Positions 1 to 64,000 of a DNA stretch of 64,000 nucleotides are shown piece by piece. Under the pieces are notes generated by a model that did no database searches, was not told the DNA's origin, and worked only from the letters and a program-made list of their open reading frames with translations. Position numbers and translations under genes: made by a program. Numbering within the stretch: the stretch's first letter is position 1; each line of letters begins with the position of its first letter. This DNA is from Candidatus Altiarchaeota archaeon (lineage in GTDB: Archaea; Altiarchaeota; Altiarchaeia; IMC4; SCGC-AAA252-I15): the NCBI GenBank assembly GCA_043800705.1, contig JAZDMS010000010.1, positions 96,001 through 160,000 on the forward strand. Reading direction: 5' to 3'.

Positions 1-257
1 TTCGAGGCCCCAAAGAGCCTGAATACAGCATAGGTCGCGGTGTTGAGTACCGCCTGGCCGGGGTAGCCGAGCTCCCCCTGCAGGTAGTAGAGCCTTCCGG
101 TCTCAATCGTCTTCTCCGCGGCGTTGGCTTCGATGACGGAGTCCGTGTGGAAAAGGCCCCCTGCCTGGAAATGGTAGCGGAGGCCGAAGGCGAGAATGAA
201 CAGGACGAATGCCATCTGCAGGTCCCTGTTTCCTGCCAGGGCCTTCCTCATGTCCAT
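1..257 (-). CDS. GT-C fold (ArnT/PMT, GT39-like) membrane glycosyltransferase, N-terminal part, truncated by window edge
   Basis: Manual translation from ATG at 257: MDMRKALAGNRDLQMAFVLFILAFGLRYHFQAGGLFHTDSVIEANAA...; TM helix ending in LR followed by an acidic loop (DS..E); abuts stop of upstream radical SAM gene. Confidence 0.6.
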   Translation of the reverse strand, partial: MDMRKALAGNRDLQMAFVLFILAFGLRYHFQAGGLFHTDSVIEANAAEKTIETGRLYYLQGELGYPGQAVLNTATYAVFRLFGAS

Positions 258-1709
258 CTAACCGTCCCTCGCTGCCAAAGACGCCATATGCCCCCTCAGG
301 ACCGCCGCCGTCCCCCTGATCAGGAGCTTCAGGTCGTGAACGTTCCTGACCGCGGACAGCTTCTTGAATATGAACTTCGGCCTGAAGTAGACCTCCTTCC
401 AGGCGCTCTCGCACATGGCGACTATCTCCTTCGCGGACATGTTCGGGTTCAGAAGCGACGGCTCGCTCATGTCGAACCTCTCCCACTCACCCTCCGGATA
501 GCGGAGCCACCCGCTATTCTTCGCCTCCTCGAACAGCTTCGTCCCCGGATACACGATAGGTATCGAGAACTGGACGGTGTCGACGTCCAACTCCTTGACG
601 AATTCGATGGTCTTGCGCATGTCCTCGCGGTTCTCCCACGGGTAGCCTATCATCACGGTCCCGTGGCGCATGATCCCCGCCTCCTTCGCCGCCTTGAACC
701 CGGCCCTGACCTGCTCCACCGTGTATCCTTTCTGTATCCTCTCCAGCGTTTTCGGGCTTGCGCTTTCCACCCCGAACTTTATGAGCCTGCACCCAGACGA
801 CTTCATAGTCTTCAAAAGCTCGAGGTCGACGTTGTCGACGCGGCCATTGCAGCTCCAAACGACCCTTATACCCCTCTCCTTGATGCCGCTGCAGAAGTCC
901 ATCAGCCACTGGCGGTCGCAGGTGAATGTGTGGTCGTCGAAGAATATCTCCCTGAGCCCGTGCTTGGCGATGACCTCCTGCATCTCGTCAAGGACCCTCT
1001 TCACGCCCCTGAACCTGACCTTGTTCGAATAGAGCATCTGCGGCCACGAACAGAAGGTGCACCTGTACGGGCAGCCGCGTGAGGCCATCATGTACGCGAA
1101 CTCGTCGTGGAGCCTCCACGATTCGTGGTAGTTGCGCCAGGGTATGATCTCCCTGTCGATGAAGGGAAGGCTGTCGAGGTCTTCGAGGAGTTCGTATCTG
1201 CCTGTGTCCATTACCTTGCCGCCTTCGCGGTAGTATGTCCCTGCGGGAAGGGGTGAGCCCTTGTCAAGGTGCCTTGCGAGCTTGAGCATGCTGATGTCGA
1301 AGTCCCCGCCGGTAAGGACGTAGTCGACCTTCGAGTTCTCCAGCGTCTCCCTAGGGAGGACGGAGACGTGGTCCCCGCAGACGGCGACCTTAAGGCCGGG
1401 GAGCCTTTCCTTTATCCTGCCGACTGTCTCCCAGCTTCCCTTTATCGTCGGCGTCTTCGCCTCGTAGACCAAGAGGTCAGGCTTGAATCCCTCGAGGCGC
1501 GAAATAAACTCCTCGTCAGAGAGGGACTCGTAGATGGAGTCGACGAAACCCACGTCGTAGCCTTCGGCCTTCCACTGGGTGACGCCGCTTGCAGGGATCA
1601 TGGGATATATGAGCTCCCTGTCGCCCCTCATCTTCGCGAAACGGTTCTGGCTGACTGTGATATATCCCCTCTCGCTGCGGAAAGGCATGTATGCGAAGAC
1701 CGTCCTCAT
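258..1709 (-). CDS. B12-binding (class B-like) radical SAM protein
   Basis: SRGCPYRCTFC CxxxCxxC motif, N-terminal cobalamin-binding-like domain (VCGDHVSVLP), FGVES and GYPWE motifs. Confidence 0.9.
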   Translation of the reverse strand: MRTVFAYMPFRSERGYITVSQNRFAKMRGDRELIYPMIPASGVTQWKAEGYDVGFVDSIYESLSDEEFISRLEGFKPDLLVYEAKTPTIKGSWETVGRIKERLPGLKVAVCGDHVSVLPRETLENSKVDYVLTGGDFDISMLKLARHLDKGSPLPAGTYYREGGKVMDTGRYELLEDLDSLPFIDREIIPWRNYHESWRLHDEFAYMMASRGCPYRCTFCSWPQMLYSNKVRFRGVKRVLDEMQEVIAKHGLREIFFDDHTFTCDRQWLMDFCSGIKERGIRVVWSCNGRVDNVDLELLKTMKSSGCRLIKFGVESASPKTLERIQKGYTVEQVRAGFKAAKEAGIMRHGTVMIGYPWENREDMRKTIEFVKELDVDTVQFSIPIVYPGTKLFEEAKNSGWLRYPEGEWERFDMSEPSLLNPNMSAKEIVAMCESAWKEVYFRPKFIFKKLSAVRNVHDLKLLIRGTAAVLRGHMASLAARDG

Positions 1710-2668
1710 AGATTCACCCTGCTCACTTTGACCTCCGAATCCCCTCTCTTACCCAGCCCCAGAACCTGCATAAGCAGGCCCCAGACGAAACCTGCCCCGT
1801 ACGACACATGTATCGTCGGATAAAGCAGCCACATAATCGGGAAAATCAACGGTTCCCCTCTCTTGGCCGCGCTCCTGAGGCTTTCCAGGCCGGTGAAGGT
1901 TAAGTATAGCAACAAGGGCATTAAATATGCTGCCGAATCAGAAGCCAGGACGACCGGTGCCGCCGATAACAGATACGCGGCAAAGAGCGACGGCATCGCG
2001 AAAACGGGCTTGAATGAAGTCGGCTGTATGATCATCTGTTCCATCCTCCCGCGGCCGTAGCTCACGTTCTTCCTGATCACCCCCAATATCGTCGACGCCC
2101 TGCTGTGGTAGACCAAGGATCTGGGCTCGTAGATCATCCTGTGACCCTTTGATGCAAGCCTGTTGAAGAACTCGTTCTCCTCGTTGGGGAAGAGATCGGG
2201 TCGTAGGCCGCCCTCATTGAGGTAGACGTCCCTCCTGCATGTGAGGTTGCATAGTACGAGTCTGGTCTCGTCCGCTTCGCATGTGTCCCCTATGGGCTTG
2301 AACCTGTACCTCATCCCCGCCGCGCCGATGTAGGACTCCATCGTGTACCCGAAGCACCGTGCGATGAGGGGGTCGTCTTCCGGCGTTATCATCGGCCCTC
2401 CGACGGCGGCGACACCCTCCTTGCCAAAATGGGGGAGGAAATGCTCCAGTACGTCGGGCGCGACGATGACGTCGTCGTCGAGGAAGTAGACTATATCGCC
2501 CTTCGCCTTCCTCACGGCCTCGTTACGCTGCTTCGAGGGCGAGCGGCCCTGGGCGACGATGACCTCCTTCAGCTTCTTCGGGTAATCTATCCTTCTGATG
2601 GACTTTACGCAGACGTCCGGCTTCAGCCCCGGCCCGATCGGTATGATGAAACTTATCCTGTGCTGCAT
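1706..2668 (-). CDS. Glycosyltransferase family 2 with C-terminal TM helices
   Basis: ISFIIP, RNEAV..AKGDIVYFLDDD (DxD), NEENEF; hydrophobic C-terminus; 4-nt overlap with downstream gene. Confidence 0.88.
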   Translation of the reverse strand: MQHRISFIIPIGPGLKPDVCVKSIRRIDYPKKLKEVIVAQGRSPSKQRNEAVRKAKGDIVYFLDDDVIVAPDVLEHFLPHFGKEGVAAVGGPMITPEDDPLIARCFGYTMESYIGAAGMRYRFKPIGDTCEADETRLVLCNLTCRRDVYLNEGGLRPDLFPNEENEFFNRLASKGHRMIYEPRSLVYHSRASTILGVIRKNVSYGRGRMEQMIIQPTSFKPVFAMPSLFAAYLLSAAPVVLASDSAAYLMPLLLYLTFTGLESLRSAAKRGEPLIFPIMWLLYPTIHVSYGAGFVWGLLMQVLGLGKRGDSEVKVSRVNL

Positions 2669-2692
2669 GCTAATCCGCTATGTTGGATAAGT

Positions 2693-3028
2693 CTAAGGAA
2701 ACCCAGTTTTTATACGCGATGGCGGAACCTGCAAGCACCTGCGGCATATCGCCAAAATGAACATCAGCATCGATATCGCGACCATAGTCTCGGCAGGGAC
2801 TCCGACCGGACGAAGCGCCAACGAGAGGGCCTTCCTTGAGAAAAGGGCCGCAGCGAATGCGCCTAGGGCGGCCAATGCCGCGGCGACCGCGGTGGCGTTC
2901 ACCTCCCCCCGTAATTATGATGGCGAGGAAGGCGTAGCCTGCGCAGGCGGAGAGGACGAGGTCCTGGAAAGCACGAGCGCGAATATCGCTATCCCGACGA
3001 CCGACAGGTACTTCGTGGATATCTTCAT
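2693..3028 (-). pseudogene. Remnant of a lysylphosphatidylglycerol-synthase-TM / flippase-like (UPF0104) membrane protein
   Basis: MKISTKYLSVVGIAIFALVLSR N-terminus, then hydrophobic segments in shifted frames (LVLSACAGYAFLAIII; GVPAETMVAISMLMFILA); far shorter than the family; sits between two GT2 genes. Confidence 0.5.
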
Positions 3029-3036
3029 AAGCAAAC

Positions 3037-3735
3037 CTAGACCGTCAGCCTCAGCCTTATCACAGCGAACGGGTATGCTAGGATGATCCTCCAATTCAGC
3101 TTCGAGGACCCGGACGCCCTCGGATTGAATACGATCGGTATCTCCCTCATCATGAAGCCCGCCTTCTTGCACCTGTAGAGTATCTCCGCGCCCACGGAAT
3201 ATCCGGTCGATATGAAATGGTCCAGGTCGATGGACTTGAGCACATCGGCCCTGTAGCATTTGTACCCCCCGCTCGAGTCCTTTACCGGCAGGCCGAGGAC
3301 GAATATGTTGAAATAGTTGGCGAACTTGGAAAGCAGGTGCTGAATGTGAGCCTTCGTCTTCGTGCCCCCGCCTTCTACGTACCTTGAGCCGACTACGACG
3401 TCGGTGCCTTCGATCCCCCTAAGCATCGCCGGGATGTACTTTGGGTCGTGGCTGAAGTCCGCGTCCATCTCTATCACGACATCGTAGCCGTTTTCGATCG
3501 CATACCTGAATCCGGCCGTCCCAGCGCTCGTGCGCCCGCGGACCCCCTTCCTCGAAAGAAGATGGATCCTCGGCTCCCCCCTCGACATCTCCCGCACGAT
3601 CCCGCCGGTGCCGTCCGGGCTGTCGTCATCCACGACTACGGCCTCGATCCTCCCATCCTGCGAAAGCACCTCCTCCAGGAGCCTGCCAATATTCCCGGCC
3701 TCGTTGTACGTGGGCACCATTGCGATCGGCCTCAT
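3037..3735 (-). CDS. Polyprenol/dolichol-phosphate hexose synthase (DPM1-like GT2)
   Basis: MVPTYNEAGNI, VDDDSPDGT, EMDADFSHDP, VVGSRYVEGG motifs; start trimmed to MRPIAM. Confidence 0.9.
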   Translation of the reverse strand: MRPIAMVPTYNEAGNIGRLLEEVLSQDGRIEAVVVDDDSPDGTGGIVREMSRGEPRIHLLSRKGVRGRTSAGTAGFRYAIENGYDVVIEMDADFSHDPKYIPAMLRGIEGTDVVVGSRYVEGGGTKTKAHIQHLLSKFANYFNIFVLGLPVKDSSGGYKCYRADVLKSIDLDHFISTGYSVGAEILYRCKKAGFMMREIPIVFNPRASGSSKLNWRIILAYPFAVIRLRLTV

Positions 3736-3787
3736 CAGAGAATCATCTGAATCATCGAATAAATATCTATCCGGTACAATACCTACC

Positions 3788-4972
3788 ATGCGGATACTCT
3801 ATCTGACGCGCCAGAGGTTCCTGCCTCCGGAAGACCGGGAGGGCGAGGTCGACAGGAACATCGTGGCCAGGATGGTCTCCCGGGGCCACGAGGTGACCGT
3901 GCTCGCCCCCCATGAGCTCGGCGAGGAAGAGGTCAAGCAGGTGCAGACGAGGCACAACATACGCCTCATACGATTCATCGGCCATGGAGCGTCCCGAAGC
4001 CCGACGGAGAGCCTCTCAGCAGCCGTAACCTTCTGCATCCTCGCCTCCTTCAAGCTCTTGACGATCAGGCTGACGGAAAGATACGACATAGTGTTCCTCT
4101 CGGACGCTCCGGCCGTAAGCCCCGCAATGTTCATTCGAAGGCTGGACGGCAGCCTCTTCGCGATCAACCTGACAGACTTCATCTCCAGGCTGTCAGGTCG
4201 CGGCGGAAAAGGCCTCGGATTCCTGGGCAGGGCGCTATTCAGGCTCGAATGCCTGTCCATCTCGATGTTCGACCTGGCGTTCGCCCCTTCGCCGCAGATG
4301 AAGATGCTCCTTGTCCAAGGAGGGTGTACGCCGAGCAAGTTGCACGTGGCATACAGCGGCGTAGACACATGCCGCTTCAGCGCGCAGTCCGTCGACGACA
4401 AGGATGTCGGCTGGATCAGGATGGAATGCGGCATAGAGCGGAGGATAATCCTATACAACGGATCACTCGAAGGCGGAATATCAGACCGGTTCAAGGCCAT
4501 AGCGGAGGAGGTGCTGAGCGCAAATAACGACGTCACATTCCTGATATTCGGCGAGGGGTCCAGCTACGGCCGCCTCAAGAGCGAGATCCAGTCAGACAAC
4601 GTCAAATTCGTCGGCCCCATGCCGCCGGACCTGTATATGGCCTACGTTTTCGCCGCAAACGCCGGGCTGGTCCTCACTGACGAGTCCTTCGAGAACGAAT
4701 ACCGCGTGCCGCCGCAGATATTCGAGTACCTGTCGATCGGCCTGCCAGTGGCGAGCACCGGTTCCAGGGCGATCAGTGAGCTGTTTCGCGTGCACGACTT
4801 CATCCGTCTATCTGATTCCCCCAAGGAGCTTGCGAATTTCCTCATCGAACTGATAGACCGGCCCAAATCAGACGACGCCGTCAACCTAGTCAGGGAACGC
4901 CACAGCTGGGAGGCCATAGCCACCAACATAACCGAGATAGTCGAGCTGAAAGCCGGAAAGAACAGCATGTGA
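3788..4972 (+). CDS. Glycosyltransferase family 4 (GT-B), divergent
   Basis: MRILYLT, GHEVTVL, SGVDT..F, PPQIFEYLSIGLPVAST, HSWEAIA motifs. Confidence 0.82.
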   Translation: MRILYLTRQRFLPPEDREGEVDRNIVARMVSRGHEVTVLAPHELGEEEVKQVQTRHNIRLIRFIGHGASRSPTESLSAAVTFCILASFKLLTIRLTERYDIVFLSDAPAVSPAMFIRRLDGSLFAINLTDFISRLSGRGGKGLGFLGRALFRLECLSISMFDLAFAPSPQMKMLLVQGGCTPSKLHVAYSGVDTCRFSAQSVDDKDVGWIRMECGIERRIILYNGSLEGGISDRFKAIAEEVLSANNDVTFLIFGEGSSYGRLKSEIQSDNVKFVGPMPPDLYMAYVFAANAGLVLTDESFENEYRVPPQIFEYLSIGLPVASTGSRAISELFRVHDFIRLSDSPKELANFLIELIDRPKSDDAVNLVRERHSWEAIATNITEIVELKAGKNSM

Positions 4973-5141
4973 CTGAGGCTCGAAGCGGAAAAGACTCAGA
5001 AGGGAAGCCGCCCTTTCAGCCGTAATGCGGTTGGAGGGGGTGTGGGCCTACAACCCCCTCCGTGGGTGGTCTAATTACGCATTTACCCCATCAGTAGCTT
5101 AACGTAAGCTATTGACGTATAGTCTAGTACTCCTATATGCG

Positions 5142-5172
5142 TTTAAGTATCTACGTTTCCTAAGGGAAAGTA
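5142..5172 (+). promoter_or_regulatory. TATA-like box followed by an imperfect palindrome (candidate HxlR autoregulatory operator)
   Basis: TTTAAGTA at 5142-5149, then TACGTTTCC-taag-GGAAAGTA immediately before the ATG at 5176. Confidence 0.4.
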
Positions 5173-5175
5173 AGC

Positions 5176-5490
5176 ATGATAAAGAAACCAAAACAGACGG
5201 GCATCCTGGAATTCCTCGCCTCGAAGAAATGGATGCTCCTTGTGCTCACCGAGCTGCACTTCCACGGCACGCAGAGGTTCAGCGAGCTTCTTGAAAACCT
5301 CCGCAACGTCAGCCCGAAGATACTGTCCAAGCGCCTGAAGGAGCTTGAGGAGAGGGGGCTGATAACGAGGCAGCGGTTCAACGAGATCCCCCCCCGCGTC
5401 GAATACACGCTGACCCAGAAGGGCGGCGAGCTGGTCAAGTCATTCAAGGACGTCGGCAAATGGGCGCTCGAATGGGAAAGCGGGCCCTAA
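5176..5490 (+). CDS. HxlR-family winged-helix transcriptional regulator
   Basis: KWMLLVL, RFSEL, VSPKILSKRLKELEERGLITR, PPRVEYTLTQKG. Confidence 0.93.
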   Translation: MIKKPKQTGILEFLASKKWMLLVLTELHFHGTQRFSELLENLRNVSPKILSKRLKELEERGLITRQRFNEIPPRVEYTLTQKGGELVKSFKDVGKWALEWESGP

Positions 5491-6020
5491 CCAAGCGATT
5501 CCAGGACGCAGCGGAATTCCAGAGTCCAATCCTTCTCGCTCACCCTCCTGCCCCCCTTCACCAGCCACCGCCTGATCTCATCGACGTCCACGGAAGAGGT
5601 ATTGTCCGCCTCGAAAACATTCCGGCAACGGCCGACGCTCTCATAGAGTATGATGCCGGAATACTCAGCCTCGATGTTCTCCATCATCTTCTCCCTGGAA
5701 TACCCGCGTTCGCGCATCCTCTCCTGAAGGAGCCTGGGATCGCAGCGCAGGACGAGGATGTGCGTAACATCAAGGAGGTGGCTGACGAGGCCGTCCAAGA
5801 TGACGTTCCCTTGTCCTGCATTTTTCAAATGTGCCCTCAGCCGCTTCACATCCACAATCCTCGTGTCCCTAGCCTCGTCATAGCCCGCTAAGAGCCCGGC
5901 CTCATCGGCCAATTCGTTCAGGCCAATGACCTTTGCGCCGAGGATGGGGCCCAGCCTCCCTGAGAGGGTCGTCTTCCCTGTGCACGGGACACCCGACACT
6001 GCAAGCGCGAAAGGCTTCAT
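5487..6020 (-). CDS. Archaeal adenylate kinase (AK6/Fap7-like)
   Basis: P-loop GVPCTGKTT, VLRCDP..L.ERM..RGYSREK..ENIEAE. Confidence 0.85.
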   Translation of the reverse strand: MKPFALAVSGVPCTGKTTLSGRLGPILGAKVIGLNELADEAGLLAGYDEARDTRIVDVKRLRAHLKNAGQGNVILDGLVSHLLDVTHILVLRCDPRLLQERMRERGYSREKMMENIEAEYSGIILYESVGRCRNVFEADNTSSVDVDEIRRWLVKGGRRVSEKDWTLEFRCVLESLG

Positions 6021-6066
6021 CTCTTTGTAGGCAGATATTTAACCTATTGCATGTATATCTAAAACA

Positions 6067-6411
6067 ATGGCGGATATCAGGTTCAGCCGGGTTCTTGCGG
6101 TGATTCTTCTCCTGCCGCAACTGGCGGCCGCGACGACGATGTCGGACATCATCTGCAGCATCATGGGCCCCATCTTTACGACCCTCTTCGCCGCCGGGGG
6201 GACGCTCGTCGTCATAATGTTCATCTACGGAGGGATAAAATACGTCTACGCCTCCGACGACCCCGGCGGCAGGAAGGAGGCGAAGAACATCTGCATCCAC
6301 ACACTTGTCGCGGGGATACTGATGGTCGTCGCCGTCTCTGCAGTCCGCCTGCTTGGCGCCACCTTCATAACCTACATCTGCCCAAGCATCAGGGCCAGCA
6401 CCGGACTATGA
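6067..6411 (+). CDS. TrbC/VirB2-like pilin paralogue 1
   Basis: Signal peptide ending AAA; two hydrophobic helices joined by YGGIKYVYASDDPGGRKEAK; YICP near C-terminus. Confidence 0.7.
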   Translation: MADIRFSRVLAVILLLPQLAAATTMSDIICSIMGPIFTTLFAAGGTLVVIMFIYGGIKYVYASDDPGGRKEAKNICIHTLVAGILMVVAVSAVRLLGATFITYICPSIRASTGL

Positions 6412-6491
6412 TCTGAATACGGGCCTTCCCCGCACCGTTCACTTTTAACCTCATCCGGTGAATATCATCACATATTCTTCAGAAGTGTTTT

Positions 6492-6875
6492 ATGGAAAAG
6501 TACAATGTTACGGGCGTTTTAAAGGCTTATCGGACTATGCTGACTGTTTTCGTAGTGGCCCAGCTTCTATTCATCATACTGCCCATAAACGCAATGGCGG
6601 GTACCGCAGTCCCGACCGGAACTCTCGCGATGAGGAACACGGTGTGCCGGATCCTCGATGCCATTGAATTCGTGATCACGGCATTGGGCTCAAGCCTAGT
6701 CATCATCATGTTCACCTACGGCGGCCTGAAATACGTGTTCGGAGCCGACGACCCCGGCGCAAGGAAACAGGGAAAGAATACATGTATCCACTCGGTCATC
6801 GGCGGCATAATCATCGTCATCGCGTCCCTGGTCGTGAACATGATCGGCTTCACGGCTGCCATGTCATGTCCCTGA
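6492..6875 (+). CDS. TrbC/VirB2-like pilin paralogue 2
   Basis: Signal ending AMA; YGGLKYVFGADDPGARKQGK; ends SCP. Confidence 0.7.
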   Translation: MEKYNVTGVLKAYRTMLTVFVVAQLLFIILPINAMAGTAVPTGTLAMRNTVCRILDAIEFVITALGSSLVIIMFTYGGLKYVFGADDPGARKQGKNTCIHSVIGGIIIVIASLVVNMIGFTAAMSCP

Positions 6876-6926
6876 GGAGTCTTTCAGCACCGAAGATGTT
6901 CAATCGCCACGGAGGGGTTAGCGAGG

Positions 6927-7274
6927 ATGTTTAACGCGATTAACCGGATGATGGCCCGAAGAAGGCTGGCTTTTTTAATAGTCCCCCTGTCCCTGCTTCC
7001 CTCGATTGCAGACGCCACGGCGATCACGTTCAAACCCCTCGTCTGCACCCTTCTCCTCGAGGTACGGGCCGCAGTCAGGACGGCGGGAGCGTCGTTGGTC
7101 GTGATAATGTTCATCTACGGCGCCGTCAAATACGCGTTCTCGGCAGACGACCCGGGCGGCAGAAAATCCGGCAAAATGACCTGCATACACGCCCTTATAG
7201 GCGGAATACTCATAGTATTGTTCGAGGTCATCCAAACCCTAGTGTCTTTGACCTGGTGGGGGACGTGCCCATGA
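6927..7274 (+). CDS. TrbC/VirB2-like pilin paralogue 3
   Basis: Signal ending ADA; YGAVKYAFSADDPGGRKSGK; ends TCP. Confidence 0.7.
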   Translation: MFNAINRMMARRRLAFLIVPLSLLPSIADATAITFKPLVCTLLLEVRAAVRTAGASLVVIMFIYGAVKYAFSADDPGGRKSGKMTCIHALIGGILIVLFEVIQTLVSLTWWGTCP

Positions 7275-7612
7275 ACCTTAAACAACAGGCGAAACGCGCA
7301 TTGGCGGCGATAATGCTCAGCGGTGCAGCGTCCGCCACATTGACGCCGATCCACGCGGTCCCCTGCGCCGTGATCGAGGCCATGTGGGAGGCAGTAAGGT
7401 CGGTTGCGCCGATGATCTTCGCGATAATGTTCCTCTACGGCGCCGCCAGATACGTCTACTCCGCAGATGATCCGGGCGGAAGGAAGCAGGGGAAGAACAT
7501 CATCATACACGCGATCATAGGGGTGCTGATCATGGGCGTCCTCGTCGCGATCGTCTCGATAATGACTAATTTAGGCGACTTTCCCCTCTGTCCAGGGATC
7601 ACCATCACATGA
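7271..7612 (+). CDS. TrbC/VirB2-like pilin paralogue 4
   Basis: ATGA overlap with paralogue 3; signal ending ASA; YGAARYVYSADDPGGRKQGK; LCP near C-terminus. Confidence 0.7.
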   Translation: MNLKQQAKRALAAIMLSGAASATLTPIHAVPCAVIEAMWEAVRSVAPMIFAIMFLYGAARYVYSADDPGGRKQGKNIIIHAIIGVLIMGVLVAIVSIMTNLGDFPLCPGITIT

Positions 7613-7974
7613 AAACAATTCAAGGGAAACTGATGCGGGCTGCCGCGGCAGGAGCCCTAATGCCCTACGCACTTGCGCAGGCGGTCTCGGCGGCCTATCT
7701 GACTGTGATAAACGGCTTCATATGCTCCCTGATAGGGTCATTCCAGATAATGGGGAACTCCATAGCCATCATAATGTTCGTCTACGGGGGCATAAAGTAC
7801 ATCTACACCGCCGACGACCCGGGCGGCAGGAAACAGGCCATGGGGATATGCGTCGCAGCAATAATCGCGATGATAATCATCCAGGCAGCGAGGGGAGTCA
7901 TAGGGGAGATAGGGCAGATCATAATAACAACCGCAGGATTCGCTGCCGGTTCAGTGGCGGATCCGTGTCCATGA
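7609..7974 (+). CDS. TrbC/VirB2-like pilin paralogue 5
   Basis: ATGA overlap with paralogue 4; signal ending VSA; YGGIKYIYTADDPGGRKQAM; ends PCP. Confidence 0.7.
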   Translation: MKTIQGKLMRAAAAGALMPYALAQAVSAAYLTVINGFICSLIGSFQIMGNSIAIIMFVYGGIKYIYTADDPGGRKQAMGICVAAIIAMIIIQAARGVIGEIGQIIITTAGFAAGSVADPCP

Positions 7975-7978
7975 AAAA

Positions 7979-8311
7979 ATGAAAATGAGAAAAACCTTGT
8001 TGGGGCTGTCGGCGGCGGCGTTTTTTGCACAGTCGGTTTCCGCCACCGCACCCGACGCTGCGACCATAATCAGAAACATCATCTGCACCCTCATACCGGA
8101 GGTCATCAACCTGTCATGGGCGCTGGCGGTCCTGGTCTTCGTATACGGCGGCGCCAAATACGCCCACGCGGCGGACGACCCCGGCGGAAGAAAGCAGGGC
8201 AAGAGCATCGCACTCAATGCCATCATCGGTTTCATAATAATCGCGGCATCCAAGGCAGTGGTTGAGGCAATCGCTTTCGCCGGTGGTACGGGAAACATCT
8301 GCCCGCCTTAG
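7979..8311 (+). CDS. TrbC/VirB2-like pilin paralogue 6
   Basis: Signal ending VSA; YGGAKYAHAADDPGGRKQGK; ends ICPP. Confidence 0.7.
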   Translation: MKMRKTLLGLSAAAFFAQSVSATAPDAATIIRNIICTLIPEVINLSWALAVLVFVYGGAKYAHAADDPGGRKQGKSIALNAIIGFIIIAASKAVVEAIAFAGGTGNICPP

Positions 8312-8317
8312 GCGCAT

Positions 8318-11221
8318 CTATCCTGTCGAGGTGGCATTCGCCGGTTGCCTGTCGAATCCTTCATAGCTGATCTCGTATGAGCGCACAAAACCGTAGCTGA
8401 ACTCGCCGTCTGGCGTCCCGTCGCCGTCGTAGTCGGGTATCTGCCTGAAGTGCAGCAGCGGCTTCACTTCCCGTGTGTACAGCCCGTACCTCCTGTATTC
8501 GTCGAGGTATTTGCCGAGGTACAGCCTCGTCGTCATGAAGTCGTTGAACTCCTGGGGCACGTAGACGAGCGTTTTGAACTGCGGCAGATTGCATATGCTT
8601 CCCCTCGGCAGGCTGTTCCAGTTCAGGGCGCAGTAGAGGATGCTCGGTATCTCCTCTTCCTCGTTTACGCGAAGGAGGGGCTGTACCCCCAGGAGCGAGG
8701 CGTCGTTGGCCTTGCTCCACTTGTCCCACGGTATGTGGTTGCCGTAGGGGTCGACCGCTGTTATGCCCCTTATCCCGCTGCCTTCGAGCTCGAATATGAC
8801 GCCTGAAACGTACCCCTGGCACCCGAAAACGACCTGCCTCACCTTGGAGAAGCTGCCGTTCTGGGAGACCGATATCCGCTCTTCGAGCTGGCTCTGTGCC
8901 GGGAGGAACTGGCACTCTGCGTAGTTCTTCCAGGAGCCGGGAGTCACGTCCTCTATGTTGCCTGTGGCGATGAAGTGCAGGGCGCTTCCCTTGCCGATCA
9001 TCGTCCAATCGATGGCCGCATACCTGAGGCCCCAGCTCTGGTTATAATCCCTGTAGGCCTTGTCGTACGCCTTGACCATCTCGAACGCCTCCTCCTCCGA
9101 CGTCTTGTTCTCGAAGAACGTCGCCACGTCCTGTATCTCGTAGTAGTCGGCCTGGAGGTTGTCTATGAGGACTGGCCTGTGGGAGACTGCCGTAATCCAG
9201 TGGCCGTAGTCCCACCACGTGAGTATGGCGTCGCCGGGGCCCGTATTGTTCGCGTGCCATTCGAGCATCGGGTACCAGTAGAATATGTCCTCGGTGGGGC
9301 CCATGTGGAGCACGACGTATCCGACGGCCTTGGAGTAGAGGGCCGGGCCGAACATGGGGACGTAGGCGATTGGGATGCATATGACGAGGATCGTGCCTAT
9401 GATCCTCAGGCTTTCGAGGTCGCTTTTCTTTATAGTTGAAAACAGGCCTATTGTGGCCCCCAATGCGGTTATCGACGCGCTTGAGGCGAATATCCAGGCG
9501 CTCTTGTTGTAGGCACCCCACATCATCGGGATGCTCCATGTCAGGATGAAGAGGGCGCCGATGCTGCCTGTAGAATATACGATGTAGGCCATCAGCGGTA
9601 TGGTGATGATGGAGTACAGGAGCGCTATCCCATACCTATTGTATCCCTGGGTGAGGAATTCGTTGAATGATGAGGCGAGCGGGTTCTGTTCCGCGACCGT
9701 CTGGTGGACTACGCTCTTATCCTTTGCAGAGAGTATCACCTGGGCCGCGAAATCGACGAGGTCGGTGGGCGTCTTATAGAACGCAAGGATTATCCCCGCA
9801 AGTATCAGCGCGACTATGCCGAGGGCGATGACGTTCTTCTCTATGGCGTCCACTGTCCTGTCCTCGATGGAAGCCCCTCCCGTGAGCTGCATGCCCCTGC
9901 TTTTCACCCTTATCATCTCCAATATGAGGGAGAGGCATAAGGTCGCCGCTATGGGGTAAAGCTCGTTCGGGGACATCGAAGGGAAAATCCATGCACCGCC
10001 CCTGGCATGCACCATCGTCCCCATCAGGTTGTATACGATGACCGGTATCAGTATGTACGGCAGATGCTCTATGGCGTTCTTGTTGTGTGCCAACCTCACG
10101 AAGGCATATAATGTGCCGAACGTGCCTATCGTCATCATGGCGTATGCGCTGCCAGCCCAGCTCATCCTGAGCATCAGGGCGGCAATGCCGGTCAGGAGCG
10201 CATACCTGAAGCTCTTCCTCTGATATGAGGCGAAGAAAAGGAAGAGGGTGGCAACCATGAGGAACATCCCGAAGGAGTCGTCTTCTGGGTTGGTGGCCGT
10301 GGCGTTCGCCGCAAGAGCCGGGCTCAGCATGAGCATGAACGCGGCAAGGAGCGCCGCCAACTTGTTGTACGGCCTCATGTCCGAGAACATCTCCTTGACG
10401 AGGAGGTACATGACGACGACCGTCAGGGCTGCTAGTATCCCCGGGAAGAGCATGGCGACCTGAAACATGGAGACGCCGAGGGGATCCAGGGCCAAGGCGA
10501 GCCCCGTGTAGCTGATCTGCATCATCATGGGGGAATCCGATTGTACGAGGCCGAATGTGGTCGGCCTCTGGCTCGTGTATGCCAGGTCCGAGCTGTGGCT
10601 GAGCCCCCCGTACATGGGGTACACCAGCGGGTCGTATTCCGGCGGGTAGCCAGTGTTGTATATGACCTGCATCCACTTGTAGTGCCAGTATGAGTCAAGG
10701 TTAGCCAGCAGGTTGGCGTTGGCGGGGACCAGGTGCAGAAGGAGCGCCGCGAGGAAGAGCGCCAAGACCATGGAAAACTCCACGTTGACGACCTTGTGGT
10801 AGCTCAGCGCATAGAATAAGGCGAAAATCGCCGCCATGATGCTGAAATAGGGGTAATCGACGTTCTGCGGATACCCGTATGCGTTCGAGTAGTATGAGAA
10901 CACCCCCGAAATGAGTATGAGTATCGGTATGCCCCAGCTCCACTGGTCCGACCTCAAAGCCTGCTGGCTGAAGACGGCATAAGCGCTCAGGATCCCGAGC
11001 ACGATCAGCATCAGCGGCCCGCCGTCGTAGAAGAAGCCGCTCGTCATCGGCTTGATGCATGCAAGGGTCAGTGCGAGCAGAGCCGCCAGAAGGAGGGGTT
11101 TGGTGAACTGGCCGAAGACTCCTTCGAATGCGCCGAGGGAGAGCGTTATCGACTGACTGTCGCCTTCCGGATCGGTTATCTTATCCCCCGGCGTATCCCG
11201 CGCTTTTTTAGAAGAAGCCAT
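8318..11221 (-). CDS. aglB: Oligosaccharyltransferase AglB/STT3
   Basis: Multi-TM N-terminus with LDSYWHY, TVAEQ (TIXE-like), canonical WWDYG motif; start trimmed to MASSKK. Confidence 0.92.
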   Translation of the reverse strand: MASSKKARDTPGDKITDPEGDSQSITLSLGAFEGVFGQFTKPLLLAALLALTLACIKPMTSGFFYDGGPLMLIVLGILSAYAVFSQQALRSDQWSWGIPILILISGVFSYYSNAYGYPQNVDYPYFSIMAAIFALFYALSYHKVVNVEFSMVLALFLAALLLHLVPANANLLANLDSYWHYKWMQVIYNTGYPPEYDPLVYPMYGGLSHSSDLAYTSQRPTTFGLVQSDSPMMMQISYTGLALALDPLGVSMFQVAMLFPGILAALTVVVMYLLVKEMFSDMRPYNKLAALLAAFMLMLSPALAANATATNPEDDSFGMFLMVATLFLFFASYQRKSFRYALLTGIAALMLRMSWAGSAYAMMTIGTFGTLYAFVRLAHNKNAIEHLPYILIPVIVYNLMGTMVHARGGAWIFPSMSPNELYPIAATLCLSLILEMIRVKSRGMQLTGGASIEDRTVDAIEKNVIALGIVALILAGIILAFYKTPTDLVDFAAQVILSAKDKSVVHQTVAEQNPLASSFNEFLTQGYNRYGIALLYSIITIPLMAYIVYSTGSIGALFILTWSIPMMWGAYNKSAWIFASSASITALGATIGLFSTIKKSDLESLRIIGTILVICIPIAYVPMFGPALYSKAVGYVVLHMGPTEDIFYWYPMLEWHANNTGPGDAILTWWDYGHWITAVSHRPVLIDNLQADYYEIQDVATFFENKTSEEEAFEMVKAYDKAYRDYNQSWGLRYAAIDWTMIGKGSALHFIATGNIEDVTPGSWKNYAECQFLPAQSQLEERISVSQNGSFSKVRQVVFGCQGYVSGVIFELEGSGIRGITAVDPYGNHIPWDKWSKANDASLLGVQPLLRVNEEEEIPSILYCALNWNSLPRGSICNLPQFKTLVYVPQEFNDFMTTRLYLGKYLDEYRRYGLYTREVKPLLHFRQIPDYDGDGTPDGEFSYGFVRSYEISYEGFDRQPANATSTG

Positions 11222-11223
11222 CC

Positions 11224-11916
11224 TCATCTGCCGTATCTGCGTTCCCTGCTTGTGTAGTCCTGGATGACCTTCTTGAGGTCCTCCTTGTCGAATTCCTGCC
11301 AGAGCTTGGGGATGAAATATATCTCGCTGTAGGCGGACTGCCACAGGAGGAAATTGCTCAGCCTGTCCTCGCTCGTCCGTATGATGATGTCCGGGTCGCC
11401 CTTCACCCAGAGGTTCCCGCCGAGGTTCTCCTCGTTTATCTCCTGCCCCTGTTCGATCATCTTCCTGACCGCGTGGATTATCTCCTGCCTCCCACCGTAG
11501 GCGATAGCCAGGTTGAGCTTGAACTTATCGTATCCTTTCGTGGCCTCCTCGAGCCTTTCCATGTTGGCTACCATCTCGGCAGCCAGCTCCCTGTTGACTT
11601 CCTGTTTGCGGAGGAACTCCCTGTCGCCGCAGAGGCTGACCCTGACCTTATTCTCGTGCATGCTCTTGTCCGAGAGCCCCTTAAGGGCGTGCTTGTTGAA
11701 GGCCTTGAAGAGCGTCTCTATCTCCTTCTTGTTCCTGCTCGTTATGTTCTCTGTGGAAAGCGCGTAGAGCGTGACCTCGTCGACTTTGAGGTCGTAGCAC
11801 CACTCCAGGAAGTCGTAGAACCTGTTGATGCCCAAGTCATAAGACACAAGAAGGTCGCCTATGCCCCTCTTGGCCATGAATCTCCTGTTCCCGTCCGGAA
11901 TCAAGCCTATATGCAT
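11224..11916 (-). CDS. uppS: cis-prenyltransferase (UppS family; polyprenyl diphosphate synthase)
   Basis: HIGLIPDGNRR, LYALSTEN, AYGGRQEI, IRTSEDRLSNFLLWQSAYSE, C-terminal RRYG. Confidence 0.95.
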   Translation of the reverse strand: MHIGLIPDGNRRFMAKRGIGDLLVSYDLGINRFYDFLEWCYDLKVDEVTLYALSTENITSRNKKEIETLFKAFNKHALKGLSDKSMHENKVRVSLCGDREFLRKQEVNRELAAEMVANMERLEEATKGYDKFKLNLAIAYGGRQEIIHAVRKMIEQGQEINEENLGGNLWVKGDPDIIIRTSEDRLSNFLLWQSAYSEIYFIPKLWQEFDKEDLKKVIQDYTSRERRYGR

Positions 11917-11984
11917 TTCACACCCAAACTCAACCGATGTCTAAAATATGAGTAAAGATATAAATTAATAGTATAAAACCTGTC

Positions 11985-12461
11985 ATGGCCAAGCTTTCCT
12001 GTGTTTTGGATGCGTCGGGGATCAATCGCAGCAGCCTCGACTTCACCCGGGGCGGATACGGCATACCCTCCTCGGTCCTGTCGGAGCTGAAGGACGAGAG
12101 AGTGCGCTCCAGGGTGGAGGATTCGATAAGGGTCGGCGACGTAACCGTGGTCGCCCCCGGCGGGGATTCCCTGGAAAAGGCATCCGCCACCGCGAAGGAG
12201 ACCGGCGACATATCCTCCCTCAGCAGGCCAGACCTCGACGTCCTAGCGGCCGCGATAGAGCACGGCCTTACGATAGTGTCAGACGACTACGCTATACAGA
12301 ATACCGCAGCCAGGCTCGGCATCAGGGTCGAGGCCACAAGCCAGAAGGCCATCAGCCGCCAGCTCACATGGGTGTGGTCCTGTGAAGGCTGCGGCAGGAA
12401 GATGGAAGGTCCGGGGGCGTGCGGGGTCTGCGGTCACAAGGCGAGGAAGAGGCCGGCTTAG
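11985..12461 (+). CDS. nob1: NOB1-family PIN-domain ribonuclease
   Basis: VLDAS, ETGD...LS.PDLDVLA, SDDYAIQN, C-terminal CEGC...CGVC zinc ribbon. Confidence 0.9.
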   Translation: MAKLSCVLDASGINRSSLDFTRGGYGIPSSVLSELKDERVRSRVEDSIRVGDVTVVAPGGDSLEKASATAKETGDISSLSRPDLDVLAAAIEHGLTIVSDDYAIQNTAARLGIRVEATSQKAISRQLTWVWSCEGCGRKMEGPGACGVCGHKARKRPA

Positions 12462-13859
12462 CCGAACCAGTGCCCTTCGGTCGCCACCTTCAGGTAGTCC
12501 GTGTTCTTGTCTGTGACGCTCTTCGCAGCCGTCTGCCCCATGCTGATGCTGTGGTCCATGTTGTTGTAGCGGAATAGGCCGTTCCTTCCGAAGAAGCGGA
12601 GGTTCTTCACGCCCTTCAGGTGCCCTATGGCCTTGTCGAGGTTGGGCCTGTATTCCAGGTCGTATATGGGGTATGCGTGTGGCATGTAATGTATCCTCGA
12701 ACCCAGGTATTCGCCCTTTTTCACGAGGCCTATGTCGGCAAGGTCGTCCAGCACGCGCTTGGCGAGCGTTTCCTTGTCTGCCTTCCAGGTCTCGTCCCCG
12801 AGCTGACAGGTGATCTCTGCGCCTATTATGGTCTTCCCCTCCGGGGCGTTGCCGGCGGAGAAGTTCCTGGATTCGCTGACGCGGTTGGCGAGGTACTTCA
12901 GCTCCGGGAGGTAGATCCAGTGGTCGGGGCTTATGCCGTCCCTGCCGAACATGAGGTGCACGAGGACAATCGACCTGAATTTTAGGCTGCCTGAGGCCTC
13001 CAACACGTCCTTCGGCGGGCTGGGAGTCAATGCTCCGATGAAATCCGTGATAGGAATCGTCGAAAACACGAGGTCTTCGGGGCCCACGGCGACGGAACCC
13101 CCGGAATAACTGACTTTCGTGATTCTGTCATCCGCCATCTCGATGCCGGTTACTTTTGCGTTGAGCCTGACCTGCCCGCCGGCCTCCCTCATCCGTTTGG
13201 CATATTCCTCACTGATCGCTCCGATACCTCCGTGTGTCGGATAATAGAACCTGCTCACGTACGTCCTCGGCGTGTCCGAGGATTTCATCGCCTTCTTCAG
13301 CGTCTGTACGAAAGTGTCCCACAGGCTCAGTAGGCTGATCCTCTGCGCAGCCCAGTCGGCGCTCAGCCTCGTGCACGGGATGCCCCACGTCTTCTCCGTG
13401 TACACCCTGAAGTAGATGTCGTAGAGCCTCCGGCCGAACCTGTTCACGACCCAGTCCTCGAAGCTGAGATCCGGCGCCTTTGCGAACAGGTTCTTTGCCT
13501 TTATCGCGACGTAGTCCGCGATTATCCTCGCCGTCGTCAACGGCGGCATGTTGAAGAACGCGTTGCCCACCTTCAGGGGGATAGTCGAAGAACCTCCCCT
13601 CGAGCCTTATCCTCGACAGCCTGTCCCTCTCCACGAAGCCCCCCTCCATTATCCTCTTGAACTCGGCGTTCACCCCCTCCTCGTTTGTATGAAACCTGTG
13701 GGGCCCCAGGTCGTAGGTGAATCCGCCGTCTTCGAAGCTCCTAGCCATCCCCCCGACGCCGTCATCGGCCTCCAAGACGACGACGGGGACGCTCTCCATA
13801 GAGAGCGAATAGGCGGCGGAAAGCCCTGCAAGCCCGCCGCCAAGAACGATGACCTTCAT
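12458..13859 (-). pseudogene. FAD-dependent oxidoreductase (protoporphyrinogen oxidase / UDP-galactopyranose mutase-like), split by a +1 frameshift
   Basis: GGGLAGL dinucleotide fold and DLGPHRFH in ORF 13209-13859; YTEKTWG, WAAQRI, GRNGLFRYNNMDHS in ORF 12458-13570; removing one G from G5 at 13576-13580 gives FDYPLKVGNA in frame (may be a sequencing error). Confidence 0.85.
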
Positions 13860-13872
13860 TTTATCGTTGATA

Positions 13873-13893
13873 CCCCGCAGCTCTGCTGCGGGG
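13873..13893. other. Perfect GC-rich inverted repeat between priS and the FAD oxidoreductase gene (hairpin; terminator or operator)
   Basis: CCCCGCAGC-TCT-GCTGCGGGG. Confidence 0.4.
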
Positions 13894-13927
13894 ATGGTTT
13901 ATTTTTTCCATACTATTCGTATCTCCG

Positions 13928-15079
13928 CTATTTAACGGCTACATGCTCTGCCTTGTCCTTCAGCATGAGGTAGACCGCTGCGGCCTCGTCCATCTGCGCC
14001 TCTTCGCCGCTCCGGTAGGGTCCCCAGTCCCTTCCCTTCAGCTGGAACACGCCGACGTCCTTCGTCAGCGCCGCCTTCACGGGGCCGCCGGCGAATGCGA
14101 CCGCATCCGTCAGGGGGTCGAAGGTCTCGAGGTCCGCAACCCTCTTTGCCAGTAGGCCGCTTCCCCCGTGTATGGTGTCCGGCAGCCTGATGAGCCTCGA
14201 TATATCCGCTGTGACCTGTTTGTCTGTGTCCTCCATATCCTTTACTGCGAATTCCTTGACTACCATATCCCTTAAAACCTTGGGGATGATCTCCCTGTGC
14301 CACTTCCCCCTTTCAAGGAAATCAAGATATTTTTCCCTATTCTCTACTATACCCCTCACTTTAAGCTTTGAAAGCCCGTATCTGTCCCTCAGCGTTTGTT
14401 CATCGGAGTTCACAATGCCCTCCATGGTCTTGAATATTCGACCTGCCCATCCATTGTCTTGTCGTTTCGGGCCTACGCCTACTGGGCTCATGATCATTTT
14501 CGGCCTGCCTGCTTTGTACTTTATTCCGCTCGGTGAATCGTCGTCGCGTATGAAAAACTCGATGTCGAGACCCGCACCAGTGATGTAATCCACGATCTCC
14601 CGCCTCGCGTCCGTGTTGAGCGGCTTCACATCATCGGAGCCGACGTGTATGTGGTACCCCTTGCTTCCCGAGAAATTCACGGAAATATCCTTCCTGTCGA
14701 AGCCGAAATCATCCTCAAGGAATGCGAGCAGGTTGCCGGCTTCCGCCTTCACCTCTTCGAGGTGTTTCCCGTTCAGAAGCTCCATCGGCTTGTCGAGGTC
14801 GAAGACGAGGTCCGCGCCCCTCCAGCATTTGTCGGCCATCGGCTGGCTCGGGTACTCGTAGTAGGCGGTCGAATACGATATGTAGTACGGCGCCTCGGTC
14901 TTGAGGTACTGGTTGAGCTCCCTCTCCGTCGCGAAGGCCTTGTGCCTGAACTTGATCTTGTCCTCGAGGGTTCCGACGCCGAACTCCCTCCTGTGGACCT
15001 CCCTCGGCGCGGACACGGAATGGTTCCAGTAGTAGTCTTTGAACCTCTTCTTCAGGAATACCTTTGTTTCCGTGTTCAT
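13928..15079 (-). CDS. priS: DNA primase small (catalytic) subunit
   Basis: RREFG, ADLVFDLD, FSGSKGYHIHV, DKQVTADISRLIRLPDTIHGGSGL. Confidence 0.95.
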   Translation of the reverse strand: MNTETKVFLKKRFKDYYWNHSVSAPREVHRREFGVGTLEDKIKFRHKAFATERELNQYLKTEAPYYISYSTAYYEYPSQPMADKCWRGADLVFDLDKPMELLNGKHLEEVKAEAGNLLAFLEDDFGFDRKDISVNFSGSKGYHIHVGSDDVKPLNTDARREIVDYITGAGLDIEFFIRDDDSPSGIKYKAGRPKMIMSPVGVGPKRQDNGWAGRIFKTMEGIVNSDEQTLRDRYGLSKLKVRGIVENREKYLDFLERGKWHREIIPKVLRDMVVKEFAVKDMEDTDKQVTADISRLIRLPDTIHGGSGLLAKRVADLETFDPLTDAVAFAGGPVKAALTKDVGVFQLKGRDWGPYRSGEEAQMDEAAAVYLMLKDKAEHVAVK

Positions 15080-15119
15080 CCAGACCAAAAGAAATACGCA
15101 TTACCGTAAAAAATAGCCC

Positions 15120-15746
15120 CTAAAGCTCCTTCCTCACCATGTCCTCCGACCCCTCCAGCCTCTCCGGCACGTGGCAGACCTTCCCGGTGACGGTGTGGTA
15201 GAGGAGGGCCAGTATCCTGACCCTGCCGTCCCTGACCTCCCGGTAAAGCTTCGGATACCTGAACATCAGGAAGTTCACGACCGCCTCCCTCTGTATCCTG
15301 CAGCCTTCCTCCAAAAGGAGCTGCTCCAGCTGAGCGTGATCTGGCTTAATCCCCCTTTGGGAAAGGTAGCCGTCGACCCTTACCTTCGCATGCAGGCCTC
15401 CGCCGTCGACGAGGTGCCTCCTGATTTCGGGCTCGGCCTCGTTCGAGACTCCTTCGTAGCCTCCGCAGCGGGTGTGGTGCATGAGGATGATGAGCTCCGG
15501 CTTCAGGTGCGCGAGGGCGTAGACGAGCGCGGCCTTCGCGTCGTCGGTGAACAGGCCCCCGACATTCTTCACCTCGAATATGGTGCCAGGCTCGTTGATG
15601 TCGAATATCTCGTGGACGCTTACCCTGGAGTCGCTGCATGAGAGGCAGAAGACCTTCGGATCCTGTCCTGCGGCGAACCGTTCCCTAAGCCTCCTGAAAT
15701 GCCTAAGATGCCTTCGCCAACCCGTATGCAGGGCCTTGAGCTCCAT
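15120..15746 (-). CDS. Beta-class carbonic anhydrase
   Basis: SCSDSRV and HHTRCGG zinc ligands, VKNVGG. Confidence 0.88.
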   Translation of the reverse strand: MELKALHTGWRRHLRHFRRLRERFAAGQDPKVFCLSCSDSRVSVHEIFDINEPGTIFEVKNVGGLFTDDAKAALVYALAHLKPELIILMHHTRCGGYEGVSNEAEPEIRRHLVDGGGLHAKVRVDGYLSQRGIKPDHAQLEQLLLEEGCRIQREAVVNFLMFRYPKLYREVRDGRVRILALLYHTVTGKVCHVPERLEGSEDMVRKEL

Positions 15747-15806
15747 ATCCCTCTCAATATTGTTCGCGGAGGGCTAAATATAACCCTCTCCGCACATTAT
15801 CCTCAG

Positions 15807-16096
15807 ATGGCATTTTTCGGGCGGCTCAAGGGCGGGGACCACGAGAAGGACGTCGCCGCCTCCCTCATCCGGACCCGGACTGCCTCTTCCAGGCGATGCT
15901 CTTCTGGCACAACCCCACCCACGTGAGGCCCTACTCGAAAGGCTGCCTGGGCTCTGAGCTGGAAAAAGCCGGCTTCGAGGCCGTGGAACATCATGGGGCG
16001 AAATACTGCCTGCACCCCCTCAGGGTCCTCGCAGCCGTCCTGACGCTCTCAGACCCCAACAACCGCAACATACTCGTCGCAAGGAAAAGAAAGTGA
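15807..16096 (+). pseudogene. Internally deleted class I SAM-dependent methyltransferase remnant
   Basis: Start MAFFGRLKGG... joined out of frame to a typical C-terminal part (FWHNPTHVRPYS...LEKAGFEAVE...NILVARK); no GxGxG SAM motif. Confidence 0.5.
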
Positions 16097-16130
16097 GCCT
16101 ATTATAATATCGCCTGCCATAGGATATGGT

Positions 16131-17972
16131 ATGTCCCTCGATTACAAGAAGCTCGGCTTCAAGTGCGGCATCGAGATCCATCAACAGCTCGACACCCACA
16201 AGCTTTTCTGCGACTGCCCGTCGGCCGCCCGCGACGACAAGCCGGACATCACAGTCGAGAGGAAGATGAGGGCCGTCGCCGGAGAGCTCGGAGACGTCGA
16301 CCCCGCGGCGCTCCACGAATTCCTCAGAAACAGGACGCTCGTATACGAGGCCTACCGCGACACCACATGCCTTGTGGAACTCGACGAGGAGCCTCCTCAT
16401 CCCCTCAACCTGGGCGCGCTGAGGACCGTCCTCGAGGTCGCGTTCCTCATGGAGGCCAAGCCCGTCGACGAGCTCCATGTCATGCGCAAGACCGTCATCG
16501 ACGGCTCCAACACGAGCGGATTCCAGCGGACGATGCTCGTCGCGGTCGACGGCGTACTTCAGACGAGCGAAGGCCCCATCGGCGTCCCCACCATCTGCCT
16601 CGAGGAGGACGCCGCCCGGATAATCAGCGAGGACGGCGGCAAAGTACGCTACCACCTCGACCGCCTCGGCATCCCACTCATCGAACTGGCGACGAGCCCC
16701 GACATCAAAAGCCCCCAGCACGCCAGGGAAGTCGCCGAGAAGATCGGCGGCATACTCCGCTCAAGCCAGGTGAAACGCGGCCTCGGAACCATCCGCCAGG
16801 ACCTCAACGTATCCATAGCGGAGGGGCAGCGGATAGAGGTCAAGGGGGTCCAGGACCTCCGCCTCATATCGAAGGTCGTCGAAGGCGAGGTCGAACGCCA
16901 GGCCATGCTCGTCGAGGCGAAAAAGGAGCTGGCAAGACGCGGAATCAGGGAGAATGACTACGACCGAGAGCCCGCAGACGTCACGGACCTGTTCAAAGGC
17001 ACGCAGTCCGCGGTCGTAAGGAAAGGCCTAGAATCCGGCGGGATAGTCCATGGCGTTATCCTGAAGGGGCTCAAAGGCCTGCTGAAAGGAAGGCTCGGCC
17101 CGCAGCTGGCGCAGTACGCCCGCGCCATGGCCGGCGTCAAGGGGATATTCCACGGAGACGAACTGCCTGCCTATGGGATAAGCCCAGCGGAAGTCGATGC
17201 GGTGATGAAAAGGCTCGACGTATCCGGAGACGACTCATACCTCCTGGTGGCCGGAACCACGGAACAGGCGAAGAAAGCGCTAGATGCGGTCCTCGGCCGC
17301 TGCAGGAGCACTTTGGCAGGCGTACCGGACGAGGTCCGCCGAGCGAAAGACGACGGATCGACGGAATACATGCGGCCCCTCCCTGGCTCGAAGAGGATGT
17401 ATCCCGAGACCGACGAGCCGCTTCTCCCGTTGGACTCCTCGCTCCTGAAGGACGTGTCCTCGCATCTGCCGGAGCTTCGCGAAGACAAGGCGAAACGGTA
17501 CATGGAACTCGGCCTAGGCGCCGAAATGGCGTCCCAGATATCCCGCTCGAAGGAGGCCGGGCTCTTCGAGGAGCTGGCCGGCGAATTCCCGAAAGTGGAA
17601 GCCACCCTCATTGCGCAGACTCTGACAGCCACCCCCAAGGAGGCTGAGAAGAGGTACAAGGCGGACGTGGCGAAGCTCACAGTCGAACACCAGAGACAGA
17701 TCCTCCGGCTCATTTCAGAAGGCCGCATATCCAAGAACGTCGTCGCGGAACTGATGGCTAAGGTGTGCGAGAACCCCGGCGACCAGGTCGAGAAGTCCGC
17801 GGAAAAAAACAGGCTCACAACCCTCACCGACGCGGAACTGAAGGCGGTCATCGCAAGGCTGAAGACCGAAGACCCGAGACTTCAGGGCGCCCAGCTGATG
17901 GGGAAGGTCATGGCCGAGACCAAAGGCAGGGCGGACCCGAAAAAGGTGGGCGAATTACAAAACTCAGGCTAA
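16131..17972 (+). CDS. gatE: Glutamyl-tRNA(Gln) amidotransferase subunit E
   Basis: DYKKLGFKCGIEIHQQL, MRKTVIDGSNTSGFQRT, KRGLGTIRQDLNVSI, RPLPGSKRMYPETD. Confidence 0.97.
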   Translation: MSLDYKKLGFKCGIEIHQQLDTHKLFCDCPSAARDDKPDITVERKMRAVAGELGDVDPAALHEFLRNRTLVYEAYRDTTCLVELDEEPPHPLNLGALRTVLEVAFLMEAKPVDELHVMRKTVIDGSNTSGFQRTMLVAVDGVLQTSEGPIGVPTICLEEDAARIISEDGGKVRYHLDRLGIPLIELATSPDIKSPQHAREVAEKIGGILRSSQVKRGLGTIRQDLNVSIAEGQRIEVKGVQDLRLISKVVEGEVERQAMLVEAKKELARRGIRENDYDREPADVTDLFKGTQSAVVRKGLESGGIVHGVILKGLKGLLKGRLGPQLAQYARAMAGVKGIFHGDELPAYGISPAEVDAVMKRLDVSGDDSYLLVAGTTEQAKKALDAVLGRCRSTLAGVPDEVRRAKDDGSTEYMRPLPGSKRMYPETDEPLLPLDSSLLKDVSSHLPELREDKAKRYMELGLGAEMASQISRSKEAGLFEELAGEFPKVEATLIAQTLTATPKEAEKRYKADVAKLTVEHQRQILRLISEGRISKNVVAELMAKVCENPGDQVEKSAEKNRLTTLTDAELKAVIARLKTEDPRLQGAQLMGKVMAETKGRADPKKVGELQNSG

Positions 17973-18298
17973 AGCCCTTCCACGTGGCTGAGCCTGAGCC
18001 TCGCGAACAGGTCCCTGGGCCCCTTGTTCTCGGTTATCCCGTACTGGCTGAACATCGCAAGGAGCCTCCTTCTGAGGCCTTTGCCTGCCCGGTCCATGTC
18101 GGTGAGTATGACGACGTCCTTCTGATCCGACAACGCCTCCACGGTCTCGAGGATGCTAAGTTCCGTCTTCACCTCGACGATATTCTCCCCCTTCACTCCG
18201 AGGGAAACCAGGGCGGCCTTGTCCTTCCTGCCTTCGACGAGGATGACTGAGTCCCCCAGGGAATCGAGAAAATCCTCCAGAAGCAATCCCTCGATCAT
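17969..18298 (-). CDS. Small TOPRIM-domain protein (UPF0292 / RNase M5-like)
   Basis: ILVEGRKDKAAL, ILTDMDRAG (DxD). Confidence 0.85.
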   Translation of the reverse strand: MIEGLLLEDFLDSLGDSVILVEGRKDKAALVSLGVKGENIVEVKTELSILETVEALSDQKDVVILTDMDRAGKGLRRRLLAMFSQYGITENKGPRDLFARLRLSHVEGL

Positions 18299-18429
18299 TG
18301 TCCCCATCTGTTGCCGCAGGCCCTGCACAGGCACAGGATGGTCCCAAGCTCATGGTGGTTGGAAATGTCGATCTCTATGCTGTTGCAGTACGTGCACCTG
18401 GACACCCTGCGCATTAATCTCTCGTTCAT
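18295..18429 (-). CDS. 44-aa zinc-ribbon microprotein
   Basis: MNERLMRRVSRCTYCNS...CRACGNRWGQ; two CxxC; ATGA overlap with the TOPRIM gene. Confidence 0.6.
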   Translation of the reverse strand: MNERLMRRVSRCTYCNSIEIDISNHHELGTILCLCRACGNRWGQ

Positions 18430-18512
18430 TCTAAAATGCGCAACCCCCCTATGTTCATAGTATTCCCCTGCGGAGGATATATACTCCCGGCAAATAGGCC
18501 GGAGCAAAAGGC

Positions 18513-18998
18513 CTAATGCGTCACCAACCTGCAGGATTCCGTGGATCCGGAGTACAGTCTCACGGCCCCGCCCTCCAGATCGCCCTGGTCCTCGGTGTAA
18601 TACAGGGCGTATTCGACGTCGATTCTCCCGGCCGGATCCGAGTCGATGCTCCACATCTGCCCCCTCCTGCCGTCGGTCCAGTTGACCTCCCCCCACAGCA
18701 CCTCGCTCGCACGATACTGCCTGTTCAAGACGATGCAATGCGGCCTGTTGCTGATGTCCTGCTCGAGGCAGACCCACGCCGGAGAATTCGTCGGGGTCTC
18801 GGCGGTCTCTATGATCCTGAAGAAGAGGCTAAATCTGGCCTTCCCCTCATCGGGGTACCTGTCGTAAGAGCATGAGACGAGGTCAGTCCTGAAGGCCGGA
18901 GCATCAGGCAGAGGCGAAAACGCAACCTCTTCGACGTCGCCCTGCTGCAGGCAACCGCATACCAGGGCAGCCAATGCCAAAAATGCAAGGAATCTCAT
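18513..18998 (-). CDS. Hypothetical lipoprotein
   Basis: MRFLAFLALAALVCGC lipobox-like signal. Confidence 0.7.
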   Translation of the reverse strand: MRFLAFLALAALVCGCLQQGDVEEVAFSPLPDAPAFRTDLVSCSYDRYPDEGKARFSLFFRIIETAETPTNSPAWVCLEQDISNRPHCIVLNRQYRASEVLWGEVNWTDGRRGQMWSIDSDPAGRIDVEYALYYTEDQGDLEGGAVRLYSGSTESCRLVTH

Positions 18999-19043
18999 CG
19001 ATACTACTTTAGCCGCGGGTATAAAAATAGCCCCGATAAAATA

Positions 19044-20027
19044 ATGAATCACATGGACACACGCCTGTCTGCCGCAATAGCGATAATGTTCCTCCTAACG
19101 GCACCCGCCTGCGCGGACCTGGGCGGGCTTCAGCCATTCGTGTTCTCTGCAGCAAAGTTCATCGTGCTCTCCGAAAAGACGGGGGAAGAGAAGTTCCGCG
19201 TGAACGAGACCCTGAAGGAGACCCTGAAGCAGACCCTGAAGTTCCAGACCCAAAAGAGAAAAGCAGCACAATACTCCCCCCTCGCATGGTACATGCCGGA
19301 GTCATGGGTCCCTGCCGCGGCCTCGGCCATCGGCGTATTCCTCATATCCCTCACGCACATGTCGATGTCCCTCGGCCAGGCCGTCGTCGAATCCCTGATA
19401 GCGGACCAGAAAAAGAAGAAGATAACCGTGAAGAAGACCGCCCTCAAGGTGGGCCTCATCAAGGTCAGGGAGGCACTGTCCGTCATAGCCGCCGCGGTCG
19501 TCCTCGGAGCAGCCATCAGCTGGACCTATGCCGGCCCAACGTATGAATTCATCTGGCTCATGGTATTGAGCACCGTCGTCTGCCTCATAGCGGGGATATC
19601 CCATGAGGCGGTCCACAGGATCGCCGGCAAGGCGCTCGGCATCTCCGCGGAATACACGTTCTGGTTCACAGGCTCCTTCCTCACCATCGTCACCGCCCTG
19701 TTGGGCAACGCATTCGGCCTACAGGGGATGCTCGTGGAGCAAATAAAGGGAGACGTCTCCCCCAGGAGGCTCGGCCTAATGAAACTGGCCGGCCCAGTCT
19801 TCAGCATCGTCGTGATGGGATTCTTCGTCGGATTGAACTTCGTACGCCCGAGCGTCATATTCCAGATCGCGTTCTCCATATCGGGGATGATCGCGATGGC
19901 CGAGATACTGCCCTTCAAACCGATGGACGGCTACGACGTCAGGAAATGGAGCTTCCTCATCTGGCTGCTGTCATTCATCGTCATCGGGTTGATGTTCAGC
20001 CTCGTAAACTTCATCCTGATGGTCTGA
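19044..20027 (+). CDS. Site-2 protease / peptidase M50-like membrane metalloprotease
   Basis: Multi-TM; ISHEAVH (HExxH), LAGP, EILPFKPMDG (NxxPxxPLDG-like). Confidence 0.75.
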   Translation: MNHMDTRLSAAIAIMFLLTAPACADLGGLQPFVFSAAKFIVLSEKTGEEKFRVNETLKETLKQTLKFQTQKRKAAQYSPLAWYMPESWVPAAASAIGVFLISLTHMSMSLGQAVVESLIADQKKKKITVKKTALKVGLIKVREALSVIAAAVVLGAAISWTYAGPTYEFIWLMVLSTVVCLIAGISHEAVHRIAGKALGISAEYTFWFTGSFLTIVTALLGNAFGLQGMLVEQIKGDVSPRRLGLMKLAGPVFSIVVMGFFVGLNFVRPSVIFQIAFSISGMIAMAEILPFKPMDGYDVRKWSFLIWLLSFIVIGLMFSLVNFILMV

Positions 20028-20636
20028 TCAGCCCAACGCATACCTGTCCAGCTTGGAATCATACTGGTAATCGTATGCCCCCTGCCCCGGATTGAACGTC
20101 CTCTTCTGCGGAGTGAAAATGCCCTCCGGCAGAGTGGCCGGGCGGCAGACGACATCCTTCGCATTGACGAGGTCGATATACTCGGTGGGCACGGCGACGG
20201 TCCTGTTGGCCTTGACCTCCGCCTTCTCGATGTGCTCCCTGAGCCCCTTTATCTGGGATATCATGTATTTGTCGCCCGGGCCCGGCTGGCTATCGGCCCA
20301 TACGTAAACGTAGACCCCGTCGTTGATGACGTGCGTCTCGCCCGCCCTGCCGGCAACCGTAACGGCATGGTATCTCCCCCCCTCGGACCACATCTGCGTC
20401 CTAGTGACCTGCCCGATCCTCGCCTGGTTGGAGAAGTTGCAAAGATACGGGCTCCACATGAACAGGGCTTCGCCGACGCTGTGCAGCTCGAAAACGGTCT
20501 GGTTCGTCACGTTTTTCAATATCTTGACCGAATTATTAGCTGGCTTTATCACGACTGGTTTCGCCTCCTCGGACCCGGGAACGCACATGCAGCCGCAGAC
20601 CAGGGCTGCCAGCGTTAACGCCAAAGCAAATCTCAT
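20028..20636 (-). CDS. Hypothetical lipoprotein
   Basis: MRFALALTLAALVCGCMC signal; N-glycosylation sequons NNS, NVT, NQT, NFS. Confidence 0.72.
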   Translation of the reverse strand: MRFALALTLAALVCGCMCVPGSEEAKPVVIKPANNSVKILKNVTNQTVFELHSVGEALFMWSPYLCNFSNQARIGQVTRTQMWSEGGRYHAVTVAGRAGETHVINDGVYVYVWADSQPGPGDKYMISQIKGLREHIEKAEVKANRTVAVPTEYIDLVNAKDVVCRPATLPEGIFTPQKRTFNPGQGAYDYQYDSKLDRYALG

Positions 20637-20665
20637 GCCGATAAAGTATGTCCGCCCGCCCTTAA

Positions 20666-22048
20666 ATGGCAGTCATATTTTACTCCCCGTTCTCATTCCC
20701 TAACGTGAGAGTCTACGACGTCGTCCACGGCTACCAGCCGTTCACCAGGGAACTGGTATCGGACTGGGTGGCGCCGAACCTTCAGAAGATATTCCTGCCG
20801 ACATCCAAAGCAATGGCGGAAGGCCTCGTCAGAAGAAGCGTGCAACTGCAGGGCTGGACAATAGACGCCTGGCTCTCGGCGCCGAAGGAGATAAGCTCCC
20901 CTGCCGCAACCGTGCTGTCCAACCTCCGCTGCGCCAAGAAGAAAAACAACATAGAATTCGGCTTCAGCTCATACGGCCACGCCCTCCTGCCCCTTTTGGG
21001 AGAGCGCCTGACCTACGCATCCATGCTCGCGGACTACGAAACCGTCAAAACCCGCCTGGCAGAGCCGACATTCTTCTGGTTCCCCGAGAACGCAGTCGAC
21101 GCCACCCGCCTACGGATACTCCATGAGAGATTCACCGGAAAAATCGCGGTCATACCCTCCGGCTCCGTTGGCGGGATGAAAACCGCGTTCCTGAAGCTCA
21201 CAGGCCTAGGAGCCCCCAGAAAGGCCAAACCAGGCTCCCGCGTGCCGAGCCACTACGGCTGCGAGTCGCCGCTGAAGGAGGGTGTCGGGCCAGATTCGAT
21301 GCCGGCCGCGCTCGCCAACACGCTCGTAAAGGACGTCCTCATGAACTCGACAGTGTACGAGAAGCCGGGATACGTCCCCCCGGCCCTGGACTGGGGGAAG
21401 GCGAAAAAATCCATGCGGGACGGAAAAGAACTCTCACATACCCTCTCAGTCCTCGACCCCGGTCAAGAACACCTCATCGTCCGCGACTGGGAGAACGGCG
21501 AAAGCAGGGACTCCCTCAGGCATATCGGAGACAAAGCCGACGTCTCCGCAATGATGGACCCTGATGTCGAATACCGCCTCCTCTCAGAGGCCGAATACGC
21601 CGGCCCATTCAGCATCAAGGACGTACGCCCCTCATGCTGGGAGCCGTATTCGACTCCCGCAAATCCGTACCCCTACTGGGCGCCGACGAACATGGACGGC
21701 TGGAAGACGAAAGCAAAAGACTACTGGCTCGAAATACTCTCCATCTACGAGCGCGGATTCGACGCAGCCGTCGGCGAAGGAGGCCTCGACTCCGTCGATG
21801 ACGCCTTCAGGAACAAAGGATTCAACGCCCTCTTCAAGAGGACCTCCCCAGCACTACTATCATGCCTCCCATGGCACCTGTTCGCCCGCCCAGAATGGGA
21901 GAGGTTCCCCGAATTCCCCCGGCAGCTTCTAGAAAAAATCGTCCTGCCTTACACGACCGAGATGTTAGCTTATGCAGGGCAGGAAAGGGAAGTGGATTGG
22001 CTAATAAAGACAGTCAAAAACTTCATAAATACAATCTCTCTGAAGTAG
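20666..22048 (+). CDS. Glycoside hydrolase family 57-like protein, divergent
   Basis: HGYQP, SYGHALLPLL, FWFPENA (nucleophile Glu), VRDWENG. Confidence 0.7.
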   Translation: MAVIFYSPFSFPNVRVYDVVHGYQPFTRELVSDWVAPNLQKIFLPTSKAMAEGLVRRSVQLQGWTIDAWLSAPKEISSPAATVLSNLRCAKKKNNIEFGFSSYGHALLPLLGERLTYASMLADYETVKTRLAEPTFFWFPENAVDATRLRILHERFTGKIAVIPSGSVGGMKTAFLKLTGLGAPRKAKPGSRVPSHYGCESPLKEGVGPDSMPAALANTLVKDVLMNSTVYEKPGYVPPALDWGKAKKSMRDGKELSHTLSVLDPGQEHLIVRDWENGESRDSLRHIGDKADVSAMMDPDVEYRLLSEAEYAGPFSIKDVRPSCWEPYSTPANPYPYWAPTNMDGWKTKAKDYWLEILSIYERGFDAAVGEGGLDSVDDAFRNKGFNALFKRTSPALLSCLPWHLFARPEWERFPEFPRQLLEKIVLPYTTEMLAYAGQEREVDWLIKTVKNFINTISLK

Positions 22049-22053
22049 GTATC

Positions 22054-22179
22054 ATGAAAATCTCCAAAACCCTCAAGGCAGAACTTGAAAAATCTCGTGG
22101 TGAAATCCGAGCCGGCAATTTCTACACCCTTGAAGAAGTCAAATCAGCGTTGAAAATATCCTGGAAGGATCACCTATAA
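22054..22179 (+). CDS. Short orphan antitoxin-like peptide (41 aa)
   Basis: MKISKTLKAELEKSRGEIRAGNFYTLEEVKSALKI resembles the C-terminal toxin-binding part of archaeal RelB-type antitoxins. Confidence 0.5.
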   Translation: MKISKTLKAELEKSRGEIRAGNFYTLEEVKSALKISWKDHL

Positions 22180-22430
22180 CCCTTATACCATCTCTCATAC
22201 TCCTTGTGGTCTGTGAAACACTGTACTATGCGTACCTTCTCATCCTCGCATTCAAAGACGATCCCGGCCTGTTTGGTCACTTCGTCTACGTGGTACGGGA
22301 TACCGTATTTCATATGCCTTCTAGGCGGCATTTCCAGTATCTTCTCGAAATGTTTCAGGAATATCGGCTTCATGCTTGGCGGCAACTTCTCCAGCTGTCT
22401 CTTGGCATTGTCGGAGAAAAGAAGTTCCAT
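22170..22430 (-). CDS. RelE/ParE-superfamily toxin
   Basis: MELLFSDNAKRQLEKL N-terminus, C-terminal DHKEYERWY; directly downstream of an RHH antitoxin. Confidence 0.7.
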   Translation of the reverse strand: MELLFSDNAKRQLEKLPPSMKPIFLKHFEKILEMPPRRHMKYGIPYHVDEVTKQAGIVFECEDEKVRIVQCFTDHKEYERWYKGYR

Positions 22431-22432
22431 CT

Positions 22433-22669
22433 TCAATCCTTAAGGATCTTCCTAATCTCCTCGAAACCGTGGGTTCTCACCCTGCCTGACTTCATCTCGG
22501 CAACTTCAAACTCCACAGCCTTATGGACCAGCATCATCTCCTCCTCCTCGAGCATCCTCTCATAGGCTGAGATAGCCTGTCTTATGACTTCCGTCTGATT
22601 GCCTGCATACCCCTTCTCGATAATCCTATTGATACTGGTCTCATAGGGTATGCCAAGATTAACATTCAT
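22433..22669 (-). CDS. Ribbon-helix-helix antitoxin (ParD/CopG-like)
   Basis: MNVNLG...IIEKGYAGNQTEVIRQAI; acidic C-terminus. Confidence 0.75.
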   Translation of the reverse strand: MNVNLGIPYETSINRIIEKGYAGNQTEVIRQAISAYERMLEEEEMMLVHKAVEFEVAEMKSGRVRTHGFEEIRKILKD

Positions 22670-22673
22670 GTTA

Positions 22674-22692
22674 ACTAGATGTGCATTCTAGT
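22674..22692. promoter_or_regulatory. Palindromic candidate operator of the toxin-antitoxin operon
   Basis: ACTAGA-tgtgcat-TCTAGT between the TATA-like element and the antitoxin start. Confidence 0.45.
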
Positions 22693-22720
22693 ATATAACT
22701 AATGTACCTTAGATATTATA

Positions 22721-23755
22721 TTAAATATTCACTAGATTAGCATAGTCGTGGTGTATCAACTGGTCAGTCTCTCCTAATGGAAACAGCTTCACGACCGGCT
22801 CGTCGCTGAGGAGGCAGTTCTTCTTGTAGACCTCCATGAGGCTGTCGTGGCTCTTCTTGAAGCTCGAATAGTCGGGGTATACTGATAACATCACCGACTC
22901 CAGGTCCCCGGACACCTTCAGCACATGGGCCGGGTCTTCGAGGACCGAATCCGTATGCTTCAGCCTGTCCTGGATGCCATGGTGCGGGCTTATATGCAGG
23001 TGCGTGAACGCCAACAGCCCGAAACCCAATTTCCCCACATCCGGGATGTTGACAGGCCTCAGAAGCCTCCCGTCCAGGAACTTGTTCCTCAAACCGTTCA
23101 CCGTCTGCCTGCTGACCCCCGCCGCATCCGCCACAACCTCATCCGAGGCCGAAGGATGCCCCACCAAAGCCGCAAAGACCTTCAGCTCCCTGCTGGTCGG
23201 CTTCCACTCATCCCCCTCCCTTGCTTTAGCCTTCTCGGCCGTGTGCTCGAGGCCCAGATGATTCGCCAGAAGAGGCGCATAGTCGAAGAACCTGGGGATG
23301 TTCGTAAGGCTCAGCGGGAAGAAGACATAGTTGTGCCTCTTGTCCGTCAGGTATCCGCTGTCGTGGTGGACCTTATGGTGGGCTCCGATGCTCTCCCTCA
23401 CCTTCGTCAGATTCTCGGCCGCACCGAAGCTCAGATGTTGGCCGCCGCAGCGCACCATATAGAACGCATTAGAGACGCCGTCCCTGACGACCTTCCTGAA
23501 CGCCGCCAGATCATGCGAAGCCGCCCCCCCGAACTCCCCATACAAGGCCGTAAAAAGCTCACAGCCGACGCGGCCGAAATCCGGGACGAGGACGTGGTGT
23601 ACGAGGCCGTTCTTCTCCAGCCGCTGCCTGACGACGGTCACCGTAGTACGCACAACACCCAGCCTATCGGACAACTCGACATCGTTCAAACCCGGCCACC
23701 GAACCAGGCCATACAGGACCTCCCGCTCACGGGAAGTCAAATCCCCCGAACCCAC
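22721..23755 (-). CDS. Transcriptional regulator with two tandem Lrp/AsnC-like HTH modules
   Basis: LTSREREVLYGLV...VELSDRLGVVRTTVTVVRQRLEKNGLV...PDFGRVG and PTSRELKVFAALV...VADAAGVSRQTVNGLRNKF...PDVGKLG; GTG start assumed. Confidence 0.75.
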   Translation of the reverse strand: MGSGDLTSREREVLYGLVRWPGLNDVELSDRLGVVRTTVTVVRQRLEKNGLVHHVLVPDFGRVGCELFTALYGEFGGAASHDLAAFRKVVRDGVSNAFYMVRCGGQHLSFGAAENLTKVRESIGAHHKVHHDSGYLTDKRHNYVFFPLSLTNIPRFFDYAPLLANHLGLEHTAEKAKAREGDEWKPTSRELKVFAALVGHPSASDEVVADAAGVSRQTVNGLRNKFLDGRLLRPVNIPDVGKLGFGLLAFTHLHISPHHGIQDRLKHTDSVLEDPAHVLKVSGDLESVMLSVYPDYSSFKKSHDSLMEVYKKNCLLSDEPVVKLFPLGETDQLIHHDYANLVNI

Positions 23756-23810
23756 AAAGACATAATTACAAACAGAGATATAAAAAGGGGACAAAAAGAC
23801 AAAAAAGCCG
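23613..23810. repeat. Direct repeat, copy 1 (5' end and upstream region of the double-HTH regulator)
   Basis: 87 bp identical core at 23685-23771 matches 27972-28058; diverged similarity on both flanks. Confidence 0.9.
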
Positions 23811-23863
23811 AATAGCGGAAAACCATCCGCTTCTGACAGAGGGAGCCACCGCCCCCGTATGTA

Positions 23864-23905
23864 TTTAAATATGCATTCACTAAATGAATTATTCACTTGG
23901 TGAAT
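23864..23905 (+). promoter_or_regulatory. TATA box plus two tandem ATTCA-N5-TGAAT palindromic boxes
   Basis: TTTAAATA at 23864-23871; boxes at 23875-23889 and 23891-23905 directly before the ATPase ATG. Confidence 0.6.
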
Positions 23906-23907
23906 GT

Positions 23908-25281
23908 ATGATGTTCATCGGCCGGGAAAGCGAGCTGAAGCAGCTTGGAGAACTGGAGCACTTATCAAAGAAGAAGCATTTCATTGTCGTCCTGTACGGC
24001 TTGAGAAGAGTGGGGAAGACGAGGCTTTTGCTCGAATTCGTGAAAAATCGGGGTTCATACTTTTTCGTGAACAAGAACAAGACTTCGGCGGATCTACTGA
24101 ACGAGTTCCAGAACATTCTGAAGGATGACAAAACCCTCAGCGAATTGGAGGATCTACGCACATGGGATGATTTTTTCAAGGTTATAATGGCGCGTAAAAC
24201 CACCCCCGTCATTTTCGACGAATTCCAAAACTTCGCCTACGTCGAGCCCGCAGTATTCGGAATAGTGCAAAAGAACGCCGACCTGCACGAAGACCGCCCC
24301 GGCATGATGCTCTTGTCAGGCTCGCTCATCGGCCTGATGAAAAAGCTCTTCCGGGACTCTGGAGAGCCGCTATACGGAAGAATCAAGAAGGGGCTGAAAA
24401 TCGATCCATTGAACCTGGCATCCTGTCTGGAGTTCGGGACGGAACTGGACATATCCAAAGAAGACGCCGCCAAACTATACTGCGTATTCGGAGGCTACCC
24501 AAAATATTATGTCGCCGTGGAGGATTTCGGCCTGAACGGCAGGAGTGCCGATGAAATAATCGACTCGCTGCTATTATCCGCCGACGCCCCACTCGAGGAC
24601 GAAGTCAACATCATACTCTCTCAGGAGTTCGGCGGCAGAAGCGGCGTATACTACTCCATCCTGGAGGCGATAGCCAGCGGCAACAACACCCTATCCTCCA
24701 TCGCCGGCTACCTTAATGCGACGCCAACATCGCTGACCCGCCAAATCAAGGAACTGAAGGACTACTTCGAACTGATAGAACTAGAAATGCCATACGAAGG
24801 AAAACGCGGCATCTACAGGATAAAACACCCCCTCATATATTTCTGGTTCTCGCAGATATACAAGAACTACTCCGAATACGTCTCCAGACGGCCGAAGCTC
24901 ATGGATAAGCTAAGACGCAACCTTGACGGAGCATACGGGCACATGTTCGAGAGAACTGCAAGCGAATTCCTTGCCTACAAAATCGGATTGACAGAGGCGA
25001 GACGACAGTGGGGGAAGATACCCGGCGCCAAAAAAGGCGAAAACACCTACGAAATAGACCTAATCGGAAGAAGCGGAGAAACAACATACCTATTTGAGTT
25101 CAAATGGGCTGAAGTAGGCTTCGGCGAAGCAAAGCGGATAATACAAAAACTACAGCAGAACTCAAAACACATCCCCTCCCTGAAAGGGGAAATAAAATAC
25201 GGAATCGTCGCCAAAAAAATACTGCAAAAAAACACACTACAAGCAGCCGGCCACGCAGCATACGACATACGCGACTTCTGA
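23908..25281 (+). CDS. Archaeal AAA-type ATPase (ATPase_2 / wHTH / DUF234, C-terminal PD-(D/E)xK-like domain)
   Basis: FIGRESEL, YGLRRVGKT Walker A, IFDEFQ Walker B, PLYGR, GGYPKY, EIDL...FEFKW. Confidence 0.9.
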   Translation: MMFIGRESELKQLGELEHLSKKKHFIVVLYGLRRVGKTRLLLEFVKNRGSYFFVNKNKTSADLLNEFQNILKDDKTLSELEDLRTWDDFFKVIMARKTTPVIFDEFQNFAYVEPAVFGIVQKNADLHEDRPGMMLLSGSLIGLMKKLFRDSGEPLYGRIKKGLKIDPLNLASCLEFGTELDISKEDAAKLYCVFGGYPKYYVAVEDFGLNGRSADEIIDSLLLSADAPLEDEVNIILSQEFGGRSGVYYSILEAIASGNNTLSSIAGYLNATPTSLTRQIKELKDYFELIELEMPYEGKRGIYRIKHPLIYFWFSQIYKNYSEYVSRRPKLMDKLRRNLDGAYGHMFERTASEFLAYKIGLTEARRQWGKIPGAKKGENTYEIDLIGRSGETTYLFEFKWAEVGFGEAKRIIQKLQQNSKHIPSLKGEIKYGIVAKKILQKNTLQAAGHAAYDIRDF

Positions 25282-25313
25282 AAAAACTTTTCCGAACCAT
25301 ATGTATCTCGTTA

Positions 25314-26762
25314 TCACAGTTTTTTATTTGCCTCCGCTACGCTGAAGTGTTCTGGGTCGTATTCTTCCCCAAGCCATTCCACGATGCTCTCCTCGTATTG
25401 GGGGTGGTTCCTGTTTTTCCGGATCTCCATGAGTTCTATATATCCCCAGACGCTGCCGCAGTCCTCCGGCGGACAGGCCCTCTCCCCTGCAATGCAGACT
25501 GGGGACTTCTGGGGGCCTTTTTCCATGATTTTTTCGACAGACAGGGTGTGCTGCCAGTTGTCGCCGAAATCGTATGTGTAGCTGAATTTTTGCCCCGCTT
25601 CCCGAATCAGCTCATTCAGCCTCTTCTTCGGAGAGGCTGCCTTACTCCCTCCCTGAAAGGCTTTGAACATTCCGTCAACGCATAGGATCTCTTCCTCCCC
25701 TTCGATGTACGTGCCGTCAACCTGGAAACTGTAGAGATGGTAATTATCCCAGCCCATCACTGCCTGGATGACTTCGTGAAGCCTCTTGAAGGAGATAGAG
25801 TCTTCGACTATGAACCTCCGCCAAACAGGCGGTTTCAGGCCGTCAAGCATGATCTTCAGCTGAAGCATTCTCGGCTTCGCGACGGCATCTGTCGATATTT
25901 TTCCGCAACACTTTTTGTATTTGACTCCCGACCCGCAGGGACACGGATCGTTTCGGCCCACCTTCGGCGGCTTCTTAGTAGCTGGCAGGGGCTTCAAGAG
26001 GTCTATTTTCCTCTTAGGCGGACCCGAATAGCTTTGATTTACTCCGTCCAGGTACTGCAGACTCTGATGCGAAAAATGCCCCCAAAGATCTTTCGTGCAG
26101 TGAGTGTATGCTTTGAGCCTGCTTGTGCCAGCATGGAGTTCCATCAGATCCTCCCTCGTCAACATCCTTTTCGCCTCATTGCTGCACTTGTGGAACGTCC
26201 TCAATCCGTCGAAAAGCTCCTCCTCCTGCACTTCCGCCATTTCAGGAATGCATAGTGCCACTAACTCTTCATCTTTTTCAGCCGCCAAGAACCGCTTGCA
26301 TTCTGCCGCGACATCCTCTTCCGTCTTTTTCCCCGTTGCCGCAAATGCACACAGCGCCGACATAGCAGCCGACCTCACGAACATATCAAGAGACGTGTCA
26401 AACGCCATCGCCTTAATTTTATCAAAGAAATCCGGCCCAAAATTATATAACACGGCTTGGAGGTCCTCTGTGATATAGTCGCCCAACTCCTCCACACGGT
26501 TCCGAACAGCATACTCTAACGTCTCAAAAGATTTTCCGCCGCCCTTCAACCCCAGGATGAAAAAAACATGATACGGGCTCCAAGCATCACCCGGCCATCC
26601 ATGATCCCAGTAACGATCTTCGCGCATAATCTCCGACAATGCCGCATGGACATCCCCCCTTTTTACTATCTCCTCCACGAGGCCTTTTTCCACATAGAGG
26701 CCGGATTCCACGAACTTCTCCATCAGCTCATCCGCTGGGCCGATTTTGGCGCGCTTCGTCAT
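25314..26762 (-). CDS. Fusion protein: helical (DUF1186-like) domain + SEC-C motif + plasmid pRiA4b ORF-3 domain
   Basis: [21 protein letters not shown]; [42 protein letters not shown]; start trimmed to MTKRAK (ATGA overlap). Confidence 0.82.
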
Positions 26763-27406
26763 TTCCTCCGCCCCATTATTTCTTTGATTATTTTTATGTC
26801 GTGTTTTTTCTGTTCCGGCGTTCCATGCCTGACAATGAAATCCAGGTGTTTTTCCCAGTCTCCGGAGAACAGTGCCTCGTTCACCAGCCTTATCCCCCCC
26901 TCCAGCGTGTTCGGATCCCCCCTGAAACATCTTATCCGTTCCTCATCTACTCTGAGGCCTTCCTTCTTAAGCAGATGCTCGACTGCCTCTTCGCGGGCCC
27001 CGTCGACCGTTTTCCGGGCGCGTCTGACACTCTCCGGACCTGCTGCGTAGAGCATGAAGTCCAAGGCCGCCAACGCGCCCTGATAGTAGGCCTCCTCAGC
27101 CAGCTCCTTCTTGCTCATAGTCCTAAGTATCTCCTTGGGGGGCTTGTCGCCGGGGTAGACCTCATTCCTAATGTAGTCCGCCAAATATTCCGCCTCCGGC
27201 CGGCATTCCAAGATTTTGCGCTCTTCCCTAGAGCGCGCCCTTATCTCATCCTCGCCTTCGAATCCGTCGGCCATGACGGAGGTGCAGCACTCGCATATGT
27301 GCTTTCCGGCCTTAAGCATGGATTCCGGGCATTCCATATCCTCTCCGCATATCGAGCATTGACTGGTTTTCATCTCCTCTACCTTAACATCTCGCATATC
27401 CGACAT
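26759..27406 (-). CDS. Hypothetical protein with N-terminal zinc finger
   Basis: CSIC...CECC; translationally coupled to the downstream fusion gene. Confidence 0.65.
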
Positions 27407-27476
27407 TTTTGGAATGTCCGCGCCGTCGGGGCGCAGAACCCCGCCCCTCTAACAAGCTGAATATACCCCCTATGCG

Positions 27477-27635
27477 TCATCTCCGCCTCGCCAACACCGA
27501 GCCCATGCAACCTGTTCCAGCATCTACGGCCGTATTCTTCGCTTCAAGATTTATCCTGCCGCATCTTGCGCATCTGTTGCCGAAATACCAGTTCACCCGG
27601 TGTTCGAGTTTAACCGGTTTCTTCACATTCTTCAT
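27477..27635 (-). CDS. Small hypothetical protein (CxxC)
   Basis: MKNVKKPVKLEHRVNWYFGNRCARCG...; 52 aa. Confidence 0.3.
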   Translation of the reverse strand: MKNVKKPVKLEHRVNWYFGNRCARCGRINLEAKNTAVDAGTGCMGSVLARRR

Positions 27636-27899
27636 GTTTTCGCCGGATTTTTTTTCAGGGGACTTTGTCCCAATCTGGACGCCACTAAATTGTTCCGCAT
27701 AGCGGAAATAGGCGGGCTGCGGAGGCCTCATCCAGCATATACTCCGCTATTCCCTGAGGGATCCGGCCCCTATCTGAAAAACCCGGCCACTAACTGAATA
27801 ATCTTGAGAGTTCGCTAAAATAAAAACTAATATCGCATGCCCACACCCTCTCAGGCGGCGCTTGTGGCATCGTTTCAACGGAGAAATAACGACTTTGCT

Positions 27900-28042
27900 C
27901 CTCATCAGCCGCTGTCTAACGACAGACACCGTAGTGCCGACAACGCCCGACTGTCAAATAACTCAACATCATTCAAACCCGGCCACCGAACCAGGCCATA
28001 CAGGACCTCCCGCTCACGGGAAGTCAAATCCCCCGAACCCAC
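27900..28042 (-). pseudogene. 5' fragment of the double-HTH regulator gene
   Basis: Reads VGSGDLTSREREVLYGLVRWPGLNDVEL, then frameshifts to GVVGTTVSVVRQRL; same as the N-terminus of 22721-23755. Confidence 0.8.
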
Positions 28043-28092
28043 AAAGACATAATTACAAGCACAGATATAAAAAAGAGACAAAAATACAAAAT
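27903..28092. repeat. Direct repeat, copy 2
   Basis: Identical 87 bp core at 27972-28058. Confidence 0.9.
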
Positions 28093-28769
28093 TAGCCTTC
28101 TGAGGTTGTGTTAATGATCATTCGTTTGGCTGCGTTAAATAACGGGACAGTGTCGCAGATATCTAATCTGGAGCATAAATCGAGGTCATCAATCTGATTC
28201 AGTCTACTAAGACGTCTCGCGCCATCACCTCCGAGAATCCTTTCCCTCACACCGTCCCACTCAGGTCTTTCCCCCCTCAAAAGGCGCTTCAAATATTTAG
28301 CGCATTCCTCATCCTCGACAGCCTTCTTTTTACCTTCGTTCCCCAAGGCGACAAGAGACACATTATCTGGATTTTCAGCCTTAAGATGTTCGACTAATGC
28401 AGTGGCATTTGCAAAACTCCCAATCAGGATTCTGTCAGCATTCTTCGCGTTGACTAATCCCTGCGCCCCAGCAGATGATGTGAAGACTACACTTCTCCCG
28501 GTCAGAGTCAACTTAGATATGGAAGCCGGCGAATTATTGTAGTCGAAACCATCAGGAACCAAACCCATTCGCTCCCCCACAAGCAAATAATCTGGATTCG
28601 CCCTCTTCAAATCATGCGCCTCATCAAGGCCTCCTGCCACGATGATGGACTCAACTCCAACGCCGATACATGTGATAATGGTATTACTCGCCCTGAAGAC
28701 GTCTATGATGACTGCAGTACCCGTAGCGGCCCTGGCGCCTCTGAGGCAGCTTCTCACGGAAACTTCCAT
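28092..28769 (-). CDS. comB: 2-phosphosulfolactate phosphatase (ComB) family protein
   Basis: AVIIDVFRAS, GERMG...GFDYNNSP, FTSSAG, GSFANA, EDEECA. Confidence 0.85.
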   Translation of the reverse strand: MEVSVRSCLRGARAATGTAVIIDVFRASNTIITCIGVGVESIIVAGGLDEAHDLKRANPDYLLVGERMGLVPDGFDYNNSPASISKLTLTGRSVVFTSSAGAQGLVNAKNADRILIGSFANATALVEHLKAENPDNVSLVALGNEGKKKAVEDEECAKYLKRLLRGERPEWDGVRERILGGDGARRLSRLNQIDDLDLCSRLDICDTVPLFNAAKRMIINTTSEG

Positions 28770-28792
28770 GACATAAAATTATGATGCCTGTC

Positions 28793-29764
28793 CTATTTAT
28801 GTCTGCCGCTAAATTTTTCCTTGAGCTCTTTCCTTGTGTTCCTCAGTATAGTCTCCCCTTTTTTTGACTTCAGATTCGTCCCTAACAGGCATTCCCTTAA
28901 AAAAGTCTCTTTGGCCCGTTTGCCTATGTCTGGCGAATTAATGTATACTCCACCGACTATCTCATCGCTGTTGTCCCGGATATACATGAATACGTCTATC
29001 CCCTGGTGGCCCTCATGACAAACCATCTGTAGACCCGGCTGGGGATTGAGGTAGATTATGTCAAGATTCTTCGATCTCGCAAGGAACATGACATTGTCTA
29101 AGACCATCTCACACTCTTTGTAAGCCCAAACGGGGTCATGGTAACACCTGAGCGCATGGCGGTAGAGGTATTCAACGTCAAGCATAGTTATGTATGTCAC
29201 CTTAAGTTCCTTCTTCACGATACACCTGTCATAAATCGTCCTGAAGGGGCCTCCCCTATCAACGCTCTCTAGAAGCCGGGGGGTATAAAGGATGTTCGCG
29301 AATTTCCCCGCAGCATATACTGCGTTGGACCTTTTGGCGCAGAAACCGATTTTCTCGAAGAATGGCGTATGGTCCAGGTATTCGACAGTGGGTTTGAAGT
29401 AGTTAATCTTGGTCCTATTGAAATAATCCTCAAGGTCTCCTGTAAGCCTGTCAAAATCAGCCATGGTTTTCTTCAACTCCTCCTTCGAAGAGTGTAAAAT
29501 CCCACTTACTCCCTCAAAATCAACAACATAAGCCCCAAATCCGCTCTGCGTGATACAGCCCCCTCTCTTCAAGGATCTAAGGATATTAAACAGGTTCGGT
29601 TTCATTAGATACTTCCCAGTCAACTTCCGATATTCCCCCTGTATGGCCTTAGGGGAGGCCTGTATATTCTCGGATTGTAGGCGGAATATGCACTGCATGA
29701 TGTCGTACTGCTGCGGTGTCAGTCCGAGCCACTCAGGCACCCTAGCATCAAGAGAATCTTCCAT
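28793..29764 (-). CDS. wHTH (TrmB-like architecture) regulator paralogue A
   Basis: LGLTPQQYDI...ASPKAI...KPNLFNILRSL wHTH, coiled linker, KPTVEYL, FMYIRD..IVGGVYINSP. Confidence 0.65.
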   Translation of the reverse strand: MEDSLDARVPEWLGLTPQQYDIMQCIFRLQSENIQASPKAIQGEYRKLTGKYLMKPNLFNILRSLKRGGCITQSGFGAYVVDFEGVSGILHSSKEELKKTMADFDRLTGDLEDYFNRTKINYFKPTVEYLDHTPFFEKIGFCAKRSNAVYAAGKFANILYTPRLLESVDRGGPFRTIYDRCIVKKELKVTYITMLDVEYLYRHALRCYHDPVWAYKECEMVLDNVMFLARSKNLDIIYLNPQPGLQMVCHEGHQGIDVFMYIRDNSDEIVGGVYINSPDIGKRAKETFLRECLLGTNLKSKKGETILRNTRKELKEKFSGRHK

Positions 29765-30710
29765 ATTTCCCCTTCAACTTCATCCTTACATTTCGTATTA
29801 TGTTCTCGCCCTTTTTGGTTTTAAGGTTTATACCGCTTTCACATTCCCTGAGGAACATCTCCTTGGCTCTTTTCCCAACGTCCGGGGAGCCTATGTGTAC
29901 TCCGCCGATGATATCCTCTCTGTTGTCTCTGATGTAAAGAAACACATCTATTGGCTGGATTTTCTCCGGGAGGACAAGATCTAAACCGAAAAGCCTTTCA
30001 GTATATACTATATCCACATTGTCCATTTTCCTAAGTTCGCACAGATTTTCTATCGTCTTCTGGCATTCGAGATATGCTAAACCGGGATTCTTGTATGTTT
30101 GTAAGGCCTGGTGATAGAGGTAATCTATGTCCAAGTTGGTAAGGTATTTGGCTTTTAGTCTTTTCTTGAAACAGCCGTCGTATATGGCTTTAACGTATTC
30201 CGCTCTTCCGATTCCGGCAAGCATTGTCGGGGTATATGAAATTTTTGCGAATTTTCCGACAACATAGTGGACCTTTGCGACCCTGACTAGTTGGGCAAGT
30301 TTATGGTAAAACTGGTCATATTCCAGATATTCGACAACTGGTTTAAACTGACTTACTTTTATCCTCGAAAAATACGCATCCACCTCGTCGACAACCTTCT
30401 CAAATTCAGAAATCTCCCTATATCTCTCCTCTTTTTTCTGCCTTAACGTCTTTTCTACAAAATCAAAATCGACCTCGTAGCATGCATACTCCGTTTGTTT
30501 AATGTGTCCCTTGTTTTTCAGTAATCTAAGAACGTTAAAGAGGTTCGGTTTCATAAGATGCTTCCCCCTAAGTTTTCTATACTCCTCTTGTATCGCCTTG
30601 GGTGCGGCAACTATTCCCCTCTCATGAATCTGATAAACGCATTGTAGAATATCGAATTGCTGGGGTGTAAGCCCTAATCCCTCTGAAACCATCTTTAAAT
30701 CAAATTCCAC
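29748..30710 (-). CDS. wHTH (TrmB-like architecture) regulator paralogue B
   Basis: LGLTPQQFDI...KPNLFNVLRLL, KPVVEYL, FLYIRD..IIGGVHIGSP; GTG start with GGGTGG RBS. Confidence 0.65.
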   Translation of the reverse strand: MEFDLKMVSEGLGLTPQQFDILQCVYQIHERGIVAAPKAIQEEYRKLRGKHLMKPNLFNVLRLLKNKGHIKQTEYACYEVDFDFVEKTLRQKKEERYREISEFEKVVDEVDAYFSRIKVSQFKPVVEYLEYDQFYHKLAQLVRVAKVHYVVGKFAKISYTPTMLAGIGRAEYVKAIYDGCFKKRLKAKYLTNLDIDYLYHQALQTYKNPGLAYLECQKTIENLCELRKMDNVDIVYTERLFGLDLVLPEKIQPIDVFLYIRDNREDIIGGVHIGSPDVGKRAKEMFLRECESGINLKTKKGENIIRNVRMKLKGKYGRFS

Positions 30711-30762
30711 CAGACCACCCTATACAATAGCGGGTAACCTAGATTAAAAAGAAACTGTAACG

Positions 30763-30778
30763 ACTGTAATACTACAGT
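30763..30778. promoter_or_regulatory. Palindromic candidate operator upstream of paralogue B
   Basis: ACTGTA-ATAC-TACAGT within three TGTAA repeats, just upstream of a minus-strand TTTTTAAT TATA-like box. Confidence 0.5.
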
Positions 30779-30836
30779 GTAATACTCTTCATTCAGGACA
30801 TTCGTCTGATTTCTTATGGTTGCCACCGATAATTTT

Positions 30837-31809
30837 TTACGTTTTCCGTTTTAGTTGTTGTCGAATCTTTTTATAGATTTTTCTCCCTGTGCTGTCGTTT
30901 TTTAGCAGTTGGGCATGTTTACAAACTTCATTAAACCTGTCGAGGGCATTCTTAGTTGCCTCCGGAGATCGAATGTATATTCCCCCAATATGTACCTGAT
31001 TCTCGTCACGAACGAAAATAAACATCTCTTCGGGTTCATCCTTTACTGGTATAATGACGTCCAAACCGAATGGATTACTGTAATAAAAAATATTTAGTAA
31101 TTCATTTTCAGAAATCTGTCTTTCAAGATTGTTGATTATTTTTTCACACTCAGTCTCAATCGTTTTTTTGTCATTAAACGTCAACCGTACATATTCCCAA
31201 AGGATATTTATTTATTGATAACGGGGAGAGATAAGTTATCCTCAACTCCTTTTTATTAAAGCACTGATTTTTTATGATGTCAAGGTACTCTCCTCTTTGT
31301 ATGCCTTTAGTTGAGACCTCTTCCGTATAAGAAATACCTGGAAAACCCGCCACTATGTAATACTCTCTAATCTCCTTCAACCTTGGGTTAACCATGTCCC
31401 AGAAAGCTTTCCTGTCACGGATATACTCAACATATGGCTTAGTATTTTTAATGGAACCTTTTTGGAAGAATTCCTCTATCTTAGATGATATTCCCTCAAA
31501 ATTCTTCATTTCGATTTCAAAATCCTTTTTTCTGGATTGGATTATTTCCCTTATTGCACTCATATTGACTATGTATGTGCCCTTTCCAAGTTTGCTTACT
31601 ATCTGCAGTTCGACCAATGTTTTAAGTATCCCGAATAAATTGGGTGGTTTGATCCTTTTTCCGTATCTTTTAGAATATTCCTCTAATACCGCCTTCGGTT
31701 TAGTCTCTTTTCCCCTTATTTCTAGCTCATGCAAAGAAATCAAAATCTCAAACTCTTGAATAGTTATCCCCAACCATCTATTGAACCTTTCAAAATCATC
31801 TGGTTCCAT
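30837..31809 (-). pseudogene. wHTH (TrmB-like) regulator paralogue C, split by a +1 frameshift near 31175-31187
   Basis: ORF 31174-31809 (LGITIQEFEI, PPNLFGILKTL, KPYVEYI) and ORF 30837-31184 (FIFVRD..IGGIYIRSP) together align with the full-length paralogues. Confidence 0.75.
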
Positions 31810-31880
31810 AATATACTAAGTATAATAGATACTATATCCTGATATACATATATTTATACTAATGTTGATAGATTTATTAT

Positions 31881-32081
31881 ATGTCTCTTTCAGGTAGATC
31901 GTTAATCTCTCCCCTTGATTGCGGGAGTAATTACTTCTTAAAACTTTCTGAAAGAAGTAATACCTTGACTATTCCAGGCTCTATCATTAAACAGAATGCT
32001 ATCAAGGACAAGGATATAGTACTCTTTATTCAACAAAATGGCAAATTCATTGTCCAGATTCATCGGGGCGATAAAACATGA
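31881..32081 (+). CDS. Small AbrB/MazE-like protein
   Basis: SNTLTIPGSIIKQNAIKDKDIVLF...GKFIV pattern. Confidence 0.5.
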   Translation: MSLSGRSLISPLDCGSNYFLKLSERSNTLTIPGSIIKQNAIKDKDIVLFIQQNGKFIVQIHRGDKT

Positions 32082-32200
32082 TAATTGGGGCTGCCTGCGT
32101 ACGACTGAATAGGAAAGGTCAGGGAATAATTGAAATTCCGAAACTGGTCTACTATACGATACTTAGCAAAGCTGAATACTCCCTTGAATTAGTGTCGTAA
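32078..32200 (+). CDS. 40-aa AbrB-like fragment
   Basis: Manual translation MIIGAACVRLNRKGQGIIEIPKLVYYTILSKAEYSLELVS; ATGA overlap with previous ORF. Confidence 0.35.
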   Translation: MIIGAACVRLNRKGQGIIEIPKLVYYTILSKAEYSLELVS

Positions 32201-32214
32201 ACGGAAAAAATAAA

Positions 32215-32835
32215 ATGGACGTGACTAAAGCAATAAAAAAACGTAGGAGTATCAGAAAATACTCCCCCAAAGCTGTCCCTCTACACAAGATAATGGAAAT
32301 CCTAGATGCGGCAAGACTGGCACCATCTGGATGTAACGTACAACCTACTCGCTTCATCCTAATCCGGTCTGCCAGGATGAAAGAGAAATTAAAAAAGAAA
32401 AAAGTTTTCCCCCAGGACTGGGTATATACCGCTCCATTGATAATAGTGTACTGCGGGAATCCAAAAGATTACGGAAACTTTGAAGGCGCAAAATATCAGC
32501 AAGAAGACGGTACATTACCTACGGATATTACTAAAGTTTACCCTTATTTTAGTGATCCGGAAGAACGAACACTAAAAGATCTTTCTATATCCTCAGCATT
32601 CACTATGTTACGAGCTGTTGAATTAGGCCTTGGAACTTGTTATATAGGGTTAGTCGATCGGGTAAAAATAAAAACCATATTGAAAATTCCAAAGAACTTT
32701 ATTATTCCTTTTGCCTTAACGATAGGTTTTCCTGCTGAAAAGCCACATCAAAGAGATAGAAAATCGCTGAAAAAACTCATTTTAAAGATAAAAAATAATG
32801 GTCGTAGCCTTAACTATTCCTCATCCAGCAAATAG
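32215..32835 (+). CDS. Nitroreductase family protein
   Basis: IKKRRSIRKY, ARLAPSGCNVQP, AVELGLGTCYIG. Confidence 0.92.
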   Translation: MDVTKAIKKRRSIRKYSPKAVPLHKIMEILDAARLAPSGCNVQPTRFILIRSARMKEKLKKKKVFPQDWVYTAPLIIVYCGNPKDYGNFEGAKYQQEDGTLPTDITKVYPYFSDPEERTLKDLSISSAFTMLRAVELGLGTCYIGLVDRVKIKTILKIPKNFIIPFALTIGFPAEKPHQRDRKSLKKLILKIKNNGRSLNYSSSSK

Positions 32836-33859
32836 GGTCTGATATATTGTGGTCTCCTGCTATTAATGAGGCAGCAGCCCTGCAACCCCAGCAAAATGTA
32901 TTCTTTTCGCATTTGCTGCAATGTCCTTTAATTTTTTTTGGCTCATGGAGTTCCTTACATAACAGTGTGTCGCTGTTTTCTTCGAATAGTTCTTTGAATC
33001 GTCTCTTATGAACGCTACCGACATATGTCGGTAGCACCATCGAACACGACATTACATCGCCATGATAATTTATCACACATTTAGTTCCGCAGTAAAATTT
33101 TGTACCGAATCCCGGGCCGCTAAGGATTCCATCCTTAGAGTTCCGGTACATGTACACTTCCCTCATCTCATCAAATGTTGGTGAGAGCCTGTCTGTCTTC
33201 TTTGCCAGGCCAAATGCCCGATAGGGGTAGAGTATGACCGAAATCCCTTTTTCATCATATGCCCAGTCGATCGTTTCCTTATAGTCAGCATCCTCTATTA
33301 ATGGTTTTGTAACCGTGATTGCCAACGCAACATTATCTGGACAGAAGCCGCTATCCAAGAGGTTCTCTAATCCAAGGATCTGTTTTTCAAGGTATTCCAG
33401 ACGGCTATAATGCGTTTTTTTAAACACTTTCTCGCTTAATGTGTCTATGTGAATATGTGCCAGGTCAACAATTTCGTTGACATTTTCTAGATTTTTTTTA
33501 TTTACTAATGGTGCACCATTTGTCATAAGAAGATTGGATAGTCCTTTCTCCTTTGCATAGGCCATTATCTCAAACCAGTTACTTCTTGTTAGAGGTTCTC
33601 CACCCCCCCAGTTTATCTGTCTAGCTCCTAAATCAGATATGTCATCGACTATTTCATGGAGTTTAATATCATCTATTTTTTTTACATTTTCAGGAACTGA
33701 TTCTGCGTAACAGTAACTACACCCACCGTCACAGAAAGACGTTAATCCCACCTCTACCGTATAAAGCCTGCACTCGTCGAAGAATTTTATCTGTTCCTCT
33801 ATGTCGTTCGTGAACCCTTTTCTGACTTTATTTTTACAATTTATGAAATTTTCCATCAT
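32810..33859 (-). CDS. Radical SAM protein with SPASM domain
   Basis: CDGGCSYC, WGGGEPL, MTNG; SPASM cysteines CGTKC, GDVMSC, CSKC...CWGCRA...DPIC. Confidence 0.92.
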   Translation of the reverse strand: MMENFINCKNKVRKGFTNDIEEQIKFFDECRLYTVEVGLTSFCDGGCSYCYAESVPENVKKIDDIKLHEIVDDISDLGARQINWGGGEPLTRSNWFEIMAYAKEKGLSNLLMTNGAPLVNKKNLENVNEIVDLAHIHIDTLSEKVFKKTHYSRLEYLEKQILGLENLLDSGFCPDNVALAITVTKPLIEDADYKETIDWAYDEKGISVILYPYRAFGLAKKTDRLSPTFDEMREVYMYRNSKDGILSGPGFGTKFYCGTKCVINYHGDVMSCSMVLPTYVGSVHKRRFKELFEENSDTLLCKELHEPKKIKGHCSKCEKNTFCWGCRAAASLIAGDHNISDPICWMRNS

Positions 33860-34830
33860 TTCCCCCTCGCTTTATCCAACTCTTTTAACCTTTTTCTGAG
33901 TTCACTGAATATCCTATCCTTTTCCGGCCCTGAAATGTCGATTGCATTTTCGCAGTTTTTTTGGAATTCCTCTTTTGCCCTAATTGCGGTTGACGACGAT
34001 TTTATGTATATCCCCCCAATTGCCATTTGTTTGGAATCCCTTACAAACATGAAATAGTCTTGTAATACCTCGCCCTCTGGGAGTAGTACATCCATCCCAT
34101 ATGGGAATTCTGTATACATCACCTTCAGATTTTTATTGAGTGAGACTAGGCTTTCGAGGTTTGTGATCGCAGCATCGCATTCTTTGATCGCCATATCATG
34201 GTCATTGTGTATGCTCATGAATCTATCATAAGGATATTCGATCGAAAGGCTTGTCAGATAGTTTATTTCGAGACTTTTTTCCTTAAAGCATTTTCTTCGC
34301 ATAACCTCTAAGTATCTTTCTAACTTTAATCCATCTGAGAGCGTATATGGATAACTTATATTTGTGAATTTTGAAACTACGTAATATCTCTTAGAACGTT
34401 CGAGAAGTTTCGCGATCTTATCAAACATTTCATTATATTCAAGGTATTCTACCATGGGTTTTTCGGGATTAGCTGTCGTCTTCTTGAAGTATTCTTCCAG
34501 TTCGCCTGACAGTTGTTCATAGTGTGTTATCTTCTGTTGGTATTCGGTCTTTCTTTGGTCTAGTGTTTTTTTGAGGCCTTCTAGGTTCAGTTTGTAGTTG
34601 GCCTCGCCTTCTCGCGTCAGGAAGTCTTTGTCTTGGAGTATCTTCATCTGTCTGAAGAGGTTGCTTTTTTGGATTCCTCCCCCGAAATCCTTTGCGTAGG
34701 TCAGTTCGATCTCTTTCGGGGAGGCGGCCTTGTTCTTCGAGGATAGCTTATAGACCGTCTTCAGAAGGTTCAGCTGCTGGTCAGTTATGCCGAGGATGCC
34801 TGGAGCATCTATGTCCTCGATTTTAGCCAT
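33856..34830 (-). CDS. wHTH (TrmB-like architecture) regulator paralogue D
   Basis: LGITDQQLNL...ASPKEI...KSNLFRQMKIL, KPMVEYL, FMFVRD..IGGIYIKS. Confidence 0.65.
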   Translation of the reverse strand: MAKIEDIDAPGILGITDQQLNLLKTVYKLSSKNKAASPKEIELTYAKDFGGGIQKSNLFRQMKILQDKDFLTREGEANYKLNLEGLKKTLDQRKTEYQQKITHYEQLSGELEEYFKKTTANPEKPMVEYLEYNEMFDKIAKLLERSKRYYVVSKFTNISYPYTLSDGLKLERYLEVMRRKCFKEKSLEINYLTSLSIEYPYDRFMSIHNDHDMAIKECDAAITNLESLVSLNKNLKVMYTEFPYGMDVLLPEGEVLQDYFMFVRDSKQMAIGGIYIKSSSTAIRAKEEFQKNCENAIDISGPEKDRIFSELRKRLKELDKARGK

Positions 34831-34881
34831 CTACTCAGTCCCCCTACTATCTGATAGGAACAAACCTTTAAATATTAATGG

Positions 34882-34907
34882 GTGTACGAGTGTAAACACT
34901 AGTACAC
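34882..34907. promoter_or_regulatory. 26-bp palindrome upstream of paralogue D
   Basis: GTGTACgAGTGT-aa-ACACTaGTACAC (11 of 12 arm positions pair), next to a TTTAAA TATA-like element. Confidence 0.55.
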
Positions 34908-34965
34908 TACATTATGATAGTACTTTTTAAATAAATCTGACAAGAAGATAACCAAAGTAAGTAAA

Positions 34966-34982
34966 TTTGACATAATGTCAAA
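34966..34982. promoter_or_regulatory. Perfect palindrome, candidate operator
   Basis: TTTGACAT-A-ATGTCAAA directly before the ATG at 34985. Confidence 0.5.
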
Positions 34983-34984
34983 AA

Positions 34985-35113
34985 ATGGGGTGTATGGGGA
35001 TGGATTTGTCTGCGTTTTTGGGGTTTGTGGTGTTCGGGGAATTGTTGACGTTTTTTTGGATGCTGGAAGTGGCCGATAAGCGCATTACCTGCCATCCTTA
35101 TGGGGTGCTCTGA
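34985..35113 (+). CDS. Small hydrophobic protein (42 aa)
   Basis: Manual translation MGCMGMDLSAFLGFVVFGELLTFFWMLEVADKRITCHPYGVL; TGATG overlap with next ORF. Confidence 0.35.
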   Translation: MGCMGMDLSAFLGFVVFGELLTFFWMLEVADKRITCHPYGVL

Positions 35114-35337
35114 TGTCTGCATACTTTGATCTTTCCAGGTGGGGTCTGTTCGCCGGATTCACTTCCATGATCGATAGGTTGGCCGAGGATGAGGCCGTCG
35201 ATTACGAGTTCGACCCTGCGGAGGCCGACTTCGTCGTGGTCTCGGAGCTGAAGGGTTGCGACCCTGCGGCGGAGACTGCGAAGCTGCGGGGCCATATAGT
35301 CGTCTCTTTGGAGGGCGAGGATGCCGAAGAGGGGTGA
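35113..35337 (+). CDS. Small acidic hypothetical protein
   Basis: 74-aa ORF in an apparent operon. Confidence 0.45.
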   Translation: MSAYFDLSRWGLFAGFTSMIDRLAEDEAVDYEFDPAEADFVVVSELKGCDPAAETAKLRGHIVVSLEGEDAEEG

Positions 35338-35563
35338 GGGGGGTGTGGGGGTCATCCTCCATCACCTTGTCGGTGAGGTCTGCTGTGTCACGAAGACCAT
35401 CAAGGCCAGGCAGGCGGGTTTAGTCCGCATTTGGGGGAAGGATTTCGAGGCAACGGGGGAGACGAAGATCCCGAGGGGCCGGTGGGTCCGGGTCATCGCT
35501 CATAGCGACGAAAATCTGGAAGTCGTCCCGTTGAACGTGTGGCTCGGCAGCTGCTGCTGCTGA
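35321..35563 (+). CDS. NfeD-like C-terminal OB-fold protein
   Basis: LVGEVCCVTKTI...GLVRIWGKDFEA...IPRGRWVRVI...NLEVVP. Confidence 0.6.
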   Translation: MPKRGEGGVGVILHHLVGEVCCVTKTIKARQAGLVRIWGKDFEATGETKIPRGRWVRVIAHSDENLEVVPLNVWLGSCCC

Positions 35564-35604
35564 GGTTTTTTCATATTTATAGTCTCTTCGGTTACCTATT
35601 TATC

Positions 35605-35820
35605 ATGGCAATGGACTACAACGTCATCATCGAGGAGGGAACCGACGGTTATCTGATATCGGAGGTCATAGAGCTGCCTGGGTGCCATACGCAGGCGAAA
35701 AACTTGGACGAGCTTATGAAGAGGACCAAGGAAGCGATTTCATTATACCTAAAATGCTCAAAGGGCGTCAAGGCTGAAGGAAGGTTCATCGGCGTACAGA
35801 AGGTAACAGTCGGTGCCTAG
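35605..35820 (+). CDS. hicB: HicB-family antitoxin
   Basis: YNVIIEEGTDGY...ELPGCHTQAKNLDELM..TKEAISLYL. Confidence 0.9.
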   Translation: MAMDYNVIIEEGTDGYLISEVIELPGCHTQAKNLDELMKRTKEAISLYLKCSKGVKAEGRFIGVQKVTVGA

Positions 35821-36047
35821 ATGGCGAAGCTGCCCATGCTCTCTGCAAGAGAAATGCCAAAATCCTGAAATCGATGGGATTCGCCTTCGTCCGCCAGGAA
35901 GGAAGCCATATGTTCTTCCGGCATATGGATGGCAGGACAACGGTTGTCCCGAATCACCGGGGAGAAGACCTTGATAGGGGATTGCTGAGCAAGATTATAA
36001 AGAAAGACCTGAAGATGGAAGTCGAAGAGTTCTTGAAATGCAAATAA
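35821..36047 (+). pseudogene. hicA: HicA-family toxin with a 1-nt deletion near 35856
   Basis: MAKLPMLSAREM, then in a shifted frame KILKSMGFAFVRQEGSHMFFRHMDGRTTVVPNHRGEDLDRGLLSKII; absent from the ORF track. Confidence 0.85.
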
Positions 36048-36084
36048 CGGCTCTATTTAAATATCTTTTGTCTATTCTGTAGGG

Positions 36085-36564
36085 ATGGATGTCACGGTGA
36101 TGATAGAGATCCCCAAGGGTAGCAGGAACAAGTACGAGTACGACAAGCACAGGGGCGCGATAAAGTTCGACAGGATGCTCTTCTCCTCCGTCCATTACCC
36201 TACCGATTACGGCTTCATCCCCGGCACGCTCGCCAAGGACGGCGACCCGTTGGATGCGCTCGTCCTCGTATGGGAGCCGACGTTCCCCGGCTGCATCATC
36301 GAGGCGAAACCTATTGGCGTTTTCCTGATGGAGGATGAGAAGGGCGTGGACGAGAAGATACTGTGCGTCCCCCTCCATGACCCCCAGTGGAACCACTTAA
36401 AATCGTTGAAGGACGTCCCCCCACACCTACTCAAGGAGATCGAGCATTTCTTCACCATCTACAAGGACCTGGAAGGCAAAAAGGTCAAGGTAGAGGGTTG
36501 GGCCGATAAGGAAGCCGCTTTGAGGATCATCAAGGAATCCAAGGCCATGTACAAGAACGGTTGA
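36085..36564 (+). CDS. ppa: Inorganic pyrophosphatase (family I)
   Basis: IEIPKGSRNKYE, YGFIPGTL, DGDPLD, DEKG.DEK, EIEHFF..YKDLE. Confidence 0.95.
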   Translation: MDVTVMIEIPKGSRNKYEYDKHRGAIKFDRMLFSSVHYPTDYGFIPGTLAKDGDPLDALVLVWEPTFPGCIIEAKPIGVFLMEDEKGVDEKILCVPLHDPQWNHLKSLKDVPPHLLKEIEHFFTIYKDLEGKKVKVEGWADKEAALRIIKESKAMYKNG

Positions 36565-36566
36565 GT

Positions 36567-37424
36567 ATGGACTCTCGGGTCATGGGCGTCTTATCCCTTG
36601 TTTTGGCGTCATTTTTCATGGGGATGAACGGGGTTTTTTTGGTTCCCCTAAACAGTCGTCTGCCCATGTGGGAGATAGTGGGTCTGCGTTTTGTCCTGAC
36701 GTTCGTTTGTGTCGCCATACTGGCTGCCGCCCTGGGAAAGGGTTCAAAGACAAAGGACCTGAAAGGCGAGGTCGCGATGGGCCTCATCGGCGGAGTACTC
36801 ATCCTGTCCTATTTCCTCTCGATAGTCTCTTTGGGCTTGTCGGTGGCTGCGCTGCTCCTGTATACTGCCCCTTTGTTCGGCACCGTTTTTTCGCATTTCA
36901 TCCTTGGCGAGCGGATTCGGCGGGCGCATGTCATCTGCCTCATGACTGCGTTCATTGGCCTGCTCATGGTACTGAAGCCGAGCCTCTTCCTGGACCCCAG
37001 ACTTTTAGTGGGTGTCGTCGCACCTGTCTGCTATGGGTTCAAAATGGTCTATAACCGGCGTCTTGGCAGAGTAGACTCGACATGGGTCATCACCTACTAC
37101 TATATGCTTGTTCCATCTGTCCTTTTTTTAGCCTACTTGGCGATGAACTCCTGGGCGTTCGTGGTGCCTGTCATGGGTGACCTGCCCTATCTCGGCGGGC
37201 TTGTCCTTCTGTGTTCCGTCATCGGACTACTCCTGCAGCACTATGGGGCCTCGGTCCTGGATGTGTCTGTGAGCAGCGTAGTCCTGATGTCGGAGGCGGT
37301 CTTTTCCGTGCTTTTTGGCATCATGGTGTTCGGTGAAAGACTCGATGCAGGCACCTTGGTGGGCGGTCTGCTGGTGATTGCATCAGGGGCGTACCTAGGA
37401 TTTACTCGCAATGTTGATAATTAA
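36567..37424 (+). CDS. DMT/EamA family transporter
   Basis: About 10 TM helices, LLYTAPLF, ILGERI, FGERL. Confidence 0.88.
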   Translation: MDSRVMGVLSLVLASFFMGMNGVFLVPLNSRLPMWEIVGLRFVLTFVCVAILAAALGKGSKTKDLKGEVAMGLIGGVLILSYFLSIVSLGLSVAALLLYTAPLFGTVFSHFILGERIRRAHVICLMTAFIGLLMVLKPSLFLDPRLLVGVVAPVCYGFKMVYNRRLGRVDSTWVITYYYMLVPSVLFLAYLAMNSWAFVVPVMGDLPYLGGLVLLCSVIGLLLQHYGASVLDVSVSSVVLMSEAVFSVLFGIMVFGERLDAGTLVGGLLVIASGAYLGFTRNVDN

Positions 37425-37536
37425 TTCATTTTTTTATTCGATTATTAATGATTTTTTCATAAAATAGTCAGGTATTTATAGTGGATTGTCCATATTATCT
37501 GTATTAATCTTCTCTTGTACCTATTCGGTGAAATAA

Positions 37537-39645
37537 ATGGCTGAAACAAAAAACCAGGAAACGGACGAGATCTCTAAAATCTACGGGCAGAATGTCTTCA
37601 ACCTGAAGGCCATGGCGGAGTTCCTGCCTGCGAACGTCTTCAGCGCAGTGAAGGCCACCATTGAAAAAGGGGAGCCTCTTGCGCAGGGCCTTGCAGGAGA
37701 CGTCGCCGAGGGGATGAAGCGGTGGGCTTTAAGCAAGGGCGCCACGCATTACACTCACTGGTTTCAGCCGATGACCGGGCTGACGGCGGAGAAGCACGAC
37801 TCGTTCGTCTACCCGACGAGGGAGGGCGGGATGATAGTGAAGTTCTCCGGGAAGGAACTCACCCAAGGAGAGCCCGATGCGTCGAGCTTCCCGTCGGGGG
37901 GCCTGAGGGCGACGTTCGAGGCCAGGGGATACACCGCCTGGGACCCGACCAGTCCCGCGTTCATCAAGTACGTCGAAGATGCGCCGACCCTATGCATACC
38001 GACGGCGTTCATCTCATACCACGGCGAGTGCCTCGACAAGAAGACGCCGCTTCTGCGCTCGATGCAGGCCTTGTCGAATTCGACGAGGCGGCTTCTGAAG
38101 CTGTTCGACGGAGCCGTCCCTGACGGGAAGGCATACGCGACTTTGGGCGCCGAGCAGGAGTATTTCCTCATCGACCGGGAGTTCTACCTGTCGAGGCCCG
38201 ACCTCATCCTTACCGGCAGGACGCTGTTCGGAAGGAGGCCGGCGAAGCACCAGCAGATGGAGGACCACTATTTCGGCTCCATCAAGCGGAGGATCGTGGC
38301 GTTCATGGAGGACGTGGACCGGGAGTGCTGGAAGCTCGGCATCCCCGCGAAGACGCGCCACAACGAGGTCGCGCCTGCGCAGTTCGAGATAGCGCCGGTC
38401 TTTGAGGAGCTGAACCTCGCAGTCGACCACAACATGATGGTCATGCAGATCCTGAAGGAGACTGCTGAAAGGCACGGACTCGTCTGCCTCATGCACGAGA
38501 AGCCGTTTGCCGGCATCAACGGCTCCGGGAAGCACAACAACTGGAGCCTTTCGGCGCCGGACGGGAAGAACCTCATTGACCCCGGGAAGAACCCGCATGA
38601 GAACGCGAAGTTCCTGACCGTCCTTTGCGCCATCTTGGGGGGTGTGGACCGGCATGCGAGGCTCTTGAGGATGTCGGTGAGCTCGGCGGGCAACGATCAC
38701 AGGCTCGGAGCCAACGAGGCGCCGCCGGCCATAGTGTCCGTGTTCCTGGGGGAGCAGCTGACGGAAATAATCGGCCAGATGGAGGCGGGGGCTGCGAAGA
38801 CCAGCAAAGCCAATGGCGTCATGAAGCTGGGGGTCACATCGTTGCCGGATTTCCCGAAGGACGTCACCGACAGGAACAGGACGTCGCCGTTCGCGTTCAC
38901 GGGCACGAAGTTCGAGTTCAGGATGGTGGGTTCTGCCATCTCATGCTCGGGCCCGAACACGGTGCTCAACACGATCGTCGCTGAATCGCTGGATGAGATA
39001 TCCGACGGGCTGGATGCTGCCAAAGCCAAAGGTGAGGACTTCAACAAGGCCCTGCAGGGTATTCTGCAGGATATCGTGAAGAAGCACAAGAGGATAATCT
39101 TCAACGGAGACAACTACACGAAGGAATGGGAGAGGGAGGCCGCAAGGCGCGGTTTGCCGAACATCAAGACTACCGATGAGGCGATTAAGGCGTTGACGTC
39201 AAAGGAGACGGTCGCCTTGTTCGAGAAGTATGGGGTCCTGTCCCGGGTGGAGTTGGACTCGAGGTATCACATCTTCAAGGAGGCGTACGAGAAGACGATA
39301 GACTTCGAAGGAAACTGCGCGCTGGATATGGCGAAGACCATGATCCTGCCTGCAGCGCTGAAGAGGCAGACGAGGCTCGCGAAGGGCATCTCAGCATTGA
39401 AGAAGGCCGGGGTGAGCGTCCCATCGAAGACGGGTATGCGCAGGCAGCTGACTAAGGTCGGCGGCCTTGTTGCGAGGCTCTATGTCGAGTCGGACGCCCT
39501 TGAGAGGGCCTTGGCTAAGAGGGATGCGAAGGCCGTCCTAAGGTGCATGACAGCATTGAGGGTCGTTGCTGACGCGTTGGAGGGTGAAGTGGACGAGAGT
39601 TCATGGCCTCTGCCGAAGTACAGGGACATGCTGTTCATCTACTAG
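37537..39645 (+). CDS. glnN: Glutamine synthetase type III
   Basis: GATHYTHWFQP, AEKHDSF, GEPDASSFPSGGLRATFEARGYTAWD, HEKPFAGINGSGKHNNW, DRNRTSPFAFTG. Confidence 0.95.
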   Translation: MAETKNQETDEISKIYGQNVFNLKAMAEFLPANVFSAVKATIEKGEPLAQGLAGDVAEGMKRWALSKGATHYTHWFQPMTGLTAEKHDSFVYPTREGGMIVKFSGKELTQGEPDASSFPSGGLRATFEARGYTAWDPTSPAFIKYVEDAPTLCIPTAFISYHGECLDKKTPLLRSMQALSNSTRRLLKLFDGAVPDGKAYATLGAEQEYFLIDREFYLSRPDLILTGRTLFGRRPAKHQQMEDHYFGSIKRRIVAFMEDVDRECWKLGIPAKTRHNEVAPAQFEIAPVFEELNLAVDHNMMVMQILKETAERHGLVCLMHEKPFAGINGSGKHNNWSLSAPDGKNLIDPGKNPHENAKFLTVLCAILGGVDRHARLLRMSVSSAGNDHRLGANEAPPAIVSVFLGEQLTEIIGQMEAGAAKTSKANGVMKLGVTSLPDFPKDVTDRNRTSPFAFTGTKFEFRMVGSAISCSGPNTVLNTIVAESLDEISDGLDAAKAKGEDFNKALQGILQDIVKKHKRIIFNGDNYTKEWEREAARRGLPNIKTTDEAIKALTSKETVALFEKYGVLSRVELDSRYHIFKEAYEKTIDFEGNCALDMAKTMILPAALKRQTRLAKGISALKKAGVSVPSKTGMRRQLTKVGGLVARLYVESDALERALAKRDAKAVLRCMTALRVVADALEGEVDESSWPLPKYRDMLFIY

Positions 39646-39687
39646 GGCGGCTTGGCATTCTTATCTTTCATTCGAGTATGGATAATC

Positions 39688-40131
39688 ATGCCCGCATCAG
39701 GGGATATCCTCAAGCAGGCCATCGGTACCGAGCAGGCGGCCTACGAGTTCTATCGCAAGTGTGCGGATGCCACCGCGCAGGAGAACCTGAAGGGGCTTTT
39801 CTCCAAGCTGGCCTCCGAGGAGCTGAAGCATAAGGAGATGCTTTCGAGCCTGAACCCCGAATCCTCGGAGATGGTGGCTTCTTCGATCAGCTGGTTCAAT
39901 GTCGTCGACACGCTGTGGACGTCAAACTCGGAGAACACGAAAAACGTGCGGAACATTTTGGAATTCGCCATGGGGAGGGAGCTGAAGGAGGGGGAATATT
40001 ACAGAAGCCTCTCGGAAATGCTGGCTGAGCCGAGGCTGAAGAGGCTCTGCGCTTCTCTGGCAGTCGTCGAGTCCGGGCACTACAGTCTCCTGAGGGCGGA
40101 ATATGAGCGTTTCATCGGATCGATCCGGTGA
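39688..40131 (+). CDS. Rubrerythrin / ferritin-like di-iron protein
   Basis: E..AYEFY, EELKH, E...YY, VESGH. Confidence 0.85.
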   Translation: MPASGDILKQAIGTEQAAYEFYRKCADATAQENLKGLFSKLASEELKHKEMLSSLNPESSEMVASSISWFNVVDTLWTSNSENTKNVRNILEFAMGRELKEGEYYRSLSEMLAEPRLKRLCASLAVVESGHYSLLRAEYERFIGSIR

Positions 40132-40137
40132 ATCAGA

Positions 40138-40317
40138 TCATTCCGTGGCGGCTGGGACCTGTAATTCCCCAGAGATGCCGCCGCTGTCCCCCCAGTTGTC
40201 ATCGTAGTCGTAGCTGCTGTCTGCGAATCCTGACGGGCCGCATCCTCCGCAGCACAGGCAGCCGGAGCCGGTGAGGACAAGCAGCAGAACCAGCAGAATG
40301 ATCATGTATCCTTTCAT
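40138..40317 (-). CDS. 59-aa Cys-rich lipoprotein-like microprotein
   Basis: Manual translation MKGYMIILLVLLLVLTGSGCLCCGGCGPSGFADSSYDYDDNWGDSGGISGELQVPAATE; below the ORF-track cutoff. Confidence 0.6.
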   Translation of the reverse strand: MKGYMIILLVLLLVLTGSGCLCCGGCGPSGFADSSYDYDDNWGDSGGISGELQVPAATE

Positions 40318-40413
40318 AGCATCACCTTGTTCTGGTATTCGAATCGGCGGTTAAAAAATGGCGCGTTTGGCCTATAATTCTCGTATTTATTCACGCAACG
40401 AGGGTAATTAACA

Positions 40414-41355
40414 ATGGGTGTGACCCGGAGAGTCTTGCATCTGGATGTGCGCAGAGTTAATGATGATGGACTATACTCGGTCGAACAGGCGCGCGATATG
40501 CGCCCGCGCAGATCGAGGGGTCTTGGCGCAAGCATCGCATTTGCCGCCGTGGCTGCCGCGGCCCTTGTCTCACAGGCGGGGAAGGCTTTGGGCGACACAG
40601 TTCACCTGAGGGCCGGCAAATCCGTCGATAACGTCGAAGTGTCCTCCTCCGGCGACGGCAGGTTCATAGATGTTCCCGGCGCTACTGCATTGCCCATTGG
40701 TGTCGGCAAGGATTCCATACGGGACGTCGAAATCAAGGAGGTGCAGGCCCCTTCATCGACCGCAGAGGCCAATGACAGGTGGGTCGCGGCGATGAATGCG
40801 GTACGGGAGACGGAGGGGCTGCCGCCGATGACGCGGGGGGAGGCAGCTCGCGAACTGAATGTGAGGCCTCCGACCATAAAGCGGAGCGAGCCGGCGTTGG
40901 GGGATGCGCCTCTGGAGCGGGTACCTCTTTTCAGCTCAAGAAGCTCTGCTCCCCTGGAGCCGGAGGTTTCGTCGCCTGGGGCGCACGATGGGGGCCAATG
41001 GTCGGCGCCCGAATACCTGAAATACGGCGTGTTGGCGGGTGCTGGCGCGCTCCTTTATCTGTTTGGCTTCTCTTCCGGCTGGCGCGCGCATCGCAGGTCC
41101 TCGATTATCCACGATTCCCTCGCCAGTTTCGCCAACTTCCGCCACAACATGGATTCCGTCATGGCGCATGCGGATTCCCTGGAGGAGATGGGCAGGGTCG
41201 ACCTCGCCTTGCCCTGGTGGCGGCGTGTCGCCGTCGACGACGAGCGCAGGGGAAACCGCAAACGGCTTAGGGTCATCGGGGAGAAACTCGTCAAGGCTGG
41301 CTGCAGACAGGAAGGCGCAGGCCTTATAGCGGCATCGGATCTCGGGTCTGAGTGA
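40414..41355 (+). CDS. Hypothetical membrane protein
   Basis: Signal-like AAVAAAALVSQAGKALG-DTVHL segment, Pro/Ser linker, one TM, helical C-terminus. Confidence 0.55.
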   Translation: MGVTRRVLHLDVRRVNDDGLYSVEQARDMRPRRSRGLGASIAFAAVAAAALVSQAGKALGDTVHLRAGKSVDNVEVSSSGDGRFIDVPGATALPIGVGKDSIRDVEIKEVQAPSSTAEANDRWVAAMNAVRETEGLPPMTRGEAARELNVRPPTIKRSEPALGDAPLERVPLFSSRSSAPLEPEVSSPGAHDGGQWSAPEYLKYGVLAGAGALLYLFGFSSGWRAHRRSSIIHDSLASFANFRHNMDSVMAHADSLEEMGRVDLALPWWRRVAVDDERRGNRKRLRVIGEKLVKAGCRQEGAGLIAASDLGSE

Positions 41356-41391
41356 ACTCGTTTTTTTATCCTGCGGGACAATATTCTGCCT

Positions 41392-43854
41392 ATGGGGAAG
41401 GTCAGCTCTCTGCGGAAGGATCTGCTCACGGTATTCCTCCTCGCAGCCGGCTTCAGGCTGCTTCTGAACATCGCATTCTATGCGGTATGGGGACCCCATT
41501 CGGTCAACCACCTCGAGCTGTGGCTGTATTATGCCGTCGCTGCGGGGATCAACTCCACCGCGCAGGGGGACGCCGACCCGACGACCTGGTTCTTCGGGCT
41601 TATGGGCTCATTCTTCGAAGGCGACGCGTTGTTCTACGCGGTCGGCCTTTCGAGCGTCATCCTCACGTCGATCGCCTCGGTCTTTGTCTGCCTCATCGGA
41701 CGCGAGGTCTACGGCGGGAGGGCGGGACTTTTCAGCGGCCTGATATATGCCTTCCTGAATCAGACCCTCAGCCTCTCCATGGTCGGCTTCACCCACGACC
41801 ACCTGATGATGCCGCTCGCTCTTGCCGTGCTATTCCTTGTGATTTGGGCGCTGAAGGCCAAGGGAATGCTGCGGTGGGCTTATGCCGTATCGGCCTCGGT
41901 CCTCTTCTTTCTTGGGACGAAGATACACGTCGGCATGTACGTCACTCTGGCTGTGGTCGGGATAGTCTTGGCCTCGCGCATAGTCGCAGGGTACCGCAAA
42001 TATGTGCTGTATTTCACTGTCTTGCTGGCTGCTGGGATTCTCCTTGGGGGATCCTGCATATTGCCCCGGGTCGTCGACCTGGAGATCGGAAGGCTTCCGC
42101 AGGGACGCCTCGGCAGCGCAGATGTTGTTCCCGTCTCGGCGTCAGGTTTATGGCTGAAATACAGCCTGCTTCTGGTCTTCATCCCATGGGGTCTGTATGC
42201 GGCATATCGCCGAAGGGAATTTATCGCCATTTCCTATTCGCTGATAGGGTTCGTCTTCGGCCTCGTGATGGAGCGGGGTACGCGGTTTCTGGACATCGGC
42301 GTCGCCTTGCTTGTCGCGTATGCCCTCGTCGAGTGGACTGGAAAGGATAGGCGGCTGATATTGGCCTTGTCTGCGTTGTCTGCGGTGGTGGTTCTCGTCT
42401 TGTCCCTGCCGATCCCTTATCAGGCTTTCTTCATCGTATCGCTCATCGCGCTTGTCTGGATTGTCTGTTATTCCAGGTATGACGCCGCGAAGGTATTGGC
42501 GCTTCTTTGCCTGGTCGGTTGCGTGCTCGCGTCGGCTTCTTTATTCCTGTCAGAGGACCACGTTGTGGCGGAGGCGGAATATTTCCTCTATTCTAACACG
42601 CTCAGGGGCCTTGAGCCCGGCAGCGTCCTCGCCTCCTGGGACCGCGGCTTCATGATAGATGCGCTTTCGGGCATGAGGGCGGTCTCGTCTCCCGCATACA
42701 TCGACTACCTGGCGCATGAGGCGTTGTGGCTGCCGCAGGAGCAGGCGCATCGGCTTCTGAGAAGCCGCGGAGTCGACTATGTGGTCCTGGCAGACAGCCA
42801 ATACAACGAACTCGTCTACAAAGGCGCGCCCTACTATCTCCTCAAGGGGGGCATGGCGCTCACGCCCAAGGACATTCCGCCGATAAGCCTTTCGAACTAC
42901 CTCGCCATCCATGCCCTGAGGTATGGGCAGGCAAATCCGTCGTATTTCACGGCCGTTGCCGTAGCCGACGATCCGGTCGGAGGCAACAGGATTATGGTGT
43001 ATCGCCTCACGGACTCGGGTGGGGATAACGGGACCCTCGTGTCCATAATAGCGGAAAACAACGAGGACAGAACGCTCACCGCGAACGTCGAGCTCGAGGT
43101 CCTGAGGTTTCCTGGCGGAAAGAAGCCGGTGCCGGAATACGGCCCCCCCATGGCATCCCTCCTTGAAGCCGGCGACAATCTTAGGTGCTTCGCACGCACG
43201 TCCGCGGGCATGGGCTTCCTGGGATCGCTGTCCGTGCTTCTTTTCTCCTGGAGGCGCGAACGGAGTATGGTGCGAAGGTATCTTCCTTATTTGGTCGTGC
43301 TGTTGGTCGCCTGCGGCATGGTTTATTCCCTCCTCGGCTCATGCTGCCAGGGCGAACAAACAATTGAGAGAAGCGGATCGGGGATGGAGGTCGTGCACAA
43401 GACATTCCAGGCGGAATTCCCCCCCTCTAAGCTGACGGAGGCCTCGTTCGATGCGGGGGACGTCGGGGACATATACGGCTGCAGCGTCACGATAAACGGG
43501 GGACAGCCCGCCGGATTCGTGGGAAGGGTCGCCTTCATGGCGTTGTGCGACGAAGTGGACGAGGAGGCGAAGATACTACTCGTCGACTCGAACGCGTCGC
43601 AGACGTACGGGAAGATGGCCATCGAGGACGAGCGGACCGTGAAGCTGCGCCTCACGAAGGGGCAGGAGAAACCCGTCGACTACGCCTTCCAGAGGAAAAA
43701 CCCCGGCCACGTATACGCCGTCGGATTCGGGAAATCCCAGTGCGTCGCAGCGGTCGCGGAAGGCTCGGTCGAGCCGAGGCCGTCGGGGGTGGAGCTCAGG
43801 CACGCGTTCTGCGGCAGGGCAACCGATCTTCGCGACTACGAACGCATAACCTGA
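41392..43854 (+). CDS. Divergent STT3/AglB-like GT-C membrane protein
   Basis: Multi-TM; SMVGFTHDH, GSADV, ASWDRGF at the WWDYG position, L.SRGVDYVVL. Confidence 0.65.
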   Translation: MGKVSSLRKDLLTVFLLAAGFRLLLNIAFYAVWGPHSVNHLELWLYYAVAAGINSTAQGDADPTTWFFGLMGSFFEGDALFYAVGLSSVILTSIASVFVCLIGREVYGGRAGLFSGLIYAFLNQTLSLSMVGFTHDHLMMPLALAVLFLVIWALKAKGMLRWAYAVSASVLFFLGTKIHVGMYVTLAVVGIVLASRIVAGYRKYVLYFTVLLAAGILLGGSCILPRVVDLEIGRLPQGRLGSADVVPVSASGLWLKYSLLLVFIPWGLYAAYRRREFIAISYSLIGFVFGLVMERGTRFLDIGVALLVAYALVEWTGKDRRLILALSALSAVVVLVLSLPIPYQAFFIVSLIALVWIVCYSRYDAAKVLALLCLVGCVLASASLFLSEDHVVAEAEYFLYSNTLRGLEPGSVLASWDRGFMIDALSGMRAVSSPAYIDYLAHEALWLPQEQAHRLLRSRGVDYVVLADSQYNELVYKGAPYYLLKGGMALTPKDIPPISLSNYLAIHALRYGQANPSYFTAVAVADDPVGGNRIMVYRLTDSGGDNGTLVSIIAENNEDRTLTANVELEVLRFPGGKKPVPEYGPPMASLLEAGDNLRCFARTSAGMGFLGSLSVLLFSWRRERSMVRRYLPYLVVLLVACGMVYSLLGSCCQGEQTIERSGSGMEVVHKTFQAEFPPSKLTEASFDAGDVGDIYGCSVTINGGQPAGFVGRVAFMALCDEVDEEAKILLVDSNASQTYGKMAIEDERTVKLRLTKGQEKPVDYAFQRKNPGHVYAVGFGKSQCVAAVAEGSVEPRPSGVELRHAFCGRATDLRDYERIT

Positions 43855-43890
43855 CTGCGGCTTTTAAACCTGTGGGGGTGAATTAATACC

Positions 43891-44412
43891 ATGGAATACG
43901 GATACGCCGACAAGTCCGCGAACCTGCAGCGCTTCCAGAACGTCCAGATGCTCGCCCTCTCCGCATTGGGCTTCCTCATCCCGTTCACCGTCGGACACCC
44001 CCAGTTGATCGTGGGCGTCCTCGTGAATGCGTTCATCATCAGGGCTGCGATGAGCCTCCCACGGGAGAAGGCCCTGCCAGTCGTCTTCACCCCGACATTG
44101 GGCGTACTCGCGCGAGGCCTCCTGTTCGGCCCCTTCACGGCGTACGTCATCTTCATGCTGCCTTTCATCTGGGTCGGCAACTACATACTGTTGTGGGCCT
44201 TCAGCCAGCGAACCCATTATACTGTTACCCTAATCATGTCGTCGGCTGCCAAGGCCGGATTCCTCTACGGGGCAGCGTACCTCCTCTTCTCACAGGGCAT
44301 AGTCCCCGAGATATTCCTCACGTCGATGGGGATATTCCAGTATGCGACGGCGTTAGCGGGCGGTATCCTCGCATACGGGGAGTTGGAGGCTGAGAAGCGC
44401 CTTTTTAGGTAA
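43891..44412 (+). CDS. Membrane protein, ECF transporter S-component-like
   Basis: PQLIVGVLVNA, LPFIWVGN, AKAGFL, QYATALAGG. Confidence 0.6.
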   Translation: MEYGYADKSANLQRFQNVQMLALSALGFLIPFTVGHPQLIVGVLVNAFIIRAAMSLPREKALPVVFTPTLGVLARGLLFGPFTAYVIFMLPFIWVGNYILLWAFSQRTHYTVTLIMSSAAKAGFLYGAAYLLFSQGIVPEIFLTSMGIFQYATALAGGILAYGELEAEKRLFR

Positions 44413-44480
44413 GCTCGTCGTTTATCTTGGGTGCCTTTGTTTTGGCGGTTTTCCCTGCATTAATCTGGTAACCTTCTGGG

Positions 44481-44576
44481 CGGATGATGTGCACCACCAA
44501 TGCGATGGATAACTTGAACCGCAGACTGCGAAAAGTCACGAAGACGAAGGGCGTGTTTCCAAGTGAGCAGGAGCCC
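44481..44576 (+). mobile_element. IS256-family transposase remnant
   Basis: Manual translation RMMCTTNAMDNLNRRLRKVTKTKGVFPSEQEP matches the IS256 C-terminal motif YTTNxxExxNxxxRKxTKxxGxFP. Confidence 0.75.
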
Positions 44577-46074
44577 TTTCGTCGGATGCCTTCGTCGACT
44601 TCGGGTTCTCATAGAGAAACACACCCGCCCTGATAAAACTCTTGTTTTCGATGAGCTTCAATTCGGCGCCAAAACGAGATATGACCGTTTTATCTGGTAT
44701 TCTGTGGGCATAGATTAGCCATACGTATCGTGGGTTCTTGTCTGCTATCGCCTTGCTGAGCTTTTGCATGTCCTCCCCGCAGGACTTCACATCCACCCTC
44801 TTTTGTGAGCCCCTCTTCTGGAAGTAATGGTCGAAATAGAACTTATCCCAAGAGCAGCCTACCACAAACGAGTCACCGTATACGGCGTCTCTATCAGCTA
44901 GGTAATAAGCGGCTTCGCGGAATTGCGCCTTTATCGGCCGGCTGTAGTAAGCTTGGTCGGATATGAGGTTGAAGAGGAATGCGGTTACCACAATAATCGC
45001 AACGATTGCCTGGGATGTGTTGCTTATCGGCAGTTTCGTTATTGCGCGAGCTAGCAGCAGGTATGCGGCTGGTAGTATGATGATAAGGTTGCCATAATGG
45101 CTAAGAGATGGGTTCTCCAATCTGGACTTCAAATAGACTTGGGAAAATGGTATGATAAGCCATAGGATGACCAGCATATCCGGTGACATGAGTAGCTTTC
45201 GCACATTAAGGTGTGCTTTCGACTTGTATGCTCCGTATATTATGCGGGAGATAAGAAGGAGGTACAATGCCGACACCAGAAGCCATAGATCCGGTGACTT
45301 GTTGAAGAAAATCTGAAGGAAGATTTCAAGTCTTAATTTCTCAAGGGGCGTTGAATAGATTCTCTCAGCATTCAGGTCCGCCATGAACATGGGGATCCAT
45401 GGTATGAACAGGATGATGATCGCAGAGTAGATGAGCAGAATCCTCAGCAGGGCTTTTCGCCGCATAAGAAAAAAAATCACAGTACACGCTCCCTGCGATG
45501 AAACCAGGATGCCTCCGTAATAGTGGGTATACCCTGATGCGGCGGCTGCCAGAATGTACCCGACCGCTTCTGGCATCCGGATCTTGGAGTCTGCATCAAG
45601 GCTCTTCAGAATCGGCAGCCAAAGATACGTCGTCAGTATGCTTAAAAGGAGCAGGATAGAATAAGACCTTGCCTCCTGGCTATAATATACTGGGAACCAC
45701 AGGAACGCCACCAACGCGGACGCTATGAGTCCTTCCCTGTGCGAGAAAAGACGAGACCCCAGAAGGAATATGGCCGGTATCGACAGGATGCCGGCAATTG
45801 CCGAGGGAAGCCTTAAAGCAGCCTCAGAGTCGCCGATGAATTTCAGGGCAAAGTGCATGAATAACACGTAACCTGGCGGATGGTATGTGTTTCGGACTGA
45901 CCCGATTACCTGGGATAACGTCCGGGGGCTGCTTTCATACAAGGTCCCGAGCTCGTCGTTCGAAAGCGACTGAGTCTCAAGGCCGTAAAGCCTTAAAACC
46001 GCTCCGAGGACGGTTATTAAAATTAGAAGCGCCAAGACGTTTTTTGGGTAAGCCCCCATCTTATCTTCCCCCAT
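44536..46074 (-). CDS. GT-C fold glycosyltransferase (GT39 / ArnT-like)
   Basis: LRLYGL..QSLSNDE, HPPGY, LRLPSA, YYSQEARSY, YTHYYG. Confidence 0.9.
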   Translation of the reverse strand: MGEDKMGAYPKNVLALLILITVLGAVLRLYGLETQSLSNDELGTLYESSPRTLSQVIGSVRNTYHPPGYVLFMHFALKFIGDSEAALRLPSAIAGILSIPAIFLLGSRLFSHREGLIASALVAFLWFPVYYSQEARSYSILLLLSILTTYLWLPILKSLDADSKIRMPEAVGYILAAAASGYTHYYGGILVSSQGACTVIFFLMRRKALLRILLIYSAIIILFIPWIPMFMADLNAERIYSTPLEKLRLEIFLQIFFNKSPDLWLLVSALYLLLISRIIYGAYKSKAHLNVRKLLMSPDMLVILWLIIPFSQVYLKSRLENPSLSHYGNLIIILPAAYLLLARAITKLPISNTSQAIVAIIVVTAFLFNLISDQAYYSRPIKAQFREAAYYLADRDAVYGDSFVVGCSWDKFYFDHYFQKRGSQKRVDVKSCGEDMQKLSKAIADKNPRYVWLIYAHRIPDKTVISRFGAELKLIENKSFIRAGVFLYENPKSTKASDERAPAHLETRPSSS

Positions 46075-46083
46075 TCCGTTGGA

Positions 46084-46209
46084 TCATATCCTGGCTATCT
46101 TCTGCAGATGGATGCGTATTTTCCTAAGCTCACTCAGGAATAGGATACCCACGATAAGCAGAAGGACTTGGCTCAGCATCACAGCGTCCGCAGTCGACAT
46201 ATCCCACAT
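46084..46209 (-). CDS. 41-aa single-TM microprotein
   Basis: Manual translation MWDMSTADAVMLSQVLLLIVGILFLSELRKIRIHLQKIARI; ends 9 nt before the GT39 start. Confidence 0.45.
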   Translation of the reverse strand: MWDMSTADAVMLSQVLLLIVGILFLSELRKIRIHLQKIARI

Positions 46210-46413
46210 GGGATAGATCTCTGAATGATGGTTTAAATAGTTAACGTTGACATGGACGTCCACCTCCCGTGCAGAGGCTGACCCAAGCGCAACTGCAAAC
46301 GGATTATGTTCGACTCCAGAAAGAGGCTATGAGGATGCATCGGCGGGAAGCGGATTTTTTTAGGGGAGCTGACTTTCTGAAGAGGATGCGGAATACCCGC
46401 GGCTGCTACAGGT

Positions 46414-47175
46414 TCATAGCAGCCTCAATGCCCTTTGGAATACCGATAGGCCAATACGCGACGACACGAGAAGAAATATTCTATTCATGCCAGAGATATT
46501 TAAACACGTGTGATTTTCTATAATCCACCTGTCAAAGAAATTATTCATCGCAATCATGTGATCCCTTGAAAAACCAGTTTCGGCATAATTTCTGGGTTTA
46601 GAGACCACAACTTCGTTCACCTGCAAACCGTGCTTTCTGGCTTCGAGAATCATCTCCAAGTCGATTTCAAAACCCTCTTCTTTGAGCCTTACTTTACTGA
46701 GGTACTCTCTCGTCATGGCTCTGAAGCCGCAATTTGTGTCTGATAGCCGGTATCCTGTCGCGGCTTTCATGAAAAAACACGTGAAGTTATTCATTATTTC
46801 GCGGCTTTTAGACCTCGCCCACTTGTTTTTTTTGAACCGTGTACCGACTACTAAGTCCGCACTTCCATTTTTTAGTTCACTCAAGAACCGCGGGACATCT
46901 TTCGGATCATGTTCTTCATCCCCGTCCAATGTGACCACTAGCTCTGCGCCGTCTTGTAGCGCTTTCTCCAAACCTTTTCTAACGGAATAGCCCTTTCCCT
47001 TGTTTTCAGCGTTTAATAGGACGATTGCACCCCCTTTTCTGGCGTTTTCTGCCGTGTTATCGCATGAGCCGTCGTCTACGACTATAACCTCGTCAACATA
47101 GTTCTTAGTCTCCCTTGCGATGTTGAGGATGGTGTTTTCTTCATTGACAACGGGGATGACTGCAACAGTCTTCAT
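46414..47175 (-). CDS. Glycosyltransferase family 2 (DPM/DPG synthase-like)
   Basis: VIPVVNEE, VVDDGSCDNT, NKGKG, TLDGDEEHDP, DTNCGFRA. Confidence 0.9.
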   Translation of the reverse strand: MKTVAVIPVVNEENTILNIARETKNYVDEVIVVDDGSCDNTAENARKGGAIVLLNAENKGKGYSVRKGLEKALQDGAELVVTLDGDEEHDPKDVPRFLSELKNGSADLVVGTRFKKNKWARSKSREIMNNFTCFFMKAATGYRLSDTNCGFRAMTREYLSKVRLKEEGFEIDLEMILEARKHGLQVNEVVVSKPRNYAETGFSRDHMIAMNNFFDRWIIENHTCLNISGMNRIFLLVSSRIGLSVFQRALRLL

Positions 47176-47176
47176 C

Positions 47177-48565
47177 TTAGCTTTTTTGAAAAAACAACCT
47201 CCGCCATAAGTCAACGGTAGCCTTCGTGAAATCCACCAGCCTCTTCTTTGATTTAACGTGTTTGATCGACTTTACGATGATTGACGGACGCACGTAAAAT
47301 CGCCTGAACGCGGTATTATAGAGCAATTCAAGCTCCCCGGCGTTTATTTCAGTGAATTTTTCATTTAATTTTGTCTTGAACTTCCCATACTCCAGCACGT
47401 GCCGTAATGATATTTCCCCCTCTTTCTCGAGTTTGTCATAAATCTTGGTTCCTGGAAGGGGGATGAACACGTCGAATGAGGCATAGTCTGGGTCTAACTT
47501 AATGGCGAAGTCTATGGTGTTCTGGACGTCCTTGGCATTTTCCCCGGGATTCCCGATCATAAAGTGTGCGAGAGACTCTATGCCGAGTTTGTTGCATAAC
47601 CCGAATGTTTTTTCAATTCCTCGTATCGTGGTTTTCTTGCCAAGCATCTTGAGAGTCTTCTGGCTGCTTGATTCTACGCCGAATTTTATGAGATGGCATC
47701 CGGATTTTTTCATTAATGCAAGCGTTTTCTCGTCAAGAGTGTCAACGCGGGAATTGCACATCCATGAATAGTCCATCTTTTGGGCAATCATGCCTTTGCA
47801 TATCTCCTGCACGTACCCTCTGTCGAAAGTGATGTTCTCATCCCTGAAAAAGATTTCACGATACGTTCCCCTCAACGAATTAAGCTCTTTTATCACGTTC
47901 TCGACAGACCTTTTCCTGAATCTCCCCCCGTAGAATGCGGGGGAAGTGCAGAAGTCGCACGAAAACGAGCATCCGCGCGTGGCAATAAATGTCGTGAAGG
48001 GATTGTGTACGGCGAACGGGTTGGCGTATTTCCCCGCGAAGAGTTCTCTGGCCGGGAAGGGGAGTGAGTCCAAGTCTTCTACGTGCACTTTTTCCATGAT
48101 GTGCCCTCTCGTGCAGACTCCGGGGGCTTCAGAGGCATCTTGAGAGACCACCTGATCCAGCACGGCTTCAGCGTCCCCTCTTATCGCATAGTCGACTGTT
48201 TTTTCTGAAATAGTCTCCTTTGGAAGCACCGTTGGTTGCACTCCGCAGACTATCGTCTTCACATCAATCCGTTCCCTGATTTTTTTCAGGAAGTCCACGT
48301 CGTCTAAAAAAGAGGTTGTCGCTGATTCAATGACCAGATAATCCGGATCTAACAGAACTACCCTTTCTACGGCTTCCTTGAAGGATAATGAACTGGCTTG
48401 ACAATCCAGAATTTTCACGTGATTGCGCGGCATCAGGACGGCGGCATAATACGCCAGATTGAGCGGCGGCCAAAGGTACTGGACTTTCCTCTCATGCCAG
48501 CAGCCGTAGGATACGTCCCGTATGGTGTTACCCGGCGGGACAACCAAGCAGACGTCCATATGCAT
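47177..48565 (-). CDS. B12-binding (class B-like) radical SAM protein
   Basis: WPPLNLAY, TRGCSFSCDFC, FGVES, MIGNPGE. Confidence 0.9.
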   Translation of the reverse strand: MHMDVCLVVPPGNTIRDVSYGCWHERKVQYLWPPLNLAYYAAVLMPRNHVKILDCQASSLSFKEAVERVVLLDPDYLVIESATTSFLDDVDFLKKIRERIDVKTIVCGVQPTVLPKETISEKTVDYAIRGDAEAVLDQVVSQDASEAPGVCTRGHIMEKVHVEDLDSLPFPARELFAGKYANPFAVHNPFTTFIATRGCSFSCDFCTSPAFYGGRFRKRSVENVIKELNSLRGTYREIFFRDENITFDRGYVQEICKGMIAQKMDYSWMCNSRVDTLDEKTLALMKKSGCHLIKFGVESSSQKTLKMLGKKTTIRGIEKTFGLCNKLGIESLAHFMIGNPGENAKDVQNTIDFAIKLDPDYASFDVFIPLPGTKIYDKLEKEGEISLRHVLEYGKFKTKLNEKFTEINAGELELLYNTAFRRFYVRPSIIVKSIKHVKSKKRLVDFTKATVDLWRRLFFQKS

Positions 48566-48624
48566 GAAGATATGGCGTCATTAATAATAAAAGAAAATCA
48601 CTTAATCTACATAGTGGAACTAGG

Positions 48625-49989
48625 ATGAACGTCTTGCTTTTGAATTTGCCGTATCAGGATAAGTATATGATTGAGGGCAGGTGCCAGCAGAAGGCGTCAA
48701 CGTATTCGGATAGTCTGCTGCCGCCGATAACCCTCGCATACATTGCTTCGTTGCTTGACGGAAAAGCCGACGTTTCTGTGATAGATTGCATCGCGGAGTC
48801 GATGAATCTAGAGGGGCTTAAGAACGAGATTTTGAATCTCAAGCCAGATTACCTGATTGCCAACGTTACTACTCCGACAATCGAATTCGACTTGGATTCA
48901 CTGAGCGAGATTAAGGGGGTTTTTCCCCGTGTGAAAACCGCCGTCATGGGGATTCACGCAACCTATTTCGCGGAAGAGCTTGCCGCACACCCTGCGATAG
49001 ACTATGTGATACGCGGTGAGCCGGATTTGACGGCATATGAACTGCCTTTGAAAGACCCGCATGAGGTAAAAGGTCTGGTTTTCAAGGAGGGGGGCAGGAT
49101 TATCGAGACTGAAAAGAGGCCTTACCTTGACGTCGGCGAGCTCCCGCACCCTGCCTGGGATAAACTGAAGCTTTCTGCATACAGGCTTCCCATCAAAAAC
49201 AAAAAATACGTGATTGTGATGCCTGGAAGAGGGTGCCCTTATAACTGCTCCTTCTGTGTTGCGCCATATTATTACGGCCAAAAGATGAGAACGCGAAGTG
49301 CCGACTCAGTAATCGGGGAAGTAGAGCATGTGCGCGAAAAATACGGCATAGACGAGTTCTTTTTCTTTGTCGAGACTTTCACGCTAAACAAGGGATTCAT
49401 CATTGAGTTGTGTGATAAACTCGTCGAGAGAAAAATTAAGATATCATGGATGTGCAACAGCCGCGTGGATAAGCTGGACCAGGAAATGCTCCAGAAAATG
49501 AAAGCATCAGGGTGCTGGTTGATGTCATTCGGGATTGAGAGCGCCAACCAGGGGATACTTGATCGGGCAGGGAAGGGCATCACTCCCGAAAAATCAAGGC
49601 AGACCATCCGGCTCGCGAATAGGCTCGGAATTGCGACGTTGGGCCACTTCGTTCTGGGTCTTCCAGGAGAGACGGAAGAGACCATTAAAAAAACCATCGA
49701 GTTCTCGAAAACACTTGAATTGGATTTCGCAGAGTACTACATCGCGGTCCCCTATCCTGGAAGCAGGTTATACGAGGAGTACAAGGGCGCGATAAACGCA
49801 TCTTGGGCCCAATTCGATTACACGAAGAACATCCTCCCTTCGAACCTTGATTTAGAGTGCTATAAAAAGAAGGCGTACAAAAACTTTTACTTAAGGCCCG
49901 TACACATGCTGAAAGTCATTAAAAAACTCGGTTTGCGAAAAAGCGCCCCAAACATGCTCCAAGGAATGAACTTCCTCAAAAGCTGGTAG
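48625..49989 (+). CDS. B12-binding (class B-like) radical SAM protein
   Basis: PPITLAY, GIHAT, GRGCPYNCSFC, FGIES, LGLPGET. Confidence 0.9.
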   Translation: MNVLLLNLPYQDKYMIEGRCQQKASTYSDSLLPPITLAYIASLLDGKADVSVIDCIAESMNLEGLKNEILNLKPDYLIANVTTPTIEFDLDSLSEIKGVFPRVKTAVMGIHATYFAEELAAHPAIDYVIRGEPDLTAYELPLKDPHEVKGLVFKEGGRIIETEKRPYLDVGELPHPAWDKLKLSAYRLPIKNKKYVIVMPGRGCPYNCSFCVAPYYYGQKMRTRSADSVIGEVEHVREKYGIDEFFFFVETFTLNKGFIIELCDKLVERKIKISWMCNSRVDKLDQEMLQKMKASGCWLMSFGIESANQGILDRAGKGITPEKSRQTIRLANRLGIATLGHFVLGLPGETEETIKKTIEFSKTLELDFAEYYIAVPYPGSRLYEEYKGAINASWAQFDYTKNILPSNLDLECYKKKAYKNFYLRPVHMLKVIKKLGLRKSAPNMLQGMNFLKSW

Positions 49990-50006
49990 CATACTCTCAT
50001 AGGCCC

Positions 50007-51734
50007 TTATTTGCAGTCTCCGAATATGCACCTGTTCGTGTACTTGGTGTGCAGCAGCTTGTGGGCGCGCTCTGATCCGAATTCGCCGAGGTAATCCTTG
50101 TAAAGCTGCAGCACTGCGGGGTTCTGGTGGCTCTTTCGGAGCATCTTCCCCTTGTCCTCTATGTTCAGGGCCTCGGCCCTTTTCGCGAGTATCTCCTTCC
50201 TGTGGGGCGTCGGCTGGCCGCCTCCCCCGACGCATCCGCCGTAGCAGGCCATGATCTCGATGAAGTGGTAGGGGCTTTTGCCGTCCTTTATCTGGTCCAT
50301 GAGCTTCCTCGCCTCCCCAAGGGTGTGGACGACGCAGATCCGCACCTCCTTGCCTGCGAGGTTCAAGGTCGCCTCCTTCATCGTCTCCATGCCGCGGACA
50401 GGCAGGTATTCGACATTGGAGAGGTCCTCCCCGGTCACCATGTCGGCGACGGTCCTGAGCGCGGCCTCCATGACGCCTCCTGAGCGGCCGAATATGTCGC
50501 CCGCCCCGGTCGCGATGCCCATGGGGTTGTCGAACTTGGACGGCTCCAGGTTGAGGAAGTCTATGCTGTACTGCTTGATGAGCTTCGCAAGCTCGACCGT
50601 CGTCAGCACATAGTCCGCCTCTCCCGCGAACTCGGGCCTCTGTATCTCGAACTTCTTCGCGGTGCACGGCATGATGTCTATGAGGACGATGTCCTTCGGG
50701 TCCTTCCCTATCTTCTCCGCGTAGTAGGTCTTGATGAGCGACGCCATGATGGCCTGCGGGCTGCGGCAGCTTGACATGTGGTTGAGCTGGTGGTAGAAGA
50801 ACTGCTCCGCGAACTTGATCCATGCGGGGCAGCATGTGGTTATCATCGGCAGGTCGCGGTTCTCCCTGAACCTCTTCACGAACTCCGTCGCCTCCTCGAC
50901 GATGGTTATGTCCGCCGCCATGTTGGTGTCGAATACCTTGTGGAAGCCGATCTCCCGCAATGCGGCCACCATCTGGCCGGTGACCGGGGTCCCGGGAGGC
51001 AGGCCGAACAGCTCCCCCAATGCGGCCCTTATGGACGGCGCCGTCTGGACTATGAGGTATTTGTCGGAGTTGAGGGCGTCCATGACCTCGTTGATGCTGC
51101 TTCGCTCCGTCAGGGCGCCTGTCGGGCATGCGACGACGCATTGGCCGCAGTTGACGCAGGAGCTTTCGGCCATGTTCATTTCGAGGGCGGGGCTGACTTT
51201 GGTGTCGAATCCGCGGTTTCTGAGGCCTATCGCGTAGACGGTCTGGATCTTGTTGCAGACCTGGACGCACTGCTCGCAGAGGATGCAGCGGTTGTTGTTC
51301 CTGACGATGGAGACGCTGGAGAGGTCCACTTCGCTGTCGCGCTTCTTGCCTGCGAACGGCGTGTCGGTGATCATGAGGTCGTGGCAGTACTGCTGCAGGC
51401 GGCATGTGAGGTTCCTCGGGCATACTACGCAGTTGAGGTCGTGGTTGGCAAGGAGCAGCTCGAGGTTCATCCTCCTGGCCTCGAGGACCCTCGGCGTGTG
51501 GGTCTTGACCTTCATGCCCTCTGCGACGGGCGTGCAGCATGAGGCTATGAGCCTGGGGGCTCCTTCGACCTCGACTATGCACATCCTGCATGCGCCGATG
51601 CGGTCGAGGCGGCGGTTCCAGCAGAAGTGGGGTATGTCTATCTTGTTCCTCCTGGCGACGTCGATGAGCATCTCCCCCTCTTGGGCCTCGACAGTCTGAC
51701 CGTTCAGGGTTATCTTCACGGTCCTATTTTCCAC
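50007..51734 (-). CDS. hydA: [FeFe]-hydrogenase catalytic subunit (group A, multimeric type)
   Basis: H-cluster motifs L1 TTCCPAW, L2 MPCTAKKFE, L3 EIMACYGGCVGGGGQP; N-terminal 2Fe-2S, HxxxCxxC and 2x[4Fe-4S] motifs; C-terminal AHKLLHT. Confidence 0.97.
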   Translation of the reverse strand: MENRTVKITLNGQTVEAQEGEMLIDVARRNKIDIPHFCWNRRLDRIGACRMCIVEVEGAPRLIASCCTPVAEGMKVKTHTPRVLEARRMNLELLLANHDLNCVVCPRNLTCRLQQYCHDLMITDTPFAGKKRDSEVDLSSVSIVRNNNRCILCEQCVQVCNKIQTVYAIGLRNRGFDTKVSPALEMNMAESSCVNCGQCVVACPTGALTERSSINEVMDALNSDKYLIVQTAPSIRAALGELFGLPPGTPVTGQMVAALREIGFHKVFDTNMAADITIVEEATEFVKRFRENRDLPMITTCCPAWIKFAEQFFYHQLNHMSSCRSPQAIMASLIKTYYAEKIGKDPKDIVLIDIMPCTAKKFEIQRPEFAGEADYVLTTVELAKLIKQYSIDFLNLEPSKFDNPMGIATGAGDIFGRSGGVMEAALRTVADMVTGEDLSNVEYLPVRGMETMKEATLNLAGKEVRICVVHTLGEARKLMDQIKDGKSPYHFIEIMACYGGCVGGGGQPTPHRKEILAKRAEALNIEDKGKMLRKSHQNPAVLQLYKDYLGEFGSERAHKLLHTKYTNRCIFGDCK

Positions 51735-53367
51735 TTTTACCCCCCGGTTTAAGGTTTTTGCAGACCCCCGTGCGGCAGGTCTTCTTGACGACGTGTTCGG
51801 CGTATTCCTCCATGAAGTAGTTCATGGTCGACAGTATCGGGTTCGGCGCAGTCTGGCCGAGGCCGCAGAGCGAGCAGTCCTTTACGAATATCGCGAGCTT
51901 CTTGATGGATCCGAGGTCCTTCGGAGTGGATGTGCCGCCCGTTATCTTCTCCATGTATTCGAGGAGGCGGGCGTTGCCTTCCCTGCACGGCGTGCATTTG
52001 CCGCAGGACTCCTCCTTGATGAAGTTCATATAGTATCTTGCTATCTCGACCATGCAGTCCTCGTCGTTGAGGACTATCATCCCCCCGGAGCCGATGATGG
52101 CTCCGAGCTTCGTGACGGTCTCGTAGTCGAGGGGCGTGTCCATGAGGTTCGCGGGTATGCAGCCGCCGGATGGTCCGCCCATCTGCACCGCCTTGAATTC
52201 CGTGCCTTCCAGGGCGCCTCCGCCTATGTCGAACACGATATCCCTCAGCGTCGTCCCGAACGGGACTTCGACGACACCCGCCCTCCTGATCTTGCCGACG
52301 AGGCAGATGGCCTTCGTGCCCTTCGTGTTCTCCGTCCCGACCTTCGAATATTCTTCGGAGCCGATCCTGAAAAGGGTTGCGACGTTCCCTAGGGTGTCGA
52401 CGTTGTTGATGTTCGTCGGCTTCCCCCAAAGGCCGCGCTCGCCCGGGAAAGGAGGCCTCGGCATCGGGTAGCCCCTGTTGCCCATTATCGAGTTCATGAG
52501 GGCGGTCTCCTCGCCGCATACGAACGCGCCGGCCCCCTTCTTGAGCGATATCTCCAGGTTGAATCCCTGCCTGTCGAGTATGTTCTGCCCCAGGAGGCCC
52601 CGGTCCTTGAGGATCTGTATGGCTTGGTTGATCGTCTTGATGGCAAGGGGGTACTCCTCCCTCGTGTAGACGAACGCCTCGTCGGAGCCTATGGCGTACG
52701 CGGCTATCATCATGCCCTCGAGGACCCTGAACGGGTCGCTCTCAAGGAGGGTGCGGTTCATGAACGCGCCGGGGTCGCCCTCGTCGCCGTTGCAGACGAG
52801 GTACTTCTTCCCCTCCCTCTTCGAGATGATGTCCCACTTCTTCCCTGCAGGGAAGCCTGCGCCTCCGCGGCCCCTCACCTTCGAGTCCAGGACGTATTTG
52901 ATCACCTGCGCAGGCTCCATCGACAGGGCGCGGTCGAGGCCCTTGAACCCCCCTGAGGCGACGTACTGTTCCAGGCTCAGAGTATCGATTATCCCGCAGC
53001 TTTCCATCACCAGCCTCTTCTGCTTCTTGTAGTAGTCTATGTCCAGGAGGCTGTGGCCGACGAGGCAGCTGTCGTAGGTTCCGCCATACTTTATGGATGA
53101 TATGAGCTCGTCGACGTTATCCTTTACTATGTGGGCGTATATCGAGTTTGTTCCGTTCTGTTTCACGTTGACTATCGGCTCGTTATAGCACATCCCGGAG
53201 CAGCCTACGGGGTCCACGGGGATGCCGAGGTCCGAGTGCCTGAGCTTCTCCAGGACCGGCATCGCGCCCGCAGATATGCCGCATGTTGCGACCCCGACGG
53301 TAATCCTGTCCCCGGCCAGGTGCTTCTCTGCCTTCTCAGGGTCTATGATATCTGTTATCGTCTTCAT
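51724..53367 (-). CDS. hydB: Hydrogenase flavin (NuoF-like) subunit
   Basis: GRGGAGFP, CNGDEGDPGAFMNR, GAFVCGEETAL, GGPSGGC, ESCGKCTPCREG. Confidence 0.95.
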   Translation of the reverse strand: MKTITDIIDPEKAEKHLAGDRITVGVATCGISAGAMPVLEKLRHSDLGIPVDPVGCSGMCYNEPIVNVKQNGTNSIYAHIVKDNVDELISSIKYGGTYDSCLVGHSLLDIDYYKKQKRLVMESCGIIDTLSLEQYVASGGFKGLDRALSMEPAQVIKYVLDSKVRGRGGAGFPAGKKWDIISKREGKKYLVCNGDEGDPGAFMNRTLLESDPFRVLEGMMIAAYAIGSDEAFVYTREEYPLAIKTINQAIQILKDRGLLGQNILDRQGFNLEISLKKGAGAFVCGEETALMNSIMGNRGYPMPRPPFPGERGLWGKPTNINNVDTLGNVATLFRIGSEEYSKVGTENTKGTKAICLVGKIRRAGVVEVPFGTTLRDIVFDIGGGALEGTEFKAVQMGGPSGGCIPANLMDTPLDYETVTKLGAIIGSGGMIVLNDEDCMVEIARYYMNFIKEESCGKCTPCREGNARLLEYMEKITGGTSTPKDLGSIKKLAIFVKDCSLCGLGQTAPNPILSTMNYFMEEYAEHVVKKTCRTGVCKNLKPGGKSGK

Positions 53368-53807
53368 TTATACCCCGCCAAGACCTTGTCGACCTTCTCC
53401 TTGGTCAGCTGTCCGAAGACTTCCTCGTCTATCATCATGCTCGGCGCGTATGCGCAGGCTCCGAGGCAGTTGACGGATTCGAGCGTGAATAGGCCGTCCT
53501 TGGTCGTCTCCTTATCCTTTACGCCGAGCTTCTCCGAGACGTATTCATGGATGAGGTCGGAGCGCCTCACATGGCATGCCGTCCCCGAACAGACTTTGAT
53601 GACGTGCTTCCCCGACGGGATCAGCTTGAAGGCCGCGTAGAAGGTGACGACTCCGTAGATGTCGACTATCGGGATCTTGAGCCTCTGCTCTATCCTTCGC
53701 ATGTTCTCCTCGGAGACGTAGCCGAAAGTCTCCTGGATATCCTCCAAGACGGCGATGAGGTCGGAACGGCCCGAATACTTGGCGAGGATGTCGTCCACGG
53801 AAGCCAT
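53364..53807 (-). CDS. hydC: Hydrogenase 2Fe-2S (NuoE-like) subunit
   Basis: YGVVTFY, VCSGTACH, VNCLGACAYAP. Confidence 0.95.
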   Translation of the reverse strand: MASVDDILAKYSGRSDLIAVLEDIQETFGYVSEENMRRIEQRLKIPIVDIYGVVTFYAAFKLIPSGKHVIKVCSGTACHVRRSDLIHEYVSEKLGVKDKETTKDGLFTLESVNCLGACAYAPSMMIDEEVFGQLTKEKVDKVLAGYK

Positions 53808-53887
53808 GCTTAACCAATTGCGATTGCTAATAAAAATACGCCTACTTGGAGACCCGCTTATAATCTGATTCGCATAATAAGGTTCCG

Positions 53888-54973
53888 ATGCAGCTGAAGA
53901 AAACGCCGCTTTGCGGTACTCACGAAAAACTCGGCGCCAGGATGGTGGACTTCGGAGGATGGTACATGCCGGTCCAGTACTCCGGCGTGGTCGAAGAGCA
54001 TAACGCCGTCCGCAACGAAGCAGGCCTTTTCGATGTCAGCCACATGGGCGAATTCGACGTCCAAGGGGCGAAGGGCGAGGCGTTCCTGAACAGGCTCGTC
54101 GCGAACGACGTCTCGAAGATGGCAGACGGCATGTGCCTCTACACCCCGATGTGCTACGAGAACGGCACCATAGTCGACGACCTCATCATCTACAGATACG
54201 ACGGGGAACACTACCTGCTTGTGGTCAACGCTGGCAACATCCAGAAGGACTGGGACTGGGTCAACAAGAACAACAAGGAGGGCGTCATGCTCCGAAACGA
54301 CAGCGACAAGACCGCGGAAGTCGCGATACAGGGGCCAAAGGCCGTTGGAATACTGCAGATGCTCTCCGACTACGACCTGTCGACGCTGAAGAAGTTCAGG
54401 TTCGCCAAGATGAAGGTCGCGGGGATCGGTGCCCTCGTCTCGAGAACGGGATACACCGGAGAGGACGGCTTCGAAATCTACGTCGACAGCGGTAAGGCGG
54501 TCAAATTGTGGGACGCGCTCATGGAGGCGGGGGAAGGTGTCCTGAAGCCAGCTGGCCTCGGTGCAAGGGATACGCTCCGCCTTGAGTCCGCGATGATGCT
54601 CTACGGCAACGACATCGACAATACGACCACCCCCATAGAGGCCGGCATAGGATGGACTGTGAAGCCCGAAAAGGGGGAATTCATCGGGAAGGCCGTCGTC
54701 GGCAAACAGAAGGCGGAAGGCACTAAGAGGCGGCTAGTCGGGTTCAAGATGGTCGGGCCAGGCATAGGGCGCCACGGCTACGAAGTCCAGATAGGCGGGA
54801 AAACCTCTGGAAAGGTCACATCCGGAACATACAGCCCGACGCTGAAGACGGCGATTGGGCTCGCATACCTGCCGGTAGAGAACTCGACAATAGGCTCGGA
54901 GTTCGACGTGATGATCAGGGACAAACCGGTGAAGACGGTCGTCGTGGAGACGCCGTTCATAAAGAAGAAATAA
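53888..54973 (+). CDS. gcvT: Glycine cleavage system T protein (aminomethyltransferase)
   Basis: DFGGWYMPVQY, FDVSHMGE, SRTGYTGEDGFE, GLGARDTLRLE. Confidence 0.97.
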   Translation: MQLKKTPLCGTHEKLGARMVDFGGWYMPVQYSGVVEEHNAVRNEAGLFDVSHMGEFDVQGAKGEAFLNRLVANDVSKMADGMCLYTPMCYENGTIVDDLIIYRYDGEHYLLVVNAGNIQKDWDWVNKNNKEGVMLRNDSDKTAEVAIQGPKAVGILQMLSDYDLSTLKKFRFAKMKVAGIGALVSRTGYTGEDGFEIYVDSGKAVKLWDALMEAGEGVLKPAGLGARDTLRLESAMMLYGNDIDNTTTPIEAGIGWTVKPEKGEFIGKAVVGKQKAEGTKRRLVGFKMVGPGIGRHGYEVQIGGKTSGKVTSGTYSPTLKTAIGLAYLPVENSTIGSEFDVMIRDKPVKTVVVETPFIKKK

Positions 54974-55010
54974 AGCCGTTATTTAATTCTGCCGGTTGCG
55001 ATATTTAACC

Positions 55011-56519
55011 ATGGCCGGTGTGGTCTTTGAAAAATCCCCCTCTGAAGGCGGACTCCTCAAGGACCTGTCGTCCATGTTCGCAATGCTTGCGGCATTTTTG
55101 CTCCTGTTTTGCTCGATTTTATTCGGAGTGTTCGGGGATCGCCCTCTGGAGACCGGTATCACATACTCTCTCGCCTCCATTTTTGTTTTCAGCTTCATCT
55201 CCCTCGCCGCCGTCTCGGACATATACGACCTGAAGCTGGGAAGGTTCGGAATGAACAACGTCGTCTTGTCGTTTGTCTCGGGAATAATGTTTCTTGTTTC
55301 AGCCAAGGTCGCCGGACCGCTGGCTTCAGGCATCCTTTTCTCCCTGACGTTCGTATTCTACTTCGCCTGGAATTCCCTCTCATTTTCCGCCAGGAACAGG
55401 AGGGTTGCATCGTTCGCAAAAAAATACAGGCTTGCTGTCAAAGACGGGGGAGTATTCGGCATGTCGTCTGTCAGAGGATCTGTCGGCGGGAGGATGTTCA
55501 AGGGTTCCTTCAACCCGAAAAACAGGCTTGCGTATGCGGGATCGTATCATTCCTCCGTCTACGAGGTCGAGATCGGGACCCGCGCATATAAAGGGGCAGC
55601 ATTCGCCGTCTACCGGAGCATGACGCCGATAGGCGCAGGAGAAAACATGCTCTCCAGCATGGCGGGATACGGCGAAGGCTTCGGAGAGGGCTCGCTCAAG
55701 CTCGTGGCAGGATTGAATCCGATTTGGCTAAGATACAACCAAGTGGGGGTTCCCGCGGCCATCGAAGCCAAAAAAGAATCGCTGATATCGTGTATGGGGC
55801 TCGCAGGGCTCCTGAGGATAAGCCTGAAGGACGGCGTCCTGAAGGCCGAGGTCCGCGCAGACATGGCCGAATCGCTGCCGCAGATAGCTTACTGGCTTGG
55901 AGAGATCGCCAAGGCGGCGGATGGCATCGCCTCATCGGACAATATGGTGCCCTCAGAAGAGACGAAGTCCATTATACTCCCTAAGACACTGAAAAGCCTC
56001 ATATACGGCGCAGCCGTGATTATGCTTGGAATCTTTGCCGTATTTTTCCTCTTCTTCGGCTGTATGCTCGCATTCTTCGGCTTCAACGTCATTGACTCCC
56101 TCGGCGACAGGCCTAATCCTACGGGCGCCTTCGAGTGCGAATCCAAATGGCTCTTCACGGAAAGCAACGAATGCTTCATGGAGCTTGCGTTCAGGCAAAA
56201 GGATCCCTCCTTGTGCGCCAGGATGTCGCCGGTTGAAAGCTCGTCCTTAAGGAAAGACACCCGCCTCGGGGAAAGGGGGTACATGATAGGCAGGACCTAC
56301 TGCTACTTTTGGCTGGCGAAGGACACCGACAATCCCGAATTGTGCAAAAGGATAGTCGGGAAACGGTCGCAGGAGCTCTGCGTCGCAGAGGTTGCAAGAT
56401 CGAGAAAAGACCCGTCGTTATGCAAAGGGATGGAATACCTGAACGTGCGCGGCTGGTGCCTCGACGCCAGCACAGGCAAGCTCCCCCTGAAAGACCGGCC
56501 GCCCATGTTCCTCGATTGA
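55011..56519 (+). CDS. Membrane protein with C-terminal Cys-rich helical repeats
   Basis: Four N-terminal TMs, a further TM, then three repeats of C...LA...D..LC (CFMELAFRQKDPSLC, CYFWLAKDTDNPELC, CVAEVARSRKDPSLC). Confidence 0.7.
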   Translation: MAGVVFEKSPSEGGLLKDLSSMFAMLAAFLLLFCSILFGVFGDRPLETGITYSLASIFVFSFISLAAVSDIYDLKLGRFGMNNVVLSFVSGIMFLVSAKVAGPLASGILFSLTFVFYFAWNSLSFSARNRRVASFAKKYRLAVKDGGVFGMSSVRGSVGGRMFKGSFNPKNRLAYAGSYHSSVYEVEIGTRAYKGAAFAVYRSMTPIGAGENMLSSMAGYGEGFGEGSLKLVAGLNPIWLRYNQVGVPAAIEAKKESLISCMGLAGLLRISLKDGVLKAEVRADMAESLPQIAYWLGEIAKAADGIASSDNMVPSEETKSIILPKTLKSLIYGAAVIMLGIFAVFFLFFGCMLAFFGFNVIDSLGDRPNPTGAFECESKWLFTESNECFMELAFRQKDPSLCARMSPVESSSLRKDTRLGERGYMIGRTYCYFWLAKDTDNPELCKRIVGKRSQELCVAEVARSRKDPSLCKGMEYLNVRGWCLDASTGKLPLKDRPPMFLD

Positions 56520-56556
56520 CGGGCGATTTAAATTCTCCCTCCCATATCTCCACCGT

Positions 56557-57441
56557 ATGGACCTCCTGACGCAGCTGGAGTACGACGGCAAATGGGTGAA
56601 AGGCGTAATAGGCGACGCGAAAAAGCTGAAGAAGGGTGGAAAAAGATACAGCGAATCCCTCGAAGGGAGAGTCCTCACAATGCTGTTCATGAAGAACTCC
56701 ACCCGCACACGCGTCAGCTTCGAGGCAGGGTTCGCGCAGCTCGGAGGCCACGCCATCTTCCTCGACTGGCGGACGACCAACTTCGACAAAGGCTCGCTCA
56801 GGGACGAGATCAGGTGCCTGGACAGATACAGCGACATAATCATGGCTCGCGTATTCCGCCACCAGGAAATCGTCGACATAGCCGACGCAGCCGAAGTCCC
56901 GGTGATAAACGGCCTCTGCGACACATACCACCCCTGCCAGGCCCTCGCGGATGTAATGACCATATATGAAAAGCTGAAGAGATACAAGTTCAAGCTCGCA
57001 TACACAGGCGACGGCAACAACGTATGCAACTCCCTCATGATAGCGTGCGCCAAAGTCGGGGCCGAGATGTCGGTCGCGACGCCGAAGGGATATGAACCCG
57101 CAGCAAACGCCGTCAACTATGCAAAGACACACGGGACACTCACACTCACCAGCGACCCCAACGAGGCCGCCAAAGACGCTGATGTCGTATACACCGACGC
57201 ATGGGTCGGCCTCGGCCAGGAAGGGGAAAAAGACAGGCGGATGAAGGCCTTCGCAGGCTATACCGTCACGAAGGAACTCCTAGGCGACGCCTACTTCATG
57301 CACTGCCTGCCCGCCGTCCGAGGACTCGAAGCGACCGACGAAGTCCTCGACAGCGAGAAGTCGATAATCTACGACGAGGCCGAGAACCGTATGCATGCCC
57401 AAAAGGCCGTGATGCTGAGACTCCTTCGTAAAAAAATCTGA
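56557..57441 (+). CDS. argF: Ornithine carbamoyltransferase
   Basis: STRTRVSF, HPCQALAD, GDGNNV, MHCLP, AENRMH. Confidence 0.95.
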   Translation: MDLLTQLEYDGKWVKGVIGDAKKLKKGGKRYSESLEGRVLTMLFMKNSTRTRVSFEAGFAQLGGHAIFLDWRTTNFDKGSLRDEIRCLDRYSDIIMARVFRHQEIVDIADAAEVPVINGLCDTYHPCQALADVMTIYEKLKRYKFKLAYTGDGNNVCNSLMIACAKVGAEMSVATPKGYEPAANAVNYAKTHGTLTLTSDPNEAAKDADVVYTDAWVGLGQEGEKDRRMKAFAGYTVTKELLGDAYFMHCLPAVRGLEATDEVLDSEKSIIYDEAENRMHAQKAVMLRLLRKKI

Positions 57442-57499
57442 CCACCAAGAGGCGATAGAATTTCCGCTATTTTAAGCTCAAATATCCTGTTTGTGTTCG

Positions 57500-57994
57500 A
57501 TGGAAAAGCCCACCCATGTGAAGTTGATGGGCGCGTTGGTTTTTTTGATAGTGTTGGTCCTGTCCGTCATCATAATCGTTGCGGTCTTCACGAAGTATGG
57601 GGATTCGGAGACGTTCCGGATGGACTGGTGGTTTTCCCCGGGCCCCCAGGTCACGACCACCTCGGTGACCGTGTCAACTACGACAACGACGCAGCCGGCC
57701 TCTACGACGTCGTCGACGAGCACCACGACGTCATCCACGTCTTCGACGCTGCATTCGGGGAACAGGAGCCTCAGGATCCCCGACCTGCCGAAGCCGGAGC
57801 TCATAGGCGACCTCGATAACAACCTCGGCAGGATATTCGTAAACAAGTCGATCGTATTCAACGAAACAGGCGGCCTAAGCCGCATATCCGGGACTGTGCG
57901 GCAGCTTGTCGAGATCGACGAAGCAGACATCGGAAAATACGATGGGGACGAGATATACCTCCAATACTGGAACGGGACGTGGGTACGTCTGTGA
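57500..57994 (+). CDS. Membrane-anchored protein with Thr/Ser-rich linker
   Basis: N-terminal TM, VTTTSVTVSTTTTTQPASTTSSTSTTTSSTSST tract, several N-X-S/T sequons. Confidence 0.7.
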   Translation: MEKPTHVKLMGALVFLIVLVLSVIIIVAVFTKYGDSETFRMDWWFSPGPQVTTTSVTVSTTTTTQPASTTSSTSTTTSSTSSTLHSGNRSLRIPDLPKPELIGDLDNNLGRIFVNKSIVFNETGGLSRISGTVRQLVEIDEADIGKYDGDEIYLQYWNGTWVRL

Positions 57995-58032
57995 TAAGGA
58001 AAAAATGTGGGGGATATCACCCCCAACATCCT

Positions 58033-60241
58033 TCAGGGTCTGTGTTTCTTCTTCAAAGCAAAGAAGGAAAACAATGCCAGGACCACGATAGCAGCTGCAG
58101 CGATGGCGTATGTCGTACTATTGTCCTGCGGTTCGACGGCCTTTCTGGGGTTTTCCTCCTTCGCGGCAATGGCTTCTTTGGGGGGTTTGTCTTGCGCCTT
58201 CTTCTCGGAGGGGGGCGTGTATGCTTCCACCTCCCCTTTGATGCCTTTTAACTCCTTCAAGGCCTTCATGCACCTGCCTGCTTTGATATTATCTTTTACG
58301 TCATCAATCCTCTGCGCCCACCCGTCTTTGATGTTTTCAGGCGCTTTCGAGGCTTCTGATGCGGCTCTCGCATCTGATTCTGCCTTGGATACGTCCTCAT
58401 CAAGCGGGTATAGGATGATCGACCTTTTTTCGCTGATCTTGTTGAACAAGTCCTTGAACCATGTAAAGTTTTCTGCTGGGATCTCCCCTTCTATGAACTG
58501 TATCCTCGCCTTCGCGTTGATTGCGTTGGTGTCCTCGTCCACGCCCGAAGACGATGATACCTTCAGGAACGGGTAGTCCATGCCCTCCACGAAGGGGTAG
58601 TCCTCTATCCCGAAGCATGCGGGAAGCGTGCTGTTGGCTTCGATATCGATGATTATTGCGGGATATACGGATATGGGGAACCTTCTCTTCTCCTTCGAGA
58701 CGACGGCGGCGAACCCCCCGCCTCTGTCGCCCAGGTCATTTTCGGTCTCGAAGATGAGCTTGTTGCCTGACCTCGATGCCGCCTTCGCGCATGTGTAGTC
58801 GAATGCCGTTTCCATTTTCGAGTCGTTGAGGCTTATCCTCATATTCTTTATGGTTGCGTCGCCGCACTTGGCTGTCAATTTCGTCGCCATGGTCTCTTTC
58901 ATGGCTGCCTCTAGGGGAGGAGACTCCCTGGGTTTTCATGCTTTTAGCTATCGCATAAGGGGCGTCCCCGACTATCACCATCCTGATTGCCCCGTTCTCG
59001 GAGCCGTTGCCGTCGATTTCGGAGTCTTCGGAGGCATAGAGGTACGATGCCTTCTCGGGGGGGAGTTCCATGGTCTTCGTGAATCCTCTTCTGTCGTCGA
59101 AGAGGACTAGGGCGTTTATCCCCTGCACGGTGGTTGGGATGTGTCCTGGGGGGCAATATGTGCAGGTGGTGTCCAGCCACATGCCATTATCGACTTCCGG
59201 GACGTAGACGACACTATGGAAGAATGCGAACGGTCCTGGGACGTCCTTTTCGACGTCGCGATATGTGAGGATGACGGGATATGCCTTTATCCCCGCCTGT
59301 TTGAGCATCGTCGCCAGCAGGGCGGTTTGGCCTTTGCAGTCACCGCTTTCGCGGATCAGGGTCTGTTTCAGCTCGGCAGGTTTGTATCCGGACAGGAATG
59401 TAAGTCCGTAGTTCTCATATGTTATGTTCTCGCGGACGTAGCTGTAGAGGCGTTCAACCTTGGCCTTTTCCGACATGTCTTTCGTTGTTATGTTAGAGAC
59501 CAGGTCCTGGACGTATTGGGTCTTGATGACTTCGGTGAATAGGTCCTCGAACCATTCCTCGACCTCGTCCCATGACCCGAAGGTTGTGAACGACACCCTG
59601 TCGAGGCTGTATCTTGCGGGTGGCATCATGTCCTCTTTCTCGTAGTAGGGGACGTTGTCGACCGCCCAGGTGTATGTCTTCTTTTCGCCGAGGTCCTCGA
59701 TAATGGGCTGGGACTTCGTCGCGATATATCTGAAGTTAATCCCAGACGGCACATCCACTGCAAGCCTCTGTTTTTCGATGGGCATCTGGCCTTCGAGGTA
59801 TATGTCTTCGGGGCTCCATGCGGTTCCTTCCTTTGGGAATTTTATGTCCTCCTGGTACCTGATGTTTAAGGCATCTCCGACCTGCATCGAAGGGTAGTCG
59901 ATTATCACCCCATCTGTGTACGTGTGGATGAGGTCGCTTTTGCATTTTTCGACCTTCTCGTCGGCCCTGATGATGGTGCAGTTCAGGAGGCCGAATTTGC
60001 CGTATTGGCCGTTCACGACTCTTGTGATCTGGTATTCGTTTGCCTCATTTGGCTTGCACATCCTATACTGTTCCGTCGTCGTTATGACATCGCGGCCTTC
60101 GGTCAGTTTGTGGTTCTGGTCCCATATCGCCAGTATGGCCCGCCCGTTCTTGGGATTGATGTCGCTGCAGGTGAATGCCGTTGCGGAGGTTGCATATATC
60201 AGAAAAAACAGTCCGATTGATGCTGTTGTCCTATAGTTCAT
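58033..60241 (-). pseudogene. Secreted DUF3857 + transglutaminase-like protein with C-terminal TM anchor, split by a +1 frameshift
   Basis: Signal peptide, GDCKGQT, FFHSVVYV, WLDTT; removing one G from G4 at 58914-58917 gives QGVSSLEAAMKET, joining ORFs 58736-60241 and 58033-58902 (may be a sequencing error). Confidence 0.8.
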
Positions 60242-60320
60242 GATGTCTTATTCGCTTAGTTGATTTAAAATGTTGAGGGTTTAATTATATTACTATCTTT
60301 TACTATAGTCTTTTTAGTGG

Positions 60321-61094
60321 CTAGGTAATTCTTCTTCTCTCCTTCATGAACGGGTATTTTTCCCTGTTCTTTCTGACATCTTCGGCCGAGATGTCGGCTG
60401 CTATGAACCCTTCCTTATCGCCTGCTTCTGCAATCACTTCCCCGTGGGGGTTGACGATCTTCGACGCGCCGAAGAATGTGTTATTCGGCGACTTCCCCGC
60501 CTGGTTGACTCCTGCGACGTAGGCCTGGCATTCGATGGCCCTCGCCTTCAGGAGGGTGTCCCAATGGGATTTTCGGGGGTTCGGCCAGTTGGCCTGGACT
60601 ATGAGCAGGTCCGCTCCCTTGTCGAGCCCGGCCTGGAACAGCCCCGGGAACCTGAGGTCGTAGCATATCGCGGTCGTTGCTGTGAATTCCCCCAGCCTGT
60701 AGGCGACGGCCGAGGGCTTGCCAAGCGAATAACCCTTGTCTTCTCCCCCGTATGTGAACAGGTGTGTCTTGTGGTATTTTGACAAGACTGTGCCTTTGGC
60801 ATCGAATGTTATCGACGTGTTCAAAGGCAGATGGCCGCCATTTTCCTCGATGTATGAGCCGACCACTGTAATCCTGTTCTCCATGGCCTGTCTGCGGAGG
60901 AACTTGAATGTCCCCCCATCCCGGCTTTCCGCGAACCTCCCCGAATCAAGTGTGACTCCGGTGGAGAAGAGCTCCGGGAGACACACCACTTCGCAGCCGT
61001 CTTCGGCTGCCTTACTTATCAGGCCTGCGGCCTTTTCGTAATTCCTCTCCTGGTCCTCCCATCCGATGTCAAGTTGGGCCAGCCCTACCCTCAT
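60321..61094 (-). CDS. Carbon-nitrogen hydrolase (nitrilase superfamily, omega-amidase-like)
   Basis: Glu-Lys-Cys triad in LPELF, YHKTHLF, ICYDLRFP; LKARAIECQ. Confidence 0.92.
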   Translation of the reverse strand: MRVGLAQLDIGWEDQERNYEKAAGLISKAAEDGCEVVCLPELFSTGVTLDSGRFAESRDGGTFKFLRRQAMENRITVVGSYIEENGGHLPLNTSITFDAKGTVLSKYHKTHLFTYGGEDKGYSLGKPSAVAYRLGEFTATTAICYDLRFPGLFQAGLDKGADLLIVQANWPNPRKSHWDTLLKARAIECQAYVAGVNQAGKSPNNTFFGASKIVNPHGEVIAEAGDKEGFIAADISAEDVRKNREKYPFMKERRRIT

Positions 61095-61202
61095 GCTTCG
61101 GCCCCCCTATTCGTCGCATCGTCCATCGTAGAATTATTGCCTACGGTGCTTATATTTCCCCTTGGTCAATACATAGTGTTTTCGACGTTTGCAGGTGTCA
61201 AG

Positions 61203-61586
61203 ATGGAGTATCCAAACGAGCTGAAATATACCAAGGACCATGAGTGGATCAGGATCGAAGGCGATGTGGCCGTCGTCGGAGTGACCGATTATGCGCAGCA
61301 TGCGCTCGGCGATATCGTATTCGTCGAACTGCCAAAGGTGGGCGCGGACGTAGTCAAAGGCAAGGGTGCCGGCGTAGTCGAATCGGTCAAGTCGGTCTCC
61401 GACGTCTTCTCCCCCATAAGCGGGAAGGTCGTGGACGTGAACAAGGCGCTGGAATCCAGCCCCGAGACGGTCAACAAGAGCCCGTACAGGGACGGGTGGA
61501 TGTTCAAGGTCAAGGTCTCAGACAAAAAGGAGCTGGAGACCCTGATGGATTCGAAGGATTATCAGAAGCTTGTCGACAAGAAGTAA
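61203..61586 (+). CDS. gcvH: Glycine cleavage system H protein
   Basis: YTKDHEW, GVTDYAQ.ALGDIVFVELP, VESVKSVSD lipoyl-Lys motif. Confidence 0.96.
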   Translation: MEYPNELKYTKDHEWIRIEGDVAVVGVTDYAQHALGDIVFVELPKVGADVVKGKGAGVVESVKSVSDVFSPISGKVVDVNKALESSPETVNKSPYRDGWMFKVKVSDKKELETLMDSKDYQKLVDKK

Positions 61587-61587
61587 G

Positions 61588-62883
61588 ATGCATTACAACC
61601 CGAACAGCCCGCAGGAGCGGGAACAGATGCTCAGCCGCGTCGGTGCTAAAAAAGTAGAAGACCTGTACGCCGACATACCCGAAGGCGTGAGGCTGAAGGG
61701 CGGATTGAGGCTGCCCAAGGGGTTGAGCGAGATGCAGCTGCGCCGGCACATGGGCGAACTTGCCGGGATGAACCGGGTCAGGACGTCGTTCCTCGGCGCA
61801 GGCGCATACGAGCACCACATCCCCTCCGCAGTCGGGCATATGGTCGGCAGGAGCGAATTCTACACCGCCTACACCCCCTACCAGGCCGAAGTCAGCCAGG
61901 GAGTTTTGCAGGCGCTGTTCGAATATCAGAGCATAATGTGCGAACTAACCGGTCAGGAGGTCTCCAACGCCACCTTATATGACGGGGCCACGGCGTTGGC
62001 GGAGGCCTCCGTCATGGCGCACAACATAACAAAGCGCAATGAGATCCTCGTCTCCGACACGCTTCACCCGGAGTACCGGATGGTCTTGAAGACCTACTGC
62101 GAAGCCGGCGGCTTGGAGCTGCGGGTTGTCGCCTCCGGTGACGGCACATCGTCGAACCTTGTTCCCACGGAAAAGACCGCGGCGGTCGTGATCCAGAGCC
62201 CGAACTTCTTCGGCATAGTGGAGGACTCGGATGCGCTCCAGAAGAGGGCGCATGAGATGGGCAGCCTCCTGATAGGGTGCGTCGTAGAGGCCGCGTCCCT
62301 CGGGATGCTGAAGCCGCCGCCTGCGGACATCGTCGTCGGGGACGGCCAGTCATTCGGGAACCCGGTATCTTTCGGGGGCCCCACGTTCGGTTTCCTGACG
62401 ACAAGCATGAAATACGTCCGGCATGTGCCCGGGCGGCTGGTGGGGGAGACCGCCGACTCGGACGGGAAAAGGGGATATGTTCTCACCCTCCAGGCCAGGG
62501 AGCAGCACATCCGCAGGGAGAAGGCGACCTCTAACATATGCACCGCGCAGAGCCTCTGCGGCATCGCGGCAGCGGCCCATATCGCGCTATTGGGGCCGGA
62601 AGGCCTGAAGCGGATGAGTATGAACTCCCACAAGAATGCCGTATACCTTGCCGGAAGGCTCTCGAAGCTCAAAGGTTTCTCCTTGGTCTACAAGAAGCCG
62701 TTCTTCAACGAGTTCGTCCTGCGCTGCCCTGAAGGGACTTATGGGAGGCTTCGGACGGCGGGGTTCACACCGGGCCTGGAACTCGGAAGGTTCTATCCCG
62801 GGCTCAAGGGATGCCTCCTGTTATGTACGACGGAGGTCCACTCGAAGTCCGAGCTGGACGCGGTCGCGGAGGCGCTGGGATGA
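61588..62883 (+). CDS. gcvPA: Glycine dehydrogenase subunit 1
   Basis: [47 protein letters not shown]. Confidence 0.96.
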
Positions 62884-64000
62884 ACACGCTCATGGAGGAT
62901 TCGGTGAAGGGACGTGTCGGCGTGCTCCCTGCCGAGTCGGAGGTCGACGTCGCGGTCGGCGTCCCGAAGGCGATGCTCAGGGATTCGCTGAGGCTGCCGG
63001 AGCTGGGCGAAGTCGACGTCGTTAGGCACTACACTAACCTCTCCAGGCTGAACTTCGGCCTCGACACGGGATTCTACCCCCTTGGTTCCTGCACGATGAA
63101 GTACAATCCGAAGGTCAACGAGGACGTTGCGCGCCTTGACGGATTCTCCAGGATCCATCCCTACCAGGACGAGAGTGATGTCCAGGGTGCGCTGAAGGTC
63201 ATGCACGGGCTGGAAAAGGCATTGTGCGAAATAACGGGCATGGATGCCTTCACCCTGCAACCGTCGGCGGGCGCCCACGGGGAATTGGCGGGCGTGATGG
63301 TGATAAGGGCGTATTTCACGGACAGGAGGCAGGAGCGCAGGAAGATCCTGGTGCCTGACTCCAGTCACGGCACGAATCCGGCGACAGCCGCATACTGCGG
63401 ATACGAAGTCATCACGATTAAGTCGAAGGAGGACGGGAACCTCGACCTCGACGACCTGGCGGCCAACATGTCTGAGGACGTGGCCGGCCTCATGCTCACC
63501 AACCCGAACACACTGGGGCTTTTCGACCGAAACATATCCAGGATAACGGAGATAGTCCACGCGAAGGGGGGGCTCGTCTACTATGACGGGGCTAACATGA
63601 ACCCGATCATGGGCTTCGCAAGGCCTGGCGACATGGGATACGACCTAGTCCACATAAACCTGCACAAGACCTTCTCCACTCCGCACGGGGGCGGCGGGCC
63701 CGGTTCGGGGCCGGTCGGGGTCGTGAAGGCTCTTGCCCCGTATCTGCCAGTCCCGAGGGTGGTCGAGAAAGGCGGCAAGTATTCCTTGTCCTATGATGCG
63801 CCGAAGTCCATCGGGAAGGTGAGGGCGTTCCACGGCAGCTTCGGGATAATCGTCAGGGCGTACGCATACGTCATGGCGCTGGGGGCGGAGGGCTTGAAGG
63901 ACGCGAGCGCCCAGGCGGTGCTGAACGCGAACTACCTGATGTCGCTTCTGAAGGGCCACTATGACCTTCCTTTCGAGCGCGTGTGCATGCACGAGTTCGT
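62880..64000 (+). CDS. gcvPB: Glycine dehydrogenase subunit 2, truncated by window edge
   Basis: Manual translation: [49 protein letters not shown]; ATGA overlap with gcvPA. Confidence 0.95.

Follow-up and report, generated by a model that had tools for sequence, protein, structure and literature searches.

A tandem array of six diverged genes, found in a 64,000-nucleotide window of a Candidatus Altiarchaeota genome, encodes proteins that very probably belong to the VirB2/TrbC superfamily of T4SS pilins. The array is an archaeal counterpart of the pilin arrays of Patescibacteria, a set-up apparently not yet described for these archaea. Sequence comparisons make it moderately likely that the six genes supply Sec-exported pilins to a T4SS-like machine that is inherited vertically, is not conjugative and has its other candidate parts encoded elsewhere in the same genome.

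The six pilin genes are co-oriented on the + strand at positions 6067-8311 of the window (contig C35) and encode proteins of 110-127 aa. Gene 1 (6067..6411, 114 aa) belongs to the variable part of the array and has no supported orthologue clade, and gene 2 (6492..6875, 127 aa) encodes the protein chosen for structural modelling. Gene 3 (6927..7274, 115 aa) groups in the tree with a single partner from a related locus, L024_1 (support 96/94). Gene 4 (7271..7612) yields 113 aa from the ATG at 7271, the form held in the protein library (P0009), while an alternative GTG start at 7256 would give 118 aa (7256-7612). Genes 5 (7609..7974, 121 aa) and 6 (7979..8311, 110 aa) occupy the conserved penultimate and last positions. 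ATGA start/stop overlaps at 7271-7274 (genes 3/4) and 7609-7612 (genes 4/5) link genes 3, 4 and 5, and the remaining intergenic gaps measure 80, 51 and 4 nt. A TATA-like, AT-rich octamer at 6035..6042 (+ strand), 25-32 nt 5' of the ATG of gene 1, might serve as an archaeal promoter, with a transcript that has a short leader or none.

All six proteins, read by eye, start basic and carry a hydrophobic stretch before an (A/V)-x-A cleavage site (AAA, AMA, ADA, ASA, VSA and VSA in genes 1-6), after which come two hydrophobic helices. An alignment of the six shows invariant F, Y, G, Y, DDPG, R and K residues in a basic, near-invariant loop with the consensus YGGxKY..DDPGGRK, together with a Cys after the signal peptide and a C-terminal Cys-Pro, both of them invariant. 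Mean pairwise identity is 69% in this loop, 14-32% in the five remaining segments and 29% overall; the N- and C-terminal segments, predicted to face outward, are 21-24% identical among paralogues. The original prediction had proposed six co-oriented ORFs, three of them ATGA-linked, with SPI-type signals, two helices, a near-invariant loop and a constant core between variable flanks, and the coordinates, both overlaps and the alignment bear out this description.

Profile searches place the proteins among T4SS pilins, as the original prediction had anticipated. Every array protein reaches the whole-protein Pfam cut-off of 26.6 bits for PF18895 (T4SS_pilin), with scores for genes 1-6 of 34.5, 40.2, 35.5, 31.0, 26.6 and 38.9 bits (range 26.6-40.2); gene 5 lies exactly at the cut-off. 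None of the six reaches the 27.9-bit cut-off of PF04956 (TrbC/VirB2): gene 2 scores 25.6 bits, gene 1 scores 15.7, and the others give no match. The array profile (70 rows) nevertheless aligns in hhalign with TrbC-type pilins encoded next to VirB4 (8 rows) at 97.8% probability and E 1e-12, and the first of those pilins, from an operon on contig C15, passes the TrbC cut-off (31.9 vs 27.9 bits). In NCBIfam, four of the six pilins match the Mbov_0395 pilin-like conjugal transfer family below its threshold. The architecture, with a Sec signal peptide (assigned by eye), two hydrophobic helices and a short polar/basic loop, is that of VirB2/TrbC-type pilins. The pattern goes beyond chance, because all six proteins reach the PF18895 cut-off and the same array recurs in the same place in relatives.

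Structural models agree with this architecture. AlphaFold2 models the gene 2 protein with helices at residues 7-36, 44-83 and 88-121 (pLDDT 84.8) and its mature part as a two-helix hairpin (pLDDT 87.4). Foldseek searches of the PDB with the two models returned nothing at E <= 1e-3 and no T4SS pilin among the matches listed for either model, a null that is uninformative because the query is a plain helical hairpin. The best matches are unspecific hairpins, among them ATP synthase subunit c and stator proteins, all at E > 0.7, with TM-scores of 0.63-0.66, normalised by target length, for ring-forming hairpins such as subunit c. A sequence profile search of the PDB listed TrwL, a VirB2 homologue, at E 0.33, ranked after two unrelated proteins, and a tblastn search of 72,556 plasmids with the gene 2 protein gave no match at E <= 1. 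Class III type IV prepilins and archaellins were also considered and rejected, as originally proposed: the leaders are long (22-36 residues, by eye) with their own hydrophobic core, the cleavage sites are of the (A/V)-x-A type, the mature N-termini are polar, and none of the six proteins has a type IV pilin match in Pfam.

The array sits among housekeeping genes in an arrangement shared across several genera. Upstream lie a divergent Fap7-like small kinase gene (AAA_18; 5487..6020, - strand), which holds the same position in five other loci (L023, L025, L027, L028 and L052), and an HxlR-family transcription factor gene (5176..5490, + strand; HxlR 88.5 bits), which adjoins the array also in L023 and L025; glycosyltransferase genes are likewise found upstream. 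Downstream, the convergent gene for an AglB/STT3 oligosaccharyltransferase (8318..11344, - strand; STT3 48.8 bits, AglB_core 27.1 bits) ends 6 nt past gene 6 and also adjoins the array in L023-L030 and L052. Taken from its listed GTG, the aglB ORF runs into uppS, so the true start probably lies further downstream; uppS is a cis-prenyltransferase gene of the undecaprenyl/dolichyl diphosphate synthase family (11224..11916, - strand; Prenyltransf 204 bits) and a conserved aglB partner present in six related loci. The position of the array between the Fap7-like kinase and aglB-uppS is kept in 8 of 21 related loci and in genome L052; across all of these, the tandem pilin ORF matches beside aglB number 4-14. 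Order-level relatives also carry pilins without aglB nearby (L031-L043 and L050). One Saccharibacteria contig (L043) is present in the set of 21 related loci.

Phylogenetic trees divide the array into a conserved and a variable part. The seven penultimate genes form one clade (support 98/93) and the seven last genes another (97/94), so that genes 5 and 6 have one-to-one positional orthologues in six other genomes. Gene 5 is 38-56% and gene 6 47-59% identical to these orthologues, compared with between-genome identities of 49-60% for AglB and 44-57% for Fap7. Genes 1-4 form a lineage-variable set, and lineage-specific expansions occur elsewhere, for example L025_2/3/4. Nucleotide similarity between paralogues is limited to 56-96 nt of the loop and so gives no hint that genes were recently converted or cassettes exchanged.

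Candidate machinery for the array is encoded at a different locus, the window itself containing neither VirB4 nor any other gene of such a machine. Among genome-wide Pfam matches, contig C35 has no VirB4, relaxase or integrase, matching the original statement for the window, and the genome search proposed at that point led to a chromosomal operon on contig C15. In this operon a VirB3-like gene and a split VirB4 are accompanied by genes for two polytopic VirB6-like proteins and for two TrbC-type pilins. The C-terminal part of its PrgI-like (VirB3-like) protein matches VirB4 N-domain models, and its VirB4-like ATPase matches P-loop_TraG (89 bits) and AAA_10 in Pfam and, in the PDB, VirB4 (4ag5, E 4.8e-32) and TrwK (E 4e-4). 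The proteins p700 and p445 each have a signal peptide and 5-6 predicted membrane spans; neither has a Pfam match, p700 has no PDB sequence match, and they are termed VirB6-like by topology only. One of the VirB6-like proteins is giant. A second VirB4 copy, on contig C14, is fused to VirB3.

Several observations connect the array to this operon. In the three relatives examined (G038, G039 and G050), an array-type pilin is the first gene of the same operon, at E ~1e-19 to the profile of the six array proteins, and in 7 of 21 related loci an array-type pilin lies directly upstream of the giant, p170 or p700 genes; the C15 operon of this genome lacks such a head pilin. With the C15 operon in the genome and the operons of relatives headed by an array-type pilin, the array is not an orphan, and its pilins are probably served by a C15-type machine. 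Across 61 genomes of the phylum, the pilin family and VirB4 occur together in 44, neither occurs in 13, pilins alone in three (G044, 82% complete; G021, 92%; G022, 73%) and VirB4 alone in one, a co-occurrence that amounts to about one clade boundary because related genomes are not independent. The machine is placed nearest the MPF-FATA type because the best NCBIfam matches, all below threshold, are the Mbov_0395 and Mbov_0397 families; the nearest models for both the VirB3/VirB4 N-domain protein and the pilins are Mycoplasma ICE families.

The same genome gives little indication of a mobile conjugative element. Searches for the relaxase families PF03432 and PF08751 found no match in this 87.6% complete assembly. 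For coupling proteins, TraG-D_C (PF12696) was without a match, and PF02534 gave only P-loop-level matches in helicases that Pfam assigns to HerA. The sole tyrosine recombinase of the genome (PF00589) lies on contig C17, apart from the array. Housekeeping genes surround the array as well as the C15 operon, and VirB4 sequences from across the order share 60-85% identity. The searches thus gave neither a relaxase of the two families covered nor a coupling protein or mobile-element marker, and VirB4 is vertical throughout the order; on these grounds the machine is judged not to be a plasmid conjugation system, in keeping with the chromosomal housekeeping setting first proposed.

Two further features distinguish these pilins. 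Among 70 pilins, the N-side and C-terminal Cys are both present in 65, both absent in three and present singly in two; five of the 70 rows carry two Cys on each side. Pairing is imperfect, because in six other rows an additional N-side Cys has no additional partner on the C side. Judged from this covariation, the pair probably ties the N- and C-side ends of the pilin by a disulfide. Relatives also encode poly-pilins, in which a single polypeptide with one signal peptide contains 4-16 hairpin repeats, and chains of up to 16 repeats are hard to fit to a classical free-subunit pilus.

A working model can be drawn from these data. The six pilins would be exported by Sec and cut by signal peptidase I, leaving a mature protein of about 85-90 residues as a membrane helical hairpin, and the hairpins would be held as a pool in the cytoplasmic membrane. 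The C15-encoded machine, with its VirB3-like/VirB4 N-domain fusion, VirB4 ATPase, two VirB6-like proteins (one giant) and two TrbC-type pilins, may then extract the hairpins and assemble them into a pilus or a short conduit. If solved conjugative pili are a guide, the basic loop would line the lumen and touch lipid head groups, leaving the divergent N- and C-terminal segments on the outside. The old, conserved state of genes 5-6 and the lineage variability of genes 1-4 point to specialised subunits of a mixed filament, not to interchangeable antigenic variants. The more likely role of the machine is cell-cell contact or exchange of DNA or other cargo, as has been proposed for Ced/Ted and the Patescibacteria T4SS. 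That the pilins form an extended extracellular filament is a slightly less than even prospect. More tentative, and doubtful at present, is the proposal that this order-wide, vertical, relaxase-less T4SS-like machine builds a new archaeal class of surface filament or conduit, a mixed polymer in which specialised VirB2-like hairpins are stapled end to end by disulfides and in some lineages produced as a polyprotein of up to 16 pilins, for cell-cell exchange in biofilms or with episymbionts.

The poly-pilins also bear on a different reading, in which the proteins are pilin-like membrane subunits of a translocation channel and form a ring or short stub in or above the membrane and no extended pilus. 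Pilin-like proteins in wall-less or monoderm MPF-FATA systems may behave in this way, and we know of no long pili in MPF-FATA-type systems. The nearest NCBIfam models, from Mycoplasma ICEs, fit this reading, and chains of 4-16 repeats behind one signal peptide are easier to place in a fixed ring or bundle than in a polymer that grows from free subunits; the ring-forming hairpins that gave the best Foldseek geometry are not significant and carry no weight, because all have E > 0.7. However, the six genes here are separate and each has its own signal peptide, and the accessible text on patescibacterial arrays of the same Pfam family discusses them as pilins (PMC12102498). A ring or stub is an unlikely alternative, though the strongest of those considered.

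A surface-variation repertoire is improbable; in it, interchangeable major pilins would take turns in expression, shifting adhesion specificity or evading viruses for which the pilus is the receptor. The low identity of the N- and C-terminal segments relative to the loop, the range of 4-14 copies between genomes and the lineage-specific expansions would suit it, and the accessible text of one study offers the same idea for the arrays of Bartonella, Anaplasma and Patescibacteria (PMC12102498). Yet the ATGA coupling of genes 3-4-5 argues for co-expression, not alternation, the loop-limited nucleotide likeness does not suggest that conversion or a swap of cassettes took place recently, and the orthologues of genes 5 and 6 are conserved between genomes like AglB and Fap7, a result that also leaves the virus-evasion type of diversification raised in the original prediction unsupported. 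Less probable still is a role with the N-glycosylation/dolichol cluster, in which the array would encode small lipid-binding membrane proteins that handle lipid-linked glycans and have no tie to a secretion machine. The glycosyltransferase genes upstream and the recurrent contact with aglB-uppS (8/21 loci and L052) invite this idea, but the Pfam, NCBIfam and profile-profile links all lead to T4SS pilins, relatives carry this pilin type at the head of VirB4 operons that lie apart from aglB, and L031-L043 and L050 have pilins without a nearby aglB. The pilins are also not obvious AglB substrates, because the six proteins contain only two N-x-S/T sequons, one in a cytoplasmic leader and one in the interior of helix 1.

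With the T4SS-like pilin set as the preferred reading, the locus has consequences for archaeal cell biology. To our knowledge, archaeal conjugation-type pili are known structurally only from the Ced and Ted systems of hyperthermophilic Thermoproteota, and the locus shows that a Patescibacteria-like building plan belongs to the vertically inherited core of an entire archaeal order. Some members of this order, unusually for uncultivated archaea, can be collected from nature as almost pure biofilms, so the prediction is directly testable by cryo-EM and proteomics. The invariant loop should mark the lumen and lipid contact, the covarying Cys pair may replace the debated head-to-tail cyclisation of bacterial pilins, and the natural poly-pilin fusions constrain the possible subunit packings. 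Should the machine carry DNA or nutrients from cell to cell, it would bear on gene flow and symbiosis in the subsurface.

Pilins amplified in tandem and diverged inside a single T4SS, their core constant and their exposed parts variable, occur in Bartonella (Trw; virB2/trwL) and Anaplasma, where they belong to host-interaction systems of intracellular pathogens and are thought to serve antigenic or receptor variation. Unlike those arrays, the present one has two distal copies that are stable between genomes and give no sign of rapid turnover. Both genera are named for multi-copy VirB2-type pilin genes in the accessible text of the patescibacterial study (PMC12102498). In NCBIfam, four of the six pilins and the VirB3/VirB4 N-domain protein match best to the Mbov_0395 pilin-like and Mbov_0397 VirB4 families of Mycoplasma ICEs (NF045849, NF045975), at scores far under the curated cut-offs (18.7-24.4 vs 40 bits and 51.9 vs 590 bits), and in contrast to the array these families reside on mobile elements with relaxases.

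Ced and Ted offer an archaeal likeness, as chromosomal, 'domesticated' systems that lack a mobile element and combine a VirB4-like ATPase with a VirB2-like pilin and a VirB6-like membrane protein, the last having candidate counterparts by topology here; according to the accessible descriptions, their components can sit at separate genomic loci, and TedC has a predicted signal-peptidase-I site, as do the array pilins (PMC9905601). Compared by those descriptions, the Ced (CedA1) and Ted (TedC) DNA-import pili have one pilin gene instead of an array, Ted loci carry HerA, Rad50 and ParA genes, none of which is seen beside the array or the C15 operon, and giant VirB6-like proteins and a PrgI-type VirB3 are found here and not in the descriptions (PMC9905601).

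The closest parallel lies in Patescibacteria, for which the accessible sections of the study report tandem arrays of 2-11 diverged VirB2-like genes with a mean identity of 25% and a maximum of 54% (PMC12102498). The original claim of an undescribed system consequently has to be narrowed, since PF18895 is a curated family and such arrays are on record (PMC12102498). Those arrays were identified with the Pfam families PF18895 and PF04956 that were also applied here, the present array shares their low mutual identity (mean 29% here), and the machine shares a chromosomal location and a VirB4 with a PrgI/VirB3-like partner, relaxases being mostly absent from the patescibacterial systems described in those sections (PMC12102498). 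In this genome, likewise, tandem diverged PF18895 genes accompany a VirB4 system with no match to either relaxase family searched. The host, however, is an Altiarchaeota-group archaeon whose genome measures about 2 Mb, in place of the ultra-small epibionts among bacteria, and, as far as those sections describe the bacterial arrays, this one differs in occupying a fixed housekeeping locus beside aglB, away from virB4, in having positional orthologues of its last two genes and in the covariation of its N-to-C Cys pair. VirB4 is split here, with a VirB3-fused copy on C14, and the same sections report no VirB3-VirB4 fusions in the patescibacterial data set (PMC12102498). What these archaea add to the known kind is the covarying Cys pair and the single-chain poly-pilins.

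The array consists of six small co-oriented genes on the plus strand (6067-6411, 6492-6875, 6927-7274, 7256-7612, 7609-7974 and 7979-8311), and the ORF listing bears out the original prediction of six 110-127-aa ORFs at 6067-8311. Three genes are linked by ATGA start/stop overlaps, as predicted, at 7271-7274 and 7609-7612; because of these overlaps, the most likely start of gene 4 is ATG 7271, giving a 113-aa protein, the form in which P0009 of the representative-protein library matches gene 4. The remaining intergenic gaps measure 80, 51 and 4 nt. Read by eye, every protein carries the expected basic N-terminus, hydrophobic core and (A/V)-x-A cleavage site (AAA, AMA, ADA, ASA, VSA and VSA in genes 1-6), and sequence and hydropathy place two hydrophobic helices after each signal peptide, also as foreseen. 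Alignment of the six pilins reveals invariant F, Y, G and Y in helix 1, DDPG, R and K in the loop between the helices, a Cys just past the signal peptide and a C-terminal Cys-Pro. The proposed combination of a constant loop with divergent flanks is confirmed by mean pairwise identities of 69% in the 20-residue loop segment against 14-32% in the other five segments, with 29% overall. The paralogues appear to be old duplicates without recent conversion, because their DNA-level likeness is confined to 56-96 nt of the loop, at 76-88% identity.

On the basis of profiles and genomic context rather than fold, the array proteins can be assigned to the T4SS-family pilins. PF18895 (T4SS_pilin) scores 26.6-40.2 bits across the six, so that none falls short of the curated cut-off of 26.6 bits; gene 5 is exactly at it. 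Every one falls below the cut-off of the TrbC/VirB2 model PF04956 (best 25.6 vs 27.9 bits), and four have sub-threshold NCBIfam matches to the Mycoplasma ICE "pilin-like conjugal transfer protein" family. The pilin profile finds nothing significant among PDB sequences, where TrwL, the VirB2 of R388, has E 0.33 and ranks below two unrelated proteins. Against plasmids, tblastn with pilin 2 gives no match at E <= 1, and a pilin from contig C15 gives five matches at E 0.03-0.6, too weak for use, three of which carry the annotation TrbC/VirB2 family protein.

Structural modelling with AlphaFold2 predicts a signal-peptide helix followed by two long helices for full-length gene 2 (72-row alignment, pLDDT 84.8) and a plain antiparallel hairpin for its mature part (70-row alignment, pLDDT 87.4, helices 2-42 and 47-77). 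Foldseek comparison of both models with the PDB returns no match at E <= 1e-3, and the rows listed contain no T4SS pilin, only generic helical hairpins, all at E > 0.7. The fold comparison suggested by the original prediction therefore yields confident hairpin models without a T4SS pilin match, an uninformative outcome that would neither support nor refute the assignment, because a two-helix hairpin weakly matches many folds.

The absence of VirB4, relaxase and integrase genes from the window stands, since none of the genome-wide Pfam matches lies on its contig, C35. The picture of an orphan array without a VirB4 is overturned at genome scale: a search of the assembly (2.0 Mb, 43 contigs, 87.6% complete) uncovered a VirB3/VirB4/putative VirB6-type cluster on contig C15. 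PF18895 has 14 matches in the genome at E <= 0.01, nine of them over the cut-off, namely the six array genes, two on C15 and one in a 1207-aa frame on C9. The C15 cluster runs on the minus strand between housekeeping genes (locus L044, G000:C15:52000-71897; genes at locus 2228-18610). In transcription order it begins with p445, a polytopic protein with a predicted signal peptide and about five spans, and a 2025-aa protein, p2025, whose gene overlaps that of p445 by 77 nt; p247, p170, a second polytopic protein (p700, for which PDB sequences offered nothing meaningful) and p421 follow. The seventh gene product (375 aa) combines a PrgI (VirB3-like) domain with a C-terminal part that matches the N-domain of VirB4 models, and the eighth is a 757-aa VirB4-like ATPase (L044:3189-5462, minus strand; P-loop_TraG 89 bits; VirB4 structure PDB 4ag5, E 4.8e-32). 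Two pilins close the cluster (PF18895, 43.4 and 39.6 bits), the first also exceeding the TrbC cut-off at 31.9 bits. The genome thus possesses VirB3, VirB4 and putative VirB6 parts.

The giant gene consists of two overlapping ORFs (p445 and p2025) in this genome versus one 1630-1770-aa ORF in relatives, a division that could reflect a frameshift, an error in the assembly or a genuine split. Residues ~590-756 of the VirB4-like ATPase form a C-terminal extension that has no Pfam match and also occurs in relatives as separate 183-238-aa frames (G048:C85, G050:C4 and G042:C7). Outside the operon, further large proteins of 688-2342 aa begin with a membrane domain that is pilin-like or p445-like (C9:104126-107746, minus; C9:14706-18983, plus; C9:18980-26008, plus; C42:37629-39695, minus), and therefore several giant VirB6-like paralogues lie away from it.

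Comparative analysis ties the array to this machine. Profile-profile comparison of 70 array-type pilins with eight VirB4-adjacent pilins gives 97.8% probability and E 1e-12. In operons fetched from three related genomes, G038 and G039 of the same genus and G050 of the same family, the first gene is an array-type pilin in all three cases (E ~1e-19 to the profile of the six array pilins), followed by a giant p445/p2025-like gene, p170, p700, p421, PrgI-VirB4N, VirB4 and two to three TrbC-type pilins; the C15 operon itself has no head pilin. Among 21 related loci, found by the loop motif with one genome per species, an array-type pilin lies directly upstream of giant/p170/p700 genes in seven (L031, L033, L034, L037, L038, L040 and L041), eight carry an aglB-linked array (L023-L030), and six show neither link within the fetched DNA.

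Across 61 genomes of the phylum, the pilin family occurs in 47 and the C15-type VirB4 in 45; 44 genomes have the two together, 13 lack both, three have only the pilin (G044, G021 and G022) and one has only VirB4 (G006, 70% complete). Because the 13 double-negative genomes make up three whole families, their shared absence counts as about one evolutionary event, not 13 independent ones. VirB4 identity of 60-85% across the order fits vertical inheritance of a core function rather than a mobile element. Collectively, the pilin family and the VirB4 machine travel together in a context that is not mobile; the sole tyrosine recombinase of the genome is on C17.

A second VirB4, on contig C14, was considered as the array's partner. 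It is a full-length, 1104-aa VirB3-VirB4 fusion (L045:9427-12741, plus strand) standing alone among unrelated genes, with a histidine kinase, a MoxR ATPase and a PilB/T2SSE-type ATPase nearby. Full-length versions (~1,100-aa frames, 33-35% identical to the C15 VirB4) occur in four other genomes, all of the same genus, and second VirB4 copies that are 38-43% identical are also found in four genomes from other genera of family f1. The fusion is the less likely partner because its full-length copies are genus-restricted while array synteny extends across the family.

The array site between the Fap7-like kinase gene and aglB-uppS recurs in L023-L030 and L052, with 4-14 tandem ORF hits, counts that are approximate since some ORFs overlap. 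A maximum-likelihood tree of 37 pilins, comprising the six array members and 31 from L023-L028 (pilins of L029-L043 and ORFs > 700 nt left out), unites the final genes of all arrays in one clade (support 97/94) and the penultimate ones in a second (98/93); with a bootstrap short of full convergence, these support values are rough. Genes 1-4 belong to a group whose branching is poorly resolved and which includes lineage-specific expansions. Between this genome and six others, orthologue identity is 47-59% for gene 6 and 38-56% for gene 5, in the same range as AglB (49-60%) and Fap7 (44-57%); without excess divergence, rapid evolution of the pilins is rejected, and the proposed diversification for evasion loses its footing at these two genes. 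At 38-59% protein identity, synonymous sites between these orthologues would be saturated. With positional orthologue clades and AglB/Fap7-like identity of genes 5 and 6, the array looks like a pair of stable, specialised subunits accompanied by a variable group, rather than a set of rapidly evolving cassettes.

By Pfam, the array's neighbours are an HxlR regulator (5176-5490) and a divergent Fap7-like kinase (5487-6020) upstream, a convergent AglB/STT3 oligosaccharyltransferase (8318-11344) 6 nt past its end and, beyond that, a cis-prenyltransferase (11224-11916); glycosyltransferase genes also lie upstream. The array pilins as AglB substrates are rejected, since the six proteins hold only two N-glycosylation sequons, both badly placed. 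A second AglB/STT3 paralogue lies at G000:C20:68344-71193 (plus strand; phmmer 1181 bits to the window AglB). Elsewhere in the window, two B12-binding radical SAM paralogues (258-1709 and 47177-48565, both minus) each adjoin glycosyltransferase genes. The GC fraction drops at 28000-36000 and 44000-50000, down to 0.37 and 0.46 vs ~0.57 elsewhere; these stretches carry several ORFs without a Pfam match, radical-SAM enzymes, a nitroreductase, a PMT_2-type glycosyltransferase and GT2, and are possibly acquired cell-surface or cofactor islands, with no integrase seen. Scans of the window for tRNAs and Rfam families gave no match. A search of sequencing runs listed no RNA run with this DNA and one DNA run with a small share (0.06), an outcome without bearing on expression or habitat.

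A loop is recognisable in 70 pilins. Of these, 65 carry a Cys 30 or 34 residues ahead of the loop and another 37-51 residues past it, close to the C-terminus; both are missing from three, and two have just one of them. Five carry two Cys on each side, and six further rows an unpaired extra N-side Cys. Because the cysteines covary and hairpin geometry puts them at the same end of both helices, a disulfide stapling the pilin ends would be the simplest reading.

Searching 1.84 billion representative proteins with the profile of the six array pilins yields 4152 matches at E <= 1e-3 and 241 at E <= 1e-10, and many of the top matches are long chains of 4-16 pilin repeats. These poly-pilins start with one N-terminal signal peptide, continue with a repeated unit [Cys, helix 1, loop, helix 2, Cys-x-Cys] whose copies are joined by short Cys-bearing linkers of 15-25 residues, and lack internal signal peptides; at two spans per repeat, the predicted topology is self-consistent. 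P0001, P0003, P0004, P0005 and P0012 are examples (430-1775 aa, 4-16 repeats), some with a Cys-rich C-terminal domain, and a genome of the same order encodes an 871-aa ORF with six repeats (L050:8407-11022, minus strand). Such single chains suit a rival explanation in which pilin-like subunits never build a long pilus and form a fixed oligomer instead. They weigh somewhat against a classical free-subunit pilus and for that oligomer; the rival is rather unlikely overall, and it is kept because of them.

For assembly by the VirB4 machine, the pilins would be inserted through Sec and cleaved by signal peptidase, then held in a membrane pool from which the machine would extract and assemble them. 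The loop may face the lumen and lipid head groups, with the variable ends turned outward, by analogy with the solved F- and T-type pili. Classical conjugation is unlikely because relaxase and coupling protein were not found: in the 87.6% complete genome, PF03432 and PF08751 (relaxase) and PF12696 (coupling protein) have no match, and PF02534 (coupling protein) matches only three proteins that Pfam assigns to HerA.

Two models of function may apply: the Ced/Ted type, in which DNA is imported or exchanged (PMC9905601), and the contact-dependent exchange that has been put forward for Patescibacteria (PMC12102498). The proposed disulfide is reminiscent of the head-to-tail cyclisation that has been reported for certain bacterial pilins; for VirB2, such cyclisation is disputed by Beltran et al. 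A literature search of main texts, with few subscription-journal papers among them, found no paper linking Altiarchaeota with T4SS pilins or VirB4. The suggestion of an undescribed system gives way to precedent, since tandem VirB2-like arrays are already reported for Patescibacteria: 383 assemblies are reported to contain 441 such arrays, each of 2-11 genes, with a mean identity of 25%; the same Pfam models served to detect them, and a relaxase is mostly lacking (PMC12102498). The Patescibacteria T4SS is the closest described case and this locus its archaeal counterpart, set apart by its fixed position beside aglB, positional orthologues that are conserved, a Cys pair and VirB4 in both split and fused forms.

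Follow-up and report, generated by a model that had tools for sequence, protein, structure and literature searches.

Four related genes, each coding for approximately 320 residues and found within an AT-rich block in an uncultured archaeon, appear on balance to represent a divergent and unnamed branch of the TrmB superfamily that displays the architecture of TrmBL2, and whose phospholipase-D-like (PLD-like) domain, lacking the catalytic His and Lys, would be catalytically dead. These paralogues are most likely local gene switches, and not a new kind of system, and the block that harbors them was probably acquired laterally. The window under analysis is a stretch of 64,000 nucleotides from a Candidatus Altiarchaeota genome (GCA_043800705.1, JAZDMS010000010.1:96001-160000), and includes the following features.

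22721-23896, minus strand: two-wHTH protein (TrmB/MarR type), 391 aa; PF01978 at 2.7e-8
28092-28769, minus strand: ComB-like protein of the 2-phosphosulfolactate phosphatase family, at the end of the paralogue 3-2-1 array
28793-29764, minus strand: paralogue 1, 323 aa, of the ComB-linked clade
29748-30710, minus strand: paralogue 2, 320 aa, with a 17-nt overlap with the start of paralogue 1
30837-31809, minus strand: paralogue 3, read in two frames as pieces of 211 aa (31174-31809) and 115 aa (30837-31184), with a frameshift near 31174-31215
31810-31880, no strand: divergent intergenic region of 71 nt, between paralogue 3 and the 66-aa AbrB-like ORF
31881-32081, plus strand: 66-aa ORF, AbrB/SpoVT-like, with a weak MazE_antitoxin match
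32078-32200, plus strand: 40-aa ORF, AbrB/SpoVT-like from a reading of its sequence
32215-32835, plus strand: nitroreductase-family flavoprotein (PF00881), convergent with the radical-SAM gene
32810-33859, minus strand: radical-SAM/SPASM enzyme, 349 aa (PF04055)
33856-34830, minus strand: paralogue 4, 324 aa, first gene of a conserved pair with the radical-SAM gene
34865-34981, minus strand: paralogue 4 promoter region, with a TATA-like box and two dyads

Sequence, distribution and fold of the family

No model in Pfam or NCBIfam was matched by the paralogues, in agreement with their initial description, in a sequence-only reading of the window, as an unassigned family. Relative to paralogue 1, paralogue 2 displays 49% identity and paralogue 4 displays 32%, while the two pieces of paralogue 3 display 31% and 28% and both match the family profile HMM (E 1.5e-64 and 5.5e-37). 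These identities and profile matches established the paralogy that had been proposed, but not the presence of four intact genes: paralogue 3 is split by the frameshift and is either a pseudogene or the product of an assembly error, so that only three intact copies are found in the block. A fifth, diverged copy is located on another contig of the same genome (G000:C13:3583-4500). The motifs originally listed for the family were all recovered in an alignment of the paralogues, although the spacing given for one of them was not (the distance from RD to GG is six residues, rather than four).

The family as a whole is small, with 129 clusters out of 1.84 billion representatives, most of them from Altiarchaeota, and was found in 25 of 41 related genomes, with 1-7 matches in each positive genome. 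Elsewhere, the members mostly occur singly, and their neighbors vary; such varied surroundings, together with the copy number, are the expected behavior of a transcription factor family. The most conserved columns among 82 members fall mostly within the winged helix-turn-helix (wHTH) domain (Q18 in 75 members, I41 in 76, N57 in 77, F59 in 74, L65 in 81 and Y79 in 80), and A214 is a well-conserved column of the C-terminal domain (77/82). Three cysteines are present in 49, 37 and 25 of the 82 members and are not restricted to clades linked to radical-SAM genes, and the Cys-based sensing that had been suggested finds no support as a family-wide trait.

An AF2 model of paralogue 4 (pLDDT 87.6) contains a wHTH domain (residues ~17-81), a long helix (83-120) and a PLD-like domain (126-323), with a single helix beyond residue 301. 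Among the matches listed from a search of 48,161 PDB representatives, only TrmBL2 (Z 12.1, 241 residues aligned) and TrmB (Z 10.2, 218 aligned) correspond to the full length of the model, a further structural comparison with TrmBL2 gave a Z of 12.9 over 242 aligned residues, and Foldseek matched TrmBL2 at E 1.7e-9; the TrmB-like layout of wHTH, long helix and effector domain that had been perceived in the sequence was thus borne out. In TrmB, the long helix forms the coiled coil of a dimer. Like TrmBL2 from Thermococcales (5bqt, 5bpd, 5bpi, 5box), the family proteins combine these elements without a sugar-binding subdomain; they differ in that the structural alignments display no more than 11-13% identity, and that paralogue 4 is ~60 residues longer. 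The likeness to TrmB and TrmBL1 (Tgr; 3qph, 2f5t) extends across the wHTH domain, the coiled-coil helix and the PLD-like first effector subdomain (effector residues 110-243, Z 10.1-10.4), and is confined to that part of the effector, the C-terminal sugar-binding subdomain having no counterpart in the family.

In the ESM Atlas, the predicted structures closest to the family are clusters with PF01978 (TrmB) and DUF7436 (PF24217), and those of FilR1-type archaeal regulators, with matches to residues 122-301 and 100-313. The corresponding sequence evidence, in contrast, is marginal: DUF7436 matches one of the 82 members (E 0.002), and hhalign against two DUF7436-type proteins returned probabilities of only 8.9% and 1.1%. 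PF01978 was not matched at E <= 1 by any of the four proteins in the window, and neither PF01978 nor PF11495 matched any of the 82 members at E <= 0.01.

Composition and gene content of the AT-rich block

The GC content of the region from 28 to 35 kb, measured per 1 kb, runs 0.46, 0.47, 0.40, 0.34, 0.38, 0.40 and 0.40, compared with 0.50-0.62 in its flanks and a mean of 0.554 for the 2.0-Mb genome. The 5-kb stretch at 30001-35000 of the window (GC 0.384) is the minimum among 1809 genome windows, and the tetranucleotide distance of 28.0-34.9 kb from the genome ranks first among 510 windows of 7 kb, both in keeping with the AT-rich island that was first described here. The GC3 of the block genes (0.33-0.57) is likewise set apart from that of other genes between 22.7 and 39.6 kb (0.60-0.82). 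In a tree of the family, the copy linked to the radical-SAM gene joins another genus and not its own congener (AU p 2.3e-6), and the orthologue of the radical-SAM gene is patchily distributed, being found in 6 of 61 genomes of the phylum. Taken together, the GC3, tetranucleotide profile, discordant phylogeny and patchy distribution support the horizontal acquisition that had been suggested, and it is from these that a lateral origin is considered probable.

The radical-SAM gene product matches PF04055 (E 1.1e-15) and displays the features of a SPASM/twitch enzyme: a CxxxCxxC motif (C43, C47 and C50) and a SAM-binding GGEPL motif, both invariant among 16 homologues, and a C-terminal region containing seven cysteines. 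Four to five of those seven are invariant in the same homologues (C314, C317, C323 and C344), and the rest are conserved in at least 90% (C257, C272 and C326). The conservation of that pattern favors the earlier SPASM assignment, while the Pfam SPASM model itself (PF13186) is matched only below its cut-off (17.0 versus 21.5 bits). The nearest structures to its AF2 model (pLDDT 90.5) are CteB, EpeE, PqqE, SkfB, anSME and SuiB. The enzyme falls far under the cut-off of every NCBIfam equivalog, and was rejected as an AhbD or NirJ equivalog, these being its best matches (AhbD at 91 bits versus 500 for TIGR04545; 85 versus 515 for TIGR04051). AhbA/B and NirDLGH are regulator-like proteins of the Lrp/AsnC type that work with the NirJ, AhbC and AhbD radical-SAM enzymes, and the present gene pair resembles those systems in that a gene for a winged-helix protein, similar to a transcription factor, adjoins a NirJ/AhbD-like radical-SAM gene; it differs in that the protein is of the TrmB type, and in that the genome has no true AhbD (0 matches above cut-off).

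The stop codon of paralogue 4 overlaps the start codon of the radical-SAM gene (ATGA). In all six of the genomes that possess the radical-SAM orthologue, the gene immediately upstream of it belongs to the family, and the same pairing was observed in each of three metagenome contigs that carry a close homologue of paralogue 4.

The ComB-like protein matches PF04029 at 1.5e-45 (155.5 bits versus a cut-off of 26.4), is encoded by the only PF04029 gene of the genome, and scores under all NCBIfam equivalog cut-offs (best 122 bits versus 235). Paralogue 1 forms one clade (support 99) with the ComB-adjacent copies of two related genomes, G016 and G006. The nitroreductase (PF00881, E 2.8e-25) was found only in this genome's version of the locus, with no match in a tblastn search of 26 other loci. 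The description of the two microgenes as AbrB-like holds in part: the 66-aa ORF has a sub-threshold MazE/SpoVT-AbrB match (E 0.009, 16.4 versus 24.7 bits), and the 40-aa ORF, so named from a reading of its sequence, has a 46%-identical copy in the same position beside the radical-SAM gene in G015. A gene for a two-wHTH protein closes the module in related genomes, its orthologues (54-62% identical) immediately following the module in G001, G006 and G016 and occupying the distal end of the locus in G015, and a similar protein is also encoded at L067; in the present genome a 4.2-kb insert separates it from the ComB-like gene.

The originally envisaged module, with its four sensors and three enzymes, does not recur as a whole set, nor does the nitroreductase (0/26 loci), but two of its sub-modules do, as a family gene adjoins the radical-SAM gene in 6/6 genomes and the ComB-like gene in 3 of the 11 genomes that have one.

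Promoter elements

The region upstream of paralogue 4 contains a TATA-like box (34865-34878), a dyad directly upstream of that box (GTGTAC-N14-GTACAC, 34882-34907) and a second palindrome (TTGACA-N3-TGTCAA, 34967-34981). Each of these dyads occurs once in the genome, while shuffled sequences contain 0-1 (GTGTAC) and 0 (TTGACA). A block of ~65 nt containing the dyad is conserved upstream of paralogue 4 orthologues in four genomes, in one of which both half-sites have changed together; this block could instead correspond to an RNA leader, or be bound by a different protein, for which the conserved two-wHTH neighbor is a candidate.

Upstream of paralogue 3 (31810-31880) are found TAGTAT repeats and a dyad, ATACT-T-AGTAT (31813-31823), located 4 nt before the start codon. 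Dyads of AGTAT/ATACT number 12 across the genome, which is not above the count in shuffles (4-12), and two of those 12 lie directly before family start codons. Upstream of 26 family genes the corresponding words occur at a mean of 1.92 for each region, versus 0.54 in 39 AT-matched control regions (p 4e-5), with p-values that are overstated because the words were found on the same regions as were tested and the genomes are related; in the same comparison, TATA hexamers displayed no enrichment (p 0.15). Sites of the TrmB family contain TACT/AGTA (PMC4158304), and the promoter words of the present family that contain AGTA/TACT resemble the TACTN3AGTA pattern of TrmB and TrmBL1. The a priori TrmB pattern itself gave a weaker signal (6/26 family upstream regions versus 2/39 controls, p 0.019).

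Alternative explanations and proposed function

It is unlikely that the paralogues are TrmBL2-like architectural or silencing proteins, through which the island would encode its own coating for AT-rich DNA and thereby repress a foreign block. H-NS paralogues borne on islands or plasmids offer an analogue of such coating repressors, and the four genes do lie within the 5 kb with the highest AT content in the genome. Furthermore, the best structural match, TrmBL2, is described as a chromatin protein and global repressor (PMC4158304), with ChIP peaks in T. kodakarensis that are enriched for AT-rich motifs (PMC11840125). However, TrmBL2 is also described as highly conserved and as a broad binder of coding and intergenic DNA (PMC4158304), whereas the present family is fast-evolving (mean column identity 30% over 82 members) and multi-copy, with gene-specific neighbors and promoter dyads. 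Many of its members are found outside low-GC islands (the L033 member, for example, has a GC of 0.52 in a locus of 0.44), and the paralogue 4 promoter dyads, being unique in the genome, fit a dedicated operator better than a coating function.

There is a slim chance that the copy linked to the radical-SAM gene is not primarily a regulator, but instead an obligate protein partner for the SPASM enzyme: it would serve either in recognition, as a subunit whose winged helix substitutes for a PqqD-like RRE, or as the target of the modification. Strict pairing of this kind with a SPASM enzyme of the peptide/protein type would also be expected of a two-protein enzyme system, and the two genes overlap at their stop and start codons; the structural neighbors of the enzyme are all peptide- or protein-modifying SPASM/twitch enzymes, the ~40 residues that precede its CxxxCxxC motif leave it without a fused RRE, and neither in G016 nor in G001 is the pair joined by a conserved ORF for a precursor peptide. 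Those structural neighbors, however, derive from a PDB SPASM set that is biased toward peptide maturases, and no RRE is found among the best 50 structural matches of the family protein, the matches to its N-terminal domain being winged helices of which most bind DNA. Identity in two distant genomes, G055 and G057, is 52-53% for the enzyme but only 35-38% for its partner, a disparity more characteristic of regulators than of subunits that co-evolve; in addition, the conserved promoter dyads fit a DNA-binding role, and most family members have no radical-SAM neighbor. If the partnership were nonetheless real, the pair would constitute a two-protein radical-SAM system built on a transcription factor scaffold, with the extra paralogues as spare or alternative partners. 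Finally, it is very improbable that the proteins are wHTH-PLD nucleases of a restriction-like or mobile-element type: while the C-terminal domain is structurally as close to PLD-family nucleases (SauUSI, Z 12.2; NucT, 11.0; NgoAVII R, 10.7; BfiI, 8.5) as to TrmB, the HxK(x)4D motif (in full HxK(x)4D(x)6G(S/G)xN) is degenerate, with His replaced by D/E and Lys by F/Y/I (the region reads (D/E)xFxFxRD-x6-GGxxIxS), no conserved His is found in that domain (the most His-rich column has it in 25 of 82 members), and searches of PADLOC and PHROGs gave no match.

The preferred explanation is that of local switches, in which the family proteins would act as dimeric, sequence-specific transcription regulators, each dedicated to its own short operon. 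As with TrmB and TrmBL1, the family gene lies in or beside the operon that it would control, although its neighbors (the radical-SAM enzyme, the ComB-like phosphatase and others) are not sugar transport genes. Paralogue 4 would bind one or both of the unique dyads just upstream of its own TATA box, and would thereby set, in an autoregulatory manner, both its own expression and that of the SPASM radical-SAM enzyme, to which it is translationally coupled; the array terminating with the ComB-like phosphatase would likewise be controlled by paralogues 3, 2 and 1. The PLD-like domain might correspond to an oligomerization module or to a sensor of some ligand, which may be a product of the neighboring enzymes, as was first suggested. 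The entire block, as an accessory cassette of Altiarchaeota found at a conserved chromosomal site, would have been laterally exchanged from a low-GC relative.

Composition and gene content of the island

The block at 28.0-34.9 kb of the window departs sharply from its surroundings: from 28 to 35 kb, successive 1-kb segments have GC contents of 0.46, 0.47, 0.40, 0.34, 0.38, 0.40 and 0.40, whereas the flanks lie at 0.50-0.62. Across the genome that contains it (2.0 Mb in 43 contigs, 87.6% complete, GC 0.554), positions 30001-35000 of the window (GC 0.384) represent the minimum among 1809 5-kb windows, and the tetranucleotide distance of the entire block to the genome mean is the largest of 510 windows, confirming the lower GC that had been noted in the sequence-only reading. 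The genes of the island are as follows.

28092-28769, minus strand: ComB-like phosphatase (PF04029 at 1.5e-45)
28793-29764, minus strand: paralogue 1, 323 aa
29748-30710, minus strand: paralogue 2, 320 aa
31174-31809 and 30837-31184, minus strand: paralogue 3, in two frames, both pieces matching the family profile
31881-32081, plus strand: 66-aa ORF
32078-32200, plus strand: 40-aa ORF
32215-32835, plus strand: nitroreductase (PF00881 at 2.8e-25)
32810-33859, minus strand: radical-SAM enzyme (PF04055 at 1.1e-15)
33856-34830, minus strand: paralogue 4, 324 aa

The four copies of the regulator family originally described are real, but the third is broken by an apparent frameshift at approximately 31174-31215; similarly, all of the motifs ascribed to the copies are present, but the spacing between the RD and GG elements is six residues rather than four. 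Identity to paralogue 1 across the other copies of the window is 28-49%. A fifth, diverged copy is found on contig C13 of the same genome (3583-4500); in the stretch around it (1836-5941 of the excerpt) it lies between genes for a UbiD-family decarboxylase and for HAD and HD phosphohydrolases. The tandem array of the related genome G006 also begins with a damaged copy (contig C36, 1664-2656), in which the YLT motif has an in-frame TAG where its Tyr is otherwise conserved; given this lesion and the frameshift in paralogue 3, two genomes have an array whose leading gene is broken, in different ways. The stop codon of paralogue 4 overlaps the start codon of the radical-SAM gene in the sequence ATGA.

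A search against Rfam drew a blank across 22-37 kb (E ≤ 0.1), as did a search of the window for tRNA genes, and direct repeats of the sort that could mark an integration site were not found around the island. Several further elements lie nearby. An additional 4.2 kb (23884-27406) between the ComB-like gene and a conserved gene for a protein with two winged helices, absent at that place in the related genomes G016 and G006, has a GC content of about 0.50 and encodes an archaeal ATPase_2/DUF234 protein matching the candidate defence family PDC-S27 (1.1e-32), a PRiA4_ORF3 and SEC-C protein, and a 215-aa ORF of no family. Divergent from paralogue 4, at 34985-35563, are a 42-aa membrane-like ORF and an 80-aa NfeD-C-type OB-fold ORF ending in LNVWLGSCCC, both with counterparts at the same place in G016 and in the congener G001, and just beyond the island (35539-36047) is a HicB-like (PF15919, 6e-5) and HicA-like (PF07927, 1.5e-14) toxin-antitoxin pair. 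A second stretch of lower GC (0.45-0.49), at 44500-50000, carries PMT_2 and GT2 glycosyltransferases and two B12-binding radical-SAM genes, and eight regions elsewhere in the genome with 5-kb GC below 0.46 (on contigs C3, C9, C12, C18, C20, C26, C30 and C35, the last at 70-77 kb; the largest is C9 at 78-95 kb) are candidates for other foreign blocks.

Fold and distribution of the paralogue family

The paralogues match no model in Pfam or NCBIfam and nothing in PADLOC or PHROGs (matches of the radical-SAM enzyme to pVip covered its generic core and nothing beyond, and were rejected), and the literature searched contained no description of the family. Among 82 diverse members, none matched PF01978 or PF11495 at E ≤ 0.01, and there were weak winged-helix matches to MCM_C (7/82) and MarR_2 (3/82). 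Searches of PDB sequences with 12- and 82-member profiles returned nothing relevant, the best hits (E 0.4 and 0.022, respectively) being unrelated proteins.

The predicted structure of paralogue 4, in contrast to those searches, is informative. Modelled with AlphaFold from an alignment of 12 sequences (pLDDT 87.6), the protein shows a winged helix at approximately residues 17-81, a 38-residue helix at 83-120 and an alpha/beta domain at 126-323. Foldseek, one of the comparisons originally proposed for determining whether the C-terminal domain is TrmB- or PLD-like, ranks TrmBL2 at the top (E 1.7e-9), followed by PLD-fold proteins and TrmB, while a second structure aligner, independent of Foldseek and run against 48,161 PDB representatives, returns full-length matches to TrmBL2 (Z 12.1, 241 residues aligned) and TrmB (Z 10.2, 218 aligned), the remaining PDB matches listed being to single domains only. 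Structural neighbours in the ESM Atlas belong to clusters that contain either TrmB and DUF7436 or FilR1. Because the model and these matches point to TrmBL2 and TrmB, the layout first suggested (a winged helix, coiled coil and effector domain, as in TrmB) proves correct, with the paralogues closer to TrmBL2, which is without the sugar subdomain, than to TrmB itself. Membership of the TrmB superfamily is accordingly a prediction from structure, since profile-profile comparison (hhalign) with two DUF7436-type proteins was not significant: the probabilities of 8.9% and 1.1% were too low for those alignments to be used as evidence of homology, though the positions correspond.

The C-terminal domain is a degenerate PLD/HKD domain. 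Its motif region reads (D/E)xFxFxRD-x6-GGxxIxS, in which the catalytic His and Lys are both absent, and the His-richest column of the domain is occupied by His in at most 25 of the 82 members. The most conserved residues fall mostly within the winged helix (Q18, I41, N57, F59, L65 and Y79), with A214 in the C-terminal domain.

A word-indexed search of 5.8 billion proteins recovered nine family members, including the query, and when 1.84 billion representatives were searched exhaustively with a profile, 129 were recovered at E ≤ 1e-3, 94 of them at E ≤ 1e-30. Named records with relatives are metagenome-assembled genomes that carry the label Candidatus Altiarchaeota or Altiarchaeales, together with one Iainarchaeum and one Nanobdellati; the genome studied here is very probably a member of Altiarchaeota. 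Family matches were present in 25 of 41 related genomes, with 1-7 in each; the six in the genome studied here correspond to five genes. No relative was found in PLSDB plasmids (tblastn) or in IMG/VR (pattern scan).

Gene linkage and origin of the cassette

Neighbourhoods of up to 8-10 kb around family genes were compared at 20 places and at named loci, with identical rows counted once. The set of enzymes and regulators that had been proposed as one module recurs in its radical-SAM and ComB sub-parts, but the complete set was seen at none of the other loci compared. Of the 61 genomes from the phylum, six carry an orthologue of the radical-SAM gene (called at 48% identity or more; the next matches fall to 31%), and in each of them a family gene lies directly upstream. 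One of these loci, in G015, spans contigs C67 and C37, which abut within the radical-SAM gene and are taken as a single locus broken by assembly because they overlap by 4 nt and the reading frame runs on from one to the other. The same gene order is present in all three metagenome contigs that carry a close homologue of paralogue 4, and a fourth contig (L067) is rearranged, with a radical-SAM gene, then an unrelated gene, then a family gene followed by a relic of the radical-SAM C-terminus. The two-wHTH protein (22721-23896 in the window; 340-390 aa across genomes, with 54-62% identity) directly ends the module in three genomes, G001, G006 and G016, whereas in G015 it is found at the opposite extreme of the locus; L067 also encodes a protein resembling it.

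ComB-like genes occur in 11 of the 61 genomes and adjoin a family gene in only three (that of the window, G016 and G006), and the nitroreductase has no counterpart at the 26 other loci searched. In G015 the paralogues are separated from the radical-SAM gene by an ORF of 358 aa that does not belong to the family. The 40-aa ORF recurs at one locus only, in G015, and a RiPP reading was set aside, as no precursor-like ORF is kept beside the pair in G016 or G001. Other members of the family adjoin genes for V4R/zinc-ribbon proteins, phosphoglycerate mutase, HMG-CoA reductase, FIST and CBS proteins, UbiD/HAD/HD proteins, MFS transporters, Cdc6 and a methylase, the variety to be expected of a transcription-factor family that is diversifying. 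In one clade (L034, L035 and L037), a zinc-ribbon and V4R protein (two loci) and a cofactor-independent phosphoglycerate mutase (three loci) form a second recurrent neighbourhood, which may point to a metabolic regulon.

The chromosomal site of the cassette is conserved: a single contig of the congener G001 runs from glutamine synthetase III to the paralogue 4 homologue, the radical-SAM gene and the two-wHTH protein. Flank and cassette conflict on relationships, the flank being nearer to G001 and the cassette nearer to G016.

Identity of proteins encoded in the window to their counterparts in G001 (same genus) and G016 (another genus)
Glutamine synthetase III (flank): G001 78%, G016 71%
Two-wHTH protein (flank): G001 62%, G016 58%
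Paralogue 4: G001 55%, G016 64%
Radical-SAM enzyme: G001 54%, G016 65%

In the family tree, the radical-SAM-linked copy of the window groups with that of G016 (support 99), and G001 groups with G015; constraining the congeners together is 94.5 log-likelihood units worse (AU p 2.3e-6). The four copies are not recent local duplicates; paralogue 4 falls within an old, separate clade, and the ComB-linked clade includes paralogues 1 and 2. GC3 of the island genes is 0.33-0.57, versus 0.60-0.82 for the remaining genes between 22.7 and 39.6 kb, and the tetranucleotide profile of the island matches that of loci from a low-GC relative (r 0.91) but shows no correlation with its own genome (r -0.03). The homologous module of G016 deviates likewise from its flanks (gene GC of 0.36-0.42 versus approximately 0.57), and the radical-SAM gene is present in two of the five genomes of the genus. 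We read the block as an accessory cassette that Altiarchaeota have exchanged with one another, with replacement at a fixed site, and the horizontal acquisition initially proposed is thereby supported by composition, tree and distribution alike.

Candidate operators and probable regulatory function

A block of approximately 65 nt is conserved upstream of paralogue 4 orthologues in four genomes, at loci ranging in GC from 0.41 to 0.59. The features of the promoter region in the window, the first two of which belong to this block, are as follows.

34865-34878: TATA-like box, approximately 35-48 nt before the paralogue 4 start codon
34882-34907: dyad GTGTAC-N14-GTACAC, directly upstream of the TATA-like box
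34967-34981: second palindrome, TTGACA-N3-TGTCAA

In G016 the dyad reads as a perfect inverted repeat of 9 bp, and in G001 it carries a matched change in both half-sites (GTGTAT...ATACAC); the dyad and the TTGACA palindrome each occur once in the genome. Upstream of 26 family genes, the words AGTAT/ATACT average 1.92 per 150-nt region versus 0.54 in 39 AT-matched controls (p 4e-5, for words discovered on the same upstream data and in genomes that are related), while TATA hexamers are not enriched relative to such controls. Dyads of these words number 12 in the genome, a total not above shuffles, and include one 4 nt before the start of paralogue 3 and one 60 nt before that of the fifth copy, where it forms the near-perfect palindrome AAGTAT-GT-ATACTT. 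Sites described for the TrmB family in one review include TACTN3AGTA, TACTN7-8GAGTA and ATAATACT repeats, with those upstream of BRE/TATA associated with activation and those downstream with repression (PMC4158304).

The best reading, which builds on the demonstrated fold, linkage and promoter conservation, is that the paralogues are probably dimeric TrmB-type regulators, each acting over its own short operon; they would dimerise, bind DNA and autoregulate, and the catalytically dead PLD-like domain would serve as the sensor of a putative ligand. Phosphorylated C3 acids, SAM-derived products and tetrapyrroles are conceivable ligands, guessed at from the neighbouring ComB, phosphoglycerate mutase and HAD/HD genes. 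Cys-based sensing, as previously suggested, is not a trait of the family: the three Cys residues of paralogue 4 are present in 49, 37 and 25 of the 82 members, including some without a radical-SAM neighbour. Activity as a PLD nuclease is excluded as a family-wide trait because the catalytic residues are missing.

Two other functions deserve consideration. The likeness to TrmBL2, whose peaks are AT-rich according to one report (PMC11840125), might indicate proteins that coat AT-rich DNA, which we consider unlikely. Alternatively, the radical-SAM-linked copy might serve the SPASM enzyme as a partner protein or be what that enzyme modifies, the model of the enzyme (pLDDT 90.5) being one that has no fused recognition domain and lies nearest to the peptide and protein maturases CteB, EpeE, PqqE, SkfB, anSME and SuiB; this appears quite improbable.

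The superfamily and its architecture are already known, and the paralogue set does not seem to constitute a new type of system. The novelty lies in a branch that is distinct and has no model, in the way it has expanded and clusters within an island, and in one clade being strictly paired with a SPASM enzyme that is itself an orphan. Altiarchaeota are known only from metagenomes, and to our knowledge characterised transcription factors are almost absent from this phylum and from other uncultured archaea. A family without a Pfam or NCBIfam model is now defined and tied by structure to TrmB and TrmBL2, with candidate operators directly open to binding tests, and the island offers a clean case of cassette replacement, in which the chromosomal site is conserved and the composition foreign. 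For TrmB-type regulation by the paralogues, the strict pairing of one clade with the SPASM radical-SAM enzyme provides a handle on the function of that enzyme, whose substrate or product is likely to be the putative ligand of the regulator.
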